DNA of 64,000 nt. It comes from an uncultured Acidobacteriota bacterium (GTDB lineage Bacteria; Acidobacteriota; Vicinamibacteria; Vicinamibacterales; CAVVIG01). The translations under genes were made by a program, and so were the position numbers. Positions 1-64,000 of the stretch are shown in pieces. Positions within the stretch are counted from its first letter, which is position 1. Each line of letters opens with the position of its first letter. Where the stretch lies: positions 37,163 through 101,162 of the forward strand of contig CAVOPD010000019.1 in NCBI GenBank assembly GCA_963697745.1, in the 5' to 3' direction. Under the pieces are notes generated by a model. It ran no database searches. It saw nothing but the letters and a program-made list of their open reading frames with translations, and was not told the origin of the DNA.

Positions 1-2914
1 AGAGTGCTATCGCGGGCATCGTCAGGGATACGTCCGGGGCTGTGCTGCCCGGCGTGACCGTAGAAGCGGCGAGTCCTGCGCTTAATCGAAAAAACCCGGG
101 CGGTCACCACCGATGGAGAAGGCCGCTACAACATCGTCGACCTTCGACCGGGTGTCTACAGCGTCACGTTCTCCCTGGAAGGATTCAGCACCGTCAAGCG
201 CGACGGGATCGAACTGCCCAGCGGGTTCACGGCCACGATCAACGGCGACCTGAAGGTCGGATCACTCGAGGAGACGATCACCGTGTCCGGCCAGTCGCCG
301 GTCGTCGACACCTCCACAGCCGTGCAGCAGCAGGTGCTGAGCCGCGCGGTGCTCGACGCGGTGCCGACCGGCCGCAGCGTGCCCACGCTGGGTGCGATGC
401 TCCCAGGCGCGCGCCTGGCGCTGCCCGACGTCGGCGGCACGTCCGGCATGCAGAACCGCGACCTCACCGTGCACGGATCGGACGGCCGCGACACCACCTT
501 CATGGTGGACGGCATGATCCTGAACGGCATCGAGGGCGACGGCAGCGTGCAGAGCTACTTCAACGACATGATGTTCGAGGAAGTCAGCTACCAGACCAGC
601 GCCATCAACGCCGAAACGTCGGCCGGCGGCGTCCGCGCGAACATGATTCCCAAGGACGGCGGCAACGCGTTCAAGGGCACCGGCTTCTTCTCGGCGCGGC
701 AACGACTCGATGCAGTCCGACAACTCGGCCGATGCGATCGCCAAGGGGCTTGCGGGCGCCGCGACGCGCTGAGCAGGGTGTGGGACGTCAACCTCGCCGA
801 AGGCGGACCGATCAAGAAGGACAAGCTCTGGTTCTTCACGTCGTTCCGCGACTGGGGTGTCGAGCAGTACATCGCGAACAGCTTCTTCCGCTACGGGACC
901 GGAGGCCGGTCAGCAGACGATCGACGATGCCCGCATCACGAGCGCGATGCTGCGTCTGACCACCGCGTCGGCGACAAGCACAAGGTCGCGGGGTATCTGG
1001 ATCGCATCCGCAAGTTCCGCGGACACGAGAACTCGGCGCCGGCCGGCTACGCGATCGCCGGCGAGGCGACCGACATCCGCGCGCCGAAGCAGTACTACAC
1101 GAGCGAGTTCAAGTACACCGGCACGCTCACCAGCAAGTTCCTCATCGAGGGCGGCTTCGCGATCAACAACGAGAGCTACTCGCTGACGCCGCAGGATCCG
1201 GGCACCGTGCCGCCGCTGCCGAGCGGCGGCGGAAGCAACCCGGCGCCGACCAACTCGCTGGTCATTCCCAAGCGCGACACGATTCTGCTGACGGCGTACG
1301 ACCAGTACGACGGCGGCATCTACTACCGCGAGCCGATCCGCAAGACCTTCATGGGCGCGGCCTCGTACGTGACCGGCTCGCACAACATCAAGGTGGGCAT
1401 GCAGTACGGCTACGGGTACTTCTGGCGTCAGCGTCGCGAAGCGGCCGACCTGATTCAGCTCTATCGTTCGGGTGCGCCGTCGCAGGTGATCATCCACAAC
1501 ACGCCGCAGGACTCGCGCACCGACATGAACGCGGACCAGGGCATCTACGCGCAGGACTCGTGGACGGTCGGCCGCTTCACGATCAACCCGGGCATCCGCT
1601 TCGAGCACTTCAACAGCTCCATCGACGAGCGCTCCGCGCTGCCGCGGCCGCTTCGTGCCGTTCCGGACCTTCGCAGCGACGTGAGAACGTGCCGAACTGG
1701 AACGACATCTCGCCGCGCCTCGGCTTCGCGTGGGACGTGCAGGGCAACGGCAAGACCGCGGTGAAGGTGGGCTTTGGCAAGTACATGCGCGCGTACTCGT
1801 CGGGCTTCTCGGATACCTACGATCCGAACTTCTACACGTCGGCGACTCTGACCTGGCCGACCTGAACGGCGACGACATCGCGCAGGGCGGCATCCAGTAC
1901 GCTGCTGACGGCACGCGCGTCCCCTGCACGTTCCGTGCGGCCGGCTGCGAAATCGACTTCTCGAACCTGCCGATCACGTTCGGCGTGAAGCCGCCGCAGA
2001 ACTTCGTGCGAAGACATCAAGCGGCCGTACCAGTACGAGATGAACGCCAGCGTGCAGCGGGAGATCGTTCCCGGCACGTCGGTGACCTTCTCCTACATCC
2101 GCCGCGACTACAAGAACCTGATCTGGGGCGACAACCTCGCCATCGACCCGTCGGATTACACCAGGTACACGGTGACGAATCCGTACGACACCACCAAGAC
2201 CGTGGACATCTACAACCTGAACCCGGCGAAGGCCACCGCGTTCAACGTCCTCGATCAGAACTCGGACCAGAACTCGCGTGTCTACACCGGCTTCGACGTC
2301 AGCTTCCAGACCCGCGCCAAGGGGCTGAACCTGTTCGGCGGCTTCAGCGCCGGCCACCAGATCACCAACACCTGCCAGGTGGAGGATCCGAACTTCCTCA
2401 ACTACTGCGATCAGAACCAGTACGACATCCCGATGTACAACCAGTTCAAGCTGAACGGGTCGTACAACCTGCCGTGGAAGCTCCAGATAGCGGCGTCGGT
2501 GCAGAGCTACAACGGCGACGCGCGCAACGCGACGGTCGACACGCGTCATCGCCGCGACCGACCCGTCGCTGCGCGTGATCTGGAACGTCGACCGTCCCAC
2601 GTTCCTTGCGGCCACGCAAGGCTGCGGGCTACAACAGCGGCGAACGGCGTGAACGCTGACGCAGTCGTCGGTGAACATCCAGTTGATCGAGCCCGGCTCC
2701 AAGCTGCTCGACCGTCAGAACCAGGTGGATTTCCGCCTCAAGCGGCCGTTCAACCTCGGGCGTCTTCAGCTCGAAGGACAGTTCGATGCGTACAACGCCT
2801 TCAACTCGGGCGTCGTGCTCACCACGCGTGCAGACCTTCGGCACCGCACTCGACCGGCCGGCGACGATCCTCCAGGGTCGCCTGATTCGTCTCGGCCTGC
2901 AGGCGCGGTGGTAG
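1..2914 (+). CDS. TonB-dependent receptor-like outer-membrane protein (CarboxypepD_reg-like N-terminal domain, then plug and beta-barrel). The 5' end is off-window and the frame is broken many times
   Basis: Recognisable pieces lie in different frames: SAIAGIVRDTSGAVLPGVTVEA / IEKTRAVTTDGEGRYNIVDLRPGVYSVTFSLEGFSTVKR / ITVSGQSPVVDTSTA / MIPKDGGNAFKGTGFF / KKDKLWFFTSFRDWG / ENVPNWNDISPRLGFAWDVQGNGKTAVK / DAYNAFNSGVVLT / ILQGRLIRLGLQARW-stop (2912-2914, aromatic C-terminus typical of barrels). There are at least 11 frame switches (about 84, 693, 769, 895, 962, 1640, 1683, 1855, 2010, 2540, 2825). Confidence 0.8.
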
Positions 2915-2954
2915 AACGTTAGTCGGTTGAAGTCGTTGCAGTCGACAAGTCGCG

Positions 2955-2999
2955 AGACGAAAAAGGGGCGGACTGGAATTCCAGTTCGCCCCTTCGTCT
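2955..2999. terminator. Long GC-rich hairpin between convergent genes, probably a bidirectional terminator
   Basis: AGACGAAAAAGGGGCGGACTGGAA / TTCCAGTTCGCCCCTTCGTCT are inverted arms with a 2-nt bulge and one mismatch. The centre ACTGGAATTCCAGT is a perfect palindrome. It lies between the receptor stop (2914) and the LytTR stop (3091). Confidence 0.6.
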
Positions 3000-3007
3000 G
3001 TACCGCT

Positions 3008-3092
3008 CCCCGATCCCTGATCCCCGATCCTCCGATCCCCGATCCCTCCGATCCCCGATCCGTCCCGATCCCTGATCCCTGATCCCTGATCT
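3008..3092. repeat. Tandem heptamer array CCC(C/T)GATC, about 11 units with small insertions
   Basis: Direct reading shows cgatccctgatccccgatcctccgatccccgatccctccgatccccgatccgtcccgatccctgatccctgatccctgatc. There are 11 GATC tetramers between 3012 and 3091. The array abuts the stop codon (3091-3093) of the minus-strand response regulator. Confidence 0.9.
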
Positions 3093-3869
3093 AGAGCGGC
3101 TTGCCGAGCCTCGCCTGTATCGCGTCGCGATATCCACGACTCAGCGTGAGCCGCGTCGCATTGCGCAGCAGCACGACGTACTCGCCATTGAACGACGACT
3201 GCATTTCCTGGATGCGATCGACGTTCACGATCGTGGAGCGATGGATGCGCATGAACTGCTGTCCATCGAGCTGCGACTCGAGGTGGCTCATCGTGTCGCG
3301 GATCAGGTATTCCTGCTGCGCGACGTGCATGCGGACGTAGTTGCCGGCGGCCTCGCACCAGTCGATGTCGCCGGTACGGACGAAATGAATCCGCCCGCCT
3401 GACTTCACCATCAGGCGGTTGCGTCGGCCGGCGGCCTGCTGGTCCCGCGCCACGGACTGCGGCGCAGTCGATGCGGCGTCGCCACTCGCCTTCCGCTTGG
3501 CCAGATGTTCGCGGGCGTGTCCGAGCGCCGCGCGGAAGCGATCGGAGCTGAACGGCTTCAGCAGGTAGTCGAGCGCGTGCACCTCGAATGCGCGCAGCGC
3601 GTACTGATCGTAGGCGGTGACGAAGACCACCGCGGGCATCGCCGTTGGCCTGGATGGTGCGCGCGAGGTCGATGCCCGGACATCTCGGGCATCTGGATGT
3701 CCAGGAACAGGAGATCCAGCTGCTCCTGCTCGATGGCAGCGCGGGCTTCTTCGCCGGTCGCGCACTCGCGCACCAGCTCGATGTCTTGCTCGCCGCTCAG
3801 CAGCGAGACGACGCGCGCCCTGGCAATCGGCTCGTCGTCGGCGACCAGTGTCCGGATCTTCTGGTTCAT
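3091..3869 (-). CDS. LytTR-family response regulator (receiver plus LytTR DNA-binding domain), one frameshift
   Basis: The N-terminus MNQKIRTLVADDEPIARARVVSLLSGEQDIELVRECATGEEARAAIEQEQLDLLFLDIQMPEMSG lies in the frame of ORF 3558..4739. The rest, PAVVFVTAYDQYALRAFEVHALDYLLKPFSSDRF...LMVKSGGRIHFVRTGDIDWCEAAGNYVRMHV...RIHRSTIVNVDRIQEM, lies in ORF 3091..3876. The frame switches near 3655. The ATG is at 3869. Confidence 0.85.
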
Positions 3870-4984
3870 GCAGCACCTGCCTTCATCGGTTCGGCCACTG
3901 AGGCCGTCGGCCGTGAACGGGATGGAGATCGTCACGCAGAATCCCTCGTCGTTCGAGAAGACGAACGCGTGATCGGCACGGTAGAGATGTTCGAGCCGGG
4001 CGCGGGTGTTCGTGAGCCCGACACCCTGGTTGAGCAGCGTCAGGTAGTGCGGCGCGACGCCATCGCCGCTGTCGCGGATCCGGATCACCAGACGATTGCC
4101 CTCGCGCCGGGCTTCTATCGCGACCCGGCCCTGGCGCGTGTGGGGAGCGACGCCGTGGCGCACGGCATTTTCGACGAGTGGTTGCAGCAGGAAGTTCGGC
4201 ACCATGGCGGCCAGCGTGTCCGGCTCGATGCGCATCGCCACGCTCAGGCGCCGGCCGAAGCGGACCTGTTCGATGTCCAGGTACTTCTGGAGCATCTCGA
4301 GTTCTTCCTTCAGCGGCAGTTCCTGCACGTTGCCGGACTCGAGCGCCATGCGGAGCAGGTCGCCGAGCCGATCCATCATCCGATCGGCGGCCTCGACATC
4401 GGTGCGCATCAGGCCGGAGATCGCGTTCAGCGTGTTGAACAGGAAATGCGGCTGGAGTTGCCGCTGCAGCGACTGCAACTGGGCCTCGATGAGCCTGGTT
4501 TCCAGATGCGCGCTGTCCAGCGCGCGGCGTTCCGACTCGCGACGGTAGGCGAGCGCGTGAGCCAGACCCACGAGGAACAGGTAGGTCATCAGGATCCAGT
4601 CGAGCTGCGTCAGGTACTCGATTCGCGCCGCGATCCACCAGCCGCGAGGCGGCGGATTCTGCTGCATGAGCAGAATCCGGGTGCCCAGCATCGCGGCCGA
4701 GTGGATGACCGAGTAGGTCAGCGCGCCGGCGATGTGCACGGCGAATGGCCGCCAGCCGTGGCCGCGTGCGAACTGGTACCGGGTGGCGACGCCGCATGAT
4801 GATCGGCGCCATCAGCGCGGGGACGTACCAGTAGACGAGATTCAGGATGACAACGTGAACGCGCCATCCCGCCGACAGGTTCGCCTGCAGCGGCCGACAG
4901 CAGGTACGACTGGATGCTGGAGGAAATGCCGAACGCGGTGGCGATGCCGAGGAGCAGCGGCAGCGACGGTCGACGGGAGGGCAT
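3866..4984 (-). CDS. Membrane sensor histidine kinase of the LytS/YehU type (His_kinase plus HATPase_c), partner of the LytTR regulator, frameshifted
   Basis: LQSLQRQLQPHFLFNTLNAISGLMR (His_kinase H-box) and LLQPLVENAVRHGV...IRIRDSGDGV...GVGLTNTRARLEHLY (ATPase) are present. The N-terminal TM segments are split over three frames (MPSRRPSLPLLLGIATAFGISSSIQSYLL / WRVHVVILNLVYWYVPALMAPIIM / FAVHIAGALTYSVIHSAAML). The 3' end is uncertain. A TGA overlapping the regulator ATG (ATGA, 3866-3869) is in another frame. Confidence 0.8.
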
Positions 4985-5138
4985 GACAGCACTATCAGCG
5001 CCACGGGCGCTGTGGTCAAGGCGCTCGTCCCTGCAGATGCCGCGAAATCGACATTCGTCCCGCGCCAGCCGCAGTTCGTCACCGCAAACGGCTGCGGGGT
5101 CTTCGGCAGACCGTGCAACGTCGCAGAAATCGTCGAAA

Positions 5139-5164
5139 GGGGTCAGACCCCGGGGTCTGACCCC
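5139..5164. repeat. Perfect 26-nt palindrome GGGGTCAGACCCCGGGGTCTGACCCC (REP-like element)
   Basis: The sequence is self-complementary on direct reading. Related GGGTCT..AGACCC hairpins occur at about 5097-5113 and 41984-42003. Confidence 0.85.
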
Positions 5165-5308
5165 ACCGTCAGGACGCCACCGACGACGCGGCAGTCAGCC
5201 GCGTCCTCCCCGATTGCCGCTGTTCACGTCATCGCAGACCGCTTCCATCCCCGAAACGTTGCCCGCGTCAGCACGGCATCCAAAGATGCGCGGCGAGGAG
5301 TTGCCGCC

Positions 5309-8773
<3,465 letters not shown>

Positions 8774-8777
<4 letters not shown>

Positions 8778-9264
8778 TCAGCCTGCGGGATGAACGGGAC
8801 GTCAATCCAGTACTGCAGCCCCACGCGCGACAAACGCCACCCGGACACTCGTGCCCGTCTGACGCACGGCTGTGCCCTCCACCAGCCAGCTCTCGCCGTG
8901 CGGGTCGATCGCACCGTTGAGCGTTTCTGGTGCGGCCTGGGGCCGCTCAACCGTCAACGTGACACTCGACGCCACTGACGCGGGCAAATCCTGACGCGCG
9001 GAATCGGTGAAGTAGACGCGATGGTGGCCGTTCGGGTCGAGCACGACTTCGTAGTGCATGTCGTCGTACATGTAGACCACGCCGCCGTGATGCGGGTTGT
9101 GATCGCCGTGGTCCATGCCGACCGCGGCGGTTTGCGCGTCCGCCGCCGCAGCCGGAGCGAGCGCTGCTGCCATCGCAGCATTGCTCGAGTGATCCTTCGC
9201 GCCAGCCACAGGCGCCCGCGGTCACGGCGCACATCATCAGCAGTCCCGCAGACATTCGTGTCAT
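8774..9264 (-). CDS. Small secreted or lipoprotein with a His-rich stretch, frameshifted. Its stop overlaps the next gene's ATG
   Basis: MTRMSAGLLMMCAVTAGACGW.. then AGAKDHSSNAAMAAALAPAAAADAQTAAVGMDHGDHNPHHGGVVYMYDDMHYEVVLDPNGHHRVYF.. then ..VAFVARG / LQYWIDVPFIPQAE-stop, where TGA overlaps the ATG of the 8777 gene (ATGA). Confidence 0.5.
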
Positions 9265-9734
9265 TGATGAAGTTCCCGCGTGCCCGCAGACGTAACGTGC
9301 GTCGAGCGGGAAGCGCGACGGATGGCCACTCGCAAGGTGATTGCCATCGCGTTGCCTGCCAACTGGCGCGCGATGAAGCAGCCGATCACGAATAGTCGCG
9401 CGAATAGTCGTTCTGCCTTGCATTTGCGAGGTGCGTCGCGGATGCGATCCGAGCGTGCTCCGTACTGCGCCCGACATTCACGTCGCATCGGGCGGACACA
9501 AATGTTCGCGAGATCTCCCGCCGCGACGTCGATACCGACACTCCCGTGTGGTTGCCCGTCGCTCTGAACCCGCAGTCTTGTCGGTTTGGAACGATGCGAG
9601 GCTGACGCACTCGCTGCGTTACGTGATTTGTCTCGAGAAATTCGCGATTGCTCGTGTGGCCTGACGGTTGCACTTCGTGACGCATACACGCACGGCACTG
9701 ATCGCGTGCACTCAAGAAGTGAGGGAACAATTCG

Positions 9735-12591
9735 ATGGGACGCCACCTGATACGCGCCCTGCTGCTCGTCATCGTCGCCGCGATTCCTGCACTGGCGCAG
9801 ACCACGAGCGCGACCACCGCCACCGTCATCGGCACGGTCGCTGATTCGTCGGGCGGCACGCTGCCCGGCGTGACGGTCAATCTCTGCGGGCTCATCGATG
9901 ATGGGCATGCAGTCCACCGTCAGCTCGGAGGACGGCAGCTATCGCTTCGTCGCGGTGCCCCCTGGCGAGTACAAGCTCACCTTCGATCTTCCCGGCTTCT
10001 CGACCGTCACGCGCAAGGCGTCCGTCTCGACCGGCAACTTCACCGCGAACGATCAACGTCACGATGGGCGTCGCGGCCCTCGAGGAGAACGTGACGGTGA
10101 CCGGCGCGTCACCGGTGGTCGACACGCAGTCGACGTCGATCTCGACGACGTTCGACAAGGAAACCCTGGCGAACCTGCCGAGCGCGCGCGACTACTGGGC
10201 CATCCTCTCCGAGGCGCCCGGCGTGAAGATGCAGCGCATCGACGTCGGCGGCAGCGCGGCCGGCACCCAGACGACCTACTTCGTCTACGGCACCACCGGC
10301 CAGGTCCGGCCGATGGTCGAAGGCATCAACTCCACCGAGGGCACCAACGCCTTCGGCAACTACGTCGACTACGGCTCGTTCGAGGAGGTGTCGATCGGCA
10401 GCGGCGCATCGAGCGCCGAGAGCCCGGTGCCCGGCGTGTTCACGCAGTTGATCAGCAAGTCCGGCGGCAACACGTACCACGGCTCGTTCTACGGCGACAA
10501 GGAGTGGGAGGACTTCCAGTCCTACAACATCGACGCGGCGCAGATCGCGGCCGGCGTCACCGGCGGCGGCGGCCTCGAGGCGCGCGACACCAATCGCCTC
10601 TCGAGCTACAGCGACAAGAACGCCGACATCGGCGGCTTCCTCAAGAAGGACAAGGCGTGGTGGTACGCGTCGGTGCGCGGGCTCGATTCGATCGGTCCGC
10701 TACACCAACTACCCGGTCGAGGTGTTCAAGACCGAGCTGCGGAACTTCACCGCGAAGGGCACCTACCAGCTGTCGCAGAACAACAAGCTGATTGGCTACT
10801 ACCAGCCGAGCTCGAAGGTGCAGCCGACGCGTCTCGACCGCCAGCTGCTGAACGCGACGACCGCGATTCACCTGGCCACCGACGACAGCTTCCGCCAGGA
10901 CTACCACCCGCTGCTGTGGAAGGCGGAGTGGAACTCGATCCTGACGCCGTCGATCTTCTTCGAGGTCCGCACCGGCGCGTTCGGCTACGACTGGGAAGAC
11001 ACGCCGTCCGGCAGCCGCGCCGAGCTACGAAGATCTCAACACCAACATCGTGTCCGGGACGCGCGCGCGCGCGCGACTACAAGATCAAGCGCAACCAGGT
11101 CCTCGGATCGCTCAGCTACCTGAAGAACGGCTGGATCGGCACGCACAACTTCAAGGTCGGCGGCGAATGGTTCCGCGAGACGCAGACGGCCTACCGCTTT
11201 GCCGGCTCCTACAACGACGTGCTGCAGGTGCTGCGCAGCGGCGTGCCGTCCGAAGTGATGCTGTTCGAGCCGGCGGCGTCCGAGAACGGCCTCTATGTCT
11301 TCGGCACCTACCTGCAGGACAACTGGAAGGTGAACAACCGGCTGACGCTGAACCTCGGCCTGCGCTTCGACTACTACCGCAACTTCCTGCCGGAGCAGAC
11401 CCACGACGCGTTCTCCTACACGACCGCGCCCATCGTGTTCCCGGCCGTCGAGCAATCTGAAGTCGTGGAACCTGCCGGCGCCGCGCGCTCGGCGTCACCT
11501 ACTCGCTCACCGAGCGACGGCAAGACGGTGCTGAAGGGCAACTACGGCAAGTACTGGTGGAATCCCGGCGCGCAGCTGGCGCAGGACAACAACCCGAACC
11601 CGGAAGTCTGGTTCCGCCGCTACGTCTGGAACGATCTGAACGGCGACAAGCTGTATCAGGCCGGTGAAGAAGGCCGGCTGACGAGTTCCGCTGGCGGCGT
11701 CGCGACCCAGGTGATCGATCCCGAACCTGAAGGACAGCTACACGAACGAGATTGCCGGCGTGGCTCGAGCGCGAGGTCATCGCGGACTTCGGCGTGCGCA
11801 CCGGCGTGGTCTACCGCACCGAACGGAACCTTGCCGGTGGCCTACAACCAGAACCGCCCGTTCACCGCCTACACCGTGCCGGTCACGATTCAGGACCCTG
11901 GCCCGGACGGCATCGTCGGCAACGCGGACGATGGGCAGCGCGTATACGGGCTACAACCTGAACGCCGCCGCGCTGGCGCTGCCGATCGTGAACACCTACA
12001 GCAACGTCGACGGCGCGCAGAGCGACTACTACACCTTCGAGCTCACCGGCACGAAGCGCATGAGCCACAACTGGTCGGCGATGATGTCGTTCTCGAAGAC
12101 GTGGAGCGCCGCCCAGACGACACGTTCTTCGGCACCGGCTTCCGCCAGAACGCGCTGCCGGTGTCGCCGCAGGACCTGATCAACACCGAGCCTGACGGGC
12201 AGATCAAGTACACCGACTGGTCGCTGAAGTTGAACGGCACCTACGCAGGCGCCCTGGGGCCTCAAGATCTCGCCGATGCTGCGCTCTCCAGGCCGGCGCA
12301 GAACTGGGGCCGGACGTTCTCCGGCGACGCTGAACTACGGCACCGTGCGCATCGCGGCCGAGCCGCTGGACACGAACCGTCAGCGCGACATCGCGGTCAC
12401 CGACATCCGCGTCGAGAAACAGATCGTCGCTCGGCGGCAGCCTCAAGGTCGGCCCGTTCCTCGATGTCTACAACATGTTCAACACGAACGCCGAGCAGAA
12501 CATCACCTGGGCCTCGGGCGCGTCGTTCCTGCGCCCGACGGCCATCGTGCCGCCGCGGGTCGCCCGGATCGGCGCCAAGGTGAGCTGGTAG
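9735..12591 (+). CDS. TonB-dependent receptor-like outer-membrane protein (CarboxypepD_reg type), paralog of the 1..2914 gene, many frameshifts
   Basis: MGRHLIRALLLVIVAAIPALAQTTSATTATVIGTVADSSGGTLPGVTVNL / MGMQSTVSSEDGSYRFVAVPPGEYKLTFDLPGFSTVTRK / ENVTVTGASPVVDTQSTSISTTFDKETLANLPSARDYWAIL...KKDKAWWYASVRGLDS / FKTELRNFTAKGTYQLSQNNKLIGYYQPS / NRLTLNLGLRFDYYRNF / ..ITWASGASFLRPTAIVPPRVARIGAKVSW-stop (12589-12591). Confidence 0.85.
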
Positions 12592-12616
12592 GCGCGCGGC
12601 CACGATCTTGGCGAAG

Positions 12617-14318
12617 ATGCACAGCATGTTCAGCGCGATTCGCATCGTCCCTCCACTTCTCTGCTGTTGTCGGGGGCCATGTGTCTCGCGCTGGCCGGCT
12701 GTCAACGAGCACCGGATACCAGGGCCGCCGCTCAGGCCGGCACTGCTGCCTCGACTCCAGCAGCTGCCGGGGCGAGTCCTGGTATCCGGCCGGACGGCGA
12801 CACCGAACTCGACGATCGACATGGCGAAGATCCAGAACGACGATCTGAAGAAGGTCTTCACCTACATCGACGCGCATGTCGACGAACACGTCGGGAACCT
12901 GCAGAAGTGGATTCAGCAGCCGAGCATCTCCAACTCCGGCGAAGGCATTCCGGAATCGGCCGAGATGGTCAAGGGCTTCTTCGAGCAGCTCGGATGCCAG
13001 GAGTCGCGCGTCTACGACGTCGGCCAGACCGAGTGGGGATCGCAGGGCAACCCGGTCGTCTACGCCAGGTGCGACGAAGGCGCCGAGAAGACGCTGGTCA
13101 TCTACTGGATGTACGACACGATGCCGGTCACGCAGCCGGACGCGTGGATTGCGCCGCCCTTCGAAGGTCGGCTCGTCGAGCAGGCGCCGTTCAAGAAGGT
13201 GCTGATCGGCCGCGGCGCGACCAACTCCAAGGGGCCGCAGATGGTCCAGTGGAATGCGCTGATGTCGATCAAGGCGATCACCGGGCAAGCTGCCGGTGAA
13301 CCTGATCATCGTCGCCGAGGGCGACGAGGAACGGATGTCGATCGGATACCGGCAGTTCGTCCGGCAGCATCCGGAACTCTTCACGGGAGCCGACGCGATG
13401 TATCGCTTCGGCAGCCAGGGCTTCGGCGGCGGCGGCGAGCTCTCGGGCGGATCCGAAGGCTGCGTCTACGTCGAGCTGACGACCAGCGGCGCGAAGTGGG
13501 GCCGCGGTCCGACGGTCTCCGACATCCACGGCGGCAACAAGCGCAGCGTCGACAGCCCGGCCTGGCGCCACATCCAGATGCTGAAGACGCTCGTGTCCGA
13601 GGACGGCAACAAGGTTCTCATCGACGGCTTCTACGACAACATCGAGCCGCTCACGCAGGACGAGCTCGCGAAGCTCGAAGCCGCGGCCAAGGGGGTCGAC
13701 ATGAAGGTTGCCGCCGAGAACCTCGGCGTCGCGCGCTTCATCAGCGACGACCCGCTGACGTACCTGAAGATGGCCCGCTACGGCACGTCGATGAATCTCG
13801 ACGGCATCTGGGGCGGGAACATGTATGCGGGCGGCGCCGGCGCCATCCTGCCGAACAAGATCACCTCGAAGCACAACTTCCGCTACCTGCCGAAGATGGA
13901 CGGCATCGACATCACGAAGAAGCTGCGCGCACATCTCGACAAGCACGGCTTCCAGGATGTCGAGATGAAGGTGATCGGCGACGTGCCGTGGGCGAAGATG
14001 CGCTACGACACCGACGGTCGCCAGGGCGCTGATGACGACCTACGACGCGTTCGGCATCCGGTACGGCACACCGCCCGACACCGAGTCGATCCTCGGCGGC
14101 TACTGGCCGGCGTATCTCTTCACCGGCGACGTGCTGAACATCCCGATTGTCGGCGGCGCAGCCGGCTACGGCGGCAACGCGCACGCGGCCAACGAGTTCT
14201 ACGTCATCGAAGGCGCGGGCAAGGTCTACGGCATCGCCGGCGCGGAGAAGTCGGTCGCCACCTTCCTCTACAACTACGCAGGCAAGAACGGCCCGGCCCG
14301 CCGGTGTCCACCAACTGA
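12617..14318 (+). CDS. M20-family metallopeptidase (dipeptidase-like) lipoprotein, copy 1, frameshifted
   Basis: Lipobox [13 protein letters not shown], then [52 protein letters not shown]...[12 protein letters not shown]...[13 protein letters not shown]...[14 protein letters not shown]...[19 protein letters not shown]...[34 protein letters not shown]. The start is ambiguous (12617 or 12626). Confidence 0.85.
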
Positions 14319-14325
14319 GGCTCCG

Positions 14326-15073
14326 ATGGCTCCGCTCATTTCACTGCAGGACCTGACCAAGACGTACACGGTCGGCGAGGTCGCGGTGCACGCGCTCCGC
14401 GGCGTCTCGCTCGACATCGACGCCGGCGAGTTCATCAGCATCGTCGGCCCGTCGGGTTCGGGCAAGTCGACGTGCATGCACATCCTCGGCTGCCTGGATC
14501 GACCGACGACCGGCAGGTATCTGCTCGAGGGCAAGGACGTGTCACAGCTGTCGCGCGACGAGCTCGCGCGGGTGCGGAACCACAAGATCGGCTTCGTGTT
14601 CCAGAGCTTCAACCTGCTGCCGCGCACGTCGGCCCTCGAGAACGTCGAGCTGCCGATGCTCTACACCGGCACGAAGGTGCCGCCGGCGGAGCGGCGCAAG
14701 GCGCGCGACCGCGGCACTGGCCTCGGTCGGACTCGAGAACCGGATGGACCATTTCCCGAACCAGCTGTCCGGCGGACAGCAGCAGCGCGTGGCGATTGCG
14801 CGCGCGCTGATGACCGAGCCGCCGATCCTGCTGGCCGACGAGCCGACCGGCAATCTCGACTCGCGCACCAGCGTCGAGGTGATGGAGATCTTCCAGCGTC
14901 TCCGGATGGAGCGTGGCATCACCGTCATCCTCATCACCCACGACCACGAGATCGCGGAATACGGCTCGCGCGTCGTCAGCTTCAAGGACGGACAGGTCGT
15001 GTCCGATTCGCAGAACGACAGCTGGCGGGAGGCCAGCAGGGAACTGGCGGACATGCCGCTGGTGACGGCCTGA
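14326..15073 (+). CDS. ABC transporter ATP-binding protein, MacB/LolD-type, one frameshift (about 14700)
   Basis: [49 protein letters not shown] (Walker A) ... [21 protein letters not shown] ... [33 protein letters not shown] (signature and Walker B) ... [23 protein letters not shown]. Confidence 0.92.
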
Positions 15074-15078
15074 GCGCC

Positions 15079-16703
15079 ATGGAACTCTCTGCCTGCTTCA
15101 GCCTCGCGTGGCGGACGCTTCGCCGCAATCGGCCTGCGGTCGTGCCTGACGCTGCTCGGCATCACCATCGGCGTCGGCGCGGTGCTGACCATGGTCGCGG
15201 TCGGCAACGGCGCGCGTGCGTCGATCGAGGACCAGGTGGCCGCGGCCGGCATGAATGTCATCACCGTCACCGCCGGCAATTACAAGATGAAGGGCGAGGA
15301 TCCTGGCGGCGGCGTGGCCGATCACCAGGCAGCGCTTCGCGGAGCCCTGGGAAGAGCGCGGCGACGACGTTCCCCGCGGCATGGCGGCGTTGACGTTCGC
15401 CTCGACTCAAACACCGACCGGGACGCCGGTGCCGGGCGGACTCGCGCGACCGGCGGGTGGGCCTGCACGCCTCGACAGCTCATGTACCATCCCGAGCGCG
15501 GAGCGTCGACGTTCACGCCTCGGCGGTCCATCCCGAAGACGATCCGATGGAGAAGCACAACCATCCGACGTCGCGCGATCGCCTCGGCGATTCGGCGGCC
15601 GGTCTTGGCGCGGCGGCCACGCTGACCCGTGCCGATGCCGAATGCCATCCGCGATCAGATCGAGGGCGTGCAGTTCGTTGCGGCCGGCGTGCACGAGTCG
15701 GCGCGCGTCGTCCTGGACGAGCGCCGCTGGTTCACTCGCCTCCACGGCACCGAGTCGGACATGGCGAGCATTCGCCGCACGTGGTCCTACACGCTACGGG
15801 CGCTTCTTCAACGATCGCGGAGTCGAATCGCGGCGACCAGGTCGATCGTGCTCGGCAGCGTCGTCTACGGCAAGCTGTTTCCGGACGGCAAGACCGACCC
15901 GACCGGAACGCACGGTCACGCATCTGGAACCAGCCGTTCAAAGTGGTCGGCGTGCTGGCCAGCACCACGTGGACCTCCTCTGGGCCGTTGGCGACGACGA
16001 GTTCGACGCGGTGTACGTGCCGCTCGGCGCGGTGCATCGCCTGCTGAACCTGACGCAAGCTGAACACGATTACCGTCACGTCCAGGTCGGCGGCGGACAC
16101 GACCCGCGTGTCGAAGGACGTGACGACGCTGCTGCGCGCGCGCCACAGGATCGCCGAAGCCACACCAGACGACTTCGTCGTCCGCACGCAGGCCAGCGCG
16201 GCGCTCGGCAAAGGGCATCAACCCGCAGGTCGCTCGAGCGATTGCCGGCAACGTGCCCGGTCTCGAGTCGGTCACGCTCGAGCAGTTGTCGCACGACGCT
16301 CGAACGATCGAGCCGGACGATGACGGCGCTGCTCGCCAGCGTGGCGAGCGTGTCGCTGCTTGTCGGCGGCATCGGCATCATGAACGTGATGCTGCTGTCG
16401 GTCACCGAGCGGACGCGGGAGATCGGCATCCGCATGGCGCTCGGCGCACGGGCGCGCGACGTGATGCTGCAGTTCCTGGCCGAGGCGGTCACGCTGAGCC
16501 TGACCGGCGGCGTCATCGGCGTGGCGTCGGCCTGATCGCCGCCGGAATCGGTGCGCCAGATGCTGCAATGGGCGACGGTCGTCTCTCCTGGCGCGATCGT
16601 GATCGCCGTTGGCGTGGCGGCCGTCGTCGGCGTCTTCTTCGGGCTCTATCCGGCACGACAGGCCTCGCGGCTCGATCCGATCGAGGCGCTGCGGTTCGAG
16701 TGA
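15079..16703 (+). CDS. MacB/FtsX-family ABC permease, tandem copy 1, many frameshifts
   Basis: N-terminus [65 protein letters not shown]-terminus [68 protein letters not shown]...[23 protein letters not shown]-stop (16701-16703). Confidence 0.85.
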
Positions 16704-16763
16704 GGTGGGCAGTTCGGCCAGGTCGGGCAGTCGAGCCAGGTCGGGTAGTCCGGTTCGCTCGAT

Positions 16764-18224
16764 ATGGAACTGATCGCAACAGTGCAACTCGCCATTCGCG
16801 CGATTGGCCGGCACCGGCTCCGATCGGCGCTGACGCTGCTCGGCATCACGATCGGCGTGGCGGTCGTGATCGTGATGGTGGCGATCGGCACCGGGGCGCA
16901 GCGATCGATCGAGCAGCAGGTCCGGGCTGCCGGCGCGAACCTCGTCACCGTGACGCGCCGGCAACTACTCGCCCGGCAACCTCGATCCCGAGCTCCGGCG
17001 ACGTCGTCGATACGCGGCGAACTGGCCGGCGGTGCGTCGGTGAGTTCGTCGCACCGACGCGCGCCACAGGGCCACGGCGACCGGCGGATGGGCCGGAATG
17101 GCGGTGTCGCCGCGCGTTGCCGGCCGCGGCGCGTCGACACGGCTCTCGGTCGAGGACGGCGCCGCGATCGGCAGGCGACGTCGCCGGCGTGCCGGCCGTG
17201 GCGCCAGGCGTGAGCGAGAGCGCCGTCATGTGGAACGGCAACGCACGTCGGTGTTCGGCCGGCTCCAGGGCACCGACGCCAGTGCTGCCGACGATGCGCG
17301 GGATCGCGATGCGCGCCGGCCGATTCTTTCCGCCGCGCGACGTCACCGACGCTGCGCGCCGGTCGTCGTGCTGACGCCGTCGGTGGCCAGAGAAGCTGTT
17401 CGGCGAGCGGACGCAGATCCGACGGGCCGGACCGGTCCGCATCCGGCAGACGCAGTTCACGGTGATCGGCGTGGTCGCGAAGAGCGCCGGGCTCTGGACG
17501 ACAGGCAGGCCCGGCGCTCGACGAGGTGTACGCCCCGTACACCGCCGTCCAGAAGCTGCTCGACGTCAGCGCATCTGCAGTCGATCGCCGTGTTCGTGCG
17601 ACCAGGCCGGCGAATCGACGCGCATCGCCGCGGACGTCACGAGGCTGCTGCGCGCGCGCCATGCGTCTCGGCGCGACCGACCCGGACGACTTCACCGTGC
17701 GGACGCAGGCGCGCGACGCGATCACCGGCAAGGGCGTGAACCCGCTGCTCGCCCGCGCGGTCGCCGGCAGCGTCGTGAACCTCGACGACGGTCACGCTGG
17801 CCGAGATCGCGACGTCGCTCGAGCGCTCGAGCCGGACGATGACCGCGCTGCTGGCCAGCGTCGCGAGCGTGTCGCTGCTGGTCGGCGGCATCGGGATCAT
17901 GAACATCATGCTCGTGTCGGTGACCGAGCGGACGCGCGAGATCGGGATCCGCATGGCGCTCGGCGCGCGCGGCCGCGACGTGCTGGTGCAGTTCCTGGTC
18001 GAGGCGATCACGCTTGAGCGTGCTCGGCGGCCTGGTCGGCGTCGTGATCGGCGTGCTCGGGTCGGGCGGCGTCGGGCGCATGCTGCGCTGGGCGACGGTG
18101 GTCTCGCCTGCCAGCGTGGCGGTCTCGGTGTGCGTCGCCGGCGCTGGTCGGCATCTTCTTCGGGTTCTATCCGGCACGGCAGGCGTCGCGGCTCGATCCG
18201 ATCGATGCGCTGCGGTTCGAGTGA
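16764..18224 (+). CDS. MacB/FtsX-family ABC permease, tandem copy 2, many frameshifts
   Basis: [64 protein letters not shown] ... [59 protein letters not shown] ... [22 protein letters not shown]-stop (18222-18224). Confidence 0.85.
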
Positions 18225-18302
18225 AGATCGTGGTCAGCTCAGTAGGCGGTCACGGGAGTCCGACACATGGAATGCTGACTTCGGCAACAGTGTCGGATTG
18301 CG

Positions 18303-19584
18303 GTGCGGGCGCTCGGGCGGCACAAGCTGCGGACCTTTCTCACCATGCTCGGCATGATCATCGGCGTCGCCGCGGTGATGACGATGGTGGCACTCGGCAG
18401 CGGCGCGCAGGCGTCGGTCGAGGACGAGATGAAGTCGGCCGGCACCAACCTGGTCTACGTCAGCGCCGGCAACTACACGCGCGGCGGCGACGACGTGAAG
18501 GTGGCGTCGGGCCTCGGCGTCGGCGAAGACGCTCGTGCCAGGCTGACGTCGACGCGATCGCGTCGCAGATCGAGCGGCATCAAGTTCATCTCGCCGGGCG
18601 TCGGCGATCGTGCGCCGATGACCGCCGGCGAGCGCCGCTACTTCAACCGCGTGCTCGGCGTCGGCGCGGAATTTTCCGCCGATGCACTCCTGGACGATGC
18701 GCCGCGGCGGCACGATGTTCGCGCCGACCGACGTCGCCCAGCGGGCCAGCGTGGCGGTGCATCGGCACGAGCGCCGCGACCGCGCTGTTCGGCGACAGCC
18801 GAGCCGGTCGGCCAGTCGTTCACGATCCGGCAGCGAAACGTTCACGGTGGTCGGCGTCACCGAGTCGAAGGTCGAAGACCAGCCGGATTCGGTGTTCGTG
18901 CCGTTCACCACGCTGCAGCAGATGCGCGGACTCACCAGCCTCGAGACGATCACCGTCGCCGCGGAACAGGCGGGCGAGGCGTCGCGAATCGCGACCGAGA
19001 TCGGCGACGCTGCTGCGGGCGCGGCACCACCTGGCCGGCAGCCGCGCCCGACGACTTCACCGTGAAGACCGAGGCCGCCAAGGCGCTGACGAAGGGGCTC
19101 TACACCTCGGCGGCGGTCTTCGTGCTCGCCAACCTGCCGCAACTCGATCAGATCACGCTCGAAGAGATGACCGGCACGCTGCAGCAGACCAGCCGGACGC
19201 TGACCATGCTGCTCGCCAGCATCGCCGCGATCTCGCTCGTGGTCGGCGGCATCGGCATCATGAACATCATGCTCGTGTCGGTCACCGAGCGGACGCGCGA
19301 GATCGGCCTGCGCATGGCACTCGGCGCGCGCGGGCGCGACGTGCTGGTGCAGTTCCTGGTCGAGGCGCTCACGCTCAGCGTCGCCGGCGGCGCCATCGGC
19401 GTCGCGCTCGGCTTCCTCTCCTCGCGCATCGTGACGCGGATGCTCGAGTGGCAGACGGTGGTCTCGCCAGGCGCGGTGGCGATGGCGTTCGGCACGGCGC
19501 TCGTCGACCGGTGTGTTCTTCGGCTTCTATCCGGCCCGCCGGGCATCGCAGCTCGATCCGATCGACGCGCTGCGATTCGAGTAG
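18303..19584 (+). CDS. MacB/FtsX-family ABC permease, tandem copy 3, frameshifted. The true start may be the ATG at 18267
   Basis: ([14 protein letters not shown])[57 protein letters not shown] ... [65 protein letters not shown] ... [22 protein letters not shown]-stop (19582-19584). An in-frame TGA sits at 18276-18278 if the ATG at 18267 is used. Confidence 0.82.
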
Positions 19585-19771
19585 ATGGCAGGGCCACAGC
19601 GCCGCAGCCGAGGCAGTTCGACGGCAGGTGGACGCCAGGAGGTCGGCGGCGTTAACGGCACACTGTTGACGCAGCCGCGGTCACGGAGCGCCTTGCCAAA
19701 GACGCTGGACATGGCTGAGTGAGCCAGCTGCGGCTCTGTCGATCGATGCCAGGTGGCCAGACACGGCACTC

Positions 19772-21409
19772 ATGAAGAAATTAACGGCAGCGATCGTCCT
19801 CTCATCCGTGGTCGCCGTTCAGCGCCTGCGCCGGCAGCCCGCAGGCGCAAGGCGAGCGCGACGGCGGCAACCGAGGCGCCGAAGAAGAAGCTCGGCGTCC
19901 GGCCGAACGGCGACACCGAACTTCAGCCGGACATGTCGCTGGTGAAGAGCGAAGAGCTGAAGAAGGTCTTCACCTACATCGACGAGCACATCGACGATCA
20001 CGTCGAGAACCTGCAGAAGTGGATTCAGCAGCCGAGCATCTCGAATTCCGGCGAAGGCATTCCGGAGTCGGCCGAGATGGTGAAGGGGTTCTTCGAGCAG
20101 CTCGGATGCCAGGAGTCGCGCGTCTACGACGTCGGCCAGACCGAGTGGGGCGCGCAGGGCAACCCGGTGGTCTACGCGCAAGTGCGACGAAGGGGCGCCG
20201 AGGACGCTGGTCATCTACTGGATGTACGACACGATGCCGGTGACGCAGCCCGACGTGTGGGTGGCGCCGCCGTTCGAGGGCCGGCTCGTCGAGCAGGCGC
20301 CGTTCAAGAAGGTGCTCATCGGCCGCGGCGCCACCAACTCGAAGGGGCCGCAGATGGCGCAGCTGAACGCGCTGATGTCCATCAAGGCGGTCACCGGCAA
20401 GCTGCCCGGTGAACCTGATCTTCGTCGCCGAAGGTGACGAGGAGCGCATGGACGTCGGCCTGCGCAAGTTCATGATGGACCACGCCGACCTCTTCAAGGG
20501 CGCCGACGCGATGTGGGGCGACGGCGGCCAGAGCCCGTCGGGCCGCGGCAGCATCAGCGAAGGCAACTCGGAAGGGTGCGTCTACGTCGAGATCACCACC
20601 AGCGGCACGCGCTGGGGCCGCGGCCCGACGGTGTCGGACATTCACGGCGGCAACAAGCGCAGCGTCGACAGCCCGGCCTGGCGCCACATCAAGGCGATCG
20701 CCTCGCTCGTCTCGGAGGACGGCAACACGGCGAAGATCGACGGCTTCTACGACGATGCGGTGAAGCCGACGCCGGCGCAGCTGACGAGCTACAAGGGAAG
20801 CGCCGCGAAGCGTTCGACGTCGAGGAAGCGGCGCGCAATCTCGGCGTGGCGCGGTTCATCTCGGACAAGCCGGAAGACATCATGCGCGATCGCAACTGGA
20901 TCTCGTTCAACCTCGACGGCATCTGGGGCGGCAACATGTATGCGGGCGGCGCCGGCGCCATCCTGCCGAACAAGATCACCTCGAAGCACAACATCCGCTA
21001 CGTGCCGAACATGAAGGGGCCCGACCTGGTCGAGAAGATGAAGAAGCAGCTGATCAAGAACGGCTATCCTGACGTCGAGGTGAAGATCATCGGCGACGTG
21101 CCGTGGCGTGTCGGCAAGCTGCAGGGCGAGCTGCCGCAGGCGCAGTCGCGCGCGCTCGACATCATGCAGATCCCGCACAACAAGCCGAAGGAAAACGAGA
21201 CGCTGACCGGCGGCTACTGGCCGGCGTACCTGTTCGGAGCCGACTACGCGATCAACATCCCGATCTCGAACGCCGGCGCCGGCTACGGCGGCAACGCGCA
21301 CGCCGCCAACGAGTTCTACGTGATCGAAGGCGCCGGCAAGGTGTACGGCATGGCGGGCGCCGAGAAGACTCTGGCGGCGGTGCTGTTCGACTACGCGGGG
21401 AAGAACTGA
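19772..21409 (+). CDS. M20-family metallopeptidase lipoprotein, copy 2 (paralog of 12617..14318), frameshifted
   Basis: MKKLTAAIVLSSVVAV.ACAG (lipobox, frame break) ... [51 protein letters not shown] ... [44 protein letters not shown] ... [14 protein letters not shown] ... [19 protein letters not shown] ... [46 protein letters not shown]-stop. Confidence 0.85.
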
Positions 21410-21537
21410 ATGGCACGCGTGGCAGAAGGCGCAGGCAGACGCACAAAGGCGAAGACGCGGCAAGAACGCAGCGAGGACGTCATGGCCCGCCCGCACGGCA
21501 ACGACGCATCATGTAGTCGAGGACATTGAGGAGACCT

Positions 21538-23209
21538 ATGCAGATATCACGATCGTGGACGAAGGCGGCGGCGCTGAGCGCGGCATCGGCCTGACGGCTG
21601 CCGGCGCTGCGCGCACAGGGCGGAGCGAAGCCGGCCGCAGGCCAAGCCGGCCGCGCCAAAGCCGGCGGCGACTGCCGCCGAAGCTCGAAGGCTACAAGAA
21701 GGAAGTGGCGGCCGACGTCGACAACATGGCGGTCTTCACGCAGCAGATGATCGACCAGGTGTTCAGCTTCGGCGAGCTCGGCTTCCAGGAGTTCGAGACG
21801 ACGCAGATACCTGACCGACATCCTCAAGAAGAACGGCTTCACGGTGCAGGAGAACCTCGCCGGGATTCCGACGGCGTGGATGGCGAGCTGGGGCTCGGGC
21901 AAGCCGGTGATCGCGCTCGGTTCCGACATCGACTGCATTCCGCAGGCGTCGCAGAAGCCTGGCGTGGCGTGGCACGAGCCGATGATCCAGGGCGCGCCCG
22001 GCCACGGCGAGGGGCACAACTCGGGCATGCCGCTGAACATCACGGCGGCGCTCGCCGTGAAGAAGATCATGGAGCGCGAGCACCTGCCTGGCACGATCCG
22101 CCTGTGGCCGGGCGTGGCCGAGGAACTGCTCGGCACCAAGGCGTACTACGTGCGCGAGGGCGCCTTCAAGGACGTGGACATCGCGCTCTTCGCGCATGTC
22201 GGCGCGGCGCATGAACGTCGAGCTGGGGCGACGGATCGAACAACGGCCTCATCTCGGTCGAGTACCTGTTCAAGGGTGAGAGCGCCCACGCGGCCGGCGC
22301 ACCGTGGCGCGGCAAGTCGGCGCTCGACGCCGCGACGCTGATGGACATCGGCTGGAACTACCGACGCGAGCATCTGCGCCTGCAGCAGCGCTCGCACTCG
22401 GTCTTCAGCGACGGCGGCGACCAGCCGAACGTCGTGCCGCCGACGGCCGCCATCTGGTACTACTTCCGCGAAACCGACTACCCGCACATCAAGGACCTGT
22501 GGGCCATCGGCGACGACATGGCCAAGGGCGCGGCGCTGATGACCGGCACCGAGGTGACCTCGCGCGTGCTCGGGTCGGCCTGGCCGTGCGCACATGAACA
22601 AGACGGTGGCCGAGACGATGCACGCCAACATGGAGGCCGTCGGGATGCCGACCTGGTCGGAGGCCGACCAGACGCTGGCGCGCGCGCTGCAGCGGGAGCT
22701 GAAGGTGCCGGAAGTGGGGCTGCGCGACGAAGGTCAACGAGCTGCGCGGCAAGGAAGAGATTCCGGACGAGGACAAGCGCGGCGGCGGCTCCGACGACAT
22801 CGGCGACATCTCCTGGAACGTGCCGACGGTGACGCTGAACTACCCGGCCAACATCAACGCCGGCCCCGGCCACAACTGGGCGAACGCCGTGTCGATGGCG
22901 ACGCCGATCGCGCACAAGGGCACGACCGCCGGCGCGAAGGTGCAGGCCCTGACCGTGCTCGACCTGCTGACGCGCCCCGAGCTGGTCGCGCAGGCGTGGG
23001 ACTACTTCAACAACGTCCAGACGAAGGACAAGAAGTACATCCCGCTGCTGCGTCCCGAGGACAAGCCGGCGATCTGGCTGAACAAGGAGACGATGGAGCG
23101 GTACCGGCCGGAGATGAAGAAGTACTACTTCGACCCGACGAAGTACAAGACCTACCTCGAGCAGCTCGGCATCGAGTATCCGACCGTTCGCAAGAACTCG
23201 ACGGAGTAG
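21538..23209 (+). CDS. M20D-type amidohydrolase resembling aminobenzoyl-glutamate utilisation protein B (AbgB-like), frameshifted
   Basis: GAGGAG RBS before the ATG at 21538. KLEGYKKEVAADVDNMAVFTQQMIDQVFSFGELGFQEFET / NGFTVQENLAGIPTAWMASWGSGKPVIALGSDIDCIPQASQKPGVAWHEPMIQGAPGHGEGHNSGMPLNI...RLWPGVAEELLGTKAYYVREGAFKDVDIALFAHVG / MDIGWNYRREHLRLQQRSHSVFSDGGDQPNVVPPTAAIWYYFRE / PTVTLNYPANINAGPGHNWANAVSMATPIAHKG. Confidence 0.75.
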
Positions 23210-23255
23210 AACAGTCGGCACGTCTCGGCAATCGCGAGTCTCAAGTCATCGGTTT

Positions 23256-23294
23256 CGAAGAGGGCGGGCAGGTTTCCAGTCCGCCCTTCGGTTT
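23256..23294 (+). terminator. Hairpin plus T-run after the amidohydrolase gene
   Basis: cgaagagggcgg / 13-nt loop gcaggtttccagt / ccgcccttcg, followed by gtttgcg. A second, related element gggcgggctggcgtttccagtgcgc lies at about 23304-23330. Confidence 0.6.
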
Positions 23295-23365
23295 GCGACA
23301 GCAGGGCGGGCTGGCGTTTCCAGTGCGCTGCTACTTTGTTGCTTGCGATGGCACAGTGCACTGCT

Positions 23366-23456
23366 GACTTTCGATCTGTGACTTGCGACCTGTGACTTGC
23401 GACCTTGTGACTTCCGACCTGTGAACTTGTGACATCCGATCTGTGACGTCGTGACT
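23366..23456. repeat. Tandem repeat of about 14 bp (consensus GTGACTTGCGACCT, about 6.5 decayed units) immediately upstream of dinB-family gene
   Basis: gactttcgatctgtgacttgcgacctgtgacttgcgaccttgtgacttccgacctgtgaacttgtgacatccgatctgtgacgtcgtgac. It ends 17 nt before the start at 23473. Confidence 0.85.
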
Positions 23457-23472
23457 AACCAGGAGTGCCGTT

Positions 23473-23982
23473 GTGTCCAACATGATCAGTCAGTCGATGC
23501 TGCCGGAGTTCGACATGGAGATGGCCAACACTCGCAAGGTGCTCGAGCGGGTGCCCGAGTCGCAGCTGGCGTTTGCGCCGCATCCGAAGTCGATGACCCT
23601 GGCGCGCCTTGCCGGCCACGTGGTGGAGATGCCGCTCTGGGGCGTGATGACGCTGAGCCAGGACGAACTCGACATGCGCCCTGACGGCGTCCCTGCCTTC
23701 ACGGCGTATCAGTTCACCACCGCGCCCGAGGCGATGACGACCTTCGACGAGCATGTGCGGCAGTCCCGTGCGCTGCTTGCGGCCGCCACCGACGAGACCA
23801 TGATGCGGACCTGGTCGCTCAAGGACAGCGGCAAGACCATTCTGGCGCTGCCCAAAGTGGCTGTGATGCGCAGCTTCGTGCTGAATCACATGATTCACCA
23901 CCGCGGACAGCTCGGCGTGTACCTGCGCCTGAACAACGTGCCGGTGCCGGGGCTGTACGGTCCGTCCGCCGACGAGCAATAA
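23473..23982 (+). CDS. DinB-superfamily (damage-inducible, four-helix-bundle metal-binding) protein, intact
   Basis: Uninterrupted 169-aa ORF: [46 protein letters not shown]...[37 protein letters not shown]. Confidence 0.8.
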
Positions 23983-23988
23983 GAGTGT

Positions 23989-25619
23989 TCAGGCGGCCTG
24001 ACCGCTCCGAAGCTTCGCGACGGCGCTGCGCTTCGATCTGCCGCACGCGCTCGCGCGACAGGCCCAGCTTGCGGCCGACTTCGGCCAGCGTGAACTCGCG
24101 GTCCGCGGCGAACCCGTACCGCAGGCGCACGACCTCGCGCTCCCGTTCGGTGAGCGGTTCCAGCGCACCCTCGATGCGGGATGCGAGTTCGCGTGAAATG
24201 ACCTCGTCCTCCGGGCGACGGTACGGTGCGGTCGCGGATCATGGTGCCGATTGCCTGCTCCTCGTTCTCGCCGGTCGGCGCGTCGAGCGAGTAAGGCTGG
24301 CGTGCCGCGTCCAGCAGCAGCCGCACCTTGTCGGCCGGCATGCCGAGACGGGCGCCGAGCTCCGCCTCGCTCGGCTCACGACCGCTCGCCTCACGCAGCG
24401 TGCGCCGCGCGCGCTCCAGCTTGCCGATGGCTTCGACCGCATGCACGGGAAGGCGAATCGTTCTGCCGTAGTCGGCCACGCCGCGCGACACCGACTGGCG
24501 GATCCACCAGGTCGCGTAGGTCGAGAAGCGCAGCCCGCGCGATGGCTGGAATCGATCGACCGCTTTCATCAGGCCGATGTTGCCTTCCTGGATCAGGTCG
24601 AGCAGCGACAGGCCGCGGTTGGAATAGCGCTTCGCAATCGAGACGACGAGCCTGAGGTTCGGCTTCGATCAGCCGCTGCTTGGCGTCGCGCAGTACCGCA
24701 TCGGCGCGTCTGATTGCGGCGAGCCGTTCGTCGAACAGCGTCGGCGTCAGGCCGGTGCGTTTCTCGAACGCGACGCGTGCAGCGCGGTTCGCATCGCGAG
24801 GGCATGTCGACGCTGCCGAGTCGGGCGACGATTTCCTCGACGACCGACGGGCGAATCGGTTGCCGTGCCAGCGCGCGGGCGATCAGTCGTCCGCGCCTTC
24901 TCCGCGCGCTGCACCGCGCGCGCATGCTCGGGCGTGTCACTCGGCTCGGGTGTGGACAGGCACGACCACGACCGGAGCCGATCGGCGCGGCGCGATCGCG
25001 CGCAGCACCGGATCGACGCGCGACACCTTCAAGCTCGCCGCCGTCGGCCAGCAGCACGAGCTCCGCGGCCGGCGCCTGTCCAGACCGCACGCGGTTGGCC
25101 AGGTCCGCAAGCGTGTGAATGGCGCACGGCATTCCGGCCAGGGCACCGACGAGCTCGGCCCGGGCGGTGTCGATCCGCCGCCCGAGTTCACTTTCCTGCG
25201 CCGGGGTGAGCAGCGGCCAGCGGCCGACTTCGCGCAGGTACGTGCGGACGAGGTCGCCATCGCTGAACGACGGCTCGGCCACGGCTCATCGACGTCCTCC
25301 TCCTCGTCCTCGTTCCGGCTCTTCGATGACCTGAGGCTGCGGCGGCCTCCGGCTCCTCGTCGGCGATCAGCTGCTCGGGTGGGACGTCGGGATCTTCGTC
25401 GCTCACGTCGGCGGATTCTTCGGCGCCTGGCGTCAGCCCGTATCGGCGGGCGCGACGCCTCCAGTCGAGTACGCGGAGCTGTGAGGGCTGGTCTTCCCAT
25501 TCGACGAGCGGGTCTGTTGTTGGCTTCGGGCGAGGCACACCAGACGGTTTGCAAGCTGCCGACCAGCCTGGAACCTGAACGCGCCCCATTGATTCCTGCG
25601 CCTCGACCTGCAGGAACAT
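23989..25619 (-). CDS. RpoD-type (group 1/2) sigma-70 factor with an acidic N-terminal extension, many frameshifts
   Basis: [28 protein letters not shown] (region 1.2); [77 protein letters not shown] (regions 2.1-2.4, read across frames); [24 protein letters not shown] (region 3); [43 protein letters not shown] (region 4.2). The start (25619 or 25589) and the exact stop are uncertain. Confidence 0.85.
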
Positions 25620-25662
25620 GACGTCGCCACCGAGCGTTTCCAGGCCAAGGAGCGACACACGT

Positions 25663-26775
25663 ATGAGCGCGAACCGCAAGACTCTGCTGAACGGTTTGGA
25701 CACGCGAATCACACGGCGCAGCCTGCTGCTGTCGCTGCCGGCGATCGCCGCGGCCCGTACGGTGCTGACTGCGCAGGGGGGCGCCGGGCACGCTGAAGAT
25801 CCGCGGTTTCAACCACATGACGATCAGCGTGGCCGACCCGAAACGCTCGATCGATTTCTACCAGGGGCTCGTTCGGCCTGCCGATTCAGCGCGCGCCAGG
25901 GGAACTCGACGACCCAGCTGCGGATCGGGACCGGCCCGCAGTACATCGTCGATGAGCGCAGTGGCGCCGGGAGGCACGGCCGACATCGGCCACTACTGCG
26001 TGACGGTCGAGAACTTCAGCGTCGATCGCGTGCTCAAGGTGCTCGCGACGCACGGCGTCCAGCGCGGCGAAGGCCACGGGCGGCGGACTCAGCGGCGGTC
26101 CGATGAAGGTGCGCGTGCGCATGCGCGGGCCGGAGAACGGCGGGGCACCCGGCGGCACGCCTGAAATCTACGTCGGCGACCCCGACGGCATCGTCGTGCA
26201 GGTGCAGGACCCGAAGTACTGCGGCGGCGGCGGCGCGCTCGGTGACGTCTGTTCGCCGGAGCCGGCGCCGAAGGCGGGGCTGCATCCAGCTGAAGGAATA
26301 CAACCACTTCACGGTGTTCTCGACCGACGCGCAGCGCTCGAACCAGTTCTACAAGGACGTGTTCGGCACCGGCATCCGCTCGTACCAGGGCCCGACGGCG
26401 CCAACGATGGCGATCGGACCGACCGTGGCGTTCCTGATGTTCACCGGCGGTGGCGGCGGGCGCGCCGGCGCACCGCCGCCCGCCACGTCCGGCCACCATC
26501 AACCATGTGTGCCTGAACATGGAGAACTTCAATCCCGACCAGGTGATCAAGGCGCTCGAGAGCTACGGCATCAAGCCGCGCGAGAGCCAGACCGGGCCAG
26601 TCGCCGCCGATGCGTCACTACATCAGCATGCGCATGGAGAACCGCGGCGGCGCCAAGGAAGGAACGCCGGAGCTGTACTTCACCGACCCGGACGGCATCC
26701 TCGCTCCAGTTGCAGGACGTGAAGTACTGCGGCGGCGGCGGCTTTCTCGGCGACTCCTGCCCGCCGGTCGCCTAG
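25663..26775 (+). CDS. Tat-signal protein with two tandem VOC (glyoxalase/bleomycin-resistance/extradiol dioxygenase) domains, many frameshifts
   Basis: MSANRKTLLNGLDTRITRRSLLLSLPAIAAARTVLTAQG (twin-arginine signal). Domain 1: FNHMTISVADPKRSIDFYQGL...IGHYCVTVENFSVDRVLKVLATHGV...GGTPEIYVGDPDGIVVQVQDPKYCGGGG. Domain 2: YNHFTVFSTDAQRSNQFYKDVFG...INHVCLNMENFNPDQVIKALESYGIKPRE...EGTPELYFTDPDGIL.QLQDVKYCGGGG. Confidence 0.75.
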
Positions 26776-26807
26776 TTAGCGGCGAGGTGCGCTAACAAGT
26801 GCGCTAA

Positions 26808-26888
26808 CACGGAGGACACGGATACGACGGAGGGCACGGTCTTCTGCAGGATTACCGTGTTCTCCGTGTGAACTCCGTGTTCTCCGTG
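26808..26888. repeat. Large imperfect inverted repeat built from ACGGAG(G/A)ACACGG / CCGTGTTCTCCGT units (REP-like hairpin)
   Basis: The left arm is cacggaggacacggatacgacggagggcacgg. The right arm is ccgtgttctccgtgtgaactccgtgttctccgtg, whose reverse complement is cacggagaacacggagttcacacggagaacacgg. A direct repeat gtgcgctaaca x2 precedes it at 26787-26808. Confidence 0.8.
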
Positions 26889-26974
26889 TTGAGGCCGTTC
26901 CAAAGCCCAGCGCCGAACGCCCAATGTCCCGCGCCCATCGCCCGAAGCTCGAAGCCCGAAGTCCTCTTCGCCAC

Positions 26975-27793
26975 ATGCCTTCTGTCCCACTTCTCCAACT
27001 CACCAACGCCACCGTCGTCAAAGGGCACGACGCGGGTGCTCGACAGGCTCGACTCTGACGATTCAGGAGGGCGAGCACACGGCCATCCTCGGTCCGAACG
27101 GCGCGGGCAAGACCACGCTGCTGAATCTGCTGACGTTCGAGGACCGAGCACTCGCCGAACCGGGTGCGCCGCCGGCGGTCCGGGTGTTCGGCCGCGATCG
27201 ATGGCATGTGTTCGAACTGCGGACGCACAGGTCGGCATCGTGTCGGCCAACCTCCACGGGCGGTTCGTCGCCGGCCACAGTTCGGGCGCGATCAGCCGGC
27301 GACGACGCCGTCATCTCCGGGCTTCTTCGCCACGCAGGGGGTGTTGTTCTACGTGGACGTCACCGACGCGATGCGCGAGGAGGCACGGCACGCGCTCGAG
27401 CGCGTCGAGGCGCGGCCACCTCGCGGCCAAGCGGCTTGACAGATGTCGACCGGCGAAGCCACGGCGCGTGCTGATCGCGCGTGCCCTCGTCAGCCGGCCG
27501 CGCGCGCTCGTGCTCGACGAACCGACCACCGGCCTCGACCTCGTCGCGCGCCACCGGTTTCTCGAGACGGTCCGCCGCCTCGCCAGCGAGGGAACCACCA
27601 TCGTGCTGATCACGCACCACGTCGAGGAGATCATCCCGGAGATCGGTCAGGTGGTGCTGCTCGATCGCGGCCGGGTGGCGGCGTCAGGCGTGAAGGAGCG
27701 AGATGCTGACGGCCGAGCGGCTGTCGCCGATCTTCGGTGGTGCCGTGCACGGTCGAACGCGTGCAGACGGCTACTTCAAGCGCGCGGGCCTAG
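26975..27793 (+). CDS. Stand-alone ABC ATPase (ModF/YadG-like single cassette), frameshifted
   Basis: LLQLTNATVVKG / VLDRL.LTIQEGEHTAILGPNGAGKTTLLNLLT (Walker A) / [32 protein letters not shown] (signature and Walker B) / TIVLITHHVEEIIPEIGQVVLLDRGRVAASG. No permease gene is adjacent. The 3' end is uncertain. Confidence 0.75.
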
Positions 27794-27807
27794 CCTGTTC
27801 GCTACGT

Positions 27808-27831
27808 GCATCGCCCATCGCCCATCGCCCA
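27808..27831. repeat. Heptamer CCCATCG x3, the same unit as the array at 57995-58080
   Basis: gcatcgcccatcgcccatcgccca on direct reading. The string cgcccatcgcccatcgcc recurs at about 58033-58049. Confidence 0.8.
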
Positions 27832-27863
27832 GCGCTCGACAGGCCTCAGTGCCTGGCCCGTCG

Positions 27864-29500
27864 CTACTCAGTTCTGCCCGTCTTGCTGAACGCGTCGAGC
27901 AGGATGCGGAACCGGCTGCGTGCATCTCACCGAGGTGCGGCCGCTGCGGCGTGAGTCCGCGCACGAAGCCGTGCCGCGCCAGACTGTCGAGGATCTCCGG
28001 CGCGGTTCGTGATGACGTGCATCGGGCACATCCCACGGCGCGCCCTCGCCGCTGACGATCGCCGGCGGCTGGTGATCGCCGATCAGGATCATCACGTAAT
28101 CGCGCCCGGCGCGCTGACGCAGTATCCGGCGAACGTCTCGTACGCGTACGCCACGGCATCGACGTAGCCCGGGCCGAGGTTCATGTAGTCGGGTTCGCCG
28201 ACATAGGCCGCTCGAGTTCCTCGTCGGTGAAGGGCCGCGGCGTCAGCATCTTCGCCCAGTCCGGCTGATACGGCGCCAGCGGACTGAACGGCGTGTGCGT
28301 GCTGACGGTCGGGTAGAACACGAACAGCGGCGGACCGCGACGGCCTTCGACACTTCCTGCTCGTCCAGCTTGGCCAGCGTGAACTGGTCGGGCATGTCCC
28401 ACCAGCCGAACGACGGCCCCTGGTAGTCGAGCTTCGGACCGTTGTAGATGTCCTGGAACCCGTAGAACGCGCCTTCCGGCCACGGATACCAGAGCCCTGG
28501 CATCATCGCCAGCGTCCGGTACCCGCGCCGTGCGAAGTTGGTGACGACAGTCGGACGCTGCTCGGTCATGAGCAGCGCGTTGGCGTCGGGATCGCCGACC
28601 TTGATCCCGGAGAGGAACGTGATGTGCGCGAACCATGACGATCCGCCGAAGGTGGGCGATTCGACGAACGCGGAGACGACGTCGCGGCCGGTGTCGTGAA
28701 TGGCTCTGTCGAACATCGCACGCGGCTGCTGCAGCCGCGCGTTGAACTCGGGTCGCTCGAACGCCACGGCGCCGTACGACTCGATGAAGAACAGGAAGAC
28801 GTCCGCGCCCTGCACGCGCGTCGAGGTTCGCGTCCAGCGCTGGGCTCGGCGGCAGGTGCGTGCCGCTTCGGACATGGCCTGCACGATCAGGCGCGCCTGC
28901 CGCGCGTAGACCTGTGTGACCGGTTTCGGAAACAGCCGGCGCTCCTCGCCGAGGTAGTCGCAGGCCGAAGCAGTCCCGCCGCCTGGATGCGCGAACAGCG
29001 CGACGCCGACGATGCCAGCGAGACGAGCACTCGTCCACTGGTCGGCTCGGCGAGCGCGCCGCAACGTTTGCCGGAACGCCCATCGCACGGCGAGGTACAA
29101 CGCCGCAGATCGACAAGCACCACGACCGCAGCCGCCATCGTCCCGACGCAGCACGGCGTTGCGCGAGGCGCCGACGAGCATGGCGGCGACATCGGGCAGG
29201 AAGCGGAGGTCCCAGTAGAAGTTCAGCTCGCGTCCCCAGAGCGCTGGCGCGGTCACGTCCACGTACCGCCCGAGGATGAGCAGCAGCCATCCGGCGCTCA
29301 GCCATCGCAGCAGTCGCGCGATGATGCCGGCGATGCGGCCGCTTCCCACCGCCCACGCGAGCACGAGCAGCAGGCACGCGAGTTCCACCGACGGTTCGCC
29401 GGACCAGTGCACGGCAGGCGTCGGCCACCAGTTGCGGAACGTGACGGACGCGTCGAGCAGGAGGAGCGCCGCGAGGTGCGGCAGGAGGTCGGCGGTGCTC
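27864..29500 (-). CDS. Membrane-anchored sulfatase-fold transferase (LtaS / phosphoglycerol- or phosphoethanolamine-transferase-like), frameshifted
   Basis: TM region LLPHLAALLLLDASVTFRNWWPTPAVHWSGEPSVELACLLLVLAWAV...LLILGRYVDVTAPALWGRELNFYWDLRFLPDV, then the catalytic domain ADVFLFFIESYGAVAFERPEF...FVESPTFGGSSWFAHITFLSGIK...YQGPSFGWWDMPDQFTLAKL...PLFVFYPTVSTHTPFSP...MILIGDHQPPAIVSGEGAPWDVP. The 5' boundary with the upstream gene is unresolved and the 3' end is approximate. Confidence 0.7.
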
Positions 29501-30251
29501 AGGCACCGTGCCGCCGGAGCCAGATGACGTCCACGCCGAATGACCAGAGAAGCGACGCGAGCGTGCCGGCCGCGACGATCGACGCTCGAGGGGAAACGGG
29601 ATGAACGGCGACACGACGGCACCGAGCCCGACGATCTGCACGACGCAGATGGCCTTCCGCCTCGTGCTTGGCGGCAGGGGCGCTTCGAGCCAGCGCCACA
29701 GACGCCCCGCTGCGACGAAGAGGTAGCGCATCGCGCCGGCGAGCACGATCCATGCGCCGGCCTTGCCGTGCTGCCACGCGATGACCGCGAGCACCATGAT
29801 CAGCAGCGCATCCACCTCCATGTCGTAGCGCGCGCCGAACGGGCTCGCCATCGACGATCGCCGGGCGAGCCAGCCGTCTACGCCGTCCAGCGCCGTCGCG
29901 ACGAGCGCCGATGCGCTGCGGCGGTCCAGGCGACGGCATCGGTCGCGTGCCTCACCGATCAGCGCCGCCACGAGCGCCACCAGCACGGCGCGGAAGGTCG
30001 TGACGTGGTTGGCCGCACCGAACACATCGAACGGATGGTTCTCCCGCACGTATCCGACCGCCACGCACGCCAATTGCGACAAACGCCAACGCGGCCTTCC
30101 ACGCATAGGCCTGCGTCGTCGGGACGACAAGCCCCACGATCGACGCCGCCGCCACGGCGGTCACGACGCCGAGCGCCTGCGCGAGCAGGACGCGACCGAA
30201 CAATGGGGCGTGGGGAAGCTGCCAGGACATCACGGACATCAGCGGAGACAA
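29499..30251 (-). CDS. CDP-alcohol phosphatidyltransferase family protein, frameshifted
   Basis: The signature reads across DGVDGWLARRSSMASPFGARYDMEVDALL, matching D-G-x2-A-R-x8-G-x3-D-x3-D. It is flanked by TM segments (LLAQALGVVTAVAAASIVGLVV, LIMVLAVIAWQHGKAGAWIVLAGAMRYLFVAAG, ICVVQIVGLGAVVSPFIPFP). Possible starts are TTG 30251, ATG 30239 or ATG 30230. Confidence 0.8.
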
Positions 30252-30294
30252 CTCTCGATTGTATCGCGTGGCGGAAAGCCTGAGAATGTGAGGC

Positions 30295-31273
<979 letters not shown>

Positions 31274-31358
31274 CATAATCGACCGACTGCCCTGAAACCA
31301 ACCGCTGCGTCGGTTACACGACCGGCCAGTCGCGCGTTCTCTGTCTCTGGAGCTCTGC

Positions 31359-31770
31359 ATGTATAGCGTGTCGGTGCGCGACCATTTCATGATCGCGCAC
31401 AGCTTCAACGGCGCCGTCTTCGGCCCGGCCCAGCGTCTGCACGGCGCCACCTACGTCGTCGACGTCGAGTTCCGTCGCGGCGAGCTCGACGCCGACGGCA
31501 TCGTCGTCGACATCGGACGGGCGCTCGACACGGTGCACGCGGTCCTCGGCGGTCTGAACTTCCAGAACCTCGACGAGGTGCCGGAGTTCAAGGGGCGCAA
31601 CACGACGACCGAGTTCCTCGCCCGAGTGCATCTTCGATCGGATCGTCGCCGCCATTCACAAGCGGCGATCTCGGCGAACAGGCGCGCGGCATCGGCGTCG
31701 TACGCGTGACGCTGCACGAATCGCACGTCGCCTGGGCAGCGTTCGAAGGTCCGGTCAGCGCCGGAGCTGA
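31359..31770 (+). CDS. 6-pyruvoyl-tetrahydropterin synthase (COG0720/QueD)-like protein with a divergent active-site motif, frameshifted
   Basis: [89 protein letters not shown] / [10 protein letters not shown]...[17 protein letters not shown]. It is about 137 aa. A TGATG stop/start overlap with the next gene lies at 31768-31772. Confidence 0.7.
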
Positions 31771-32844
31771 TGTCGGCCGCACGCTGCATTTCCTCGTACC
31801 GGGCGATCTCGAGACGAAGACCGGTGGCTACGGCTACGACCGGCGAGATCGTCACGGGACTGCGTCGGCGCGGCTGGACCGTGCACGTCGCTGGCCTGCC
31901 CGGAGACTATCCCTGGCCGATCGCGACGCGAACGGGAGTCGGCGTCGAGCGCACTGGCGGCGCTGCCGGACGAGGCGCTGGTGCTCGTCGACGGCCTCGC
32001 GTTCGGCGCGCTGCCGGTGGAGGCCGAACGCGGCAGCGGTCACGTCTGCGGCTCATCGCGCTCGTGCACCATCCGCTCGGCCTGGAGACCGGCATCGATG
32101 AGGCTGACCTCCAGCGGCCTGCTCGCCTCGGAGCGCGCAGGCGCTGACCGCGGCGCGCGGAGTCGTGGTCACATCGCCTCGAACGGTGAGCGCCGTCGAA
32201 TCGCTCGGCGTCGAGCGATCGTGCATCGCCGTCGTGGAGCCGGGCACCGAGCCGACGCCGGTCGCGCCGAGGATCGGGCGGAGGCGCGATGCATCTGCTC
32301 TGCGTCGCGTCGCTGGTGCCGCGCAAAGGGCACGACACGCTGTTCGACGCGCTGGAACGGCTGCCGCATCTCGACTGGCAGCTCACCTGCGTCGGCAGCG
32401 CTCGATCGCGACTCGTCGTATGCGGCCGCATCTGGCGCGGCGCGCAGCGTCAGCCGCCGCTTCGCGGATCGCGTCGCGATGGTCGGCGAACTTGCCGGCG
32501 CGGCTCTCGACGCGGCGTACGACGCGCGGACCTGTTCGTGCTGCCGACGCACTACGAAGGCTACGGCATGGCGGTCGCCGAAGCGCTGGCGCGCGGCCTT
32601 CCGGTGGTGAGCACGGCGACCGGCGCGATCGCCGAACTGGTCGGCGCCGACGCTGGCGTGCTGGTGCCGTCGGATGACGCCGACGGCTCTCGCCGCGGCT
32701 CTTGCGACCGTGATGACCGATCGCTCGCGCCTGGACGCACGTCTGCGCAGCGGCGCGCTGCGGGCTCGCGGTTCGCTTGCCCACGTGGGACGCGGCCTCC
32801 GCACGAATGGAGGAAGCGCTCGACACGCTTCGACGCGCAGATGA
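31770..32844 (+). CDS. Group-1 (GT4-like) glycosyltransferase, frameshifted
   Basis: LHFLVPGDLETKTGGYGYDRRIVTGLRRRGWTVHVAGLPGDYPWP / ALPDEALVLVDGLAFGALP / LIALVHHPLGLETG / VVVTSPRTVSAVESLGVERSCIAVVEPG / MHLLCVASLVPRKGHDTLFDALERLPHLDWQLTCVG / DLFVLPTHYEGYGMAVAEALARGLPVVSTATGAIAELV (E-x7-E-type motif). An ATGA overlap with the next gene lies at 32841-32844. Confidence 0.75.
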
Positions 32845-33642
32845 GCGGCTTCACCGCCGAGTGGCTGGCGCTTCGCGAGCCGGCCGACACGGCGGCGCGT
32901 TCGGCGGACGGTCGCCGGCTCGTCGTCGAGTCCGTCGGACGACACAGTCGCCGCTGCGCGTCGTGGACCTCGGATGCGGCACCGGCTCGAACGTGCGGCT
33001 ATCTGTCGCCGCTTGCTTCCGACGGCGCAGGAGTGGCGCCTGGTGGATCACGATGCGGCGCTGCTTGGCGCTCGCGCGGACGCTGGTGCCGGTGCGACGT
33101 CGAGACGCGCGTCGCCGACCTGCGTCACCTGGACGCCTCGCTATTCGCGGATCGCGACCTGGTGACCGCTTCGGCGCTTCTCGATCTCGTGTCGGAGGAG
33201 TGGCTGCGGCACTTCGTGCAGCACTGCCGCCGCGCGCGTCGGCGGTCCTGGTCGCGCTGAACTACGACGGCCGCATCACCTGTTCTCCGGCCGACGAGGA
33301 CGATCGACTTCGTCCGCGATCTCGTGAACAGGCACCAGCGAACCGACAAGGGCTTCGGCCCGGCGCTCGGTCCCGATGCCGGTCCGCGCGTGGAGGCACT
33401 GTTGCGCGAAGCGGGATACGAGGTGCTGCGGGCCAGCAGCGACTGGCTGCTTGGACGCGCGACGACGTGCGCTGCAGCGCGAACTGATTGCCGGCTGGGC
33501 TGCCGCGGCGACTGAACTGTCGCCCGCGGAGGCCGATCGCGATTCGACGCGTGGCAGGCATCGGCGACTGGCACACGTCGATCGCACGCGGGTCGCACGC
33601 TGCTCGTCGGGCACGACGATGTCGGGCGCAGTGCTCAGATGA
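32841..33642 (+). CDS. Class I SAM-dependent methyltransferase, frameshifted
   Basis: MSGFTAEWLALREPADTAARSA / LRVVDLGCGTGSNVRYL (motif I) / WRLVDHDAALL / DLVTASALLDLVSEEWLRHFVQHC / VLVALNYDGRITCSPADEDD / DLVNRHQRTDKGFGPALGPDAGPRVEALLREAGYEVLRASSDW. Confidence 0.7.
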
Positions 33643-33659
33643 GCGCAGTGCTCAGATGA
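33626..33659. repeat. Perfect 17-bp tandem duplication (gcgcagtgctcagatga x2) at a convergent gene junction
   Basis: Units 33626-33642 and 33643-33659 are identical. The duplication copies the plus-strand TGA and the minus-strand stop. The two minus ORFs end at 33635 and 33652, 17 nt apart. Confidence 0.9.
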
Positions 33660-34637
33660 TGCGGGTAACCGACGCGGCAGCTGTATCCGAACCGGCTTCC
33701 GGACCCTCGACCCATGTTGCGGAGATCGCAGTCGAAGAACACGTCGCCGCCCATGCGGAACACCCGATAGCGTGGCCGCCGGCAGTCGCTGAGCGCGTCG
33801 CGCGCGGGCAGCCGAATCGCCGGGCGCCCGTTGCCGATGATGAGCGGCGCGATCGCCATCTGCAGGCGGTCGAGCAGATCGGCCTGAAGGAACATCGACA
33901 CGGTGACGCCGCCGCCCTCGACGAAGATGCGATGGCAGCCGCGTTCGCGCAGCAGTCCGAGCACGGCAGCCGCGTCCATGCCGTTCGGGGCGTCGGCACA
34001 CGGTGCGGATCGGCGCCAGGCCCATCGTGCGTCTCGCCTCGGGCTCGACGACGGCGCTCGGTGCAGATGTAGAGCGTCTCCGCCGAATCGTCGATGAAGA
34101 CCTTGTAGTGGTCGGCGAGCCGGCGCGCGGGATCGAGGACGACGCGCAGCGGGTGCGGGCCCGGCACCTTGCGCGTGGTCAGCTGCGGATCGTCGGCCGC
34201 CACGGTGCCGGCGCCGACCACCACCGCATCGCACAGCGCACGCATGCGGTGCAGGTGCAGGATGTTCTCCTCGCCGGTGACGAACTGCGAGTCGCCCGAG
34301 TGGGTGGCGATGAAGCCGTCGAGGCTCTGGCCCAGATGGCCGACGGTGATCGGCTTGCCGACGTGGCGCTGCTGATCGGCAGGTAGAGCTCGAGAAGCGC
34401 CTGTCGCGGGTCGGTCAACGGCAGCAGTGGCATCCCAGCCTGCGCCTGCACGCCAGGCGACGACCGCACTCGGGTCCTCGTCGCCGACCGGGATCAGAAC
34501 GCCATCCTGCGAGTCATCGCGAACGAGCGCGTCACGTTGGCGGCGTCGGCCGCTTCGGCCGCGCCGGACGTGGCGAGCACGATCGCCCAGGCCACGTCGA
34601 TGGCCGCGTCGTGGTCCGGACGAGTGTCGGACGGGGG
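33635..34637 (-). CDS. RibD C-terminal domain (pyrimidine/dihydrofolate reductase-like) protein with an N-terminal extension, frameshifted
   Basis: MPAPPSDTRPDHDAAIDVAWAIVLATSGAAEAADAANV.. / LLPLTDPRQALLELYLPI / KPITVGHLGQSLDGFIATHSGDSQFVTGEENILHLHRMRALCDAVVVGAGTVAADDPQLTTR...HPLRVVLDP / GCHRIFVEGGGVTVSMFLQADLLDRLQMAIAPLIIGNGRPAI...YRVFRMGGDVFFDCDL. Confidence 0.75.
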
Positions 34638-34678
34638 CGCCGGCATCACAGGCAGTCGATTATAGACTTGAGTCCCGA

Positions 34679-35512
34679 TGAGCACCGGAGCTCGCGACCT
34701 ACTACGATCGGCTCGGGCGGTGGAACCGTGCCGCGTCGAGCATTCGGCTACGGCGGCGGCAGCTCCACGCTGACGGTCCACCGCGCGCTTGCCGATCCGC
34801 GCGCGAGCGGGCGTGCCACGTACACGCGCCTGCACGACGTGCTGTGGAGCAGCTGCCGCGTTCGACGCGCCGCGCGTCCTCGATGCCGGTTGCGGCCTCG
34901 GCGGGACGATGCTGGCGCTGGCGCGTGAGCGGCACGCCACATGCGTCGGTCTGACCCTGAGCCGCTCGCAGGCGGACTGCGCGAATGCGGCAGCCGCGCG
35001 CGTCGGGCTGTCGTCGACAGTGAGAGCTCTGGTGCAGAGCTACGATCGTCCTCCCGCGGGCCCGTTCGATCTGATCGTCGCCATCGAATCGCTCGCGCAC
35101 AGTGCAGACCCGGCAGCGAAGCGTCACCGCACTCGCGCGGGTGCTCGCCCCGGGCGGCTATCTCGTGATCGTTGACGACATGCCGGAAGGCTCGGCCGCG
35201 GGATCGCCCGATCTGGAGACGTTCAAGCGAGGATGGCAGTGTCCTGTGCTTTGACCGCATCGGGCATATCACGAGGTCTTCGCCCGCGCCGGACTTGACC
35301 GGGTGTCGCAGCTGGACCTCACCGACCATTGCCGTCCACGGGCAGCAGCGCGTCGGCGCAGCTCACGGCGCTCAACCGCGCTGGTGCATCGGTTGGTTCC
35401 GTCGGCGGCATCGCGGCAGGTGATGGATTCGCACCTGGGCGGCCTCGCACTCGAGCGGCTGATTGCGCGCGGGTCTCATGCGCTACCGCCTGCTCATCGC
35501 GCAAAGGCCTGA
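34679..35512 (+). CDS. Second class I SAM-dependent methyltransferase, frameshifted
   Basis: YYDRLGRWNRAA / FGYGGGSSTLTVHRALADPRASGRATYTRLHDVLW / RVLDAGCGLGGTMLALARERHATCVGLTLSRSQADCANAAAARVGLSSTVRALVQSYD..PFDLIVAIESLAHSADPA / LAPGGYLVIVDDM. The 3' end is uncertain (35512-35528). Confidence 0.7.
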
Positions 35513-35540
35513 GCTTCGGGTATCCTGAGACGTTGGACGC

Positions 35541-36811
35541 ATGCCCATGAACTCAGGACCGAATGCTGTCGCTCTACGGCGATCTCGCCGTCCGGATTGC
35601 CCTCAACCTGCAGCCCGGCCAGCGGCTGTTGATCATCGGTCCGCTTGCCAATGGCGGCGCGTCGCTCGAAGCGGCCCCGCTGGTCCGGTGCATCGCCGAA
35701 AGCGCCTACAAGGCGGGCGCGCAGTTTGTCGAAACACTGTGGGGCGACGAAGCGCTGCAGCTCGCGCGTTTCACATACGCGCCGCGCGACTCCTTCGATC
35801 AGTTCTCGTCGTGGTTTCCGGATGCGCTCGACGCAGCACGTCCATGCCGGTCACGCGGTCCTGTCGATCTACGCCAACGATCCGGACCTGCTGAAGGACC
35901 AGCCGCCCGAGCTGGTCGGTGCCGTTCAGAAGGCCGTCTCGCGCGCGGTGCGTCCCTTCCGCGAACATGTGTCGAAGAACGGCACGAACTGGTCGGTCGT
36001 GGCCGCCGCGTCGCGCGGCTGGGCTGCCGCGTGTCTTTCCGGATCTGCCCCCCGCGCAGCAGGTGGACACGCTGTGGGACGCGATCGCGAAACTCGTGCG
36101 CCTCGATCGGCCCGACCCGGTGGCCGCGTGGGAAGCATCACCTCGCCGCGCTGGCCGCCCGCCGCGATTTCCTGAACGAGCGCCGGTACGGTGCGCTCAA
36201 GTACCGCGGTCCCGGCACCGACCTGACGCTGGGCCTCGCGCCCGGCCACCAGTGGGTGAGCGGCCGCTCGACGAGCCAGCAGGGCATTCCGTTCGCGCCC
36301 GAACCTGCCGACCGAGGAAGTGTTCACGATGCCCCACAAGGATCGCGTGGACGGCACGGTGCGTTCGACGAAGCCGCTCAGCTATGGCGGAACGCTCATC
36401 GAGGAGTTCACGATGACGTTCGAGGCCGGCCGTGTGGTCAGGGCCGACGCCAGACGTGGCCAGACGGTGCTGACGCAGCTGCTGGAGACCGATCCCGGCG
36501 CAGCGCGGCTCGGCGAGGTCGCCCTCGTCCCGCACAACTCGCCGGTCGCCCAGTCAGGCCTGCTGTTCTACAACACGCTCTTCGACGAGAACGCCGCGAG
36601 CCACGTCGCGCTCGGGTCGGCGTACAAATTCACGCTGGCGGACGGCGAAGGCATGAACGACGAGCAGTTCGAGCAGGCCGGCGGCAACCGCAGCGCCACG
36701 CATGTCGATTTCATGATCGGTTCGTCAACAGCTCGACGTCGACGGTGTGCTGCCGGACGGCACGGTCGAACCGCTGATGCGCAATGGCGACTGGGCTGTC
36801 GCCGTCGCGTG
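35541..36811 (+). CDS. M29-family aminopeptidase (aminopeptidase T / AmpS-like), frameshifted
   Basis: RMLSLYGDLAVRIALNLQPGQRLLIIGPLANGGASLEAAPLVRCIAESAYKAGAQFVETLWGDE / HAVLSIYANDPDLLKDQPPELVGAVQKA / YRGPGTDLTLGLAPGHQWVSG / EEVFTMPHKDRVDGTVRSTKPLSYGGTLIEEFTMTFEAGRVV...LGEVALVPHNSPVAQSGLLFYNTLFDENAASHVALGSAY...NRSATHVDFMIGS. Confidence 0.82.
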
Positions 36812-36837
36812 AACGTCCGAGCCCACACGCTAGGAGC

Positions 36838-37389
36838 ATGATGCACCCCTGGCACGATTGTTATCTCGACGAGCGCTCGGTCGAACGCGGCTTTCCGGTC
36901 ATTGTCGAAGTCCCCAAAGGTTCGAAGAACAAGTACGAGCTGGACAAGGAGACGGGCCTGCTGCGGCTCGATCGCGTCCTCTTCAGCGCCGTGTACTATC
37001 CGGCGAACTACGGCTTCATTCCGCGCACCTTCTGCGACGACGGCGATCCGCTCGACGCGCTGGTGCTGGGGCAGGAACCGCTCCACCCGCTCTCGCTGGT
37101 CGAAGCCCGCGCCATCGGCGTCATGCGCATGCGCGACGAGAAGGGGCTCGACGACAAGATCATCGCCGTCAGCACCAAGGACCCGGCCTTCAACGACTAC
37201 ACCGATCACCGGCAGCTGCCGCAGCACCTGCTGCGCGAGATGACCCGCTTCTTCGAGGACTACAAGGTGCTCGAGCACAAGCAGGTGGTCATCGAGGACA
37301 TCCTCGGCCCCGCCGATGCGCTCAAGTACATCCGCGAAGCGATCGATCTGTATCAGCAGCTCCGCCGCGGCGAGCTGAAGGTCAAGTAG
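36838..37389 (+). CDS. ppa: Inorganic pyrophosphatase (family I), intact
   Basis: MMHPWHDCYLDERSVERGFPVIVEVPKGSKNKYELDKETGLLRLDRVLFSAVYYPANYGFIPRTFCDDGDPLDALVLGQEPLHPLSLVEARAIGVMRMRDEKGLDDKIIAV. There is no frame break. Confidence 0.93.
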   Translation: MMHPWHDCYLDERSVERGFPVIVEVPKGSKNKYELDKETGLLRLDRVLFSAVYYPANYGFIPRTFCDDGDPLDALVLGQEPLHPLSLVEARAIGVMRMRDEKGLDDKIIAVSTKDPAFNDYTDHRQLPQHLLREMTRFFEDYKVLEHKQVVIEDILGPADALKYIREAIDLYQQLRRGELKVK

Positions 37390-37420
37390 TCCACCCAGGT
37401 AGTCCAACGGGCGCAGTGAG

Positions 37421-37843
37421 TCACTGTTCGTGACCGCCTTGTGACTGCTCACTTCCGTGCGGCACGGTCGCGCACGGATTGTCGCTGGCCTGTGACTCCG
37501 GCTGCAGTTGCTTGCCTCCCTGCGCGGTCCAGCTGACCTGCTGGCGAACCGCGCCTCCCTCACTCGCCGGCGCGAACATCGCCAACTCGATGCGGTCGTA
37601 GCCCTTGTTAATCAACTGGAGCAGGAGGCGATTGCTGATTTCGTCGGCAGAGCCAGACCTGTGCATGCAGACGTTCGCCGTCAGGGTGCGGTCGCGCGCC
37701 TGAGCGTTCGCGACGTCCCACGGTCCTACGTCTTCGGATGTTGTGGCGACGATGTCAGTGAGTGGACGCGAGCAGGCGTCGATCGATACGACACAGGCCG
37801 CAATGAGGGCGCAGCTCAACGAACGGGACTTCATGGTCGTCAT
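37421..37843 (-). CDS. Hypothetical lipoprotein, intact
   Basis: 140-aa ORF beginning MTTMKSRSLSCALIAACVVSIDACS (lipobox). I recognise no family. Confidence 0.5.
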   Translation of the reverse strand: MTTMKSRSLSCALIAACVVSIDACSRPLTDIVATTSEDVGPWDVANAQARDRTLTANVCMHRSGSADEISNRLLLQLINKGYDRIELAMFAPASEGGAVRQQVSWTAQGGKQLQPESQASDNPCATVPHGSEQSQGGHEQ

Positions 37844-37943
37844 GAACCCGACGTAGATCAGAATCCGTGCCGGATGATTGCTGCGCCAGCCGGAGCGATG
37901 TGCGAGACGAACGATCCGGTCGGCCGAAGGACAAGGCCGACAG

Positions 37944-38474
37944 CTACGGGATGAAGGTGAACTTGGCCTGGCCGGTGATGGCGTTGGCCCAGCCGAGCAA
38001 CGAGCCGCCCCGCGGGCGAGCCTGGGCGCTGATGCGCACGTAGTAGTCGCGGTTCGCGTCGAGCCGCGTCGTCCGGACGATGGGCAGTCGTGTCAGGGTC
38101 GTGAGCCACTGCCGCACCGTCCCGTCGTCTTCCGTCACGAGTGAATCGTCGATGCGGCCGTCCACGACGCGCGACAGGGTGTGCCGCCGAGTCAGGTTGT
38201 CGTACTGGTCGCTGATGCTCACCGTTGATGTGGCGACCGTGCGGTCAACCCATCCCGGAACGAGCATGCGCAGGTCGATCGTGTAGGTGAAGGTCGTCCG
38301 GAGGCCGCTCGCGATCGCCTGGCGCACTTCGTCGGTGTAGCCGTCGGCCAGTTCGACCGAGACCACGACGGAGTTGCCGCTGCTGATCGGCACGATGCGC
38401 AGCGTTTCAGCCGCGCGCCCGACGGCGCCCGAGAGAAGGAGCGCCAGCGTCAGTAATCCCAGTCGTCGCATCAT
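37944..38474 (-). CDS. Secreted protein, possibly DUF4390-like, intact
   Basis: MMRRLGLLTLALLLSGAVGRAAETLRIVPISSGNSVVVSVELADGYTDEVRQAIASGLRTTFTYTIDLRMLVPGWVDRTV...ANRDYYVRISAQARP. The family name is from memory and tentative. Confidence 0.5.
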   Translation of the reverse strand: MMRRLGLLTLALLLSGAVGRAAETLRIVPISSGNSVVVSVELADGYTDEVRQAIASGLRTTFTYTIDLRMLVPGWVDRTVATSTVSISDQYDNLTRRHTLSRVVDGRIDDSLVTEDDGTVRQWLTTLTRLPIVRTTRLDANRDYYVRISAQARPRGGSLLGWANAITGQAKFTFIP

Positions 38475-38531
38475 ACAAACGCTCCGGGGCCGAAACGAAC
38501 TCAGGCTCGGCCCCATCCTAGTACTTTACGG

Positions 38532-39125
38532 CTACAGCCGCACCGATAAACCCATCGTCGCCCGCCAGAATGACAGCTGTTCGGGGCCGAAGCTGAACCC
38601 GCTGACGGGCTTTTGCGTGTTGAACGAGTGGAACAACCGCAGGTCCCAGTTCAGTCCGACGACATCGTTCACGAAGCCGGTCGCTCCACCACCCAAGTCC
38701 CATGCCGTCAGGAAGTCGGAGTATGGCAGCACATTCAGGTTGTCGAAGAACCCGACCTGCATGACCCCGAGTCCGCCGACCACGTAGGGGCGCAGCCCGT
38801 ACTGAGCCACGCGCCTCGGCATTGCGACCACCACATTCCCAGTCACCGTTGCCACGTGACTCTTCAGGATGAGATTCTTCTCGCCGCTGAAGAACCCCGC
38901 GGTGGTCGCCACATCGCCCTCCAGCCCGACGATGTTCCCCTGCCACAGCACACTGGCGCCAAGATTGAACTTCGCGCTTCCCGCCACATCGTCAAGATTA
39001 ACGAACGTCGTGGTGCCACCGAACGTAATGCCGCCAAACGGTTTCAACTGCCACTCGGCGTGCGCGACAGACGGCGCGAGCGTGATCAAAACGGCGAGCG
39101 TGCCGAAACGGAGAAACCGCAGCAC
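38532..39125 (-). CDS. Small outer-membrane beta-barrel protein (OmpW/OMP_b-brl-like), intact
   Basis: MLRFLRFGTLAVLITLAPSVAHAEWQLKPFGGITFGG... has alternating hydrophobic beta-strand patterning and ends ..SFWRATMGLSVRL. Confidence 0.65.
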   Translation of the reverse strand: MLRFLRFGTLAVLITLAPSVAHAEWQLKPFGGITFGGTTTFVNLDDVAGSAKFNLGASVLWQGNIVGLEGDVATTAGFFSGEKNLILKSHVATVTGNVVVAMPRRVAQYGLRPYVVGGLGVMQVGFFDNLNVLPYSDFLTAWDLGGGATGFVNDVVGLNWDLRLFHSFNTQKPVSGFSFGPEQLSFWRATMGLSVRL

Positions 39126-39128
39126 CGC

Positions 39129-40190
39129 TTACCGGGTAAACAGCGACAGAAACACCCGGGCGAACGGCGAGGTGGTCACATCGCCCCGCGCGAGGGGCAG
39201 AGACTTGACCAGCCCCGTGCTGTTCGCCATCAGAATCATCGTCATCCCGCGTCCCGGGAGCGTGACGACCAGCGAGGACGAGCCGTTCTCGCCACCGCTA
39301 CCGAATTGCCAGACCACCGTATCCCCGTTGTAGTTCTGCACGAACCAGCCGAGCGCATGAGGCAGCGGTCTGCCGGTGCCGTCGATGGCCGGGCGCCACG
39401 CTTCGGCGAGGGTCTGGGGCGACATCAGGATCCCGGAGCGGAGCGCCAGATCGAACTGCGCGTAGTCGTGGGCGGTAGAAATGAGGCCGGTCGACGGGGT
39501 CAGCGTCGACGCCGTGAACTGCACCGGAACGGCACGCTTCTGGCCGTCCACTGCGTAGGCCGTGCTCAGACGCTCCAGGGAGGCTGCATAGCGTGCGCGC
39601 TCGCTGGTGGACTGGGCAGCGTCGGGCGGCGGCAGGGTGTTCAGAACATCCGCGCCAGGGACCGAGTTGACCATGGCGAGGCGCTCGAGCAGCCTGCCCA
39701 TCACGGACCGGTATGTCTCCCCTTCGCAGCGACTGATGACGGTGTCGAGCGCGTCGAGGCGCTCGGATCGGTAGGCAAAGGTGAGTGCCTGTCGGGGACC
39801 GCTCGTGTGGGATAGCAGCTGCCGCAACGACGCGTTCGGCTCGGGGGCCGCCTCCGCGTAGGCCCCGACAAGATCGTCCAGCTGGATCCGATTGTTCTCG
39901 GCGCACTGCAGCACGAAAGTGGCCGTGAACACCTGTGTGATCCCGTCGATCTGCAGCGGGGTGTCCGGCCGCATGGGGAGAGCACGCGCGACATCCTGGT
40001 AGCCGAATCCGCGCTCCCAGAGCACCTCTGTCGGGCCAACCACCGCCGCTGCCAGACCGGGAATGCCGACCTGAAGCCGGAGCGCCTCCAGGTAGTCGGC
40101 CAATCTCGAATAGGCAAGCTCCTCGGCCTGCATCGGTGCACAGGCCAGCAGGACGACGCCAAGGGCGAACGCGATCAGTGAACGGCGCAT
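39129..40190 (-). CDS. Beta-lactamase-fold (serine hydrolase family) protein with degenerate catalytic motifs, intact
   Basis: 353-aa ORF with signal MRRSLIAFALGVVLLACAPMQA. IPGLAAAVVGPTEVLWERGFGY...PLQIDGITQVFTATFVLQCAENNRIQLDDLV aligns to the xxSxxKxfTa motif region but reads G-I-T-Q. LLSHTSG is present. Confidence 0.7.
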   Translation of the reverse strand: MRRSLIAFALGVVLLACAPMQAEELAYSRLADYLEALRLQVGIPGLAAAVVGPTEVLWERGFGYQDVARALPMRPDTPLQIDGITQVFTATFVLQCAENNRIQLDDLVGAYAEAAPEPNASLRQLLSHTSGPRQALTFAYRSERLDALDTVISRCEGETYRSVMGRLLERLAMVNSVPGADVLNTLPPPDAAQSTSERARYAASLERLSTAYAVDGQKRAVPVQFTASTLTPSTGLISTAHDYAQFDLALRSGILMSPQTLAEAWRPAIDGTGRPLPHALGWFVQNYNGDTVVWQFGSGGENGSSSLVVTLPGRGMTMILMANSTGLVKSLPLARGDVTTSPFARVFLSLFTR

Positions 40191-40378
40191 CTGGGTACGA
40201 AACCGTGTCGATCATACCGTTGATTGCCGCTGATTCATCTGGCTGAAAATGCCGGTGCTGCATCAACAGGTTTGCCCACGGTTGCCAACTCAATCGAGGC
40301 GGCGCGTTGTTCCCGCCTCGCTTGCCCGTATGCTGAGGTCCCCCCGGACTATGTTGTGTTCCCTCGAAGGAGGTTTGA

Positions 40379-41951
40379 GTGCGAGCTTCGCTGTCAGTTA
40401 CCGCCGGAGTTCTCTCGGTCGTTGTTGCCGGCCTGCTGTTAGCTGCGGCACCCTCGGCGCAATCCGACAGGGCTATCGAGGTCAGTCGCAACCACTTCGC
40501 CGCCAACCGTGGCGGGTACGGCCTCAACGACCCGGGGTCTGATCTGCGGGTACGAAGCGCACACAGCGACAGCCAGGGGCTCTCCCATGTGCGGTTCGAT
40601 CAGTTCTATCGCGGCCTGCGGGTGTTCGAAGGTGAGGCCATCGCCCACGTGGACGCGAACGGCGACGTCACGGTGACGAACAGCCTGCACGGCAACCTGA
40701 ATCTGGATACGAACCCGCGCGTCAACCGCAACGCCGCGGTCGCCACGGCCGTGCGCTCGATCGGCCCGCTTGGCGCCTACGAATTGCGCGACGCGGCGCT
40801 GGTCGTGCTGCCGCGGGGCGAGCGCAGCATCATCGATCGGCTGGCATGGCAGGTGGCCATCGACGTCGACAACGACTTCGAGGACCGGGCCGAGTGGCAG
40901 GTACTTCATCGACGCGCGCACCGGGGACGTGGCGTTCTCGTACAACGGCCTCGAGACAACCGGTGACGTCGTCGGGGACCGGGAAGACGATGTACTCGGG
41001 CCCGCAGTCCATCCATGTCGACCAGACGGCGGCGACGACGTTCTATCTCCGTGACCTGACGCAGGGCGGCGGCAACTTCACCTGCGACATGCGGAGCGGC
41101 CGCGCGAACTGCTACTACATCACCGGCAGCACGCCGACCTTCGGCATCGGCAGCGTCACGACGACCGGGCCGACCGCTGCCGCAGACGCGCACTTCGGTC
41201 TTCAGGCGACGCTGGCGTACTACAAGACGATGTTCGGCCGGAACGGCATCGACGGCGCGAACCGCAAGACCTACTCGCGCGTGCACTACAGCCGCAACTA
41301 CGAGAATGCCTTCTGGAGCGACTCCTGCTTCTGCATGACCTACGGCGACGGGGCGTCCACGTTCTATCCGCTCGTGTCTCTGGATGTCGCCGGCCACGAG
41401 ATGTCGCACGGCGTCATGTCGAAGGAAGCGAACCTGACCTACTCGGGCGAATCCGGCGGCCTCAACGAGTCGAACTCCGACATCTTCGGCACGCTGGTCG
41501 AGTTCAGCGTCAACTCCGCGGCCGATGCGCCCGACTACTGGATTGGAGAGCGCGTGATCAAGTCGAACTGGTCGGGCAGGCGACGTTCACGCAGACCAAG
41601 GCACTTCGCTACATGGACGACCCGGCGAAGGATGGCGCGAGCCCGGCGTGCTGGTCGAGTTCGGTGGGTAACCTGAACGTGCACTACTCGTCAGGGCCGA
41701 ACAACCACATGTTCTACCTGCTGTCGCACGGCGGCACGAGCAAGTGCAACGGCGCGGTGGTCGCCGGGATCGGCAACGACAAGGCCGCCGCGAATCTGGT
41801 ACAAGGCGATTTCCGATTACATGACGGCGTCGACCAACTACGCGGGCGCGCGGACGGCGGCCGCTGAATGCGGCGAGCCGCGCTCTATGGTGCGGCTTCG
41901 GCCGAGGCCGCGGCGGTGAAGGCGGCATTCTCGGCCATCAACGTCAACTAG
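40379..41951 (+). CDS. Secreted M4 (thermolysin-like) zinc metalloprotease with propeptide, about 4 frameshifts
   Basis: GAAGGAGG RBS and a GTG start. Signal MRASLSVTAGVLSVVVAGLLLAAAPSAQS. Propeptide SHVRFDQFYRGLRVFEGEAIAHVD. Catalytic VSLDVAGHEMSHGVMSKEANLTYSGESGGLNESNSDIFG (HExxH plus ExxxD). ..VHYSSGPNNHMFYLL.. ends ..AAFSAINVN-stop (41949-41951). Confidence 0.88.
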
Positions 41952-41983
41952 CACTGCTGCCGAGCATTTGCGCGTGGCGTAGC

Positions 41984-42029
41984 GTCGGGTCTTCAGACCC
42001 GACCGGAGGGCGGGTCTAAGGACCCGCCC
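41984..42029 (+). terminator. Two consecutive perfect GC-rich hairpins after the protease gene
   Basis: gtcgggtc-ttca-gacccgac (41984-42003) and gggcgggtc-taag-gacccgccc (42008-42029). No clear T-run follows, so the terminator function is inferred from position. Confidence 0.5.
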
Positions 42030-42090
42030 CTACGTTCGGCTCCTACGTTCGCCGCTACGGTCGCACCAGCGATCGCGCTATCATCGCCGC

Positions 42091-42513
42091 ATGCGATGGT
42101 CAGTGGCGCTCTCGCTCGCCACCGCGCTCCTGTTCGCCGCCTGCGGGTCGCTGGCGGGTGCGCCCACTCCACAGTCCACCGCGCTCGATCAGCCCTTCAC
42201 GCTCAAGCCCGGCGACACCGTGTCGGTAGGCGACGCGCGCGTGCAGGTGGGATTCGAGCGTGTGACCTCGGACTCGCGCTGTCCGCGCGACGTGCAGTGC
42301 ATTCAGGCCGGCGAGGCGGTCGTTCGCGCGACGGTGACGGTGCCAGGCAAGTCCAGGCAATCAGTTGACGTGAAGACGACCCCCGCGTCGGCGAGCGGCA
42401 GCGTCGATGGCTATACGCTGACGCTGACCAGCCTCGAACCCCTGCCGGATTCGGCACGCCCACCCCGCGCGGCCGAGTACCGCGCGACGTTCGTCCTGTC
42501 GAGGGGACGCTAG
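42091..42513 (+). CDS. Hypothetical lipoprotein, intact
   Basis: MRWSVALSLATALLFAACGS (lipobox), 140 aa. I recognise no family. Confidence 0.5.
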   Translation: MRWSVALSLATALLFAACGSLAGAPTPQSTALDQPFTLKPGDTVSVGDARVQVGFERVTSDSRCPRDVQCIQAGEAVVRATVTVPGKSRQSVDVKTTPASASGSVDGYTLTLTSLEPLPDSARPPRAAEYRATFVLSRGR

Positions 42514-42543
42514 CAGCTGTCTTCACATCGGCGTAGCGTCGCG

Positions 42544-45133
42544 TCATGAGGCGCCGGCCGGCGCCGGCCCGGTCACCGGCTGGCCAACCGTCTCATCCTC
42601 CTCGCGAGGCGGCGTGAGGATCGATCCCCAGCCTCCCGCGATCAGCGCGCTCACGTAGGCGATCGCCACGGGCCATTCCCACGCGTTCTGGTACGCCATG
42701 TACCGTGGCACCCACTCGGGGTCGAACTTGTCCTTATAGGCGCGCAGGCCCTGGAAGTTGTACCAGTGTTCGCCCCGCTGGAAGAGCAGGCGTGCCAGCC
42801 GTTCGCGGGCGTGCGCACCACGCTGCTCGCCGACCGACGCGAGCGGCGCCATCCCCAGGTTGAAGCGCGCGTAACCCTGCTCCTTCCCCCACAGAAAGAG
42901 TGAGACGAAGAGGAAGTCCATGACCGCCGGGCCATCGCTGCGATGCCGCATCAGGTCCACCGAGAGTTCCATGTGGTGGGGACCTTCCAGGAGGTTGGCG
43001 AACGCGATGATCCGATGCGCACCCGATGCTTCCTCGACCACCGCGCACGGATACCGCGTCAAATAGTCACGATCGAAGAACCCGATCGAGAACTGCCGTT
43101 CAGCGAGCCCCTTTGTGTGCAGCCAGTCGTTGGAGATCGCCTCCAGTTCATCAAGGTGCGGACCGACATCGTCGGGCGCGAGCACGCGGAACCTCACGCC
43201 GTCGCGCTCGCCGCGCCGCAGCGCCTGGCGATACATCTTTCCCGCATGGCCTTCCAGCGTGACGCGGTCCAGCGACACGTGCGCCTCTTCGCCGAGCTTG
43301 AAGAAGTCGTAGCCGCGATCGTGCAGCACCGGAATCCAGTCGAGCGAGATCTGATAGAACACCGGACGTCGATCGAACTCCCCGGCGAGTGCAAAGAACG
43401 CGTCGAGAAACGCCGTGCGTTCGGACGCCGAACGCACGATCGGATCCGAGAAGACGACGAGGTACGGACCAATCGTGCGATACAGGCAGAAGCCGCGATC
43501 CGCATCGACGAACGCCGACTTGTCGCCCGTGGCGATCATCAGGGGGTTGGTGCCGCCGCCGATGCGTCCGTGCAGATCGAGCACCTGCCGCACCTCGCGC
43601 GCCTCGGGCCGCCGGAAACGGACCGGTGCGCGGAGCAGCAGGTAGACGGCGCCCGCGGAGACGGCCAGCGCCATCGAGCCGGCCGTTCGCAGGAAGCGCG
43701 CCGCCTGGAAGCGGTAGCCGATGTACGTCCAGCGATCGATCGCCGTTGCTCCGACTCGATGCGAAACGACGCCGAAGAGGAAGAACAGCGTCAGCGCGAC
43801 GAGGGCGATGCCGACGTCGGGCCCCTCGATCCAGTCGCCATGACTCGGACGATCGAAGAGCGAGGACTGCGACCACGTGGCCAGCAAGAGCCCACCCAGG
43901 ACGATCGCCTCTTCCCAGTCGAAGCCTTTCAGGATCGCGCCGCAGCCGGCGATGGTCAGCAGCACCAGCGTCAGCCTGAACGCTGCGCGATAGCCGCGGG
44001 CCAGCCCCCGGGCGAGCACCAGCAGCAGCAGCCCTGCCATCGCTGCCGCGAGGTGGCCCGCCTCGACCAGCGGCAGAGGAATGAACCGTTCCAGCAGCGG
44101 CAGGCGTGCGTACAACGCCGGAGAGGCGCTGCTCAAGAGGATCAGGACGCCGCCGCCCCCGACGAGCCCGGCGATGATCCGCCGCGCCACCTCGATGCGC
44201 TTCTGCGCACGGCGTGTGACCCACGACAGCAGCAGCAGCGATGCCGCCGCCCATGGCAACACGTAGTAGACGACCCGGTAGGCGATGAGCACCGCCGCCG
44301 CGCTGCTCTCCACGAGCGGCAGGTGGGCGACCCAGTAGGCGTCACCGCTGCCGAACCCGCCCGGGCACCAGGCTGAGGACCCCGATCACCTGGCCTAGAA
44401 AAAACGTCTGCGCGATGCTCGGAAACGAGTTCGTCGAACCGGCCGCGTGCAGGCACGCCACGAACACGCCGCACGCGAGAATCCAGTCGGCCCACCCGAT
44501 GCCGGCGAGCAGCAGCGTGTGCGCCCAGGTGGACGGGCCAGGCTCGTTCCTGCGGCGCCTGATAATCACCTGTGCCGCCGCGACGAACGCCACGCTGAAC
44601 GCGAACGCGAGCGGCACCAGCCCCCACACACCGACCCCGGTCGCCTGCGCGACGAGCACCGCCGCGGTCCACCCGGCGAGCCCCGACGAGAAGGCGACGG
44701 CGACCGCAATCACGCCGCCGTGCAGATCCGACAGCTGTTCCACAGCGGGGCGATACAGCCAGAAACGCATGGCCGGGCCGGCCAGCGGGCCGAGCGTCAG
44801 GAAGTTGCTCCAGGCGAAGCACACCGCGCCGAAGCGCCAGCGATCGGTCCATTTCGACCGCGTATGGCTGAACGCCACAACATCGTAGAAACCCATCGTC
44901 CCGATGTTGACCAGCGTGATCAGCGCGGCCACGCCGATCCAGAACGGGTCGAGTGCGTGAAGCGCCGACGAGAAGTCGCGCGGGTGAATCTGGCGGACCG
45001 CTTCCCACGAGAGCCCCAGGACCACTGCCAGCACGACCAGCGGCCACACTCGGGACGCATGTCCGAGCAGCCAGACTCCCGCGTTTTCCATCGCGGAGAC
45101 GATGCGGACGCGGCGGCGTTCCCCAGCAGGCAT
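42544..45133 (-). CDS. mprF: Bifunctional lysylphosphatidylglycerol flippase/synthetase MprF-like (aminoacyl-PG synthase), one frameshift near 44340
   Basis: The N-terminal TM/flippase part is ORF 44342..45397 (from MPAGERRRVRIVSAMENAGVWLL; ..FFLGQVIGVLSLVPG). It joins ORF 42544..44313 (..VESSAAAVLIAYRVVYYVLPWAAASLLLL... C-terminal DUF2156-type synthase: FYQISLDWIPVLHDRGYDFFKLGEEAHV...FSIGFFDRDYL...MDFLFVSLFLWGKEQGYARFNLGMAPL...WYNFQGLRAYKDKFDPEW). An extra G in cccgggcggg breaks ..SLVPGGFGSGDAYWVAHLPLVESS.. Confidence 0.88.
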
Positions 45134-45267
45134 GGTGATCAGTTCCTCCCCAGGGGAGGCGCTGTACGGACAGGATACCGCCGCTTGGCCGCGCGGCGCG
45201 GAGCTGTTAAGAGATCGCAAGGAACGCCGAACAGCAGGGCCGGGAGTTACGATCGAAAAGAGCCAGT

Positions 45268-46066
45268 ATGCGTCACGGTCTCTTTCACTGTTTCGTGGTC
45301 TCTGTCGGTGTGTGCGTATCAGGCTGTGTGCACCACGCGCAGGTGGCCACGGCTGCTCCCCGGGTATTCGACCGAGCGGATCATCGTCAACGAGCACGCG
45401 TTGACCTTACGCGTATCGCGCGGTACGGCCGAGCATCGCGCCGAACTGCTCGTGTACGCCACCGGCGATGGGGGCTGGCGCGGGATGGACCGCGACGTGT
45501 ATCGGCAGCTCGAGTCGTGGGGATACGCGGCCATTGGCTTCAGCGCGCCCGAATACCTCGACCACCTGCCTGGCGCCGACGGCACCACCACGCCCGCACG
45601 GCTCGCATCGGACTTCGCCACGATCATCGAACAGGGACGCGAGGCGCTCGACGACGCTGCCCCTCGCCGGGTCGTGCTCGTCGGCGTCTCGAGGGGCGCG
45701 GACCTTGCCGTCGTTGCAGCGGGGCAGGCGGACCTTCAGCCGCAACTGGGCGGTGTCGTCGTCATGGGGCTCACGCGCGAGGAGGAGTACGTTCACGGCC
45801 GACACGATCCGGTGGGAGCCCTCGAGCTGTATGCGTACCTGCCAAGCCTCGGTGATGTGCCGTTGTCGGTTATCCAGTCGACGCGCGACAAGTACCTGCC
45901 CGCGGACGAAGCGCGGGTCCTGTTCGGCCAGGACATGCCGTATCGCACGTTCCATGCGATCGAGGCGCGCAACCACAGCTTCGCTGGTGCACGGCCGCTG
46001 CTCTATTCGACACTGCGTGCGTCGCTCGCGTGGGTGACGCGGCTGGACAGAAAGACGACTGGCTGA
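45268..46066 (+). CDS. AcvB/VirJ-like alpha/beta hydrolase lipoprotein, copy 1, one frameshift
   Basis: MRHGLFHCFVVSVGVCVSGC (lipobox), frame change about 45360, then LLVYATGDGGWRGMDRDVYRQLESWGYAAIGFSAPEYL...RVVLVGVSRGADLAVVAAG (GxSxG) ...VIQSTRDKYLPADEARVLF. The VirJ assignment is from motif resemblance (GYSFGADV-type nucleophile elbow). Confidence 0.6.
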
Positions 46067-46092
46067 GGGTGACGGCGAATCTGAACGCCAGG

Positions 46093-46935
46093 ATGAATCC
46101 GGACGCCGGCGGAGGCGAGCGCATCGGCCAGGCCAGGATGCGCGCGGCGCGGATGCTGACCATCGGCATCGCCGTGTGGTGGGCGATGGTGCCGACCGGC
46201 GCAGCGTGTGCCGCCGACCGGGTGGACCTGCCGCTGCGCGGCCACGTCATGGCGCTCACCATCTACAAGCCGTCGGGTCCACCGACCGGCACGATCATCA
46301 TGGGCAGCGGCGACGTCGGCTGGGTCGGCCTGGCAGTAGCGCGGGCGCAGGAACTCTCGGCCGACGGCTACGTGGTCGTCGGCGTCAACGTGCGGGAGTA
46401 TCTGTCGGCGTTCACCAGCGAAGGGCACGCATCTGACGCCAGCCGACATCGGGCACGACTTCGCGGAGTTGGCGCGGTTCCTTCGCGCGCGCGGACAGTT
46501 GTCCGCCACCGGTCGTGTTGTCAGGCGTCTCCGAGGGCGCGGGCATCGTCGTCGTGGCCGCGGCCGCGCCGGAGAATCACGAGTGGGTGACAGGCGTCAT
46601 CACGATGGGACTGCCGCGGACGTCTGAAATCGCGTGGCACTGGTCCGACTTCACGTCGTGGATTACGAGGAAGGACGCCGCTGAACCTTCAGTTGATGCG
46701 GTGGACTATCTGGGCGCGATTGCGCCGGTGCCGCTGGTGATGATTCAGTCGACGCAAGGACGAGTACGTGTCGGAGGCGGACTACCGCGGAATGGTCGGT
46801 GCGGCACGTGAGCCGAAGAAGCTGATTCTCATCGATGCGAGCAATCACCGGTTTACCGATCGGTTGCCGGAATTGCGGCGCGTGTATGCGGAGGGGCTCG
46901 CCTGGATCGCGGCGAAGAGTGGAGGCGCGCGGTGA
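46093..46935 (+). CDS. AcvB/VirJ-like alpha/beta hydrolase, copy 2, 2-3 frameshifts
   Basis: MRAARMLTIGIAVWWAMVPTGAACA..ALTIYKPSGPPTGTIIMGSGDVGWVGLAVARAQELSADGYVVVGVNVREYL / LTPADIGHDFAELARFLRARGQL / VVLSGVSEGAGIVVVAAAA (GxSxG) ..VMIQST / EYVSEADYRRMVGAAREPKKLILIDASNHRF. The start is 46093 or 46138. Confidence 0.6.
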
Positions 46936-47138
46936 GCGGTCGTGTGGCCTGGCCCTCGTCCCCTCGTCTGCGCCTCCCGCCAGGAGCTTGCCCGCAGCCC
47001 GCGCTCGACGCGCGACGCCGCACAATGTTCCCAGTCAGGACCGGACGCAGCCGACGGATGTTGCGCTGACGTGCGCAACAGGCGGTTCCGATGCGGGCCG
47101 TTGCGACTGTCGTCGCCGGCGCACCGGAGAATCGGAAG

Positions 47139-47632
47139 CTATTTCAGCGACGAGAGCACATGTGAGTTGTGGGCGGCGACCATGCCCATCATCACGTTGG
47201 AGGCCACCATCATGCCGATCGCGCCCATGCGGTGATGGCCCTTCCAGAGCTGTTCGGCAGCGACGATCGACGCGGTGGTCACGCCAGCCTTCATCGCAAC
47301 GAATGCGGCCGGACTCTTCGTCACGCTCTGCATCATCGGGTTGGCCTCGCGTCCGCCGTTTCTCAGCGCGCTCAGGGTCGAGTAGGCGTCGTAACCCTGG
47401 AGCGCGGCCGACGTCGACGTAGAGGGCGGGCAGTACCGACGGGCGGCCGTACTTGAACGTGGAGCGCGATGCGAAGTCGGTGGTCGCCGCAGTGGCGGTG
47501 GCGGTGGTGGCGGCGGCGAGTCGTCGCCGGCGCGACGATCAGCGCGGGCACCTGGACATCGTTGGGGTCAGCCGCGAATGCCGGCATCGTGAACGTGGCT
47601 CCGAGGACCGCGGCGAGGAGAAGACGACGCAT
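47139..47632 (-). CDS. Small secreted or membrane protein (possibly DUF5658-like C-terminus), frameshifted
   Basis: MRRLLLAAVLGATFTMPAFAADPNDVQVPALIVAP.. / ..SAALQGYDAYSTLSALRNGGREANPMMQSVTKSPAAFVAMKAGVTTASIVAAEQLWKGHHRMGAIGMMVASNVMMGMVAAHN. Confidence 0.4.
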
Positions 47633-47893
47633 GTTGTAGCTCCCTGGAAGTCGGTGCGTCACAGCACCGGTGTTGCTGCCAGGTAGAGCGAGCGGCGTGC
47701 CGTCTTCGTGCATCGTCAAAAGATCAATGTTTGCGCGGGTGGTCTGCGTGTGTGCGCGCAGCGGCGGTGTGCGGGTGCGCCACGAGCGCACACTGGAGCG
47801 CGCGCCTCCGCACGGCGGGCGGGTCAGGCAGTCGTGATGATGTGCGAGCGGCGAGAGAGACGGAGCAGAACGGCGAGCGACAGTGAAACCAGC

Positions 47894-48472
47894 TTAACGC
47901 ACCCGGTGATTGGCGAGCACGCCGGAGTCGCGCGACGTGTTGTCGATCTCGTACGCGTAGGCCTCGTCGTCATTCGATCGGCGCACCGAGATGAGATCGT
48001 CGGGCTGCCACTCGGCGACGCTGAAATGCGAGCGCGGTTCGATGTCCCAGCGCGAGCCGTCTTCGAGCGTCAGCGAGATGCCCCCAGGCGCGACCGTCTC
48101 TGATGTAGTGGCCGCTGCCCGGCGCGGAGTAGCTGCTGGAGTACTTCGCCTCCACGCGCGACGAGCCTCAACGCGTGCTCGACCTTCTCTGCGTCGAGCA
48201 CGTACAGCGTCTGGTTTTCGATGGCGTATTGCACGCTGGTGCCTGGTGTGGCCGTCAGTGTCTGCGCCGCGCCAGCCGCCGGCACGTCCGCCGTGAGCAG
48301 CTGCGTGGGCGGTCTCGATCGCCAGGAACTGCGCATCGGCGGTCGCTGCCCAGGTGCCGGTGTTCCACTGTCGCTCCGCGGCAGATGGCAGGGACGCACC
48401 GAGCAGCAGGGCGCAGATTGTGAGCGGCGAAACGCATGACAGCAGAGTATGCTGCACGTCAGTCGCGCGCAA
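47894..48472 (-). CDS. Hypothetical secreted protein, frameshifted
   Basis: MRATDVQHTLLSCVSPLTICALLLGASLPSAAERQWNTGTWAATADAQFLAIET / TATPGTSVQYAIENQTLYVLDAEKVEHAL / GGISLTLEDGSRWDIEPRSHFSVAEWQPDDLISVRRSNDDEAYAYEIDN. Confidence 0.4.
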   Translation of the reverse strand: MRATDVQHTLLSCVSPLTICALLLGASLPSAAERQWNTGTWAATADAQFLAIETAHAAAHGGRAGGWRGADTDGHTRHQRAIRHRKPDAVRARRREGRARVEARRAWRRSTPAATPRRAAATTSETVAPGGISLTLEDGSRWDIEPRSHFSVAEWQPDDLISVRRSNDDEAYAYEIDNTSRDSGVLANHRVR

Positions 48473-48524
48473 TCGTGCGCCGCCTCAGCCGCCACACGTT
48501 CTATCGCGCCAGGAGTTGCACTGC

Positions 48525-50017
48525 ATGGCCGCTGACCCGGCAATCCGAGCATCCATTCAGAAACTGCTCGAAGGGGTCCAGATCATCGGATTCGATTGGA
48601 CGTACCTGTACCTGAATGAAGCCGCGGAGCGGCACGCGCGCCGACACGCCGTCGAACTCGTGGGCCGGCGCATGATGGACTGCTACCCGGGGATCGACCA
48701 GACGCCGATGTTCAGCGCCCTGAAGCGTGTCATGCAGTCGCGGCGGGCCGAGCAGTTCCTGAGCGAGTTCGTTTACCCGGATGGGTCGCAGGGTTGGTTC
48801 GAGTTGATGATCGAGCCTGTCCCGGACGGCGTCTGCGTGCTCTCGCTGGATCTCGGCGACAAGCAGCGGGCTCAGTCGCGGCTGCGGCAGGCGCAGACTC
48901 TGGGAGCGGCGGAACGTCTGGGCGCCGCCAGTGCGCACGATTACAACGACGTGCTCACGGCGATTCTGGCGTTCTACGAGTGCGGGCCGGGCACCGATCT
49001 GGACGGTCGATCCTTCCGAGACCAGTCACCTCGCGGGCGACCGTGCAGAGCGTCTGACGACGCAACTGCTGGGTTCAGGCCCGCGGCAGGCGCCGGGCAT
49101 CGAAGTCGTGAACCTGAACGACGATCGTGCTGGACCTGCACTCCGTTGCTGGCGCGGCTGCTCGGCGACGAGATTCACCTCATTATCGACACGGCGGCGG
49201 ACCTGCGTCCTACCAGGGCCGATCCGGGCCAGGTCGAGCAGTTGCTCATGCATCTGGTCGTCAACGCTCGCGATGCGACGCCGCACGGCGGCACGATCAG
49301 AATCGCGACGTGCAACGTCACGCTCGATGCGGCTTTCGTGATGGCACACCCGGACGCCGTGCCCGGAGAGTACGTCGCACTCTCGATCGAGGATACGGGG
49401 CATGGCATTCCGCCGCAGATTCTCGAGCACGTCTTCGAACCGTTCTTCACCACGAAGGGCGCCGGGATAGGAACGGGACTCGGTCTCCCCACCGTTCACG
49501 GCATCGTCACCGAGAGCGGGGGCTACATCGGCGTTGACACTCACCCGGGTGCAGGTACGACCCTCACGCCTACCTGCCGGCGATCGACGCGCCGCTGACC
49601 GAGTCGGTTCCCCGCGCAGAGTCCGCACCGTCTCCGGGCTGGAGACCGTCCTGCTCGTGGAGGAGGATGAAGACGAGCGCGATTTCATCAGGCGGACAAT
49701 GGCCTCGCACGGCTACACCGTCCTCGAGGCGCGCGACGTCTGGGACGCGCTGACGATCGCTCGAAGCCGGACCTCGCCGATCGATCTGCTCGTGACGGCG
49801 GTCCTGCTGACGGACATGAACGGACCCGAACTGGCGCGGCACGTCATGGCCACGCACCCGGGGCTGCGCGTGCTTGTACATGTCAGGTTTCGCGGAGGCG
49901 TCGGTGATCGGCCCCTCGATCGTGAGCGCACGCGTATCGTTCCTGCCACGACCGTTCGGCCCCGGTGTCCTGCTGTCCAGCGTCCGAGACGTGCTCGACA
50001 GCAGCTCGCGGGATTAG
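48525..50017 (+). CDS. Hybrid sensor histidine kinase (PAS, HisKA/HATPase_c, C-terminal receiver), about 5 frameshifts
   Basis: AGGAG RBS. PAS: [43 protein letters not shown]...[30 protein letters not shown]-box: [13 protein letters not shown]. ATPase: [19 protein letters not shown]...[48 protein letters not shown]. Receiver: [36 protein letters not shown]...[22 protein letters not shown]. Confidence 0.82.
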
Positions 50018-50271
50018 CGACAGTCCGCGTCGCGCCGAAGTCCCACCGCCGTGACGCCAAGACAGGCTCTGACATTTGTGGAGCTCATCGCCGTGTAGCT
50101 CTACATAAATGTCCCTCCGTCCGAATCAGCCACTTCTGCTCGATCGCTCGATTTTCCCAACAATTGTGGCGGAACCCACGGATGTCCGCGGTGTGCACCC
50201 GGGTACGCCGGTTGCTGAGTTTGCCGTAGCGGTGTGAGTGCGATTGAGCAGAACACCGCTGTCGGAGCCGC

Positions 50272-51235
50272 ATGGACAAACACGAACTGCAAACGGTGAT
50301 CGAGGAACTGCACGATCGGTACGCGTCACTGGCCGACGGCCAGGTTGCGACCTACATCCCCGAACTGGCCAAAGCCGATCCCGCCGAGGTTCGGGATAGC
50401 CATGGTGTCCTCGGACGGGCAGGTGTTCGCGACCGGCGACAGCGACATGCCGTTCACCATTCAATCGATCAGCAAGCCGTTCACCTTCGGCCTCGCGATC
50501 GAAAGCTACGGCGCCGACCGGGTGTCGGAACATGTCGGCGTCGAGCCGAGCGGTGACGCGTTCAACGCCATCGAACTGCAGAACGGGACGAACCGGCCGT
50601 TCAATCCGATGGTCAACTCCGGCGCCATCACCGTGACCGCGCTGCTCCACGCGAAATATGGCGACGAAACCTTCGATGTCATTCACGATCGCCTGAGCCA
50701 GGCCGCCGGCCGGACGCTCATGGTGGATGAAGACGTGTTCGCGTCGGAACGGCGCACCGGACATCGCAATCGCGCCATCGCGCACCTGCTGTTGAATTTC
50801 GGCCTGGTCCACGACGAGGCCGAGGCGGCGCTCGACGTGTACTTCCGCCAGTGCGCGATCATGGTCACCTGCACCGATCTCGCCACGATGGGAGCCACCT
50901 TGTCGAACATGGGCCGCAATCCGAATACCGACGACATGGTGTTCGACCTCAAGTCGACACGCGCCATGCTGGCGATCATGTTCACCTGCGGCATGTACGA
51001 TTACTCGGGCGAGTGGGCCTATCGCGTCGGCGTGCCGGCGAAGAGCGGCGTCGCCGGCGGCGTGATGGCGGTGGTCAATCGCCAGCTCGGCATCGCGATC
51101 TATTCGCCGCCTCTCGATCAGCGCGGCAACAGCCGGCGGGGCATCGAGGTCTGCGTCGAACTCGCCTCGCGCTTCGGTCTGCACGCCTTCGACTGCCTCA
51201 ACGTGGGCTCGAGTTTCCTGAGCACGATGCTCTGA
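50272..51235 (+). CDS. glsA: Glutaminase A, one frameshift (about 50385)
   Basis: MDKHELQTVIEELHDRYASLADGQVATYIPELAKADPA / FGIAMVSSDGQVFATGDSDMPFTIQSISKPFTFGLAIE...VGVEPSGDAFNAI...NPMVNSGAI...YFRQCAIMVTCTDLATMGATLSN...MFTCGMYDYSGEWAYRVGVPAKSGVAGGVMAVV. Confidence 0.92.
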
Positions 51236-51336
51236 GGCGCGTTCCACTCAGAGGCACCTGGATCAAGGCACCGGACGCTCAGCGTCACCTCGCCTCGACA
51301 GTCCGCTGTGGATCCCCCGTTGCAGGACGAGCGCGC

Positions 51337-52152
51337 ATGAGAAGCCGCGCCCACATCCAGGGTCATCCGATCCACCCGATGCTCATTCCGTTTCCGTTTG
51401 CGTACCTGTTCGGCGCCGCGTGCATCGACACGGTGGCGTATGCGGCCGACAAGCCGCGCTGGTATCCGACGGCGCGGCACATGCGCGTGCTCGGGCTCGG
51501 CGCGGCAGTGGCGGCGGCGGTTCCAGGGCTGATCGACTACTTCCTCGCGGTCCCACCGGACAGCTCTGCCGCTCGGCGTGCCACCTATCACGGTGCGGCC
51601 AATCTGTCCGCAGTGGCCGTCCTTTCAGCGGTCGCAGCCGGGCGGCGCGATGACGATCAACCACGTCCATGGGAACTCACCGCCCAGCTCGGGGCTGCCG
51701 GCCTGATGGCGTTCGCCGGATGGCTCGGAGGCACGCTCGTCTACAGAAATCAGATCGGCGTGGATCACCGCTATGCCGACGCAGGAAAGTGGCAGGAGAA
51801 GGCGCTGCCTGCAGACGTCTCATCCCCGGACGTCTCGTCTTCGGAGGCATCGACGTCGGTGCATCCGACGACCTCGCGGTCGATCAGATGGCGCTGCTTC
51901 ATCTCGGCAATCGTCGCGTCGTGCTCGCACGGACCGAGGACGGCTTTGTGGCCTTCGACGATCGCTGCACGCACAAAGGAGGACCGCTTTCGGATGGCAC
52001 GCTCGCCTGCGGAACGGTGCAGTGTCCGTGGCACGGTTCGCAGTTCAACGTGAAGACCGGCCAGGTGCTGCACGGCCCGGCTGATGCGCCCGTGCAGGTG
52101 CACACGCGTGACCGAGCGAGATGGCCGCCTCTGGTTGAGGCTGGTCGATTGA
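51337..52152 (+). CDS. DUF2231-type membrane domain fused to a Rieske [2Fe-2S] domain, 2 frameshifts
   Basis: MRSRAHIQGHPIHPMLIPFPFAYLFGAACIDTVAY...GGTLVYRNQIGVDH (4-TM DUF2231 pattern), then LAVDQMALLHLGNRRVVLARTEDGFVAFDDRCTHKGGPLSDGTLACGTVQCPWHGSQFNVKTGQVLHGPA (CxH...CxxH Rieske ligands). The likely end is ..TERDGRLWLRLVD-stop (52150-52152). Confidence 0.7.
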
Positions 52153-52254
52153 TCAAGGCCTCGATGCGCCGTGATACGCTCACCAGTCCCTCGTCGGACT
52201 CGGACCCGATGTCACGTCGACCGACGAAAACCTCCCGGCGATCAGATCACGCGC

Positions 52255-53353
52255 ATGCTGAACAAGTACCTACTGGCCAGTGTCCTTTTCCTCAGCCCTC
52301 TCCCGGCGCTCGCCCAGGGGGGCGCCCCGACGCGCGTGGCGACGGAGACCACCCCTGAACAGGAAGCGATCATCCGCGCTGGCATCGACCTCCACGACAA
52401 GGGGCAGTTCGACCAGGCGATCGCGAAGTACCAGGAAGTGCTCGGCAAGAGCCCGTCGAACGTGACCGCGCTGTTCGAGATGGCCTACTCGTACCTGTCG
52501 AAGAAGGACTTCGACAAGAGCCTCGAGACTGCGCGCAAGGGCTCCGAGTTCAAGTCCGATCTGCTGCCGATGTTCTACGACGTCATGGCCTCGTCGCTCG
52601 ACGGGAAGGGACAGCCGCAGCAGGCGATCGAGATCTACAAGAAGGGCATCGCGCTCGTCCCCGACGCCTCGCAGCTGTACTACAACATGGCGGTCACCTA
52701 CCGCGAGAGCCTCGGCAGCCCCGACGATGCCCGGCTCGCACTGCAGAAGGCCGCGACGATTGAACCGATGCATCCGGGCGTGCAACTGCTGCTTGGCCAG
52801 GTCTACCAGTCCACCGGCTACACGACGCCGGCCTTTCTGGCGCTGTCCACATTCCTGGTGCTGGACGCAGGGGGCAACCAGGCGCTGCCCGGCTACGGGT
52901 TGTGGCGTGCGCTGCTGAAGGGCGGCGTGGACCCGATTCCGGATTCCGCGCCGTCCGGCCGCTGCCATGCGCGGAGCAGCCCCCAAGCGCGCCGCCAAGA
53001 CGGACCAGGGCGACTTCTCGGCCCTCGAGGCGCAGCTGGTGCCGACGCACACGGCCTTCATGCGGAAGCTCGATGCGGGCACACCGGAGATTCAGGCGCT
53101 GATTGCCCAGGTCGATCAACTGCTCGGCGCGCTGCCGGCGCAGCCTGCCGGGCCGGCGGCCAACTCGTTCGTCAACACGCACTACGTGCCGTTCTTCGTT
53201 GCGCTCAAACAGAAGAATTTCGTCGAGCCGTTCGTCTACTGGGCCAGCCAGCGCGCCCCGGTGCCTGGCGTCACGGACTGGCTCCGCGGCAACGAGCCGC
53301 GGCTCCGCGAGTTCCTCGAGTGGGCAGGCAAGTACTCCTGGCCGAAATCGTGA
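52255..53353 (+). CDS. Secreted TPR-repeat protein, one frameshift (about 52950)
   Basis: MLNKYLLASVLFLSPLPALAQG; GIDLHDKGQFDQAIAKYQEVLGKSPSNVTALFEMAYSYLSKKDFDKSLETARKG...AIEIYKKGIALVPDASQLYYNMAVTY. The C-terminal part is in ORF 52967..53353. Confidence 0.65.
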
Positions 53354-53374
53354 TCGTCTCCGGAGAAGATCGCG

Positions 53375-55318
53375 ATGCCTGCTGAACTGACGTCCACGCT
53401 CGAAGTCCGGGACCCGCTGCTCCAGTCCTACGCGGACGTCCTCACCGACGAGGTCCGCTCGGCGCTCGAGGCGCTTGCGCCGTTCGACAGCGACCGCCAC
53501 GCGCTCATGCAGGCACGGCTGGCGCGTCGCGCCGCGCGCTCCGCGGGGCGTCAGCCGATCGCCTTCCTCGACCCGTCCGCGACGATCGGCCGGACGGCGC
53601 TCAGCGTTCAGGATGCGCGCGCCGGCCGCTTCGAGGGGTCGGACATTCCGCACGATCTGCGGCGCCAGTGGATTCAGGGCACCGGACCTGGCGCGAAGCC
53701 TGGTGTCGGCATCGAGCGCAGCATCCGCAACGTGGCCTACGCGCTGCTGTCGGGTGCCGACGGGTGGATGTTCGACGGTGAGGACGCGCTCGGTCAGATC
53801 TCCACGATGGCGCTGGACAACCAGCGGAACCTGAAGCTGGCGATTCGACGCGACCCGTTGTTCCTGACCGCCGCGGAAGCGGTGGCGGCGGAGATGAACG
53901 CGTGGGCCGAGTCGTTCCTCGGACGCCGCATCATCGACAACTGGCGGGCGCAGCTCGACTTCACGACGGTGATCTTCCGCGCCCGGGGCCTGCATCTCGA
54001 CGACCGGCACATCCGCCGCACCGACGGCCACGGCTTCTCGGCATCGATCGTGGACGCCGCACTCTTCCTCGTCAACAATCAGGCGCGCCTGCGCGCGGAC
54101 GGACGGTCTCTGGTCCTGTACCTGCCAAAGATCCAGACAGCCGAGGAGGCCGCACTCTGGTGCGACATCCTGTCCGCGCTCGAGCGCCACCTGGGCCTCG
54201 CCATTGGCACCGTCAAGACCTACGTGCTGGTCGAACAGCTCGAGGCCTGCTTCCAGCTGATGGAGATCCGCGCCGCGCTCGGGCCGCACTTCGTCGGGTT
54301 CAACACGGGTCGCTGGGATTACATCAACAGCGTGGCCGATGCACTGTCGTGGAACTCCTCGCTGGTCAACCCCAACATCGACGCGGTCACCATGACGTAC
54401 GGCTACATGCGCGCGTACGAAGACCGGGTCAGGCGCGCCGTGAACACACCGGACTCGCTCGGCCACTTTGCACTGTGGCAGGGCGGCATGGAGCCGAACA
54501 TCCCTGTGGGCTCGGCCTCCGGCATCGAGAGCAGCATGCGACGCGCGGTGGCGGGCGCTGAACGCGAGCAGCGGGAAGGCGCCAGCGGCAAGTGGGTCGC
54601 GCACTGGAAGATGGTCCACATCGTCCGGCCGGTGTGGGAGAAGGTCGGGCAGGACAACCAGAGCGGCCGCGAGTTCCCGCCGCTGGAATACACGGACGCG
54701 GCAGCCGCGGCGCTCATGCAACTGGAGCCGGCCCCGCGCACCGTTCGCGGCGCGCGCGACCTGATCAGCGTGGCGATACAGTACGGCAACGCATTCGGGC
54801 AGGGCATGCAGGCGGCCGCGCTCAAGCCCGCCGACTTCTTCGGCAATGACGATGTGCTCTATCTGATGGAGGACATGGCGACCGGTGAGATCCGCCTGAG
54901 CATCCTGTGGGAGTGGCTGCACAAGGCGGCGCCGCTCACGGCGGGAGACGAAGCGACCGGGGTGCAGCCGGGTGATCTCTTCACGGGCGCGCTCTTCACG
55001 CGCCTGCTCGCCGAGGAGTACGAGAAGCTGCAACGCGCCGACAACCGGGACGTGCACGACGATTCGAAGGCGACGACGCTGCCGGTGGCGCGCGAAATCG
55101 TTGAAACCTACGTGCTCGACCCGGTGAAGCTGCCCTGGTACATCGACCTGTTGAACATCACGCTGGGCGTGCACGATCTCGAGGAAGCCAGACGGCGGAT
55201 CACGCTGCTGCGCACGACGTTTGAGAGTAGTGGACGGCGGATGACCGCGAACCTCGACTTCGACGATCCGGCGCTGCCGGCAGTTGCGGGCGCGGGCGCA
55301 CCGCCGGTCGTCTCGTGA
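53375..55318 (+). CDS. Malate synthase family protein (A-type motifs, atypically long at 647 aa), intact
   Basis: Uninterrupted ORF. IQGTGPGAKPGVGIERSIRNVAYALLSGADGWMFDGEDALGQ; LVLYLPKIQTAEEAALW; FNTGRWDYINS (compare GRWDYIFS of AceB); LMEDMATGEIRLSILWEWLHK. Confidence 0.72.
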   Translation: MPAELTSTLEVRDPLLQSYADVLTDEVRSALEALAPFDSDRHALMQARLARRAARSAGRQPIAFLDPSATIGRTALSVQDARAGRFEGSDIPHDLRRQWIQGTGPGAKPGVGIERSIRNVAYALLSGADGWMFDGEDALGQISTMALDNQRNLKLAIRRDPLFLTAAEAVAAEMNAWAESFLGRRIIDNWRAQLDFTTVIFRARGLHLDDRHIRRTDGHGFSASIVDAALFLVNNQARLRADGRSLVLYLPKIQTAEEAALWCDILSALERHLGLAIGTVKTYVLVEQLEACFQLMEIRAALGPHFVGFNTGRWDYINSVADALSWNSSLVNPNIDAVTMTYGYMRAYEDRVRRAVNTPDSLGHFALWQGGMEPNIPVGSASGIESSMRRAVAGAEREQREGASGKWVAHWKMVHIVRPVWEKVGQDNQSGREFPPLEYTDAAAAALMQLEPAPRTVRGARDLISVAIQYGNAFGQGMQAAALKPADFFGNDDVLYLMEDMATGEIRLSILWEWLHKAAPLTAGDEATGVQPGDLFTGALFTRLLAEEYEKLQRADNRDVHDDSKATTLPVAREIVETYVLDPVKLPWYIDLLNITLGVHDLEEARRRITLLRTTFESSGRRMTANLDFDDPALPAVAGAGAPPVVS

Positions 55319-55325
55319 CAGGCCG

Positions 55326-56905
55326 CTAGTTGCGCTTCTTCACGGCCTCGATCGCCTGGGCACGCCGGTCGCGCTGTTCGGACAGCATCGTGTAGGCGAG
55401 GTAGTACTTGTAGATGTTCGCCACGTACTGCACCGTCTCGCGTCCGATGGCTTCGGCGGCGACCACCTCGACGTTGTTGAACCAGACGTTCGGGTCCAGC
55501 CCCCGCTTTTCGGCGCGCAGCCGGAGGTCCCGGATTCGACCCGGCCCGGCGTTGTACGCCGCAAACGTGAACAGCCCCTTGTTCAGGCGGTCCATCGGCT
55601 CCTTCTCGAAGTACTGGTCCATCATGAACCGGACGTACTTCACCCCGGCGTGGACGTTGTTCTCCGGACTCCTGATGTCGCCGACCGCAAGTTCCTTTCC
55701 CGTCGCCGGCATGACCTGCATGATGCCGATGGCGCCGACCGGACTCTTGACCGAGTTATCGAGCCTCGATTCCTGATAGCCCTGCGCCGCCATCAACAGC
55801 GCGTCGAGCTTGTACTGGTCGCTGTACCTTGCGGAACAGCATCACCGTTTTTTCGAATTTGGCGCGCTCCTGCTGGGACGTCGCTTCGCGCACGTATTTC
55901 AGGTTCTTCAGATACTGCTGCAGCAGGACGTTGCGCTTCAGCGAGCCCTCTGGATATCGCGTCAGGAATGCATTGAGCTCGGTGAGGAGTTGCGGGCTGT
56001 TCTTGCGAACGAGCATCCCGGTTTCCATGCCGGTCCGCACCGCCGCACCGGTGTTCAACACGATCTTCGGAAACACCTGCTGCCAGAACTGCGCGAGGTA
56101 ATCGTCCACCAGCGTCATGGGGACCAGCCCGGCGTTCACCATCTCCAGGATGTCCTCATCGGCGAGCACTTCGGGGGCCGGCAGCACCTTGACCGGCGCC
56201 TTTCCGGCGGCCTTGAGCGTCGCGTTGAATTGGTCCACGCCCTGGATCGAGACATCCGACGCCCGGAGGTAGGCCTCTCGACCCGCCAGGTCGAGCGGCG
56301 TCGGTACCGGCGGCACGCCGGGCCCGCTGACGACGATTGACGAGACGTTCCTGCGGGTCGGAATGGTGAAGTCCACCTGCTCGCGCCGCCAGTCGGTGAG
56401 CAGGGTACCGGCGGCCACGACGTCGCCGCGGCCGGCGAGCAGCGCCGGGATGAGTTCGTCGTGCGCGACCGGGACGATCACCACGTGGACGCGGATGTTC
56501 CGGGTCTTGAGCTTCGTGTTCAGGTCGTCCTCGAAGAGCCGGAACGTGTCGTAGACCAGCCCCTTCTGCTCGGCCCGATCGACGAAATAGTTGATTTTCG
56601 AATAGGTGGTGAGCACGCGTACGAGCCGACGTTCGATCATTCCATCGAGGTCGCCGGTCCACTTCGTGGCGACCACGCGATTCACCGCGGTCCCATCGTC
56701 CGCATCAGCGGATGTGGCGGACACCGGCGTCGCGTCTGGCCTGGACGCGGCCGGCGTCGGCGGAAGAAGTCGCCGGCGAGGTTTCCGCGGGCGGCGTGTT
56801 GCCTCCTGCCGGCGCGGACGTTGAGCCCCCGCCGCACGCGACGCAGACGAGGAGCGACCATGCGGCGAAGACCAGGGGAAACCGACGGTGGACGTGCACG
56901 ATCAA
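55326..56905 (-). CDS. MltF-like lipoprotein: solute-binding (SBP_bac_3-like) domain plus soluble lytic transglycosylase (SLT) domain, 2 frameshifts
   Basis: MIVHVHRRFPLVFAAWSLLVCVACGG (lipobox) / WTGDLDGMIERRLVRVLTTYSKINYFVDRAEQKGLVYDTFRLFEDDLN...IPALLAGRGDVVAAGTLLTDWRREQVDFT / LMAAQGYQESRLDNSVKSPVGAIGIMQVMPATGKEL...NVHAGVKYVRFMMDQY...FTFAAYNAGPGRI. Confidence 0.82.
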
Positions 56906-56977
56906 TCAACTCCTTGAACAGCGCATTCGCAGCGTCGTGTCAACAAAGCCAGCGAGGCTGCTGGCGATTGTGACAGA

Positions 56978-57886
56978 TCACTGCTGCACGTGCTTGATGA
57001 ACGTGCCGGCGCGCAGTTCCGAAATCGCGCGCTGCAGTTCCTGCTGCGTGTTCATCACGATCGGGCCGTACCACGCCACCGGCTCTTCGAGCGGCCGACC
57101 GGACACCAGCAGGAATCGGATCCCATCGTCGCCAGCCTGCACGACGATCTCGTCGCCGCGATCGAACAGCACGAGCGAGTGGTTGTGGGCGTCGTAGCGC
57201 ACGTCGTCGCTGCCATCGGTCGCCTCGGTCCGGACCGCCTTCGGATCCGACGCGTCGCGAAACGTCCCCGACCCCGCGAACACGTAGGCAAAGGCATGAC
57301 GTGTGACTTCGACGATGATGCGGCGGCGCTTGCCGGGAGGAACGGAGATATCGAGGTAGCGCGGATCGGCGGCCACCCCTTCCACGGGCCCCTTCTGCCC
57401 CCAGAACTCACCGCAGATCACCCGCGCGCTGGTCCCGTCGTCTTCAGTGACCGTGGGGATGTCTTTGCCGGCGATGTCCTGATAGCGCGGATGCGTCATC
57501 TTGAGTGACGCCGGCAGGTTCGCCCAGAGCTGAAAGCCGTGCATGCGGCCGTTCGCGTCACCCTTCGGCATTTCCTGGTGCATGATGCCGCTGCCCGCGG
57601 TCATCCACTGGACGTCGCCGGCGCCGAGATTGCCGCGGTTGCCGAGGCTGTCGCCGTGTTCGACGGTACCGGCGAGCACGTAGGTGATTGTCTCGATGCC
57701 GCGGTGCGGATGCCACGGGAACCCGGCCTGATAGTCCGCCGGGCGCTCGTTGCGGAAGTCGTCGAACAGCAGGAAGGGGTCGAACTCGCTGGTTTCACCG
57801 AAGCCGAAGCCGCGCTTCAGTTTCACGCCCGCGCCTTCGAGTGTCGGTCGCGCTTCGATGATCTGCTTCACAGGGCGGATGGACAT
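56978..57886 (-). CDS. Pirin-family (bicupin) protein, intact
   Basis: MSIRPVKQIIEARPTLEGAGVKLKRGFGFGETSEFDPFLLFDDFRNERPADYQAGFPWHPHRGIETITYVLAGTVEHGDSLGNRGNLGAGDVQWMTAGSGIMHQEMP. Confidence 0.9.
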   Translation of the reverse strand: MSIRPVKQIIEARPTLEGAGVKLKRGFGFGETSEFDPFLLFDDFRNERPADYQAGFPWHPHRGIETITYVLAGTVEHGDSLGNRGNLGAGDVQWMTAGSGIMHQEMPKGDANGRMHGFQLWANLPASLKMTHPRYQDIAGKDIPTVTEDDGTSARVICGEFWGQKGPVEGVAADPRYLDISVPPGKRRRIIVEVTRHAFAYVFAGSGTFRDASDPKAVRTEATDGSDDVRYDAHNHSLVLFDRGDEIVVQAGDDGIRFLLVSGRPLEEPVAWYGPIVMNTQQELQRAISELRAGTFIKHVQQ

Positions 57887-57887
57887 A

Positions 57888-57905
57888 GGCAATTCTAGAA
57901 TTGCC
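57888..57905 (-). promoter_or_regulatory. Perfect 18-bp palindrome GGCAATTCTAGAATTGCC, 1 nt upstream of the pirin ATG. It is a candidate operator or 5'-UTR hairpin
   Basis: The sequence is self-complementary on direct reading. It sits in an AT-rich island (57887-57945) with further GCAAT/ATTGC copies (gccaattcgctaattgctaatggctgattgcgattgc). Confidence 0.5.
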
Positions 57906-57994
57906 AATTCGCTAATTGCTAATGGCTGATTGCGATTGCTGGTGGCCGATCGAGGCAAAGCTCAACCAGCGGTTCCGGGCGGCGAGGGACCAGT

Positions 57995-58080
57995 CGATGT
58001 CCATCGCCACCCGGCTATCGCGATCGCCTACCGCCCATCGCCCATCGCCTTATCGCGTCCATCGCCATCGCGCCATCCCA
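57995..58080. repeat. Degenerate tandem heptamer array, unit CCATCGC / CCCATCG
   Basis: cgatgtccatcgccacccggctatcgcgatcgcctaccgcccatcgcccatcgccttatcgcgtccatcgccatcgcgccatccc. Confidence 0.8.
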
Positions 58081-58103
58081 CGCGCCTGAGCACACTGTCT
58101 GTT

Positions 58104-58133
58104 CCCCGATCCCCGATCCCCGATCCCTGATCC
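58104..58133. repeat. Second copy of the CCC(C/T)GATC heptamer array (4 units)
   Basis: ccccgatccccgatccccgatccctgatcc, the same unit as 3008-3092. Confidence 0.85.
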
Positions 58134-58140
58134 GTGTCGC

Positions 58141-59906
58141 CTATCGCCGAGCAGGCGGCGGTGGCGGAGGAGGAGGTGGCGGGGGCGGCGGCGAGCCGGC
58201 CATCGAACTGCAGCTGCGCAGTTCCATTCGCTTCGAACGCAGCCGTGACCGTCATCTCCACTTCAATGGGAACGCAGTTGAGAAGCGTCTGGCGTGAAGC
58301 GCCACTGCCGCACGGCCTCCTGTGCCGCGTCGGCGAACTCGGGGTTGGTTGCGGTTATCGTCCGCACCTCCGGACGGTGCCGTCGGTCCCGATGAGGGCC
58401 TGCAGCACCACGCGGCCGCCGACCCCTGAGCCCTGCAGTGAGGCCGGATAGCGTGGCCTTCATGTCCGCGATCTTCTTCGGCGGCATGATCCGTCCGCTG
58501 TTCGGCTCGGCGGTGCAGGCGGGCGCCGACGTCGAGCCTGCCGCCGTACCTGCGCGCCGGGAAGCCGTGTCGCCGGCCGGCCCGTCGACGATCCTGATCG
58601 TTTCCTGCAGCGTGCCCACCTGCAGCGTCATCTCCGGCGCAGCGTCTGACCGCCCGCGGAGTTGCAGGGTGTCTTCGATGTTCTGGAATCCGATGCCACC
58701 AACGACCAGGCTGTAGTTCCCCGGCACGAGCCCGAGCAACTCGAAGGCGCCGCGCTCGTTGGTCCGCACTTCGTGCTTTGCGCCACTCGCGGACATGCGT
58801 CACGGTGATGCCGATGTTCGGAATGGTGCCGCCCAGCTGATCGTGGACGGTGCCGGCGAAGGTTGCGAACGGCGACTGCGCCGCGACGACTCGCCACCGA
58901 GGCAGTGAGCGCAAGACCCGCGACAACCACCGAGTATCGTGCGAGCCGCGTGACGGGAGTGACGGGCGACGTGTGAATCGAGCATGGCGCTGACTCTCCT
59001 TTCAAGACTCGACGTGCGGGCCATGGCGGGCGCTGGAACCCACGCGCGTGGGCTGGCGAGCATGCGGGCGAGGTCGACGAGGTGTTCCGCGTAGTCCGGC
59101 GCCTGCACGCCGCGCTCGAGCACGGCATCGTCGCAGGCGTGTTCGCTTTCGAGGCGCAGTCGAGCGGCGGCCATCCAGGCGAGCGGGTTGAACCACGACA
59201 GCGTGCGCAGCGCTTCGCCGGCCAACTGCAGCAGCCAGTCGTTGCGCCGGATGTGTTCAGCCTCGTGTTCGAGGACGACCCGCACACGCGCCGGATGCCA
59301 CGCCTGGGCGCCGCGCGGCAACAGGATCCGAGGCCGCCGCGTCCCCCAGGTCACGAGCATGGACGGGTGGTCGCTCTGGAGGAGTCTGACGGCTTCGAGC
59401 CGCACGTCGTGCGATGCCAGTTCGTTGAGACACTCAGCCCACGGCCCGTCGAGTAAGGACCATGGCGCGGCGCGACCAGGATGCGTCAGCCGCACAGCCC
59501 GGTGATCAGCGTCAGACGCACCGGCGATGACACCTGCAATCCAGACCCACGACGATCACGGCGGCTGCGCTCCAGGCCGCGTCTGGTGAGTCGGACCCGC
59601 CTGACGGCACGGTGGTGTGTCGTTCCCCCGCCGGGGCGGGACGACGGATCTGCCCGACGGCTGCGGGTGCGAGCCCGCGTACCGCCTCCACCGGAGCCGT
59701 CGTTGCGCACACGCGACGGGAACTGCACGTGCCATGCTGGCAGCGCGAGTCCGAGCAGCGGGGCTGCCAGTGCTCCGCAGATCGCCGGTCGCCAGGACGC
59801 AGCGGCGAAGCGCGGCGGAATGGCGGCGGAGGAGACGTGTGGCGAACAGTGTGAGGGCCAGCAGCACGGAGACGCGCACTGTGAGTGTGGCGAGGAGCGT
59901 GAGCAT
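58141..59906 (-). CDS. BlaR1-like M56 metallopeptidase signal transducer fused to a CarboxypepD_reg-like domain and a TonB C-terminal domain, many frameshifts
   Basis: MLTLLATLTVRVSVLLALTLFATRLLRRHSAALRR (TM) / PSMLVTWGTRRPRILLPRGAQAWHPARVRVVLEHEAEHIRRNDWLLQLAGEALRTLSWFNPLAWMAAARLRLESEHACDDAVL (M56 HExxH) / FAGTVHDQLGGTIPNIGITVTH..ASGAKHEVRTNERGAFELLGLVPGNYSLVV (CarboxypepD_reg) / PRYPASLQGSGVGGRVVLQALIGTDGTV..ATNPEFADAAQEAVRQWRFTP.LLNCVPIEVEMTVTAAF (TonB_C). The 3' end is uncertain (58028-58141). One frame there encodes 13 consecutive Pro. Confidence 0.8.
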
Positions 59907-60296
59907 CACTTCGTACCGTCCTTTCGCGCCCGTCGAATGAGCGCCGCAATCCGCTCGAGTTCGGCGTCGCTGAGGCGTGCCGCCTCGCCGCCGAGCAGGG
60001 CGCTGACGACCTTTTCCGTCGACCCGTCGAAAAAGGTGTCGACCAGGTGGCGCAGCGCCGAGCGGCGGGCCGAATGCCGCGGCACGGCCGCGGTGTAGAC
60101 GTAGCGCAGCCCTTCCTGCTCGTGGCGGACGTGCCCCTTGCCTTCGAGAATCCTGAGCTGGGTCCGCACCGTGGAGTAGCTGGGATCGCCGGGCAGTTCC
60201 GCCATCACCTCGGCAGCGGTGGCGCGCCCGCGGCGGTAGAGGATGTCCATGATCTGGCGTTCGCGTCTGGAGAGGGCAGGGTGAGGAGCAGGTCAT
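59906..60296 (-). CDS. BlaI/MecI/CopY-family winged-helix repressor. The ORF is intact from 60250, and the probable true start at 60296 needs one frame correction
   Basis: (..ALSRRERQI)MDILYRRGRATAAEVMAELPGDPSYSTVRTQLRILEGKGHVRHEQEGLRYVYTAAVPRHSARRSALRHLVDTFFDGSTEKVVSALL. Its stop overlaps the blaR1-like ATG (TGATG at 59906). Confidence 0.85.
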
Positions 60297-60324
60297 GTTA
60301 ATTTTGTAGCACCAACGTGCGAAA

Positions 60325-60353
60325 TAAATAACACCTCCGGCGACCGGTGTCAA
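60325..60353 (-). promoter_or_regulatory. Sigma-70-like promoter for the blaI/blaR1-like operon, with a dyad just downstream
   Basis: The minus strand reads TTGACA (60353-60348), then 17 nt, then TATTTA (60330-25). The dyad GCAC-n4-GTGC at 60309-60320 lies between the -10 and the ATG at 60296. Confidence 0.55.
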
Positions 60354-60365
60354 GAGGGAGTTGAC

Positions 60366-61097
60366 TCAGGGTACTTGATCGTCAGGTGTCGGTCGACGAA
60401 GGCTCGGGATCGCGGAGCGGACCTTCGCATCGTGCGCGCCGGCAAGCAGCCCGTCGATCAGTTCGGCGACCCCTTCACCGCGAGCCGCGACCGTCACGAC
60501 GTCAGCCGTCGCCTTGAGCGCCGGCAACGCGTTGCTCACCGCGACGCGCAGACCGCACATCGAGAGGAACGCATGATCGTTCTCGGCATCTCCGATCGCC
60601 ACGGTGTCGGTCGGGTCGACGCGAAGGTCCTCGAGGGCCGGCGCCAATCCCGTCGCCTTGGTGACGCCGGCCGGCAGCACCATCACCGAGCCTTTGTTGA
60701 AGATCACGTGCCACTCGAGCCCGAGGTCGCGGATGGCCGCCAGCACCGCGTGCTCGTGCGGTTCCACGGTGGCGAGAATCGAGGCGCCGACCGACAGCGG
60801 CACGCCGAGCTTCGTGAGCCGATCGACCAGCAGGGGCGGTGGTGGCGGCGCAAACTGGCGGATCGCGCCTGATGCTGGCGTGTACATCAAGGCGCCGTTC
60901 TCGGCGACGATCCGATCGAACACGCGCACCTGTGTCGAAGGTGTCGAACAGGTCGCGGCAGTTCGCGGCCGGTGACGAGGAGCAGGCAGAGGCCCGCAGC
61001 GCGGGCGCGCTCCAGGGCGGCGATCGTCGCATCATCGACCACGCCGTCGTGCGCGATTGTTCCGTCGAAGTCGGTGGCCAGCGCGCGGTAGCCGCAT
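60366..61097 (-). CDS. HAD-superfamily phosphatase (subfamily IIB, Cof-like), frameshifted
   Basis: YRALATDFDGTIAHDGVVDDATIAALERARAAGLCLLLVTGRE (DxDGT motif I) / VFDRIVAENGALMY...FNKGSVMVLPAGVTKATGLAPALEDLRVDPTDTVAIGDAENDHAFLSMCGLRVAVSNA (GDxxND motif). Confidence 0.75.
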
Positions 61098-61098
61098 C

Positions 61099-61790
61099 TC
61101 AGACCACCCGCCAGATGTCGGACGGCGGCGCGTCGTGATGTTCCACCCACTCCTCCCACAACCGGACACCGCCGGTGAATGCGTCCTGTTGCCGCCGCGC
61201 CTGGTGTCGGGGGGCAGTGGATCGACGAGCGACGCGTTGCCGCCGCCCAGCACCACGTAGTCGGCCGCGCAGGCTTCGCGCAACTGCTCGCACGCTTCGC
61301 GGACGGTCTGCCGCCAGCCGTCGAGCCCGGTTCGAGCCAGGCCGCTTTTGCCGAGCCTGTCGGCGAGCGTGTCGCCGAACGGCTGACGAGGCATCCGAGT
61401 TCGAGCCGGACAATCACGCGGCCGGCGACGAGCGTGGAGCCGAGGCCGGTTCCCAGCCCGAGGAAGAACATCCGTCCGCCGTCGTAGGCGCCGAGCGCCT
61501 GCATGGCGGCGTCGTTGACGATGCGAACCGGCCGCTGGAAAGCGTCAGCGAAGTCGTAGCCGACCCAGCCGGGGCCGAGATTGCCGGCTTCGCCGGTCGG
61601 CCCATCGGGACCCGCGCTCCCAGGATAGCCCAGCGATACGACGTCGTATTCCCACGCCGAGGCATGTTCACGGACCTGCCGCATGAACTCGTCCGGGCTC
61701 GAGCTCGCTCCCGGATCGGAACGACGCCACCTCTTGAGCGGCGGATTCGAAGAGCTTCACGCGAGATCCACCCACGTCAACCACCAGCAC
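61099..61790 (-). CDS. ppgK: ROK-family polyphosphate/ATP glucokinase-like protein, about 3 frameshifts
   Basis: LVVDVGGSRVKLF / EFMRQVREHASAWEYDVVSLGYPGSAGPDGPTGEAGNLGPGWVGYDFADAFQRPVRIVNDAAMQALGAYDGGRMFFLGLGTGLGSTLV / DTLADRLGKSGLARTGLDGWRQTVREACEQLREACAADYVVLGGGNA. A GTG start at about 61790 is preceded by GGAGG. The symbol is tentative. Confidence 0.72.
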
Positions 61791-62021
61791 GTTCAGCGAA
61801 CACCTCCGCAATAGTTTGAACGCCAACTTTATGCCGGATCGTCTGCAGCCGTAGCCCGCCAGCGTGAACCATCGCTGATTCTTTATCCCTGCTACCCTGA
61901 TTTCGATACGGCGTGCGCCTTGCTGGAGGCGTAGTATGAGAGCGTTGTTCATGCCGCCTGCCTGGCGTCATGAACGTTTGATGTGCAAGCACCTCGACAG
62001 GTGTGCCTAGGAGGAGAGGTC

Positions 62022-63390
62022 ATGGTAGGTCGCAAGTGGCGTGTCGCACAGGGAGTGCTCGCCGCCGGCGCGGTGGTCGCGTTGGGGAGTCCGGTGTTCG
62101 CTCAGGACGCTCCGAAACAGGTTACGTTTACCAAGGATGTGGCGCCGATTTTCCAGGCCAAGTGCCAGTCGTGCCACCAGCCTAATTCCATAGCTCCGAT
62201 GTCGTTGATTTCGTACCAGGAAGCACGCCCCTGGGCGCGCTCGATCAAGGACCGCGTGAGCACCCGCCAGATGCCGCCGTGGCACATCGACCCGAGTGTC
62301 GGGGTCACGAAGTTCAAGAACGACATGTCGCTCACCCAGGAGCAGATCGACACGATCGTCCGCTGGGTGGACGGTGGCGCCGTGCAGGGCGACCCGAAGG
62401 ACATGCCGCCCGCCAAGCCGCTGATGGCTGACAACGAGTGGACCGCGCGTGAAGGACGGCTTCGGTCCGCCCGACCTGGTCATCAGCGTCGCCTGAATAC
62501 GTGATGCCGGCGCAGCACCAGGACATGTGGTGGCGTCCGATGAGCGATATTCCGGTCACCGAACCGCGCTGGGTCCGGATGGTGGAGATCCGTCCGACCA
62601 ACCTGAAGGCCCGCAAGATCGTGCACCACGCGATTGCCTACCACGTGCTCAGCCCCGACAACACCGGTGAGGTGAACACCGGCATCGGCAGCTTCGGCAA
62701 CGCGGCGGCCGACGACCTCGTGAACCGGCGCCCGCAGTTGATGGAATGGGCGATCGGCAAGGGCTACGACCGCTTCATGGAAGGCACCGGAAAGATGGTG
62801 GTGCCGGGCGAGAAGATCTCCTGGGACCAGCACATCCATGCGGTTGGCGAAGAGATCAAGGGCGGCACCGAGATCGGCCTGTGGTTCTATCCCGAAGGGG
62901 CAGGAGCCGACCAAGCACAGCTACCTCGTGGCCTTCATCGGCCATCAAGCGCGGCGCACCGGGGCAGGCGGCTCTGGACATTCCGCCGAACTCGATTGCC
63001 CACACCGAAGGCTTCACGGTGCTGAAGGAGAACACGGTCATCACCAACTTCCAGCCGCACTTCCACCTGCGCGGCAAGGCGATGCAGGTTGAAGCGATCT
63101 TCCCGGACGGGCACACGCAGGTCATCAGCTACGTCGGGAATTTCAACTTCAACTGGATGACCAACTACATCTACGCCGACGATGCGGCGCCGGCGTTCCC
63201 GAAGGGCACCATCATCCACGTCACCGCGTGGTACGACAACACGAAGGCGAACAAGAACAACCCCGATCCGGAACAGTGGGTGGGCTACGGCGACCGCACA
63301 GTCGACGAGATGGGTCATGCGTGGATGAACGTCGTCTACCTGACCGATGCCGAGTATCAGGATTGGCTGGCAGAAGCACAAGACCGATGA
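62022..63390 (+). CDS. Secreted c-type cytochrome domain (CxxCH) fused to a PHM/DBH-like (copper type II ascorbate-dependent monooxygenase-like) domain, 3-4 frameshifts
   Basis: GGAGGAG RBS. MVGRKWRVAQGVLAAGAVVALGSPVFAQ; VTFTKDVAPIFQAKCQSCHQPNSIAPMSLISYQEARPWARSIKDRVSTRQMPPWH; then KIVHHAIAYH ... WDQHIHAVGEE ... FQPHFHLRGKAM ... RTVDEMGHAWM. Confidence 0.7.
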
Positions 63391-63445
63391 GAAGACGACG
63401 CAACAGCAGCAATAGCTCGTGCGTAGTCGGCGGCGACTCGAGAAG

Positions 63446-63478
63446 CGGGGGGCTGGTTCCGACCGGCCTCCCGTTTGC
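63446..63478 (+). terminator. Hairpin plus short T-run after the cytochrome gene
   Basis: cggggggctgg / ttccga / ccggcctcccg forms an 11-bp stem including two G-U pairs, followed by tttgc. Confidence 0.5.
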
Positions 63479-63567
63479 TATGTCAGGACTGTAGTTTGTC
63501 GCTGCCCGGTCTGCGGACGCGCGAATGCGGCGTCCGTGGAGGGGCAATAATAGCAGAGAGCGTAACG

Positions 63568-64000
63568 ATGACTCGATGGACAGTCGCAAAGCTATGTGTG
63601 GCAGCGATGCTCGCAGGCGGAGCGCTGCTCTCCGCTCAGGTACAGCTGCCCAGTGAACCCGGCGGGAAGTTCGGTCGCAGCATCACCGGCGCGTACGAGG
63701 GCTGGTACGACAACAAGGACGGCAGCCACGTATTTCTCGTCGGCTACTACAACCGCAATCTTGCCGCAGGCGGTGGACATCCCGGTCGGGCCCAACAACC
63801 GCATCGAGCCGGGCGGTCCGGACTTCGGACAGCCCACGCACTTTCTTCCCGGCCGGCAGGTCGGCATGTTCACGATCACGGTGCCAAAGGAGTTCACGCA
63901 GCAGCAGCGGCTCACCTGGACGATTCGTCGACAACGGCCTGACCACCTCCATCCCGCTCCGGCTGCACACGGATTACAACATCAGCCCGTTCGAGGACGC
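63568..64000 (+). CDS. Hypothetical secreted protein, 3' end off-window, at least one frameshift
   Basis: MTRWTVAKLCVAAMLAGGALLSAQVQLPSEPGGKFGRSITGAYEGWYDNKDGSHVFLVGYYNRN / VDIPVGPNNRIEPGGPDFGQPTHFLPGRQVGMFTITVPKEFTQQQRLTWT. Confidence 0.45.

Follow-up and report, generated by a model that had tools for sequence, protein, structure and literature searches.

Tandem arrays of G-rich heptamers "of the type GGGNATC" were described by Rehm et al. (2015), with GGGAATC as the unit in Xanthomonas and GGGGAYT as the unit in Nostoc PCC 7120 (PMC4692102). These arrays comprise 2 to 26 units, are 89–93% intergenic in two xanthomonads and lie near stop codons, often within 50 nt, with the G-rich strand as the coding strand; convergent inverted pairs are frequent (PMC4692102). 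They are mostly transcribed, and in vitro they form G-quadruplexes (G4s) and i-motifs; close relatives differ in them, and no function has been demonstrated (PMC4692102). As cited in PMC4679880 and PMC4692102, Mrazek (2007) found heptanucleotides to be the commonest class of long simple sequence repeat (SSR) in most genomes; polymerase slippage was the proposed origin, and 7 nt may match the segment of DNA held by the polymerase, a length at which slippage would be favoured. The classic case of several heptamer units is that of the cyanobacterial STRRs (Mazel et al. 1990, as cited in PMC4692102), while MacGregor (2015) described intergenic TAACTGA heptamers in Beggiatoaceae, cyanobacteria and Bacteroidetes (PMC4679880). 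Our literature search found nothing on heptamer repeats in Acidobacteria/Vicinamibacterales or on (GGGGATC)n.

Two arrays of a GATC-containing heptamer were present in the 64-kb stretch of DNA analysed here (the window). The longer of these, array 1 (3003–3091, minus strand), was delimited with Tandem Repeats Finder, GATC mapping and G4 scoring. When run on the 64-kb window, Tandem Repeats Finder gave a period of 7, 11.9 copies and 81% matches for this array, i.e. ~12 heptamer units. These read CCYGATC on the plus strand and GATCRGG on the minus strand, so that the coding strand of the adjoining gene is the G-rich one (GGGGATC/AGGGATC). Array 1 holds 11 GATC tetramers (3012, 3019, 3026, 3034, 3041, 3050, 3057, 3067, 3074, 3081 and 3088) and 10 tracts of three or more Gs. 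The 100-nt GATC density of the 64 kb peaks at this array; the region that comes second, elsewhere in the window, has 6 sites. A sequence-only reading of this DNA had described an array of about 85 bp of CCC(C/T)GATC units with 11 GATC sites; the array and the count of 11 were reproduced, with the correction that the unit is 7 nt (CCYGATC) and not 8. A search with the four-GATC pattern GATCCCYGATCCCYGATCCCYGATC, in which as many as 2 mismatches were tolerated, gave 4 matches in the window, all confined to the two arrays, compared with 0.00 in a chance control of 100 dinucleotide-preserving shuffles of the window. Array 1 is thus a real, non-chance heptanucleotide tandem repeat.

The GATC-delimited units of array 1 are not all of one length: eight of them measure 7 nt, whereas the other three have lengths of 8, 9 and 10 nt (CTCCGATC, CCTCCGATC, CGTCCCGATC). 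Many ORFs in the 64-kb window are split by frameshifts, and a comparison with L201, a relative with 96.9% DNA identity whose genes are intact, showed 6 single-base indels in ~2 kb of coding sequence (~3 per kb); the window looks like the product of an error-prone long-read assembly. Because there are so many single-base indels relative to L201, the irregular 8–10-nt units could in part be assembly errors. The same indels and frameshifted ORFs might be taken to mean that the array as a whole is an artefact of error-prone long-read sequencing or assembly. However, L201 is an independent JGI metagenome contig that carries this array in the same position, and the unit recurs at 120 or more sites in unrelated assemblies. 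As an explanation for the existence of the array, the artefact is essentially refuted, and we give it a negligible probability; doubt attaches only to the irregular units.

Array 1 lies at the end of a frameshifted gene for a LytTR-family response regulator (3091–3876, minus strand; taken from the ORF list, with 3876 being the mechanical limit of the ORF and not the true start), orthologues of which (P0001 and others) carry PF00072 and PF04397. The array abuts the LytTR stop codon, as had been reported: TAG at 3091–3093 (minus) has one base in common with the first repeat unit, its G being also that of the first GATC. Along the minus strand, the stop codon is followed by (GATCRGG) x ~12, a short linker, a hairpin, a second short-period array (array B) and the stop codon of a convergent receptor gene. 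The hairpin (2958–3000) was recovered by inverted-repeat search and folding and, with an A-run on one side, resembles a bidirectional intrinsic terminator. Its stem occupies 2963–2994, with arms at 2963–2978 and 2979–2994 (16 nt each, 94% complementary), in agreement with the strong hairpin seen earlier beside the array, and is followed on the minus strand by TTTTTCGTC (also given as UUUUUCGUC). A simple terminator scan of 2700–3300 made no call, although folding and the inverted-repeat search both show the hairpin with its 16-nt arms. Arrays 1 and 2 do not themselves contain a strong hairpin, and the only one nearby is this separate terminator at 2963–2994.

Between the terminator hairpin and the stop codon of the convergent gene is array B (2921–2944), a short-period (8–9 nt) array reading CGACTNNNN on the minus strand (Tandem Repeats Finder, period 9, 2.6 copies). 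The convergent gene itself (283–2914, plus strand, frameshifted) is TonB-dependent-receptor-like, as judged by a match to OMP_b-brl_4, a Plug match just under the Pfam cutoff and synteny with L121, L204 and L205. By orthology it ends in ...RW-TAG, with the stop codon at 2912–2914 (plus). Since array 1 is flanked by a stop codon on one side and a terminator hairpin on the other, it can be placed in the 3'UTR of the LytTR gene, where it is probably transcribed as a G-rich segment.

The second, shorter array that had been noticed in the window was also recovered. Array 2 (58103–58133, minus strand) has 4.4 units, reading (GGATCRG)4 on the minus strand with 95% matches (Tandem Repeats Finder), and contains exactly four tracts of three or more Gs. 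It had been assigned to the 3' end of a BlaR1-TonB gene. In Pfam searches, the protein, here called BlaR1-like, matched Peptidase_M56, with CarboxypepD_reg just below threshold; a TonB domain was not confirmed. The ORF appears to stop at 58263, probably as an artefact of a frameshift near 58262. A TAG at 58139–58141 (minus), following a poly-proline tail, probably marks the true end of the gene; although the gene is frameshifted in the window, translation in this frame matches the Pro-rich end of its intact counterpart in the syntenic region of L210, which is why the stop is placed here. Array 2 would then start ~6 nt past the probable BlaR1-like stop, with the G-rich strand again being the coding strand. 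Both arrays therefore begin at or shortly past stop codons, one established and one probable, in keeping with their earlier description as non-coding elements at gene 3' ends.

On its other side, array 2 lies ~220 nt upstream of the start of a pirin gene (ATG at 57884–57886, minus; identity from a Pfam search). In this spacer, Tandem Repeats Finder detected two more arrays, both with unrelated units: ~10 degenerate units of CCATCGC (GCGATGG on the minus strand) at 58001–58086, and 4.9 units of AATTGCT at 57899–57933, just upstream of the pirin start. The syntenic relative L210 has none of the GATC, CCATCGC and AATTGCT arrays in its BlaR1-like/pirin spacer. Further heptamer or near-heptamer arrays with unrelated units were found in the window at 23365–23455, 26940–26961 and 27809–27835. 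An ungapped lag-7 autocorrelation picked out 3 regions only in the window, being too strict for arrays that bear indels.

When set beside the described systems, the two arrays largely match the GGGNATC/heptanucleotide SSR class by sequence; the host phylum, the GATC in the unit and the AGGGATC variant differ. The shared features are a 7-nt tandem unit with a G3–4 tract followed by ATC (GGGGATC fits the consensus with N=G), an intergenic and stop-proximal position with a G-rich coding strand (arrays 1 and 2), a range from 2 to >20 units, convergent inverted pairs (in L005, L097 and L098), a length and sequence that differ between close relatives, and a capacity to form G4s as judged by sequence. 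The host of the present arrays is a soil acidobacterium, probably one of the Vicinamibacterales, and the unit also occurs in Chloroflexota, Planctomycetota and others. In addition, the unit contains a GATC palindrome, and among the arrays found, in a search that required at least 3 units, there was no peak at four units. The AGGGATC (=GGGATCA) variant keeps the G3 tract and the ATC, shifted by one base, and so falls outside GGGNATC. As with the cyanobacterial STRRs and other long SSRs, a single genome carries several heptamer units side by side in its non-coding DNA, with a lineage-specific distribution and slippage as the proposed origin, although the units and the phylum are other ones. The resemblance to the TAACTGA repeats is that one unit occupies many intergenic sites in distant phyla with no evident mechanism of transfer; those repeats lie mostly just upstream of start codons, where translational regulation has been proposed (PMC4679880), whereas the present arrays lie just past stops.

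Other comparisons were less close. CRISPR repeats are ~23–47 nt long and separated by unique spacers of comparable length; arrays 1 and 2 have a period of 7 nt and no spacers, which bears out the earlier view that they are not CRISPR. A REP-like, mRNA-stabilising role had also been proposed. REPs are imperfect palindromes mobilised by RAYT transposases. Like REP/BIME elements, the present arrays are dispersed, extragenic and located in 3'UTRs before or near terminators, and a possible effect on mRNA stability is an idea common to both. The analogy holds for position only: arrays 1 and 2 are direct repeats in place of the ~20–40-nt imperfect palindromes with a stem-loop expected of REPs, their palindrome is limited to GATC and no link to RAYT was seen, though inverted pairs of arrays elsewhere do fold. 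Contingency SSRs sit inside ORFs or between promoter elements. The arrays share with them slippage-prone tandem repetition and a strain-dependent unit number, but array 1 is preceded by a stop codon and followed by a terminator, so that a change in unit number cannot switch a reading frame or promoter spacing; for this array, the proposed role in phase-variable spacing does not fit. Rfam returned no family match across the whole 64-kb window.

To survey the unit more widely, one genome per species was scanned with the four-GATC pattern, which identified at least 120 sites. Of the 120 matches listed, 58 were in Acidobacteriota, many of them Vicinamibacterales and Acidobacteriaceae, and the other hosts included Chloroflexota, Planctomycetota, Cyanobacteria and Bacteroidota; among these matches was the heterocystous cyanobacterium Westiellopsis, in which the unit was found at L013, L045, L051 and L102. 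Copies can also be multiple within a genome, with 2 arrays in the 64 kb of the window and up to at least 5 loci in the genomes of single relatives (among the matches listed). These results extend the little-studied heptamer repeats of cyanobacteria and Xanthomonas to abundant soil Acidobacteriota.

The survey further showed that the phenomenon is one of heptamer arrays generally and is not specific to GATC. Across the window and the 120 matches listed, tandem repeats of at least 3 copies numbered 216 for period 7, compared with 26–29 each for periods 6, 8 and 9, and in 109 of the 216 heptamer arrays the unit was unrelated to the query. Such non-query arrays occurred at ~10 per 100 kb in Acidobacteriota loci and at 22–28 per 100 kb in Chloroflexota, Planctomycetota and Cyanobacteria loci (among the matches listed), versus 3 heptamer arrays in 343 kb (~0.9 per 100 kb) of control loci that had been chosen by a protein. 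Using a crude gene map, ~70% of the arrays among the matches listed were intergenic, compared with ~77% of the DNA being coding. The intergenic DNA of the genome studied here is unusually rich in 7-nt tandem arrays, and in its lineage such arrays take up a large part of the non-coding DNA next to terminators. The region downstream of argG holds a 20-mer x2 in the window, an inverted pair of GATC heptamer arrays in L005 and a 15-mer x4.6 in L107.

Two attributes that the different units might have had in common were considered and discarded. A GAT/ATC core serving as a shared binding site was rejected, as 27 units contained ATC and shuffling of the units led to an expectation of 21.2. The other attribute, the provision of stops in every reading frame, holds for GGGATAA, GAGTGCT and, read on the opposite strand, CCTGATC; AATCGCS, TGCGTTTT and CATCGCC lack it.

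The orthologues of the LytTR gene, obtained by a protein search with a 181-residue C-terminal query and ranging from 98% down to 86% identity (some of them named Vicinamibacterales), provided a series in which the contents of the space between the LytTR stop and the terminator (slot A) could be compared. Short-period repetition was present in slot A in all seven further distinct orthologous loci examined, with differing units. Compared with GATCRGG x ~12 in the window, which served as the reference, the unit was GATCAGG x at least 9 in L201 (98%; the contig ends inside the array), GGGAYAA x 5.7 in L202 (91%), TGCGTTTT x ~6 in L203 (90%), AATCGCS x 4.3 in L209 (88%), ATTKYGG x ~4 in L121 (87%), GAGTGCT x 3.3 in L204 (87%) and a degenerate ATTGCYM in L205–L208 (86%; one sequence). 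The flanking genes of the window and L201 share 96.9% DNA identity; here the position and type of array are alike while unit number and composition differ, as would be expected of the slippage-prone repeat that the sequence-only reading had supposed. That reading had reserved the interpretation of neutral microsatellites for arrays unique to the two sites and free of length variation and of a methylation signal; instead, the unit is present at no fewer than 120 sites and its number differs in L201.

In L202 and L203 the downstream gene is not the convergent receptor, and in the five loci that retain the receptor gene the terminator hairpin is kept; its counterpart in L121, L204, L205 and L209 is likewise of the A-tract/GC-stem/T-tract form, although the sequence of the stem is another one. 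The order in this convergent architecture is LytTR stop, array A, A-tract/GC-stem/T-tract hairpin, array B (except in L204) and receptor stop. The position of array B (slot B) is occupied in 4 of the 5 distinct loci with this architecture, the exception being L204, and its units again differ: (CGACTWG) x4.9 in L209, (TTCTAAC) x4.4 in L121 and (CAGATCT) x4 in L205. Distances from stop codon to hairpin range from ~45 to ~100 nt across the loci, and array lengths also vary widely. Judged from these sequences, the presence of an array in slot A persists while its unit, GATC sites and G4 potential turn over; the regions downstream of argG and between the BlaR1-like and pirin genes likewise show turnover.

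This turnover bears directly on the proposal that the GATC sites have a role of their own. According to this proposal, the arrays would be hot spots for GATC methylation or restriction, either as Dam-type 6mA sites for protein binding or an epigenetic switch, or as a restriction decoy or target. The 11 GATC sites within 80 nt of array 1 are consistent with such a role, as are the retention of GATC in both the CCCGATC and CCTGATC variants and its retention in L201. Some of the phyla in which the unit occurs, cyanobacteria being an example, are moreover known to methylate GATC. However, of the eight loci compared, GATC-containing units fill slot A only in the window and L201. At 91% identity and below they are absent from L202, L203, L209, L121 and L205, and L204 has just two isolated GATC-bearing units, so that the conservation of GATC sites among relatives expected of a Dam/SeqA-type cluster was not found at this locus. 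The methylation reading is disfavoured because slot A does not keep GATC-containing units. A 7-bp spacing also sets neighbouring GATC sites ~240 degrees apart on the helix, unlike the phased sites of the SeqA type. Within the 64-kb window, GATC shows an observed/expected ratio of 0.91, i.e. neither avoidance nor enrichment, and no DPPY/NPPY adenine-methyltransferase motif was found in the long ORFs. Lastly, co-resident heptamer arrays have unrelated units, and the sister families GGGAATC (Xanthomonas) and GGGGAYT (Nostoc) lack GATC (PMC4692102). Taken together, these data make a GATC-dependent role very unlikely. The high GATC density of array 1 follows arithmetically from its unit, GGGGATC/AGGGATC, and the GATC richness seems to be a side effect of the unit's sequence rather than a methylation device. 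In these genomes, GATC density alone is thus a poor signal of methylation, being here the by-product of a microsatellite unit. Self-folding through the GATC palindromes was also considered and set aside; it gives weak 4-bp helices, and most of the modest z-scores obtained (-2.5 and -2.2) is due to the terminator hairpin.

The G-rich strand offers a different possibility, namely that G4s or i-motifs, formed in RNA or in non-template DNA, act on the transcripts of the LytTR and BlaR1-like genes, altering the processing of their 3' ends, their resistance to exonucleases or the efficiency with which they are terminated. Arrays 1 and 2 account for 2 of the 4 canonical G4 motifs in the 64-kb window (3037–3086 on the minus strand, and 58104–58127), with G4Hunter scores of 1.43 and 1.84, and in ViennaRNA predictions with G-quadruplex energies the minimum-energy folds of arrays 1 and 2 each contain a G4; array 2 has four G-tracts and no more. 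At array edges, the C/G tract outlasts GATC, the CCY positions matching in 64–88% of cases and the G and A of GATC in 34–38%. L201 and L202 retain G-tracts in slot A, and related repeats are transcribed and form G4s in vitro (PMC4692102). Among the matches listed, query-unit arrays adjacent to stop codons had the G-rich strand as the coding strand in 23 cases versus 10 (p=0.035), a count corrected for ORFs that end inside C-rich arrays. Because the G-rich strand favours the coding strand near stops, with both arrays of the window conforming, this orientation suggests either selection or a mutational bias linked to transcription. Against a G4 function, the orientation bias disappears beyond ~50 nt from the stop codon (among the matches listed). 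The slot units of the 86–90% orthologues (TGCGTTTT, AATCGCS, ATTKYGG and GAGTGCT) are unable to form G4s, and most other heptamer arrays lack a G3 tract: units containing G3/C3 were found in 31 of 109 non-query arrays among the matches listed, versus 20.5 expected. Rehm et al. likewise saw no regulatory role (PMC4692102). A functional G4 or i-motif is hence a possibility that we regard as unlikely. The opposite strand was considered as a C-rich Rho-loading (rut) site acting on read-through from the convergent gene, and this was rejected, since orientation is unbiased overall (27:21 among the matches listed) and the bias near stops is in the opposite direction.

Our preferred explanation, held with moderate confidence, is that the arrays are slippage-driven, hypervariable heptanucleotide microsatellites in a tolerated 3'UTR slot, with their GATC density being incidental. 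Strand slippage during replication would generate, expand, contract and homogenise the arrays, and would favour 7-nt units in some lineages. Arrays would survive only where they are harmless, which under near-neutrality would mean mainly between stop codon and terminator or between terminator and next gene; slot A would in this way hold an array of one kind or another at any time, even as unit, GATC sites and G4 potential are replaced. The slippage reading is supported by the excess of period 7 (216 versus 26–29) and the 109 arrays with unrelated units in the window and the 120 matches listed, by the unrelated arrays co-resident in the window and the density of ~10 per 100 kb in the Acidobacteriota loci among the matches listed, versus ~0.9 in control loci, and by the intergenic skew, the unit turnover in slot A and the comparisons downstream of argG and with L210. 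Any present-day effect on expression is most likely small, structural (as a spacer or a possible G4/i-motif) and independent of methylation. One observation, the presence of the query unit at many independent sites in several phyla, is not obviously predicted by purely random slippage.

Since every orthologue has repetition in slot A, the presence of an array could be under selection, or a high birth rate could saturate the slot. Under selection, stop-to-terminator slots would be maintained as a sequence-independent module requiring some periodic array whose unit is free to drift; such a module might act as a spacer between ribosome and hairpin, insulate convergent genes or be bound by a lineage-specific protein that recognises the 7-nt period. 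The occupation of slot A in every orthologue examined and of slot B in 4 of 5 convergent loci (not L204), flanking a conserved bidirectional terminator, would fit this idea, given a chance rate in control loci of just ~1 heptamer array per 100 kb. So too would the hairpins made by inverted array pairs, which resemble terminators: that of L005 has a folding energy of -68.6 kcal/mol (z = -4.7), others occur in L097 and L098, and a hairpin at 26806–26890 of the window is built of two opposed short-period arrays. Nevertheless, a high birth rate with homogenisation by slippage gives the same picture in the absence of selection, array lengths and stop-to-hairpin distances (~45 to ~100 nt) vary widely, L210 is without most of the arrays at the second locus and, to our knowledge, no candidate protein that binds heptamer arrays has been described. 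We consider such a module improbable. A broader version, in which an active, lineage-restricted process or selection fills stop-to-terminator slots with 7-nt periodic DNA in Acidobacteriota, Cyanobacteria, Chloroflexota and Planctomycetota, is speculative and also seems to us improbable, if anything a little more so. It would explain why arrays are kept on both sides of a conserved terminator despite the turnover of units, as well as the recurrence of the unit across phyla and the orientation bias next to stop codons.

Whichever process has filled them, the slots form a natural series, with a single gene pair, a single conserved terminator and no fewer than 7 different slot units, by which the birth, homogenisation and turnover of microsatellites can be measured. 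The same series is suited to testing whether G-rich 3'UTR arrays act at all. Heptamer arrays also break short-read assemblies, as evidenced by several contigs that end inside an array, and they could serve as strain markers.

Several short-read contigs were found to start or end in a GATC heptamer array, a 7-nt tandem repeat (CCYGATC/GATCRGG) of the kind that follows the LytTR stop codon in the window. Such an array occupied a contig end in six of the fetched loci: L201 (2031-2096), a metagenome contig carrying the same LytTR locus, L018 (1-25), L019 (6-30), L047 (4-28), L071 (2-110) and L006 (2725-2777). These arrays therefore break assemblies, and short-read MAGs probably under-count them as a result.

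Single-base indels break many of the window's genes, including the histidine-kinase and LytTR genes (3558-5002), a TonB-dependent-receptor-like gene (283-2914) and an argG-like gene (5764-6822), both split across frames, and the BlaR1-like gene, with a frame split at ~58262. Compared with L201, a contig that is 96.9% identical and has intact genes, the window showed six single-base indels in ~2 kb. Judging from its many indel-broken genes, the window sequence looks like an uncorrected long-read consensus.

In the spacer 3' of argG, three relatives each carried their own tandem repeat: two copies of a 20-mer in the window (5943-5980), two GATC heptamer arrays in inverted orientation in L005 (925-1015) and 4.6 copies of a 15-mer in L107 (~4560-4630). 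The same design as the L005 inverted pair was seen at window 26806-26890, where two opposed short-period arrays, of ACACGGAGG and CCGTGTTCT type, make up a long hairpin with 17-nt arms that are 94% complementary. Six more stretches of the window carried short-period arrays, mostly 7-nt, with units unrelated to the GATC heptamer, and all apparently non-coding: CTGTGAC/TTGCGAC (23365-23455), GCCCGAA (26900-26961), CATCGCC (27809-27835), AATTGCT (57899-57933), CCATCGC (58001-58086) and CGACTNNNN (array B, 2921-2944). Terminator-like hairpins often adjoin these unrelated-unit arrays. An 18-nt tandem repeat, GCGGGGCTGGTCAAACGT (x3.7, 91% matches; 8487-8552), has a period divisible by three and may therefore be coding.

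Upstream of the histidine-kinase/LytTR operon, direct repeats GTGACGAAC and GGGACGAA, separated by ~11-13 nt, were conserved in all orthologues and were followed by a promoter-like pair, TTGACC ... GATAGT (window ~5000-5090, minus strand; orthologous loci L121 100-140, L205 ~290-360 and L209 ~300-370). These repeats are probably a LytTR autoregulatory box.

At window 58139-60250, a BlaI/BlaR1-like pair lies between HAD-type hydrolase and pirin genes. Pirin is likewise directly 3' of BlaI/BlaR1-like in L210, a syntenic relative, and the Vicinamibacterales MAG GCA_050249955.1 (L212 1243-2001) is without the pair, its hydrolase-pirin gap being 62 nt. This gene order indicates that the whole module is inserted or deleted between the two genes.

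Across the whole window, CTAG was strongly depleted (ratio 0.21, with 12 sites observed and 58.5 expected). The remaining palindromic tetramers, GATC among them, mostly occurred at about their expected counts.

What the first reader, a model, noticed from the sequence alone, without database searches (positions are those of the whole stretch)
15079..19584. Three tandem paralogous MacB/FtsX permeases behind a single ATPase
Permeases 1-3 share nearly identical C-terminal four-helix FtsX cores (..[19 protein letters not shown][VI]ML[LV][10 protein letters not shown][IL]RMALGAR.RDV[ML][LV]QFL.EA.TLS.. and ..YPAR[QR]AS[RQ]LDPI[ED]ALRFE). Their N-termini are similar too (..R[AT][IL]GRH[RK]LR[ST].LT[LM]LG[IM].IGV). 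Their periplasmic domains between TM1 and TM2 diverge and differ in length, with reconstructed gene spans of 1625, 1461 and 1282 nt.

MacB acts as a homodimer and LolCDE as a C/E heterodimer with LolD2. One ATPase gene serving three distinct permeases implies combinatorial or alternative dimers with different periplasmic specificities.
Basis: partly seen in the sequence, partly recalled or inferred. Interest (0 to 1): 0.55.

Follow-up and report, generated by a model that had tools for sequence, protein, structure and literature searches.

The report
Three permease paralogs, one ABC ATPase
A soil acidobacterium (order Vicinamibacterales) carries a conserved operon in which one ABC ATPase gene is followed by three different MacB-type membrane subunits, flanked by lipoprotein peptidase genes instead of the usual efflux adaptor; this is an unusual but not revolutionary variant of a known transporter class.

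Summary
On the + strand lie one MacB/LolD-type ATPase gene (14326-15073) and three MacB_PCD+FtsX permease paralogs: P1 15079-16703, P2 16764-18224 and P3 18267-19584.

The many frame breaks are not gene decay:
- About 4.5 single-base insertions per kb occur across the whole 64-kb window.
- dN/dS against a clean ortholog is 0.11-0.15 for the permeases, the same as for their neighbours.
- Orthologs in better-assembled Vicinamibacterales MAGs are intact, at about 508, 477 and 432 aa.

P1, P2 and P3 form three old orthologous clades (bootstrap at least 0.995). Six other loci keep the trio. More distant relatives keep two permeases, one P1-like and one P3-like, as in LolC/LolE. P2 is a sister of the P1 type. 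Each paralog has its own conserved motifs at a single insertion site in the periplasmic domain.

Unlike 56 of 57 generic relatives, this clade has no HlyD adaptor gene. Every locus instead has at least one adjacent lipoprotein M20 dipeptidase gene, usually next to a TonB-type outer-membrane protein gene.

I rate this a new variant of a known kind, of moderate interest.

The parts
9735..12591 (+). TonB-dependent-receptor-like outer-membrane protein (CarboxypepD_reg + Plug + OMP_b-brl_4 barrel), the first gene of the conserved locus. It carries 18 single-base frameshifts in the window.
   Evidence: Frameshift-aware alignment to the L001 ortholog: 781/945 identical. Pfam on the ortholog. Synteny in L001, L002, L083, L086, L087 and L088.
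12626..14318 (+). M20a, a lipoprotein M20-family dipeptidase-like hydrolase. Its stop lies 7 nt before the ATPase start.
   Evidence: 515/563 identical to the L001 ortholog. Peptidase_M20 and M20_dimer by Pfam and PRK08201 dipeptidase by NCBIfam, below cut-off. Lipobox 'CLALAGC' in the window ORF starting at 12667 and in the orthologs.
14326..15073 (+). The single ABC ATPase (MacB-NBD/LolD/FtsE type), 248 aa, with one frameshift at about 14701. Walker [10 protein letters not shown], signature LSGGQQQR, Walker B ILLADEPT and H-loop ITHD are all present.
   Evidence: 225/248 identical to the L001 ortholog. ABC_tran 122 bits. Best NCBIfam matches are the MacB N-terminal half and LolD, both below their cut-offs.
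15079..16703 (+). Permease P1, about 535 aa after correction. It has a MacB_PCD+FtsX architecture and the largest periplasmic insertion, which carries the invariant '[10 protein letters not shown][DN]HPT' motif. There are 14-17 single-base frameshifts and no in-frame stop.
   Evidence: DP alignments, Pfam, motif alignment, and an AF2 model of the ortholog with Foldseek hits to MacB.
16764..18224 (+). Permease P2, about 478 aa. It has a MacB_PCD+FtsX architecture and a P2-specific insertion ('DPSSGDV...GWAGMxVSPRxxGRGAS'). There are 18 single-base frameshifts and no in-frame stop.
   Evidence: DP alignment: 408/477 identical to the L001 ortholog. Pfam. About 90 ortholog clusters at 55-100% identity.
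18267..19584 (+). Permease P3, about 435 aa. It has a MacB_PCD+FtsX architecture and no insertion, and carries 10 single-base frameshifts. The apparent TGA at 18276 is explained by a -1/+1 error pair around a 6-nt insertion.
   Evidence: DP alignment: 385/432 identical. Pfam. 433-aa orthologs at 88-89% identity. Start-region DNA and ortholog N-termini.
19772..21409 (+). M20b, a second lipoprotein M20 dipeptidase-like hydrolase and a paralog of M20a (68-70% identity, measured between the L001, L002 and L083 orthologs).
   Evidence: 499/543 identical to the L001 ortholog. Paralog comparison. Lipobox conserved in all M20b orthologs. Separate M20a and M20b clades, each with bootstrap 1.0.
21538..23209 (+). 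Secreted M20D-type amidohydrolase (TIGR01891) with a Sec signal peptide. It is a downstream member of the locus in the nearest relatives.
   Evidence: 507/553 identical to the L001 ortholog. NCBIfam TIGR01891 at 167.8 bits against a cut-off of 153.75. Signal peptide in the orthologs.

Best explanation
The region is one conserved operon of a Vicinamibacterales (Acidobacteriota) genome. It encodes a type VII (MacB-superfamily) ABC machine with one ATPase and three specialised 4-TM permease paralogs.

Shown:
- All three permeases are functional genes. The window's frame breaks are single-base insertion errors of the assembly.
- The paralogs are old, separately conserved lineages.
- The clade lacks the HlyD adaptor gene that generic relatives have.
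- In every locus examined the ABC genes are flanked by at least one lipoprotein M20 dipeptidase gene.
- In most loci a TonB-type outer-membrane protein gene lies alongside.

Inferred:
- The working unit is a LolCDE-like heterodimer of one P1-type and one P3-type permease with two copies of the ATPase.
- P2, a duplicate of the P1 type, provides a second, alternative complex (P2·P3).
- ATP-driven movements of the periplasmic domains (mechanotransmission) act on, or feed substrate to, the tethered M20 lipoprotein peptidases in the periplasm. This would resemble FtsEX-hydrolase and YbbAP-TesA complexes, as part of a peptide-utilisation locus, rather than drive efflux through a TolC duct.
For: Genes and family:
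- Pfam MacB_PCD+FtsX on the window reconstructions and on the orthologs.
- The nearest solved structures by sequence and by fold are MacB 5NIK/5GKO/5LIL, then Spr0695 and LolCDE.

Not pseudogenes:
- Frameshift counts per gene are OMP 18, M20a 5, ATPase 1, P1 14-17, P2 18, P3 10, M20b 5 and M20D 7, almost all +1.
- Of the 65 single-base insertions, 48 are not in homopolymers.
- There are about 4.5 per kb over 49 kb of coding sequence across the window, and their density tracks GC.
- dN/dS against L001 is 0.11-0.15 for the permeases and 0.09-0.22 for the neighbours.
- Orthologs in L001, L002, L083, L086 and L087 are called intact.

Old, specialised paralogs:
- The P1, P2 and P3 clades each have bootstrap of at least 0.995.
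- Paralog-specific invariant motifs lie in the insertion.
- Synonymous divergence between paralogs in the conserved core is high (pS 0.28-0.65) and close to that of the rest of the gene, so the similarity reflects selection rather than recent gene conversion.

Heterodimer inference:
- Two-permease loci L085 and L089, and the split L084, each appear to keep one P1-type and one P3-type gene. L084 and L085 were placed in the tree; L089 is inferred from the identity of its query protein and from gene lengths.
- A JGI contig without DNA also has two permeases, one a P3-type hit.
- The genes abut or overlap in L083 and L089.

Adaptor replaced by M20:
- 56 of 57 generic relatives have a homologous upstream ORF. 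Two of these were checked and are HlyD-type.
- There is no adaptor hit in the window or next to the ABC genes in seven related loci.
- An M20 gene is adjacent in 11 of 11 clade loci, against 0 of 80 generic loci.
- Where DNA was available, every M20a/M20b has a lipobox.

Precedents:
- Homodimeric, heterodimeric and fused topologies are described for this superfamily (PMC5985334).
- YbbAP-TesA is a type VII ABC-hydrolase complex with co-located genes (PMC12646458).
Against: - No direct evidence shows which dimers form, or that the M20 proteins touch the permeases. Adjacency is the only link.
- The tempting rule that the number of M20 genes equals the number of permeases minus one fails in L088, which has three permeases and one M20.
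- The P1 insertion is modelled with pLDDT below 50, so no docking surface is visible.
- An adaptor and a TolC could be encoded elsewhere in the genome; only 64 kb were searched.
- The permeases carry about 1.5 times the frameshift density expected from their GC content (36 observed against 24 expected, P=0.014). Several unrelated segments are equally high.
- The clean comparison loci number only about a dozen.
Confidence: 0.5

Rival explanations
1. There are three independent homodimeric transporters that share one ATPase. Each permease forms its own MacB-like homodimer (P1 with P1, P2 with P2, P3 with P3) together with the common ATPase. That would give three pumps with different substrates and no heterodimers.
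For: - MacB and FtsX are homodimers (PMC5985334).
- In 80 generic relatives the norm is one ATPase gene and one permease gene.
- Each paralog has a complete MacB_PCD+FtsX architecture.
- L084 has a P3-type gene separated from the ATPase and the P1-type gene by about 5 kb.
Against: - Relatives with two permeases keep one P1-type and one P3-type gene, never two of one kind or one alone. That is the LolC/LolE pattern.
- The genes are tightly packed or overlapping, which suggests equimolar co-expression.
- The TM2, coupling-helix and TM3 block is kept at about 79-89% identity among the paralogs, as expected if they share partners (and the sequences).
Confidence: 0.22
2. The system is a dedicated Lol-like lipoprotein extractor. 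The ABC system pulls the adjacent M20 lipoproteins out of the inner membrane for delivery to the outer membrane or cell surface, where they would work with the TonB-type outer-membrane protein in the manner of a SusC/RagA-lipoprotein pair.
For: - The ATPase scores 240 bits on the LolD model.
- The ancestral layout has two different permeases and one ATPase, as in LolCDE.
- Every flanking M20 with DNA available is a lipoprotein with no Asp at position +2.
- A CarboxypepD_reg-TonB barrel outer-membrane protein gene lies alongside in most loci.
Against: - The permeases score at most 43 bits on the lolCE model, against a cut-off of 362, and are closer to MacB than to LolC/E by both sequence and fold.
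- The ATPase is below the LolD cut-off of 307.75.
- No LolA/LolB-like gene was identified in the locus.
- Sorting rules in Acidobacteria are unknown.
Confidence: 0.12
3. The system is an ordinary MacAB-TolC-type efflux pump (or set of pumps) whose adaptor and outer-membrane duct are encoded elsewhere. The peptidase neighbours are coincidental or only co-regulated.
For: - The closest characterised homologs are MacB efflux pumps.
- JGI annotates the relatives as 'ABC-type antimicrobial peptide transport system permease'.
Against: - 56 of 57 generic relatives keep a homologous ORF immediately upstream (two checked are HlyD-type), but none is found in the window or next to the ABC genes in seven related loci.
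- An M20 lipoprotein gene often occupies the upstream slot, with 7-nt spacing or an overlap.
- The M20 association holds in 11 of 11 clade loci against 0 of 80 generic loci.
Confidence: 0.12
4. The copies are decaying duplicates. One or two of the three are pseudogenes, and the frameshifts are genuine lesions.
For: - The raw window shows 10-18 frame breaks per permease and one apparent in-frame stop in P3.
- Frameshift density in the permeases is about 1.5 times that expected from GC content.
Against: - The same +1 insertions riddle every gene in the window, at about 4.5 per kb.
- Amino-acid identity to orthologs resumes immediately after each shift, and dN/dS is 0.11-0.15, like the neighbours.
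- Orthologs in L001, L002, L083, L086 and L087 are intact.
- The P3 'stop' is a -1/+1 error pair.
- A related long-read assembly (L088) shows the same +1 shifts.
Confidence: 0.03

Closest known systems
MacB of the MacAB-TolC tripartite efflux pump (E. coli, A. baumannii, Aggregatibacter; PDB 5NIK, 5GKO/5WS4, 5LIL)
   Same: - The same 4-TM topology, with a Porter/Sabre periplasmic domain between TM1 and TM2 and the FtsX C-terminal module.
- The best sequence and fold matches.
- An ATPase of the same subfamily.
   Different: - The NBD is a separate gene.
- There are three different permeases instead of one homodimer.
- There is no HlyD adaptor next to the genes.
- P1 and P2 carry extra insertions of 45-100 aa with their own motifs.
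- The proteins score far below the MacB equivalog cut-off.
LolCDE lipoprotein-releasing complex (PDB 7ARH, 7MDX and others)
   Same: - One ATPase gene with more than one distinct permease paralog; the ancestral layout here is P1-type plus P3-type.
- No adaptor protein.
- Lipoproteins are encoded alongside.
   Different: - Three permeases rather than two.
- lolCE model scores of at most 43 bits against a cut-off of 362.
- Fold matches weaker than to MacB.
- Gene order ATPase-P-P-P rather than lolC-lolD-lolE (the E. coli order is from my own knowledge).
YbbAP-TesA and FtsEX-EnvC/PcsB/RipC: type VII ABC complexes that hold or activate a periplasmic hydrolase (PMC12646458, PMC7668044)
   Same: A type VII ABC system without an efflux adaptor whose genes sit next to those of extracytoplasmic hydrolases. 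This offers a mechanistic template: ATP-driven periplasmic domain movement coupled to a hydrolase.
   Different: - The hydrolases here are lipoprotein M20 metallopeptidases, not TesA or peptidoglycan hydrolases.
- The permeases are separate 4-TM proteins, not the fused YbbP.
- The FtsE model is below its cut-off (213.7 against 264.85).
- A physical interaction has not been tested.
ADOP (acidobacterial duplicated orphan permease) family, TIGR03434
   Same: An acidobacterial expansion of MacB-like permeases. The C-terminal halves match the ADOP model at 116-128 bits.
   Different: - ADOPs are about 800-aa duplicated permeases, typically without an adjacent ATPase (from my own knowledge).
- These are single-module proteins of 432-535 aa with an ATPase, and score far below the ADOP cut-off of 622.

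Membership tests
MacB/FtsX (type VII ABC) permease superfamily | FtsX C-terminal permease module (TM2-TM4) plus an N-terminal TM1 | tested here: met
   Pfam FtsX scores 63-74 bits against a cut-off of 25.5 for the window reconstructions of P1, P2 and P3 and for the L001 orthologs. The AF2 model has long helices at 18-55, 368-411, 426-463 and 471-497.
MacB/FtsX (type VII ABC) permease superfamily | Large periplasmic MacB-like core domain (Porter/Sabre) between TM1 and TM2 | tested here: met
   Pfam MacB_PCD scores 112-131 bits against a cut-off of 27. Foldseek matches to isolated periplasmic domains: YknZ 5F9Q (TM-score by target 0.82, rmsd 2.2) and MacB 3FTJ (0.74).
MacB/FtsX (type VII ABC) permease superfamily | Cognate MacB/LolD/FtsE-type ATPase with intact Walker A, signature, Walker B and H-loop motifs | tested here: met
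   The gene at 14326-15073 scores 122 bits for ABC_tran. Its best NCBIfam matches are the MacB N-terminal half, LolD, DarD and FtsE. The motifs were read directly in the reconstructed sequence.
MacAB-TolC tripartite efflux pump | Periplasmic adaptor (HlyD/MacA) encoded with the transporter | tested here: not met
   An HMM built from 57 upstream ORFs of generic relatives (two checked are HlyD_D23/HlyD_3 by Pfam) finds nothing in six frames of the 64-kb window. In seven related loci its only hit is a weak match to an unrelated RND adaptor at the edge of L087. 56 of 57 generic relatives have the homologous upstream ORF.
MacAB-TolC tripartite efflux pump | Reaches the NCBIfam MacB equivalog score (NF007826, cut-off 966, for the fused NBD-TMD protein) | tested here: not met
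   ATPase 268 bits; permeases 210-240 bits. NBD and TMD are separate genes.
MacAB-TolC tripartite efflux pump | TolC-type outer-membrane factor partner | not tested
   No search for OEP/TolC homologs was made. The only outer-membrane protein in the locus is a TonB-dependent-receptor-like barrel.
LolCDE | Permeases reach the lolCE equivalog score (TIGR02212, cut-off 362.45) and the ATPase reaches the LolD score (TIGR02211, cut-off 307.75) | tested here: not met
   P1 scores 42.7 and P2 30.3 bits. P3 has no lolCE hit at E <= 1e-5. The ATPase scores 240.2 bits.
LolCDE | Two different permease paralogs forming a heterodimer with two copies of one ATPase | tested here: inconclusive
   The gene content is analogous: a P1-type plus a P3-type gene in two-permease relatives, and three genes here. 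Actual subunit pairing cannot be determined with these tools.
LolCDE | LolC hook interacting with LolA; lipoprotein held between the permeases | not testable with these tools
   This needs complex modelling or experiment.
FtsEX | FtsE equivalog score (TIGR02673, cut-off 264.85) and a small FtsX extracellular domain that binds a coiled-coil hydrolase activator | tested here: not met
   The ATPase scores 213.7 bits, below the cut-off. No FtsX model appears among the permeases' NCBIfam hits. No EnvC/PcsB-like gene was identified.
Type VII ABC-hydrolase complexes (YbbAP-TesA-like) | Genes co-located with a periplasmic hydrolase | tested here: met
   A lipoprotein M20 gene is adjacent in 11 of 11 clade loci (window, L001, L002, L083-L089 and the JGI contig), against 0 of 80 generic loci.
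Type VII ABC-hydrolase complexes (YbbAP-TesA-like) | Physical complex between the permease periplasmic domain and the hydrolase | not testable with these tools

The most novel reading that the evidence does not exclude
The locus encodes a previously undescribed class of type VII ABC machine. Alternative heterodimers (P1·P3 and P2·P3, each with two copies of the shared ATPase) would each dock a cognate lipid-anchored M20 dipeptidase (M20a, M20b). Docking would go through the paralog-specific insertion, for example the invariant His/Asp/Glu-rich '[14 protein letters not shown]' motif of P1, and the conserved 'LGIRPxGDTE' segment of the lipoproteins. ATP hydrolysis would then gate or feed periplasmic peptide hydrolysis downstream of a TonB-dependent importer. 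The lipoprotein peptidase would have taken the place of the MacA adaptor.
Probability: 0.18. Interest if true: 0.7.

Novelty: new variant of a known kind. Interest (0 to 1): 0.42.

Why it matters
Type VII ABC systems are known as homodimers (MacB, FtsX), one heterodimer (LolCE) or fused forms (BceB, YbbP) (PMC5985334). A conserved operon with three specialised permeases sharing one ATPase would be a natural system for asking how subunit pairing is chosen in this superfamily.

The replacement of the efflux adaptor by lipoprotein metallopeptidases would add to the recent picture that these machines often drive periplasmic enzymes rather than transport across the membrane. YbbAP-TesA and the FtsEX-hydrolase complexes are the existing examples.

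It also gives a concrete functional handle on the large, uncharacterised expansion of MacB-like permeases in soil Acidobacteria.

On the practical side, the case shows that this window's frame breaks are assembly errors and must not be read as pseudogenisation.

Tried and rejected
- **GTDB genome-contig scan.** The 80 loci returned were distant MacB-like genes (at most 47% identity), not orthologs. I re-used them as a background sample of generic relatives.
- **Plain tblastn of ortholog proteins against the window.** The results were too fragmented by frameshifts, so I replaced it with my own frameshift-aware dynamic programming.
- **First codon-usage Viterbi.** It broke genes into pieces instead of calling frameshifts. 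I re-ran it with adjusted penalties.
- **Gene conversion as the cause of the near-identical C-terminal cores.** Rejected, because synonymous differences between paralogs in the core (pS 0.28-0.65) are about as high as in the rest of the gene. There is only a slight dip for P1-P2 in L001 and L002.
- **The rule 'number of M20 lipoproteins = number of permeases minus one'.** It held in 10 loci but fails in L088, so it is only a weak trend.
- **YbjP (PDB 9QGY) as a precedent for a lipoprotein binding the MacB periplasmic domain.** Rejected, because the paper describes YbjP as a partner of TolC (PMC13082787).
- **Promoter and terminator scan of 9000-24500.** It found nothing above shuffled expectation.
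- **Literature searches.** Searches for multi-permease MacB operons and for this Vicinamibacterales locus found nothing relevant in the held library.
- **P0097 look-up.** No contig was on record.

Full report
**1. What is in the sequence**

The window is high-GC DNA (63-71% in 2-kb windows, about 67% on average) in which almost no long ORF stays in frame. I stitched P3 by hand and searched the protein collection. The search returned intact 433-aa proteins at 88-89% identity, annotated only as 'ABC transporter permease' from Vicinamibacterales (Acidobacteriota) MAGs and soil metagenomes. All carry Pfam PF12704 and PF02687.

Two clean syntenic loci, L001 (GCA_035526095.1) and L002 (GCA_046331345.1), show this gene order:
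- a TonB-type outer-membrane protein;
- an M20 peptidase;
- an ABC ATPase of 247-248 aa;
- three MacB_PCD+FtsX permeases of 508/510, 477/478 and 432/433 aa;
- a second M20 peptidase;
- a further hydrolase.

Using those proteins as guides in a frameshift-aware protein-to-DNA alignment, I place the window genes as follows:
- OMP: 9735-12591
- M20a: 12626-14318
- ATPase: 14326-15073
- P1: 15079-16703
- P2: 16764-18224
- P3: 18267-19584
- M20b: 19772-21409
- M20D-type amidohydrolase: 21538-23209

The reconstructed window proteins pass the Pfam thresholds for MacB_PCD and FtsX, and the ATPase passes for ABC_tran. A six-frame search finds no further MacB-type permease or ATPase in the 64 kb.

**2. 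Are the frame breaks lesions?**

No. The evidence is as follows.
- Every gene of the locus has them: OMP 18, M20a 5, ATPase 1, P1 14-17, P2 18, P3 10, M20b 5 and M20D 7.
- At DNA level they are nearly all single extra bases. Of 65 single-base insertions, 51 are G or C and 48 are not in a homopolymer.
- A codon-usage Viterbi decoder calls about 220 frameshifts in 49 kb of coding sequence over the whole window, or about 4.5 per kb, mostly +1.
- Translations corrected in this way give strong Pfam matches for unrelated genes elsewhere in the window.
- The density rises with GC (Spearman 0.46, p=0.0014). The permeases lie in the GC-richest part and show 36 calls against 24 expected from GC (P=0.014). 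This is a mild excess that other segments match.
- dN/dS between the corrected window genes and L001 is 0.110 for P1, 0.150 for P2 and 0.132 for P3, against 0.09-0.22 for the neighbours. Constraint is therefore not relaxed.
- The single apparent stop in P3 (TGA at 18276) disappears if one base is restored and one removed within 25 nt. That gives MELLTSATVRIAVRAL, against MELLATVRIAVRAL in the orthologs.
- A related long-read assembly (L088) shows the same +1 shifts.

**3. The paralogs**

Within one genome the three proteins are 48-54% identical overall. The periplasmic domain is 36-42% identical and the C-terminal 162 aa are 57-71% identical. A block of about 62 aa (TM2, coupling helix, start of TM3) is about 79-89% identical by my own count on the sequences.

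This core similarity is not recent gene conversion. Synonymous differences between paralogs in the core are high (pS 0.28-0.65) and similar to those in the rest of the gene.

The length differences come from one insertion point just after the 'AGNY' strand of the periplasmic domain:
- P1-type proteins have 'GGGV[AV]DHQA', a hypervariable stretch, then an invariant '[10 protein letters not shown][DN]HPT[AS]R[DE][16 protein letters not shown]'.
- P2-type proteins have 'DPSSGDV...' and 'GWAGMxVSPR..GRGAS'.
- P3 has no insertion.

An AlphaFold2 model of the L001 P1 (mean pLDDT 74) has a confident MacB-like body and an unmodelled insertion (residues 69-148, pLDDT below 50). Its best Foldseek matches in the PDB are MacB (5GKO, 5NIK, 5LIL), then Spr0695, LolCDE and the isolated YknZ and MacB periplasmic domains. 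Sequence search of the PDB agrees.

NCBIfam places all three permeases far below the MacB and lolCE equivalog cut-offs. The ATPase is below the LolD and FtsE cut-offs.

**4. Age and distribution**

A neighbour-joining tree with 200 bootstraps gives three orthologous clades: P1 0.995, P2 1.0 and P3 0.995. The tree includes the window, L001, L002 and L083, which is only about 65% identical in P3. Orthologs are more alike (60-89%) than paralogs.

The trio is present in the window, L001, L002, L083, L086, L087 and L088.

More distant relatives have two permeases:
- L085 and L089 have M20, ATPase and two permeases.
- A JGI contig has OMP, ATPase, two permeases and M20.
- L084 has the two permease genes about 5 kb apart.

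In the tree, the L084 and L085 pairs each comprise one P1-type gene (clade support 1.0) and one P3-type gene (1.0). P2 is sister to the P1 type (support 0.885).

P2 is not a rare accident. About 90 clusters at 55-100% identity exist in the protein collection. So orthologous loci do not always keep three copies. Two permeases, one P1-type and one P3-type, looks like the basic layout, and P2 is a second P1-type subunit that is retained in the trio-bearing loci.

**5. How unusual is the layout?**

Among the 80 generic MacB-like loci from many phyla that the genome scan returned, nearly all have one ATPase gene and one permease gene. One (L048) has two permeases. Three Opitutia-type loci (L007, L012, L016) carry a second cluster in which an ATPase gene is followed by one or two large, ADOP-like permease genes. 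Multi-permease layouts therefore exist elsewhere, but they are uncommon in this sample.

In 56 of the 57 generic loci that could be scored, the ORF just upstream of the ATPase belongs to one homologous family. Two members were checked by Pfam and are HlyD-type adaptors. An HMM of that family finds nothing in the window. In seven related loci its only hit is a weak match to an unrelated RND adaptor at the edge of L087.

**6. The neighbours**

Every locus of the clade has at least one M20 peptidase gene directly next to the ABC genes. It is often 7 nt upstream of, or overlapping, the ATPase start. None of the 80 generic loci has an M20 gene within 10 kb.

Where DNA was available, every M20a and M20b protein has a lipoprotein signal peptide with a lipobox (LAGC, LTAC, LSAC, LNAC, AAAC, LAAC, AAGC). 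This is followed by a low-complexity linker and a conserved 'LG[IV]RPxGDTE' segment. The M20D-type enzyme and the Amidohydro_3 enzyme of L001/L002 have Sec signal peptides.

M20a and M20b are 68-70% identical paralogs and form two clades, each with bootstrap 1.0. On a midpoint root, the single M20 of the two-permease loci falls with M20a, which parallels the permease tree.

Loci with three permeases usually have two M20 lipoprotein genes, and loci with two permeases have one. L088, with three permeases and one M20, breaks the rule.

The outer-membrane protein has the CarboxypepD_reg, Plug and barrel architecture of TonB-dependent transporters. Together these genes look like a peptide or acyl-amino-acid utilisation locus whose hydrolases work outside the cytoplasm.

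**7. Mechanism**

Shown: one ATPase and three conserved, specialised type VII permeases in one tightly packed gene string, no adaptor gene in the locus, and lipoprotein M20 hydrolases as constant neighbours.

Inferred from the family's established properties:
- Two transmembrane subunits pair with two ATPase subunits.
- Energy is passed to the periplasmic domains (mechanotransmission).
- Known topologies are homodimeric, heterodimeric or fused (PMC5985334).

On that basis the unit is most likely a P1-type/P3-type heterodimer with two ATPase copies, and P2 offers an alternative P2·P3 complex.

By analogy with YbbAP-TesA (PMC12646458) and the FtsEX-hydrolase systems, the periplasmic domains may hold, activate or feed the tethered M20 peptidases. 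That step rests on gene adjacency alone.

The rivals are:
- three homodimeric pumps sharing one ATPase;
- a dedicated Lol-like extractor for the M20 lipoproteins;
- a conventional efflux pump with its partners encoded elsewhere.

None of these is excluded.

**8. Comparison and novelty**

The proteins are members of the MacB/FtsX superfamily; all of its defining features that I tested are met. They are not members of the MacAB-TolC, LolCDE or FtsEX families by the tests I could run.

I found no description of this locus, or of a three-permease type VII system, in the held literature. That library is incomplete, so this is absence of evidence only.

I rate it a new variant of a known kind. It is a real, conserved and moderately interesting architecture.

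Noticed in passing
window 1-64000: The whole window carries about 4.3-4.5 single-base (+1) insertions per kb of coding DNA. They are not in homopolymers and become denser with GC. Every gene looks frameshifted, so any 'pseudogene' call in this window needs a frameshift-aware check. Related long-read assemblies L086 (fused gene call) and L088 (+1 shifts) show similar artefacts.
   Followed up: yes
window 12626-14318 and 19772-21409: Two paralogous M20 dipeptidase-like genes (68-70% identity between the orthologs; the first ~120 aligned residues of the mature domain are about 90% identical in L001) bracket the ABC genes. Both are predicted lipoproteins with a conserved 'LG[IV]RPxGDTE' segment after a low-complexity linker.
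   Followed up: partly
window about 15500-15560 (P1 insertion); L001:6678-8204 residues about 115-150: All P1-type permeases share an invariant His/Asp/Glu-rich motif, '[10 protein letters not shown][DN]HPT', preceded by a hypervariable stretch of 10-70 aa. A metal-binding role is possible, given the metallopeptidase neighbours, but this is pure speculation.
   Followed up: no
window 100-2905 (+): A second CarboxypepD_reg + OMP_b-brl_4 outer-membrane protein of the same domain family as the one at 9735-12591 (Pfam on the frameshift-corrected translation).
   Followed up: partly
window 3142-4966 (-): A LytS-type histidine kinase (His_kinase, HATPase_c) followed by a Response_reg + LytTR regulator. 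The decoder read them as one stretch because of the frameshifts.
   Followed up: partly
window 42571-45109 (-) and 40595-41948 (+): An MprF-like lysyl-phosphatidylglycerol synthase (LPG_synthase_C, 261 bits) with only one frameshift call, and a thermolysin-type M4 peptidase.
   Followed up: partly
window 23210-24000, compared with L001:15019-18445: L001 and L002 have an Amidohydro_3 gene (minus strand) and a sodium:solute symporter gene after the M20D gene. In the window a DinB-family gene (23473-23958) follows directly instead, as in part of L002 and L086.
   Followed up: no
L007:16547-21194, L012:16119-21210, L016:17142-20439, L048:9023-12433: Other phyla show one ATPase gene followed by more than one FtsX permease. 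Opitutia-type loci have large, roughly 700-800-aa ADOP-like permeases, and a Terriglobales locus has two roughly 400-aa permeases.
   Followed up: no
proteins P0084 (716 aa) and P0227 (750 aa): Unusually long hits to both the P2 and P3 queries. They may be fused or merged permease genes, or gene-calling artefacts.
   Followed up: no

Follow-up and report, generated by a model that had tools for sequence, protein, structure and literature searches.

The gene at positions 62022..63415 on the + strand of the window (the whole stretch of 64,000 nucleotides that was analysed) encodes, after removal of five inserted bases, a protein of 462 amino acids with a c-type cytochrome domain followed by a second, larger core. 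Sequence profiles and a structure model support this core as a remote but genuine homolog of PHM and DBH, with complete sets of putative CuH and CuM ligands. The protein is probably, although by no means certainly, a periplasmic redox enzyme with three metal sites, a heme c and a PHM/DBH-like dicopper core, for which monooxygenation and the electron route are inferred.

The textbook examples of noncoupled binuclear copper monooxygenases are peptidylglycine alpha-hydroxylating monooxygenase (PHM), dopamine beta-hydroxylase (DBH) and tyramine beta-monooxygenase (TBM), and cores of this type produce peptide hormones and noradrenaline in animals. Enzymes of the PHM/DBH type hold two copper ions about 11 Å apart, carry out O2-dependent hydroxylation and take ascorbate as the external reductant. 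How electrons cross the gap of about 11 Å between CuH and CuM is a matter of debate, as is the way in which reduction and substrate binding are coupled. To our knowledge, the noncoupled dicopper members studied so far are all eukaryotic, ascorbate-driven glycoproteins of the secretory pathway, which are hard to handle.

Gene structure and inserted bases

In tblastn comparisons with the proteins P0001 and P0002, the gene appears as five collinear pieces in shifting frames. The insertions were placed by DNA alignment to the intact copies L084 and L085, and L084, an environmental contig that is 96.9% identical and has an intact open reading frame, is the reference for the inserted bases. On the + strand, the first insertion (C, 62448), which causes a +1 frame change, and the fourth (A, 62937) are not in L084, and the second (A, 62485), third (T, 62890) and fifth (G, 63369) are found in neither L084 nor L085. 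The fifth insertion makes a false stop codon at 63388-63390, where the original prediction had ended the gene (63390). This stop is in the wrong frame and the corrected reading frame ends at 63415, with the C-terminus ...KTTQQQQ as in homologs. The same prediction had counted three to four frame corrections; the frame is indeed broken, but the alignment to L084 gives five. A Shine-Dalgarno-like GGAGGAG, read from the sequence, lies on the + strand at 62010..62016, 5 nt 5' of the ATG.

Sequence errors most likely account for the five frameshifts in this copy, because the neighbouring genes carry frameshifts too: the frame changes three times in a ROK-like gene, once in a HAD gene and twice in the gene downstream, which encodes the partner protein described below. 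The two environmental copies lack the insertions, all five changes are single-base insertions and intact orthologs exist at 94-97% identity. The gene of the source genome could instead be a decaying pseudogene with no functional product at these coordinates, as the five frame-disrupting single-base insertions within 1.4 kb and their position outside homopolymer runs might suggest, but we find this improbable. The protein sequence between the insertions is 96.7-99.3% identical to the intact environmental copy, without stop codons or deletions, the frame also shifts in four adjacent, unrelated genes, and 7/7 of the changes mapped at base level are insertions (five in the enzyme gene and two in the partner gene). 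Technical error fits this pattern of changes better than gene decay.

Predicted signal peptide and heme c domain

The signal peptide of the original prediction is visible in the sequence as a predicted Sec signal at residues 1-27 (62022..62102, + strand), with cleavage inferred after VFA. In the signal sequence MVGRKWRVAQGVLAAGAVVALGSPVFA, which is followed by QD, a basic n-region, a hydrophobic core and an AxA-like site can be recognised. In the AF2 model of P0001, an intact homolog that is 94% identical, pLDDT stays under 50 for residues 1-29.

The monoheme c-type cytochrome domain covers about residues 31-125 (62112..62396, + strand) and contains the CxxCH heme-attachment motif (C48, C51 and H52; 62163..62177, + strand), invariant in 43 diverse relatives. 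C48 and C51 are the only cysteines of the whole protein. A CxxCH motif in a protein with a predicted export signal is one criterion for a c-type cytochrome, and it is satisfied here. The candidate distal heme ligand is M84 in RQMPPWH (62271..62273, + strand), where M84, P85 and P86 are all invariant in A3, the alignment of the 43 relatives, which share 30-50% identity. M60 (62199-62201, + strand), at least 90% conserved in A3, is an alternative candidate.

In the window protein the Pfam matches to Cytochrome_CBB3 (PF13442, E 2e-4, 22.1 bits with a threshold of 27) and Cytochrom_C (PF00034, E 1.7e-3, 20.1 bits with a threshold of 21.3) are both sub-threshold, and the Pfam and NCBIfam scan of the reconstructed protein returned no matches other than such sub-threshold ones to cytochrome c. 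Among the relatives, 40/43 match Cytochrome_CBB3 at E <= 1, and the close homologs P0061, P0074, P0089 and P0110 have precomputed matches to PF00034 or PF13442. The model of the heme domain has three helices (36-48, 65-79 and 106-117), and the closest PDB sequences belong to hydrazine synthase alpha and PccH, in each case to the heme domain. The heme c domain that had been proposed is supported by these family matches and by the invariance of C48, C51, H52 and M84.

Putative dicopper core

Five motifs had been read in the protein beforehand, and all of them are found on the + strand and in the order given: KCQSCHQ (residues 47-53, 62160-62180), KIVHHAIAYH (residues 198-207, 62615-62644), DQHIHAV (residues 268-274, 62825-62845), QPHFHLRG (residues 343-350, 63052-63075) and VDEMGHAWM (residues 426-434, 63301-63327). 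The spacings, estimated at roughly 70, 75 and 80 residues, measure 68 (H202-H270), 75 (H270-H345) and 82 (H347-M429) in the window protein, and the same spacings are 64, 70 and 70 in PHM. Judged from sequence conservation, the motifs are above chance: they are near-invariant or invariant in the 43 relatives and are aligned to the PHM/DBH ligands, with E values from 1e-8 to 1e-10.

The N-terminal beta-sandwich of the core, the putative CuH domain, covers about residues 150-293 (62470..62903, + strand) and is assigned by hhalign and HMM alignment to the N-domain of PHM/DBH and by the beta strands of the model. H201-H202 (62624..62629, + strand) are aligned to the CuH ligands H107-H108 of PHM, in the segment vvHHvvvf, which corresponds to tvHHMLLF in PHM and LVHHMEVF in DBH; there is no variation at H201, and H202 is conserved in at least 90% of the relatives. 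The third CuH ligand, H172 of PHM, is aligned to H270 (62831..62833, + strand), which is also invariant, and here WDQHIH compares with LQVHYG in PHM and LEVHYH in DBH.

The C-terminal beta-sandwich, the putative CuM domain, covers about residues 294-445 (62904..63360, + strand), and the hhalign alignment extends through residue 440. H345-x-H347 (63058..63066, + strand), both invariant, are aligned to the CuM ligands H242-x-H244 of PHM, in the segment fqPHmHlrGk, which corresponds to yrvHtHhlGk in PHM and sqlHtHltGr in DBH. M429 in the DEM motif (63310..63312, + strand), at least 90% conserved, is aligned to the CuM ligand M314 of PHM, and at this position hhalign sets GDRTVDEMAHAW against GGTSSDEMCNLY. 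Residue numbers are those of the window protein, and those of P0001 are one higher after residue 230. In the numbering of P0001, the invariant positions of A3 are C48, C51, H52, M84, H201, H271, H346 and H348, and H202 and M430 are conserved in at least 90% of the relatives.

The AF2 model of P0001 has a pLDDT of 71.8 and a pTM of 0.75. Its confidence is moderate, and in the loop that precedes the Met ligand (residues 412-430) pLDDT falls below 50. The 31 best matches of this model in a Foldseek search of the PDB are all human DBH (4zel) or rat PHM, with probability 1.00 and E values from 1.8e-11 to 5.5e-8, and are followed by PNGase F-type proteins, which belong to the same clan. The target-normalised TM-scores with PHM cores are 0.50-0.63. 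The A3 profile retrieves DBH (E 8.4e-10) and PHM (E 7e-9) from PDB sequences, and hhalign aligns A3 with the PHM core over 237 columns, with 95.2% probability, an E value of 2.5e-8 and the six copper ligands in register.

The assignment could have been refuted on two points, similarity to the PHM fold and conservation of the His and Met residues. The first is given by Foldseek, the A3 profile and hhalign, and the second by the six ligands, each of which is either unchanged in the 43 relatives or conserved in at least 90% of them. The Pfam search, which had been suggested as a check, succeeds only in part. Cu2_monoox_C (PF03712) matches 28/43 relatives (best E 1.5e-6) and Cu2_monooxygen (PF01082) matches 13/43 (best E 9e-5), and 13/120 relatives of P0147 have a precomputed PF03712 match, but the window protein itself has no match to either model at E <= 1. 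Because its relatives match and it does not, the protein is taken as a remote superfamily member missed by the curated Pfam models, PF01082 and PF03712 of clan CL0612. Neither phmmer with the protein nor A2, the profile of 30 close homologs, reaches PHM among PDB sequences; the link to PHM is detectable only through diverse relatives or structure, not through close homologs alone. A match to the Cu,Zn-SOD 3mnd (E 0.018) crosses the domain boundary, is lost when profiles are used and was discarded as noise.

Proposed reaction

In the mechanism that we favour, the heme c would take electrons from the periplasmic respiratory pool and deliver them singly to CuH, from where they would move on to CuM, the direction of flow being assumed. 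CuM would activate O2 and one oxygen atom would be inserted into a C-H bond of the substrate; this C-H hydroxylation is inferred. The fused cytochrome would replace ascorbate, and the substrate would be something other than a glycine-extended peptide. In the hhalign alignment, R240, N316 and Y318, which bind the peptidyl-glycine in PHM proper (EC 1.14.17.3), correspond to Q343, H431 and W433 of the window protein, and these columns are variable across the wider family (A3). The peptide-binding residues of PHM are not kept, and therefore the substrate is expected to differ.

The same architecture of heme c, electron-transfer copper and catalytic copper might serve a chemistry other than C-H hydroxylation, in a cytochrome-c-linked enzyme that reduces or oxidises a small molecule or in a dehydrogenase that passes electrons outwards. 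Some features allow this: none of the neighbourhoods examined gives a clue to an organic substrate, the substrate-binding residues of PHM are lost, some relatives (P0134) have AhpC/TSA peroxiredoxin and thioredoxin-like domains joined to them, and the NCBI name of some is 'thiol-disulfide isomerase', and both of these points hint at peroxide or thiol redox. The structural matches also include PHM crystals with nitrite, azide or CO at the copper. We nevertheless regard this alternative as rather unlikely, since all characterised members of the PHM/DBH/TBM fold are hydroxylases, and we know of no characterised non-hydroxylase among them. The His2Met set of CuM and the His3 set of CuH are exactly kept, and the tandem, diverging paralogs of the family, described below, are more easily explained by diversifying substrate specificity than by one reaction on a small molecule. 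The small molecules named for such a reaction are O2, H2O2, superoxide and nitrite. In the dehydrogenase form electrons would flow out to the heme, and the model named is the cytochrome-c-fused copper nitrite reductases.

Partner protein and gene neighbourhood

The 5' part of a conserved partner gene lies directly downstream at 63568..64000 on the + strand, where it was identified by tblastn with the partner of locus L001 and where it is cut by the end of the window. Extra bases interrupt its frame at positions 63767 and 63924. The partner protein has about 290 amino acids, is secreted and consists of two beta-sandwich domains. Conservation of the secreted protein from 63568 onward had been put forward as a check, and it is met in close and distant loci alike. 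Among related loci gathered with the A2 profile, the partner gene directly follows the enzyme gene in 76/80 close loci. In four distant subfamilies, a homolog of the N-terminal domain of the partner adjoins the enzyme gene in 5/5 loci, with matches by hhalign (98.7%, E 3e-16) and hmmsearch (E 4e-29 to 3e-18). More than 6000 homologs of the partner exist. We infer that the enzyme works with, or on, this dedicated secreted beta-sandwich protein.

Searches of Pfam, NCBIfam and PDB sequences with the partner and its homologs gave no match, and Foldseek gave only generic matches to tandem Ig-like domains, with TM-scores of 0.2-0.35. The partner is not homologous to the enzyme. A possible metal site of the partner, made up of H93 and the vicinal cysteine pair C283-C284, was dropped, as these residues are missing from divergent partners. 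When neighbouring ORFs of 88 loci were clustered, no third conserved gene emerged, and a scan for promoters and terminators around the enzyme-partner cassette gave no signal above shuffles. In Vicinamibacterales the cassette occurs in tandem arrays, with multiple diverging paralogs per genome.

The pairing with the partner, which is tight, evolutionarily deep and independent of gene order or orientation, is compatible with a protein-modifying oxygenase that hydroxylates a side chain of the adjacent partner to build a cofactor or metal site. The partner is secreted and belongs to no recognisable catalytic family, and PHM itself has peptides as substrates. This idea is modelled on the heme-enzyme/partner pairs MbnH/MbnP or LodB/LodA. 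Its chances appear slight, because the ratio of the two genes is not strictly 1:1, with arrays such as T-T-T and T-P-T-T-P (T, enzyme; P, partner), the loss in divergent partners of H93 and C283-C284, the partner's most striking residues, leaves no evident universally conserved target residue, and there is no direct evidence of a modified partner.

A broader reading, in which enzyme and partner make up a widespread and ancient bacterial two-component system, with a PHM/DBH-type dicopper oxygenase connected straight to the respiratory chain by its fused cytochrome c and a beta-sandwich subunit of a new family, is possible but is offered only tentatively. The subunit would then either present substrates or give specificity in the oxidation of extracellular or soil organics, or be itself the modified protein.

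Comparison with known systems

PHM, the catalytic core of PAM (1PHM, 1OPM and 1SDW), shares with the window protein the fold of two beta-sandwich domains, the local motifs HH, H-x-H-x-x-GK and G-x-T-x-DEM, and the alignment of all the copper ligands H107, H108, H172, H242, H244 and M314 with similar spacing, at about 13-16% identity. The window protein differs in its bacterial origin, its predicted periplasmic location and its N-terminal heme c, which is inferred to stand in place of the dependence on soluble ascorbate. Its core, unlike that of PHM, has no cysteines, and therefore no disulfides there, and a dedicated partner protein is encoded with it.

The group of DBH, tyramine beta-monooxygenase and MOXD1 (4ZEL) gives the top match both by structure (E 1.8e-11) and by sequence profile (E 8.4e-10), and DBH and the window protein share H-Y/I-H as the pattern of the third CuH motif. 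Both have an extra domain N-terminal to the catalytic core, which is a DOMON domain in DBH and a class-I-like cytochrome c here; the N-terminal domain of the window protein is helical and has a CxxCH motif, unlike the DOMON domain of DBH/MOXD. No DOMON or dimerisation domain was matched in the window protein by Pfam.

Other systems offer analogies only. Three-domain NirK has a like wiring, from heme c to an electron-transfer copper and on to a catalytic copper, within one periplasmic polypeptide. Cytochrome-c-fused NirK carries type 1 and type 2 copper in cupredoxin folds, and the window protein differs from it by the double jelly roll of PHM. The cytochrome domain of cellobiose dehydrogenase, which feeds the mononuclear copper oxygenase LPMO outside the cytoplasm, is a mechanistic analogy; this pair uses a heme b that acts in trans and a histidine-brace copper, and the fold is unrelated. 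For the pairing with the partner, MbnH/MbnP is an example of a periplasmic heme enzyme encoded beside a secreted beta-sandwich partner whose family is otherwise unknown. MbnH contains no copper and is of the diheme peroxidase type, and no homology of the window components to MbnH or MbnP was found.

Significance and annotation of the family

According to a 2022 survey of the fold, PHM makes up the eukaryotic branch of the clan to which it belongs (PMC8812541). In the searchable literature, the papers that cite PF01082 together with PF03712 are all on animals. A full-text search found no paper on bacterial cytochrome-c/PHM-like proteins; subscription journals were outside its scope, and absence is unproven. 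The family is large and has no characterised member in the searchable literature.

A bacterial version of these enzymes, if the proposed reaction is true, would be tractable for triggered delivery of single electrons with a spectroscopic readout. Its assets would be the absence of disulfides, a built-in and visible covalent heme donor, for which heme attachment is inferred, and thousands of natural variants. It would also mean that Vicinamibacterales and other Acidobacteriota, soil bacteria that are both abundant and little understood, have an oxidative activity that has gone unrecognised, with multiple paralogs in each genome. If the two-component reading also holds, a 'eukaryotic neuroendocrine' dicopper family would gain a large bacterial branch that is independent of ascorbate and has an accessory protein. 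At present the proteins of the family carry public names such as 'cytochrome c', 'thiol-disulfide isomerase' and 'hypothetical'.

Gene structure and frameshifts

Three overlapping ORFs in different frames span 61983-63390 (plus strand), and read across three frames they encode a single protein whose frame moves by +1 several times. The closest database proteins, P0001 and P0002, come from soil metagenomes and are 94% and 97% identical to the window protein, respectively; as tblastn queries they match collinear pieces at 62022-62447, 62449-62487, 62486-62899, 62938-63369 and 63371-63412. L084, the contig encoding P0002, has an intact ORF and 96.9% nucleotide identity to the window, and the DNA alignment places five single extra bases in the window, at 62448, 62485, 62890, 62937 and 63369. 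Without these bases the protein has 462 residues and ends in KTTQQQQ like its homologs, with the stop codon at 63413-63415; a GGAGGAG box, read from the sequence, lies 5 nt before the ATG on the plus strand. The original prediction ended the gene at 63390, which is a false stop, and counted three to four frame corrections where five are required, but its five motifs (CxxCH, HH, H, HxH and M) all stand at their places in the corrected translation.

The frames of the neighbouring genes were checked by mapping the proteins of the syntenic locus L001 onto the window. There are three frame changes in the ROK-like gene (61102-61826, minus strand), one in the HAD-hydrolase gene (60417-61090, minus strand), and two within 430 nt in the 5' part of the partner gene (63568 onward, plus strand), where the insertions lie at 63767 and 63924. 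The pirin gene (56990-57886) is intact, as is the BlaI-like gene (59909-60283), and the BlaR-like gene of 577 residues (58235-59909, minus strand) may have one insertion near its 3' end. All seven frame changes mapped at base level are insertions, none of them within homopolymer runs, and between insertions the protein identity to the intact copy is 96.7-99.3% (tblastn). Phase switches seem frequent over the whole window in a GC3-phase scan, which is a noisy method. Several adjacent genes in 58200-64000 are broken by single-base insertions, which points to an error-prone assembly. A gene interrupted five times could also be a true, dead pseudogene, which is very unlikely, since unrelated neighbours share insertion-only damage without a substitution load, unlike usual pseudogenes; the frameshifts are read as probable sequence errors.

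PHM/DBH fold and copper-site residues

Pfam and NCBIfam scans of the corrected protein give only sub-threshold cytochrome c matches, and neither the single sequence nor the profile of close homologs (A2) reaches PHM in the PDB. In the AlphaFold2 model of P0001 (pLDDT 71.8, pTM 0.75), two beta-sandwiches come after a helical N-terminal domain. The best Foldseek match of this model in the PDB is human DBH (4zel, E 1.8e-11), followed by 30 DBH/PHM chains (E 6e-11 to 5.5e-8, probability 1.00), and PNGase F-type proteins, the other branch of the PHM/DBH clan, rank only below all of these. A3, a profile built from 43 full-length relatives that are 30-50% identical (mean column identity 28%), matches DBH (E 8.4e-10) and PHM (E 7e-9) among PDB sequences, pairing vvHHvvvf with TVHHMLLF and fqPHmHlrGk with YRVHTHHLGK of PHM, and nvHyh with QVHYG of PHM, which is LEVHYH in DBH. 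For hhalign, a PHM core was rebuilt from the printed alignment and a C-terminal stretch that is identical to residues 198-310 of PDB chains 1opm and 6amp. A3 aligns with this core over 237 columns (probability 95.2%, E 2.5e-8), and GDRTVDEMAHAW is paired with GGTSSDEMCNLY, by which PHM M314 is matched too.

A3 shows no variation at C48, C51, H52, M84, H201, H271, H346 and H348 (P0001 numbering) and conservation of at least 90% at H202 and M430, the pattern expected of a metal site. Both findings that would have refuted the original prediction, lack of similarity to the PHM fold and lack of His/Met conservation among homologs, are thereby ruled out. For the Pfam families it had named, the window protein does not reach the curated thresholds, but Cu2_monoox_C is matched by 28 of the 43 relatives (best E 1.5e-6) and Cu2_monooxygen by 13, a fourth line in agreement beside the model, the A3 profile and hhalign.

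By comparison, then, the protein is exported, carries a heme c motif and the full CuH and CuM ligand sets, and has a PHM fold. PHM R240, N316 and Y318, the residues that bind peptidyl-glycine, align with Q, H and W. The only two cysteines are those of CxxCH, so all PHM disulfides are absent, and the Pfam scan finds no DOMON domain. The same scaffold might serve a different chemistry; this is unlikely, though it keeps some weight. The protein is best placed in the PHM/DBH superfamily, as a remote bacterial branch of unknown substrate.

Heme domain and inferred electron transfer

In the P0001 model this domain has three helices, and CxxCH comes after the first of them (36-48). A3 has an invariant Met within RQMPPWH and a nearly invariant second one within APMSL; in this region it comes closest, among PDB sequences, to hydrazine synthase alpha (C-terminal heme domain, E 5e-4) and PccH, and 40 of the 43 relatives match Cytochrome_CBB3. 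The domain very likely binds heme c, and the axial Met is undecided.

In PHM and DBH, electrons enter at CuH, CuM binds O2 and abstracts the substrate hydrogen, and each turnover takes two electrons. By inference from this established mechanism, CuH would be the electron-entry site, O2 would bind at CuM, where the substrate hydrogen would be abstracted, and two electrons would be used per turnover. The periplasm is not known to contain an ascorbate system, and bacteria commonly feed single electrons to their periplasmic copper enzymes through a fused cytochrome c, cytochrome-fused NirK being an example; for these reasons an inferred route from heme to CuH to CuM is here the most economical reading.

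Partner protein

The ORF from 63568 onward (plus strand) covers the 5' portion of a gene whose product is a secreted partner of about 290 residues. This partner has more than 6000 homologs, all unnamed, and the family has no Pfam, NCBIfam or PDB sequence match. The partner model (pLDDT 75) has two beta-sandwich domains, for which Foldseek gives only generic tandem Ig-like matches. Three of the 83 close loci leave no space downstream; in 76 of the remaining 80 the partner lies at most 350 bp downstream on the same strand, a neighbourhood conservation that the original prediction had suggested examining, and the other four are enzyme-enzyme tandems.

Homologs of the partner N-terminal domain also accompany more distant subfamilies, whose identity to the window protein is about 30-35%. 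In L086-L088 these single-domain genes (L086:5498-6004, L087:5522-6004, L088:3742-4224; 160-168 residues) lie directly upstream and overlap the enzyme gene by 4 bp, in L089 the homolog (246 residues) is directly downstream, and in L090 it is adjacent and convergent (242 residues, with a PKD-like second domain). The distant and close N-terminal domains are related at 98.7% (E 3e-16) in hhalign and at E 4e-29 to 3e-18 in hmmsearch, and the pairing is evolutionarily deep. A protein encoded so regularly beside the enzyme could be its substrate, which is considered highly improbable. Clustering of neighbour ORFs across loci gives no third conserved gene.

The close partner subfamily (A4) has an invariant vicinal Cys pair behind a glycine run (GGGGEVCCW, residues 275-285) and an invariant His in GQPTHF. 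H93 and C283-C284 were rejected as a universal partner feature, being lost in divergent copies.

Tandem arrays of enzyme (T) and partner (P) genes, for example T-P-T-T-P, (T-P)x2 and T-T-T, occur in L009, L012, L015, L022, L025, L030, L050 and L066. Copies inside one array share 68-78% identity, hence local duplication is enlarging the family in Vicinamibacterales. L014 has an extra divergent T-P pair on the other strand (41% and 31% identity).

Family distribution and genomic context

Among 90%-identity clusters, relatives of the corrected protein number at least 8000; the best 120 share 72-97% identity with it and carry the names 'cytochrome c', 'mono/diheme cytochrome c family protein' or 'hypothetical'. 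When 1.84 billion 50%-identity representatives are searched with a profile, 15,646 proteins reach E <= 1e-3, and 2029 of them E <= 1e-30. GTDB species representatives contain at least 577 stretches coding for a relative, and the best 79 of these are almost throughout from MAGs of Vicinamibacterales or other Acidobacteriota, often with two to three copies per genome. The G+C content of the window (66.8%) fits such an origin. Nine contigs with 72-77% identical Vicinamibacterales-type genes (L007, L018, L031, L044, L055, L035, L016, L008 and L045) are labelled 'uncultured Bifidobacterium sp.', 'Bifidobacteriaceae', 'Cyanobacteriota', 'Reyranella sp.' or 'Acidimicrobiia', and are probably mis-binned or mislabelled MAGs.

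A full-text literature search, which does not cover subscription journals, found nothing on bacterial cytochrome c/PHM-like members, and the papers within its reach that cite the two Pfam families are all on animals. A 2022 fold analysis describes PHM as the eukaryotic branch of its clan (PMC8812541), and the word 'bacterial' is absent from a 2025 PHM/DBM review (PMC12164859). A precomputed PF03712 match is found in 13 of 120 relatives of the protein P0147, so the PHM link is latent in databases. The electron-input domain, the obligatory partner family and the phylogenetic setting are new, and the catalytic scaffold was already known.

Larger architectures in the superfamily include P0134 (1251 residues; AhpC/TSA, cytochrome c, thioredoxin-like, cytochrome c, PHM-like), P0145 (1064 residues; two cytochrome c/PHM-like modules and EF-hands), P0405 and P0407 (about 743 residues; NHL/SGL beta-propeller repeat fusions) and P0391-P0399 (about 850-885 residues). 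Some relatives are named 'thiol-disulfide isomerase' by NCBI.

In L086-L088, an AbgT-family transporter (PF03806) and a HupE/UreJ_2 metal-transporter-like gene precede the partner on the same strand. Just upstream of the enzyme gene in L090, at 2011-2415 and 3970-5919, lie genes for a copper storage protein (Csp, PF03860) and for a PQQ-dependent dehydrogenase, and a PQQ_2 protein lies near the cassette in L002 (10976-12367); these neighbours may hint, circumstantially, at a link to copper or periplasmic oxidation. In L003 (10653 onward) and L004 (10774 onward) the NADH dehydrogenase (nuo) operon follows directly downstream of the cassette, on the same strand.
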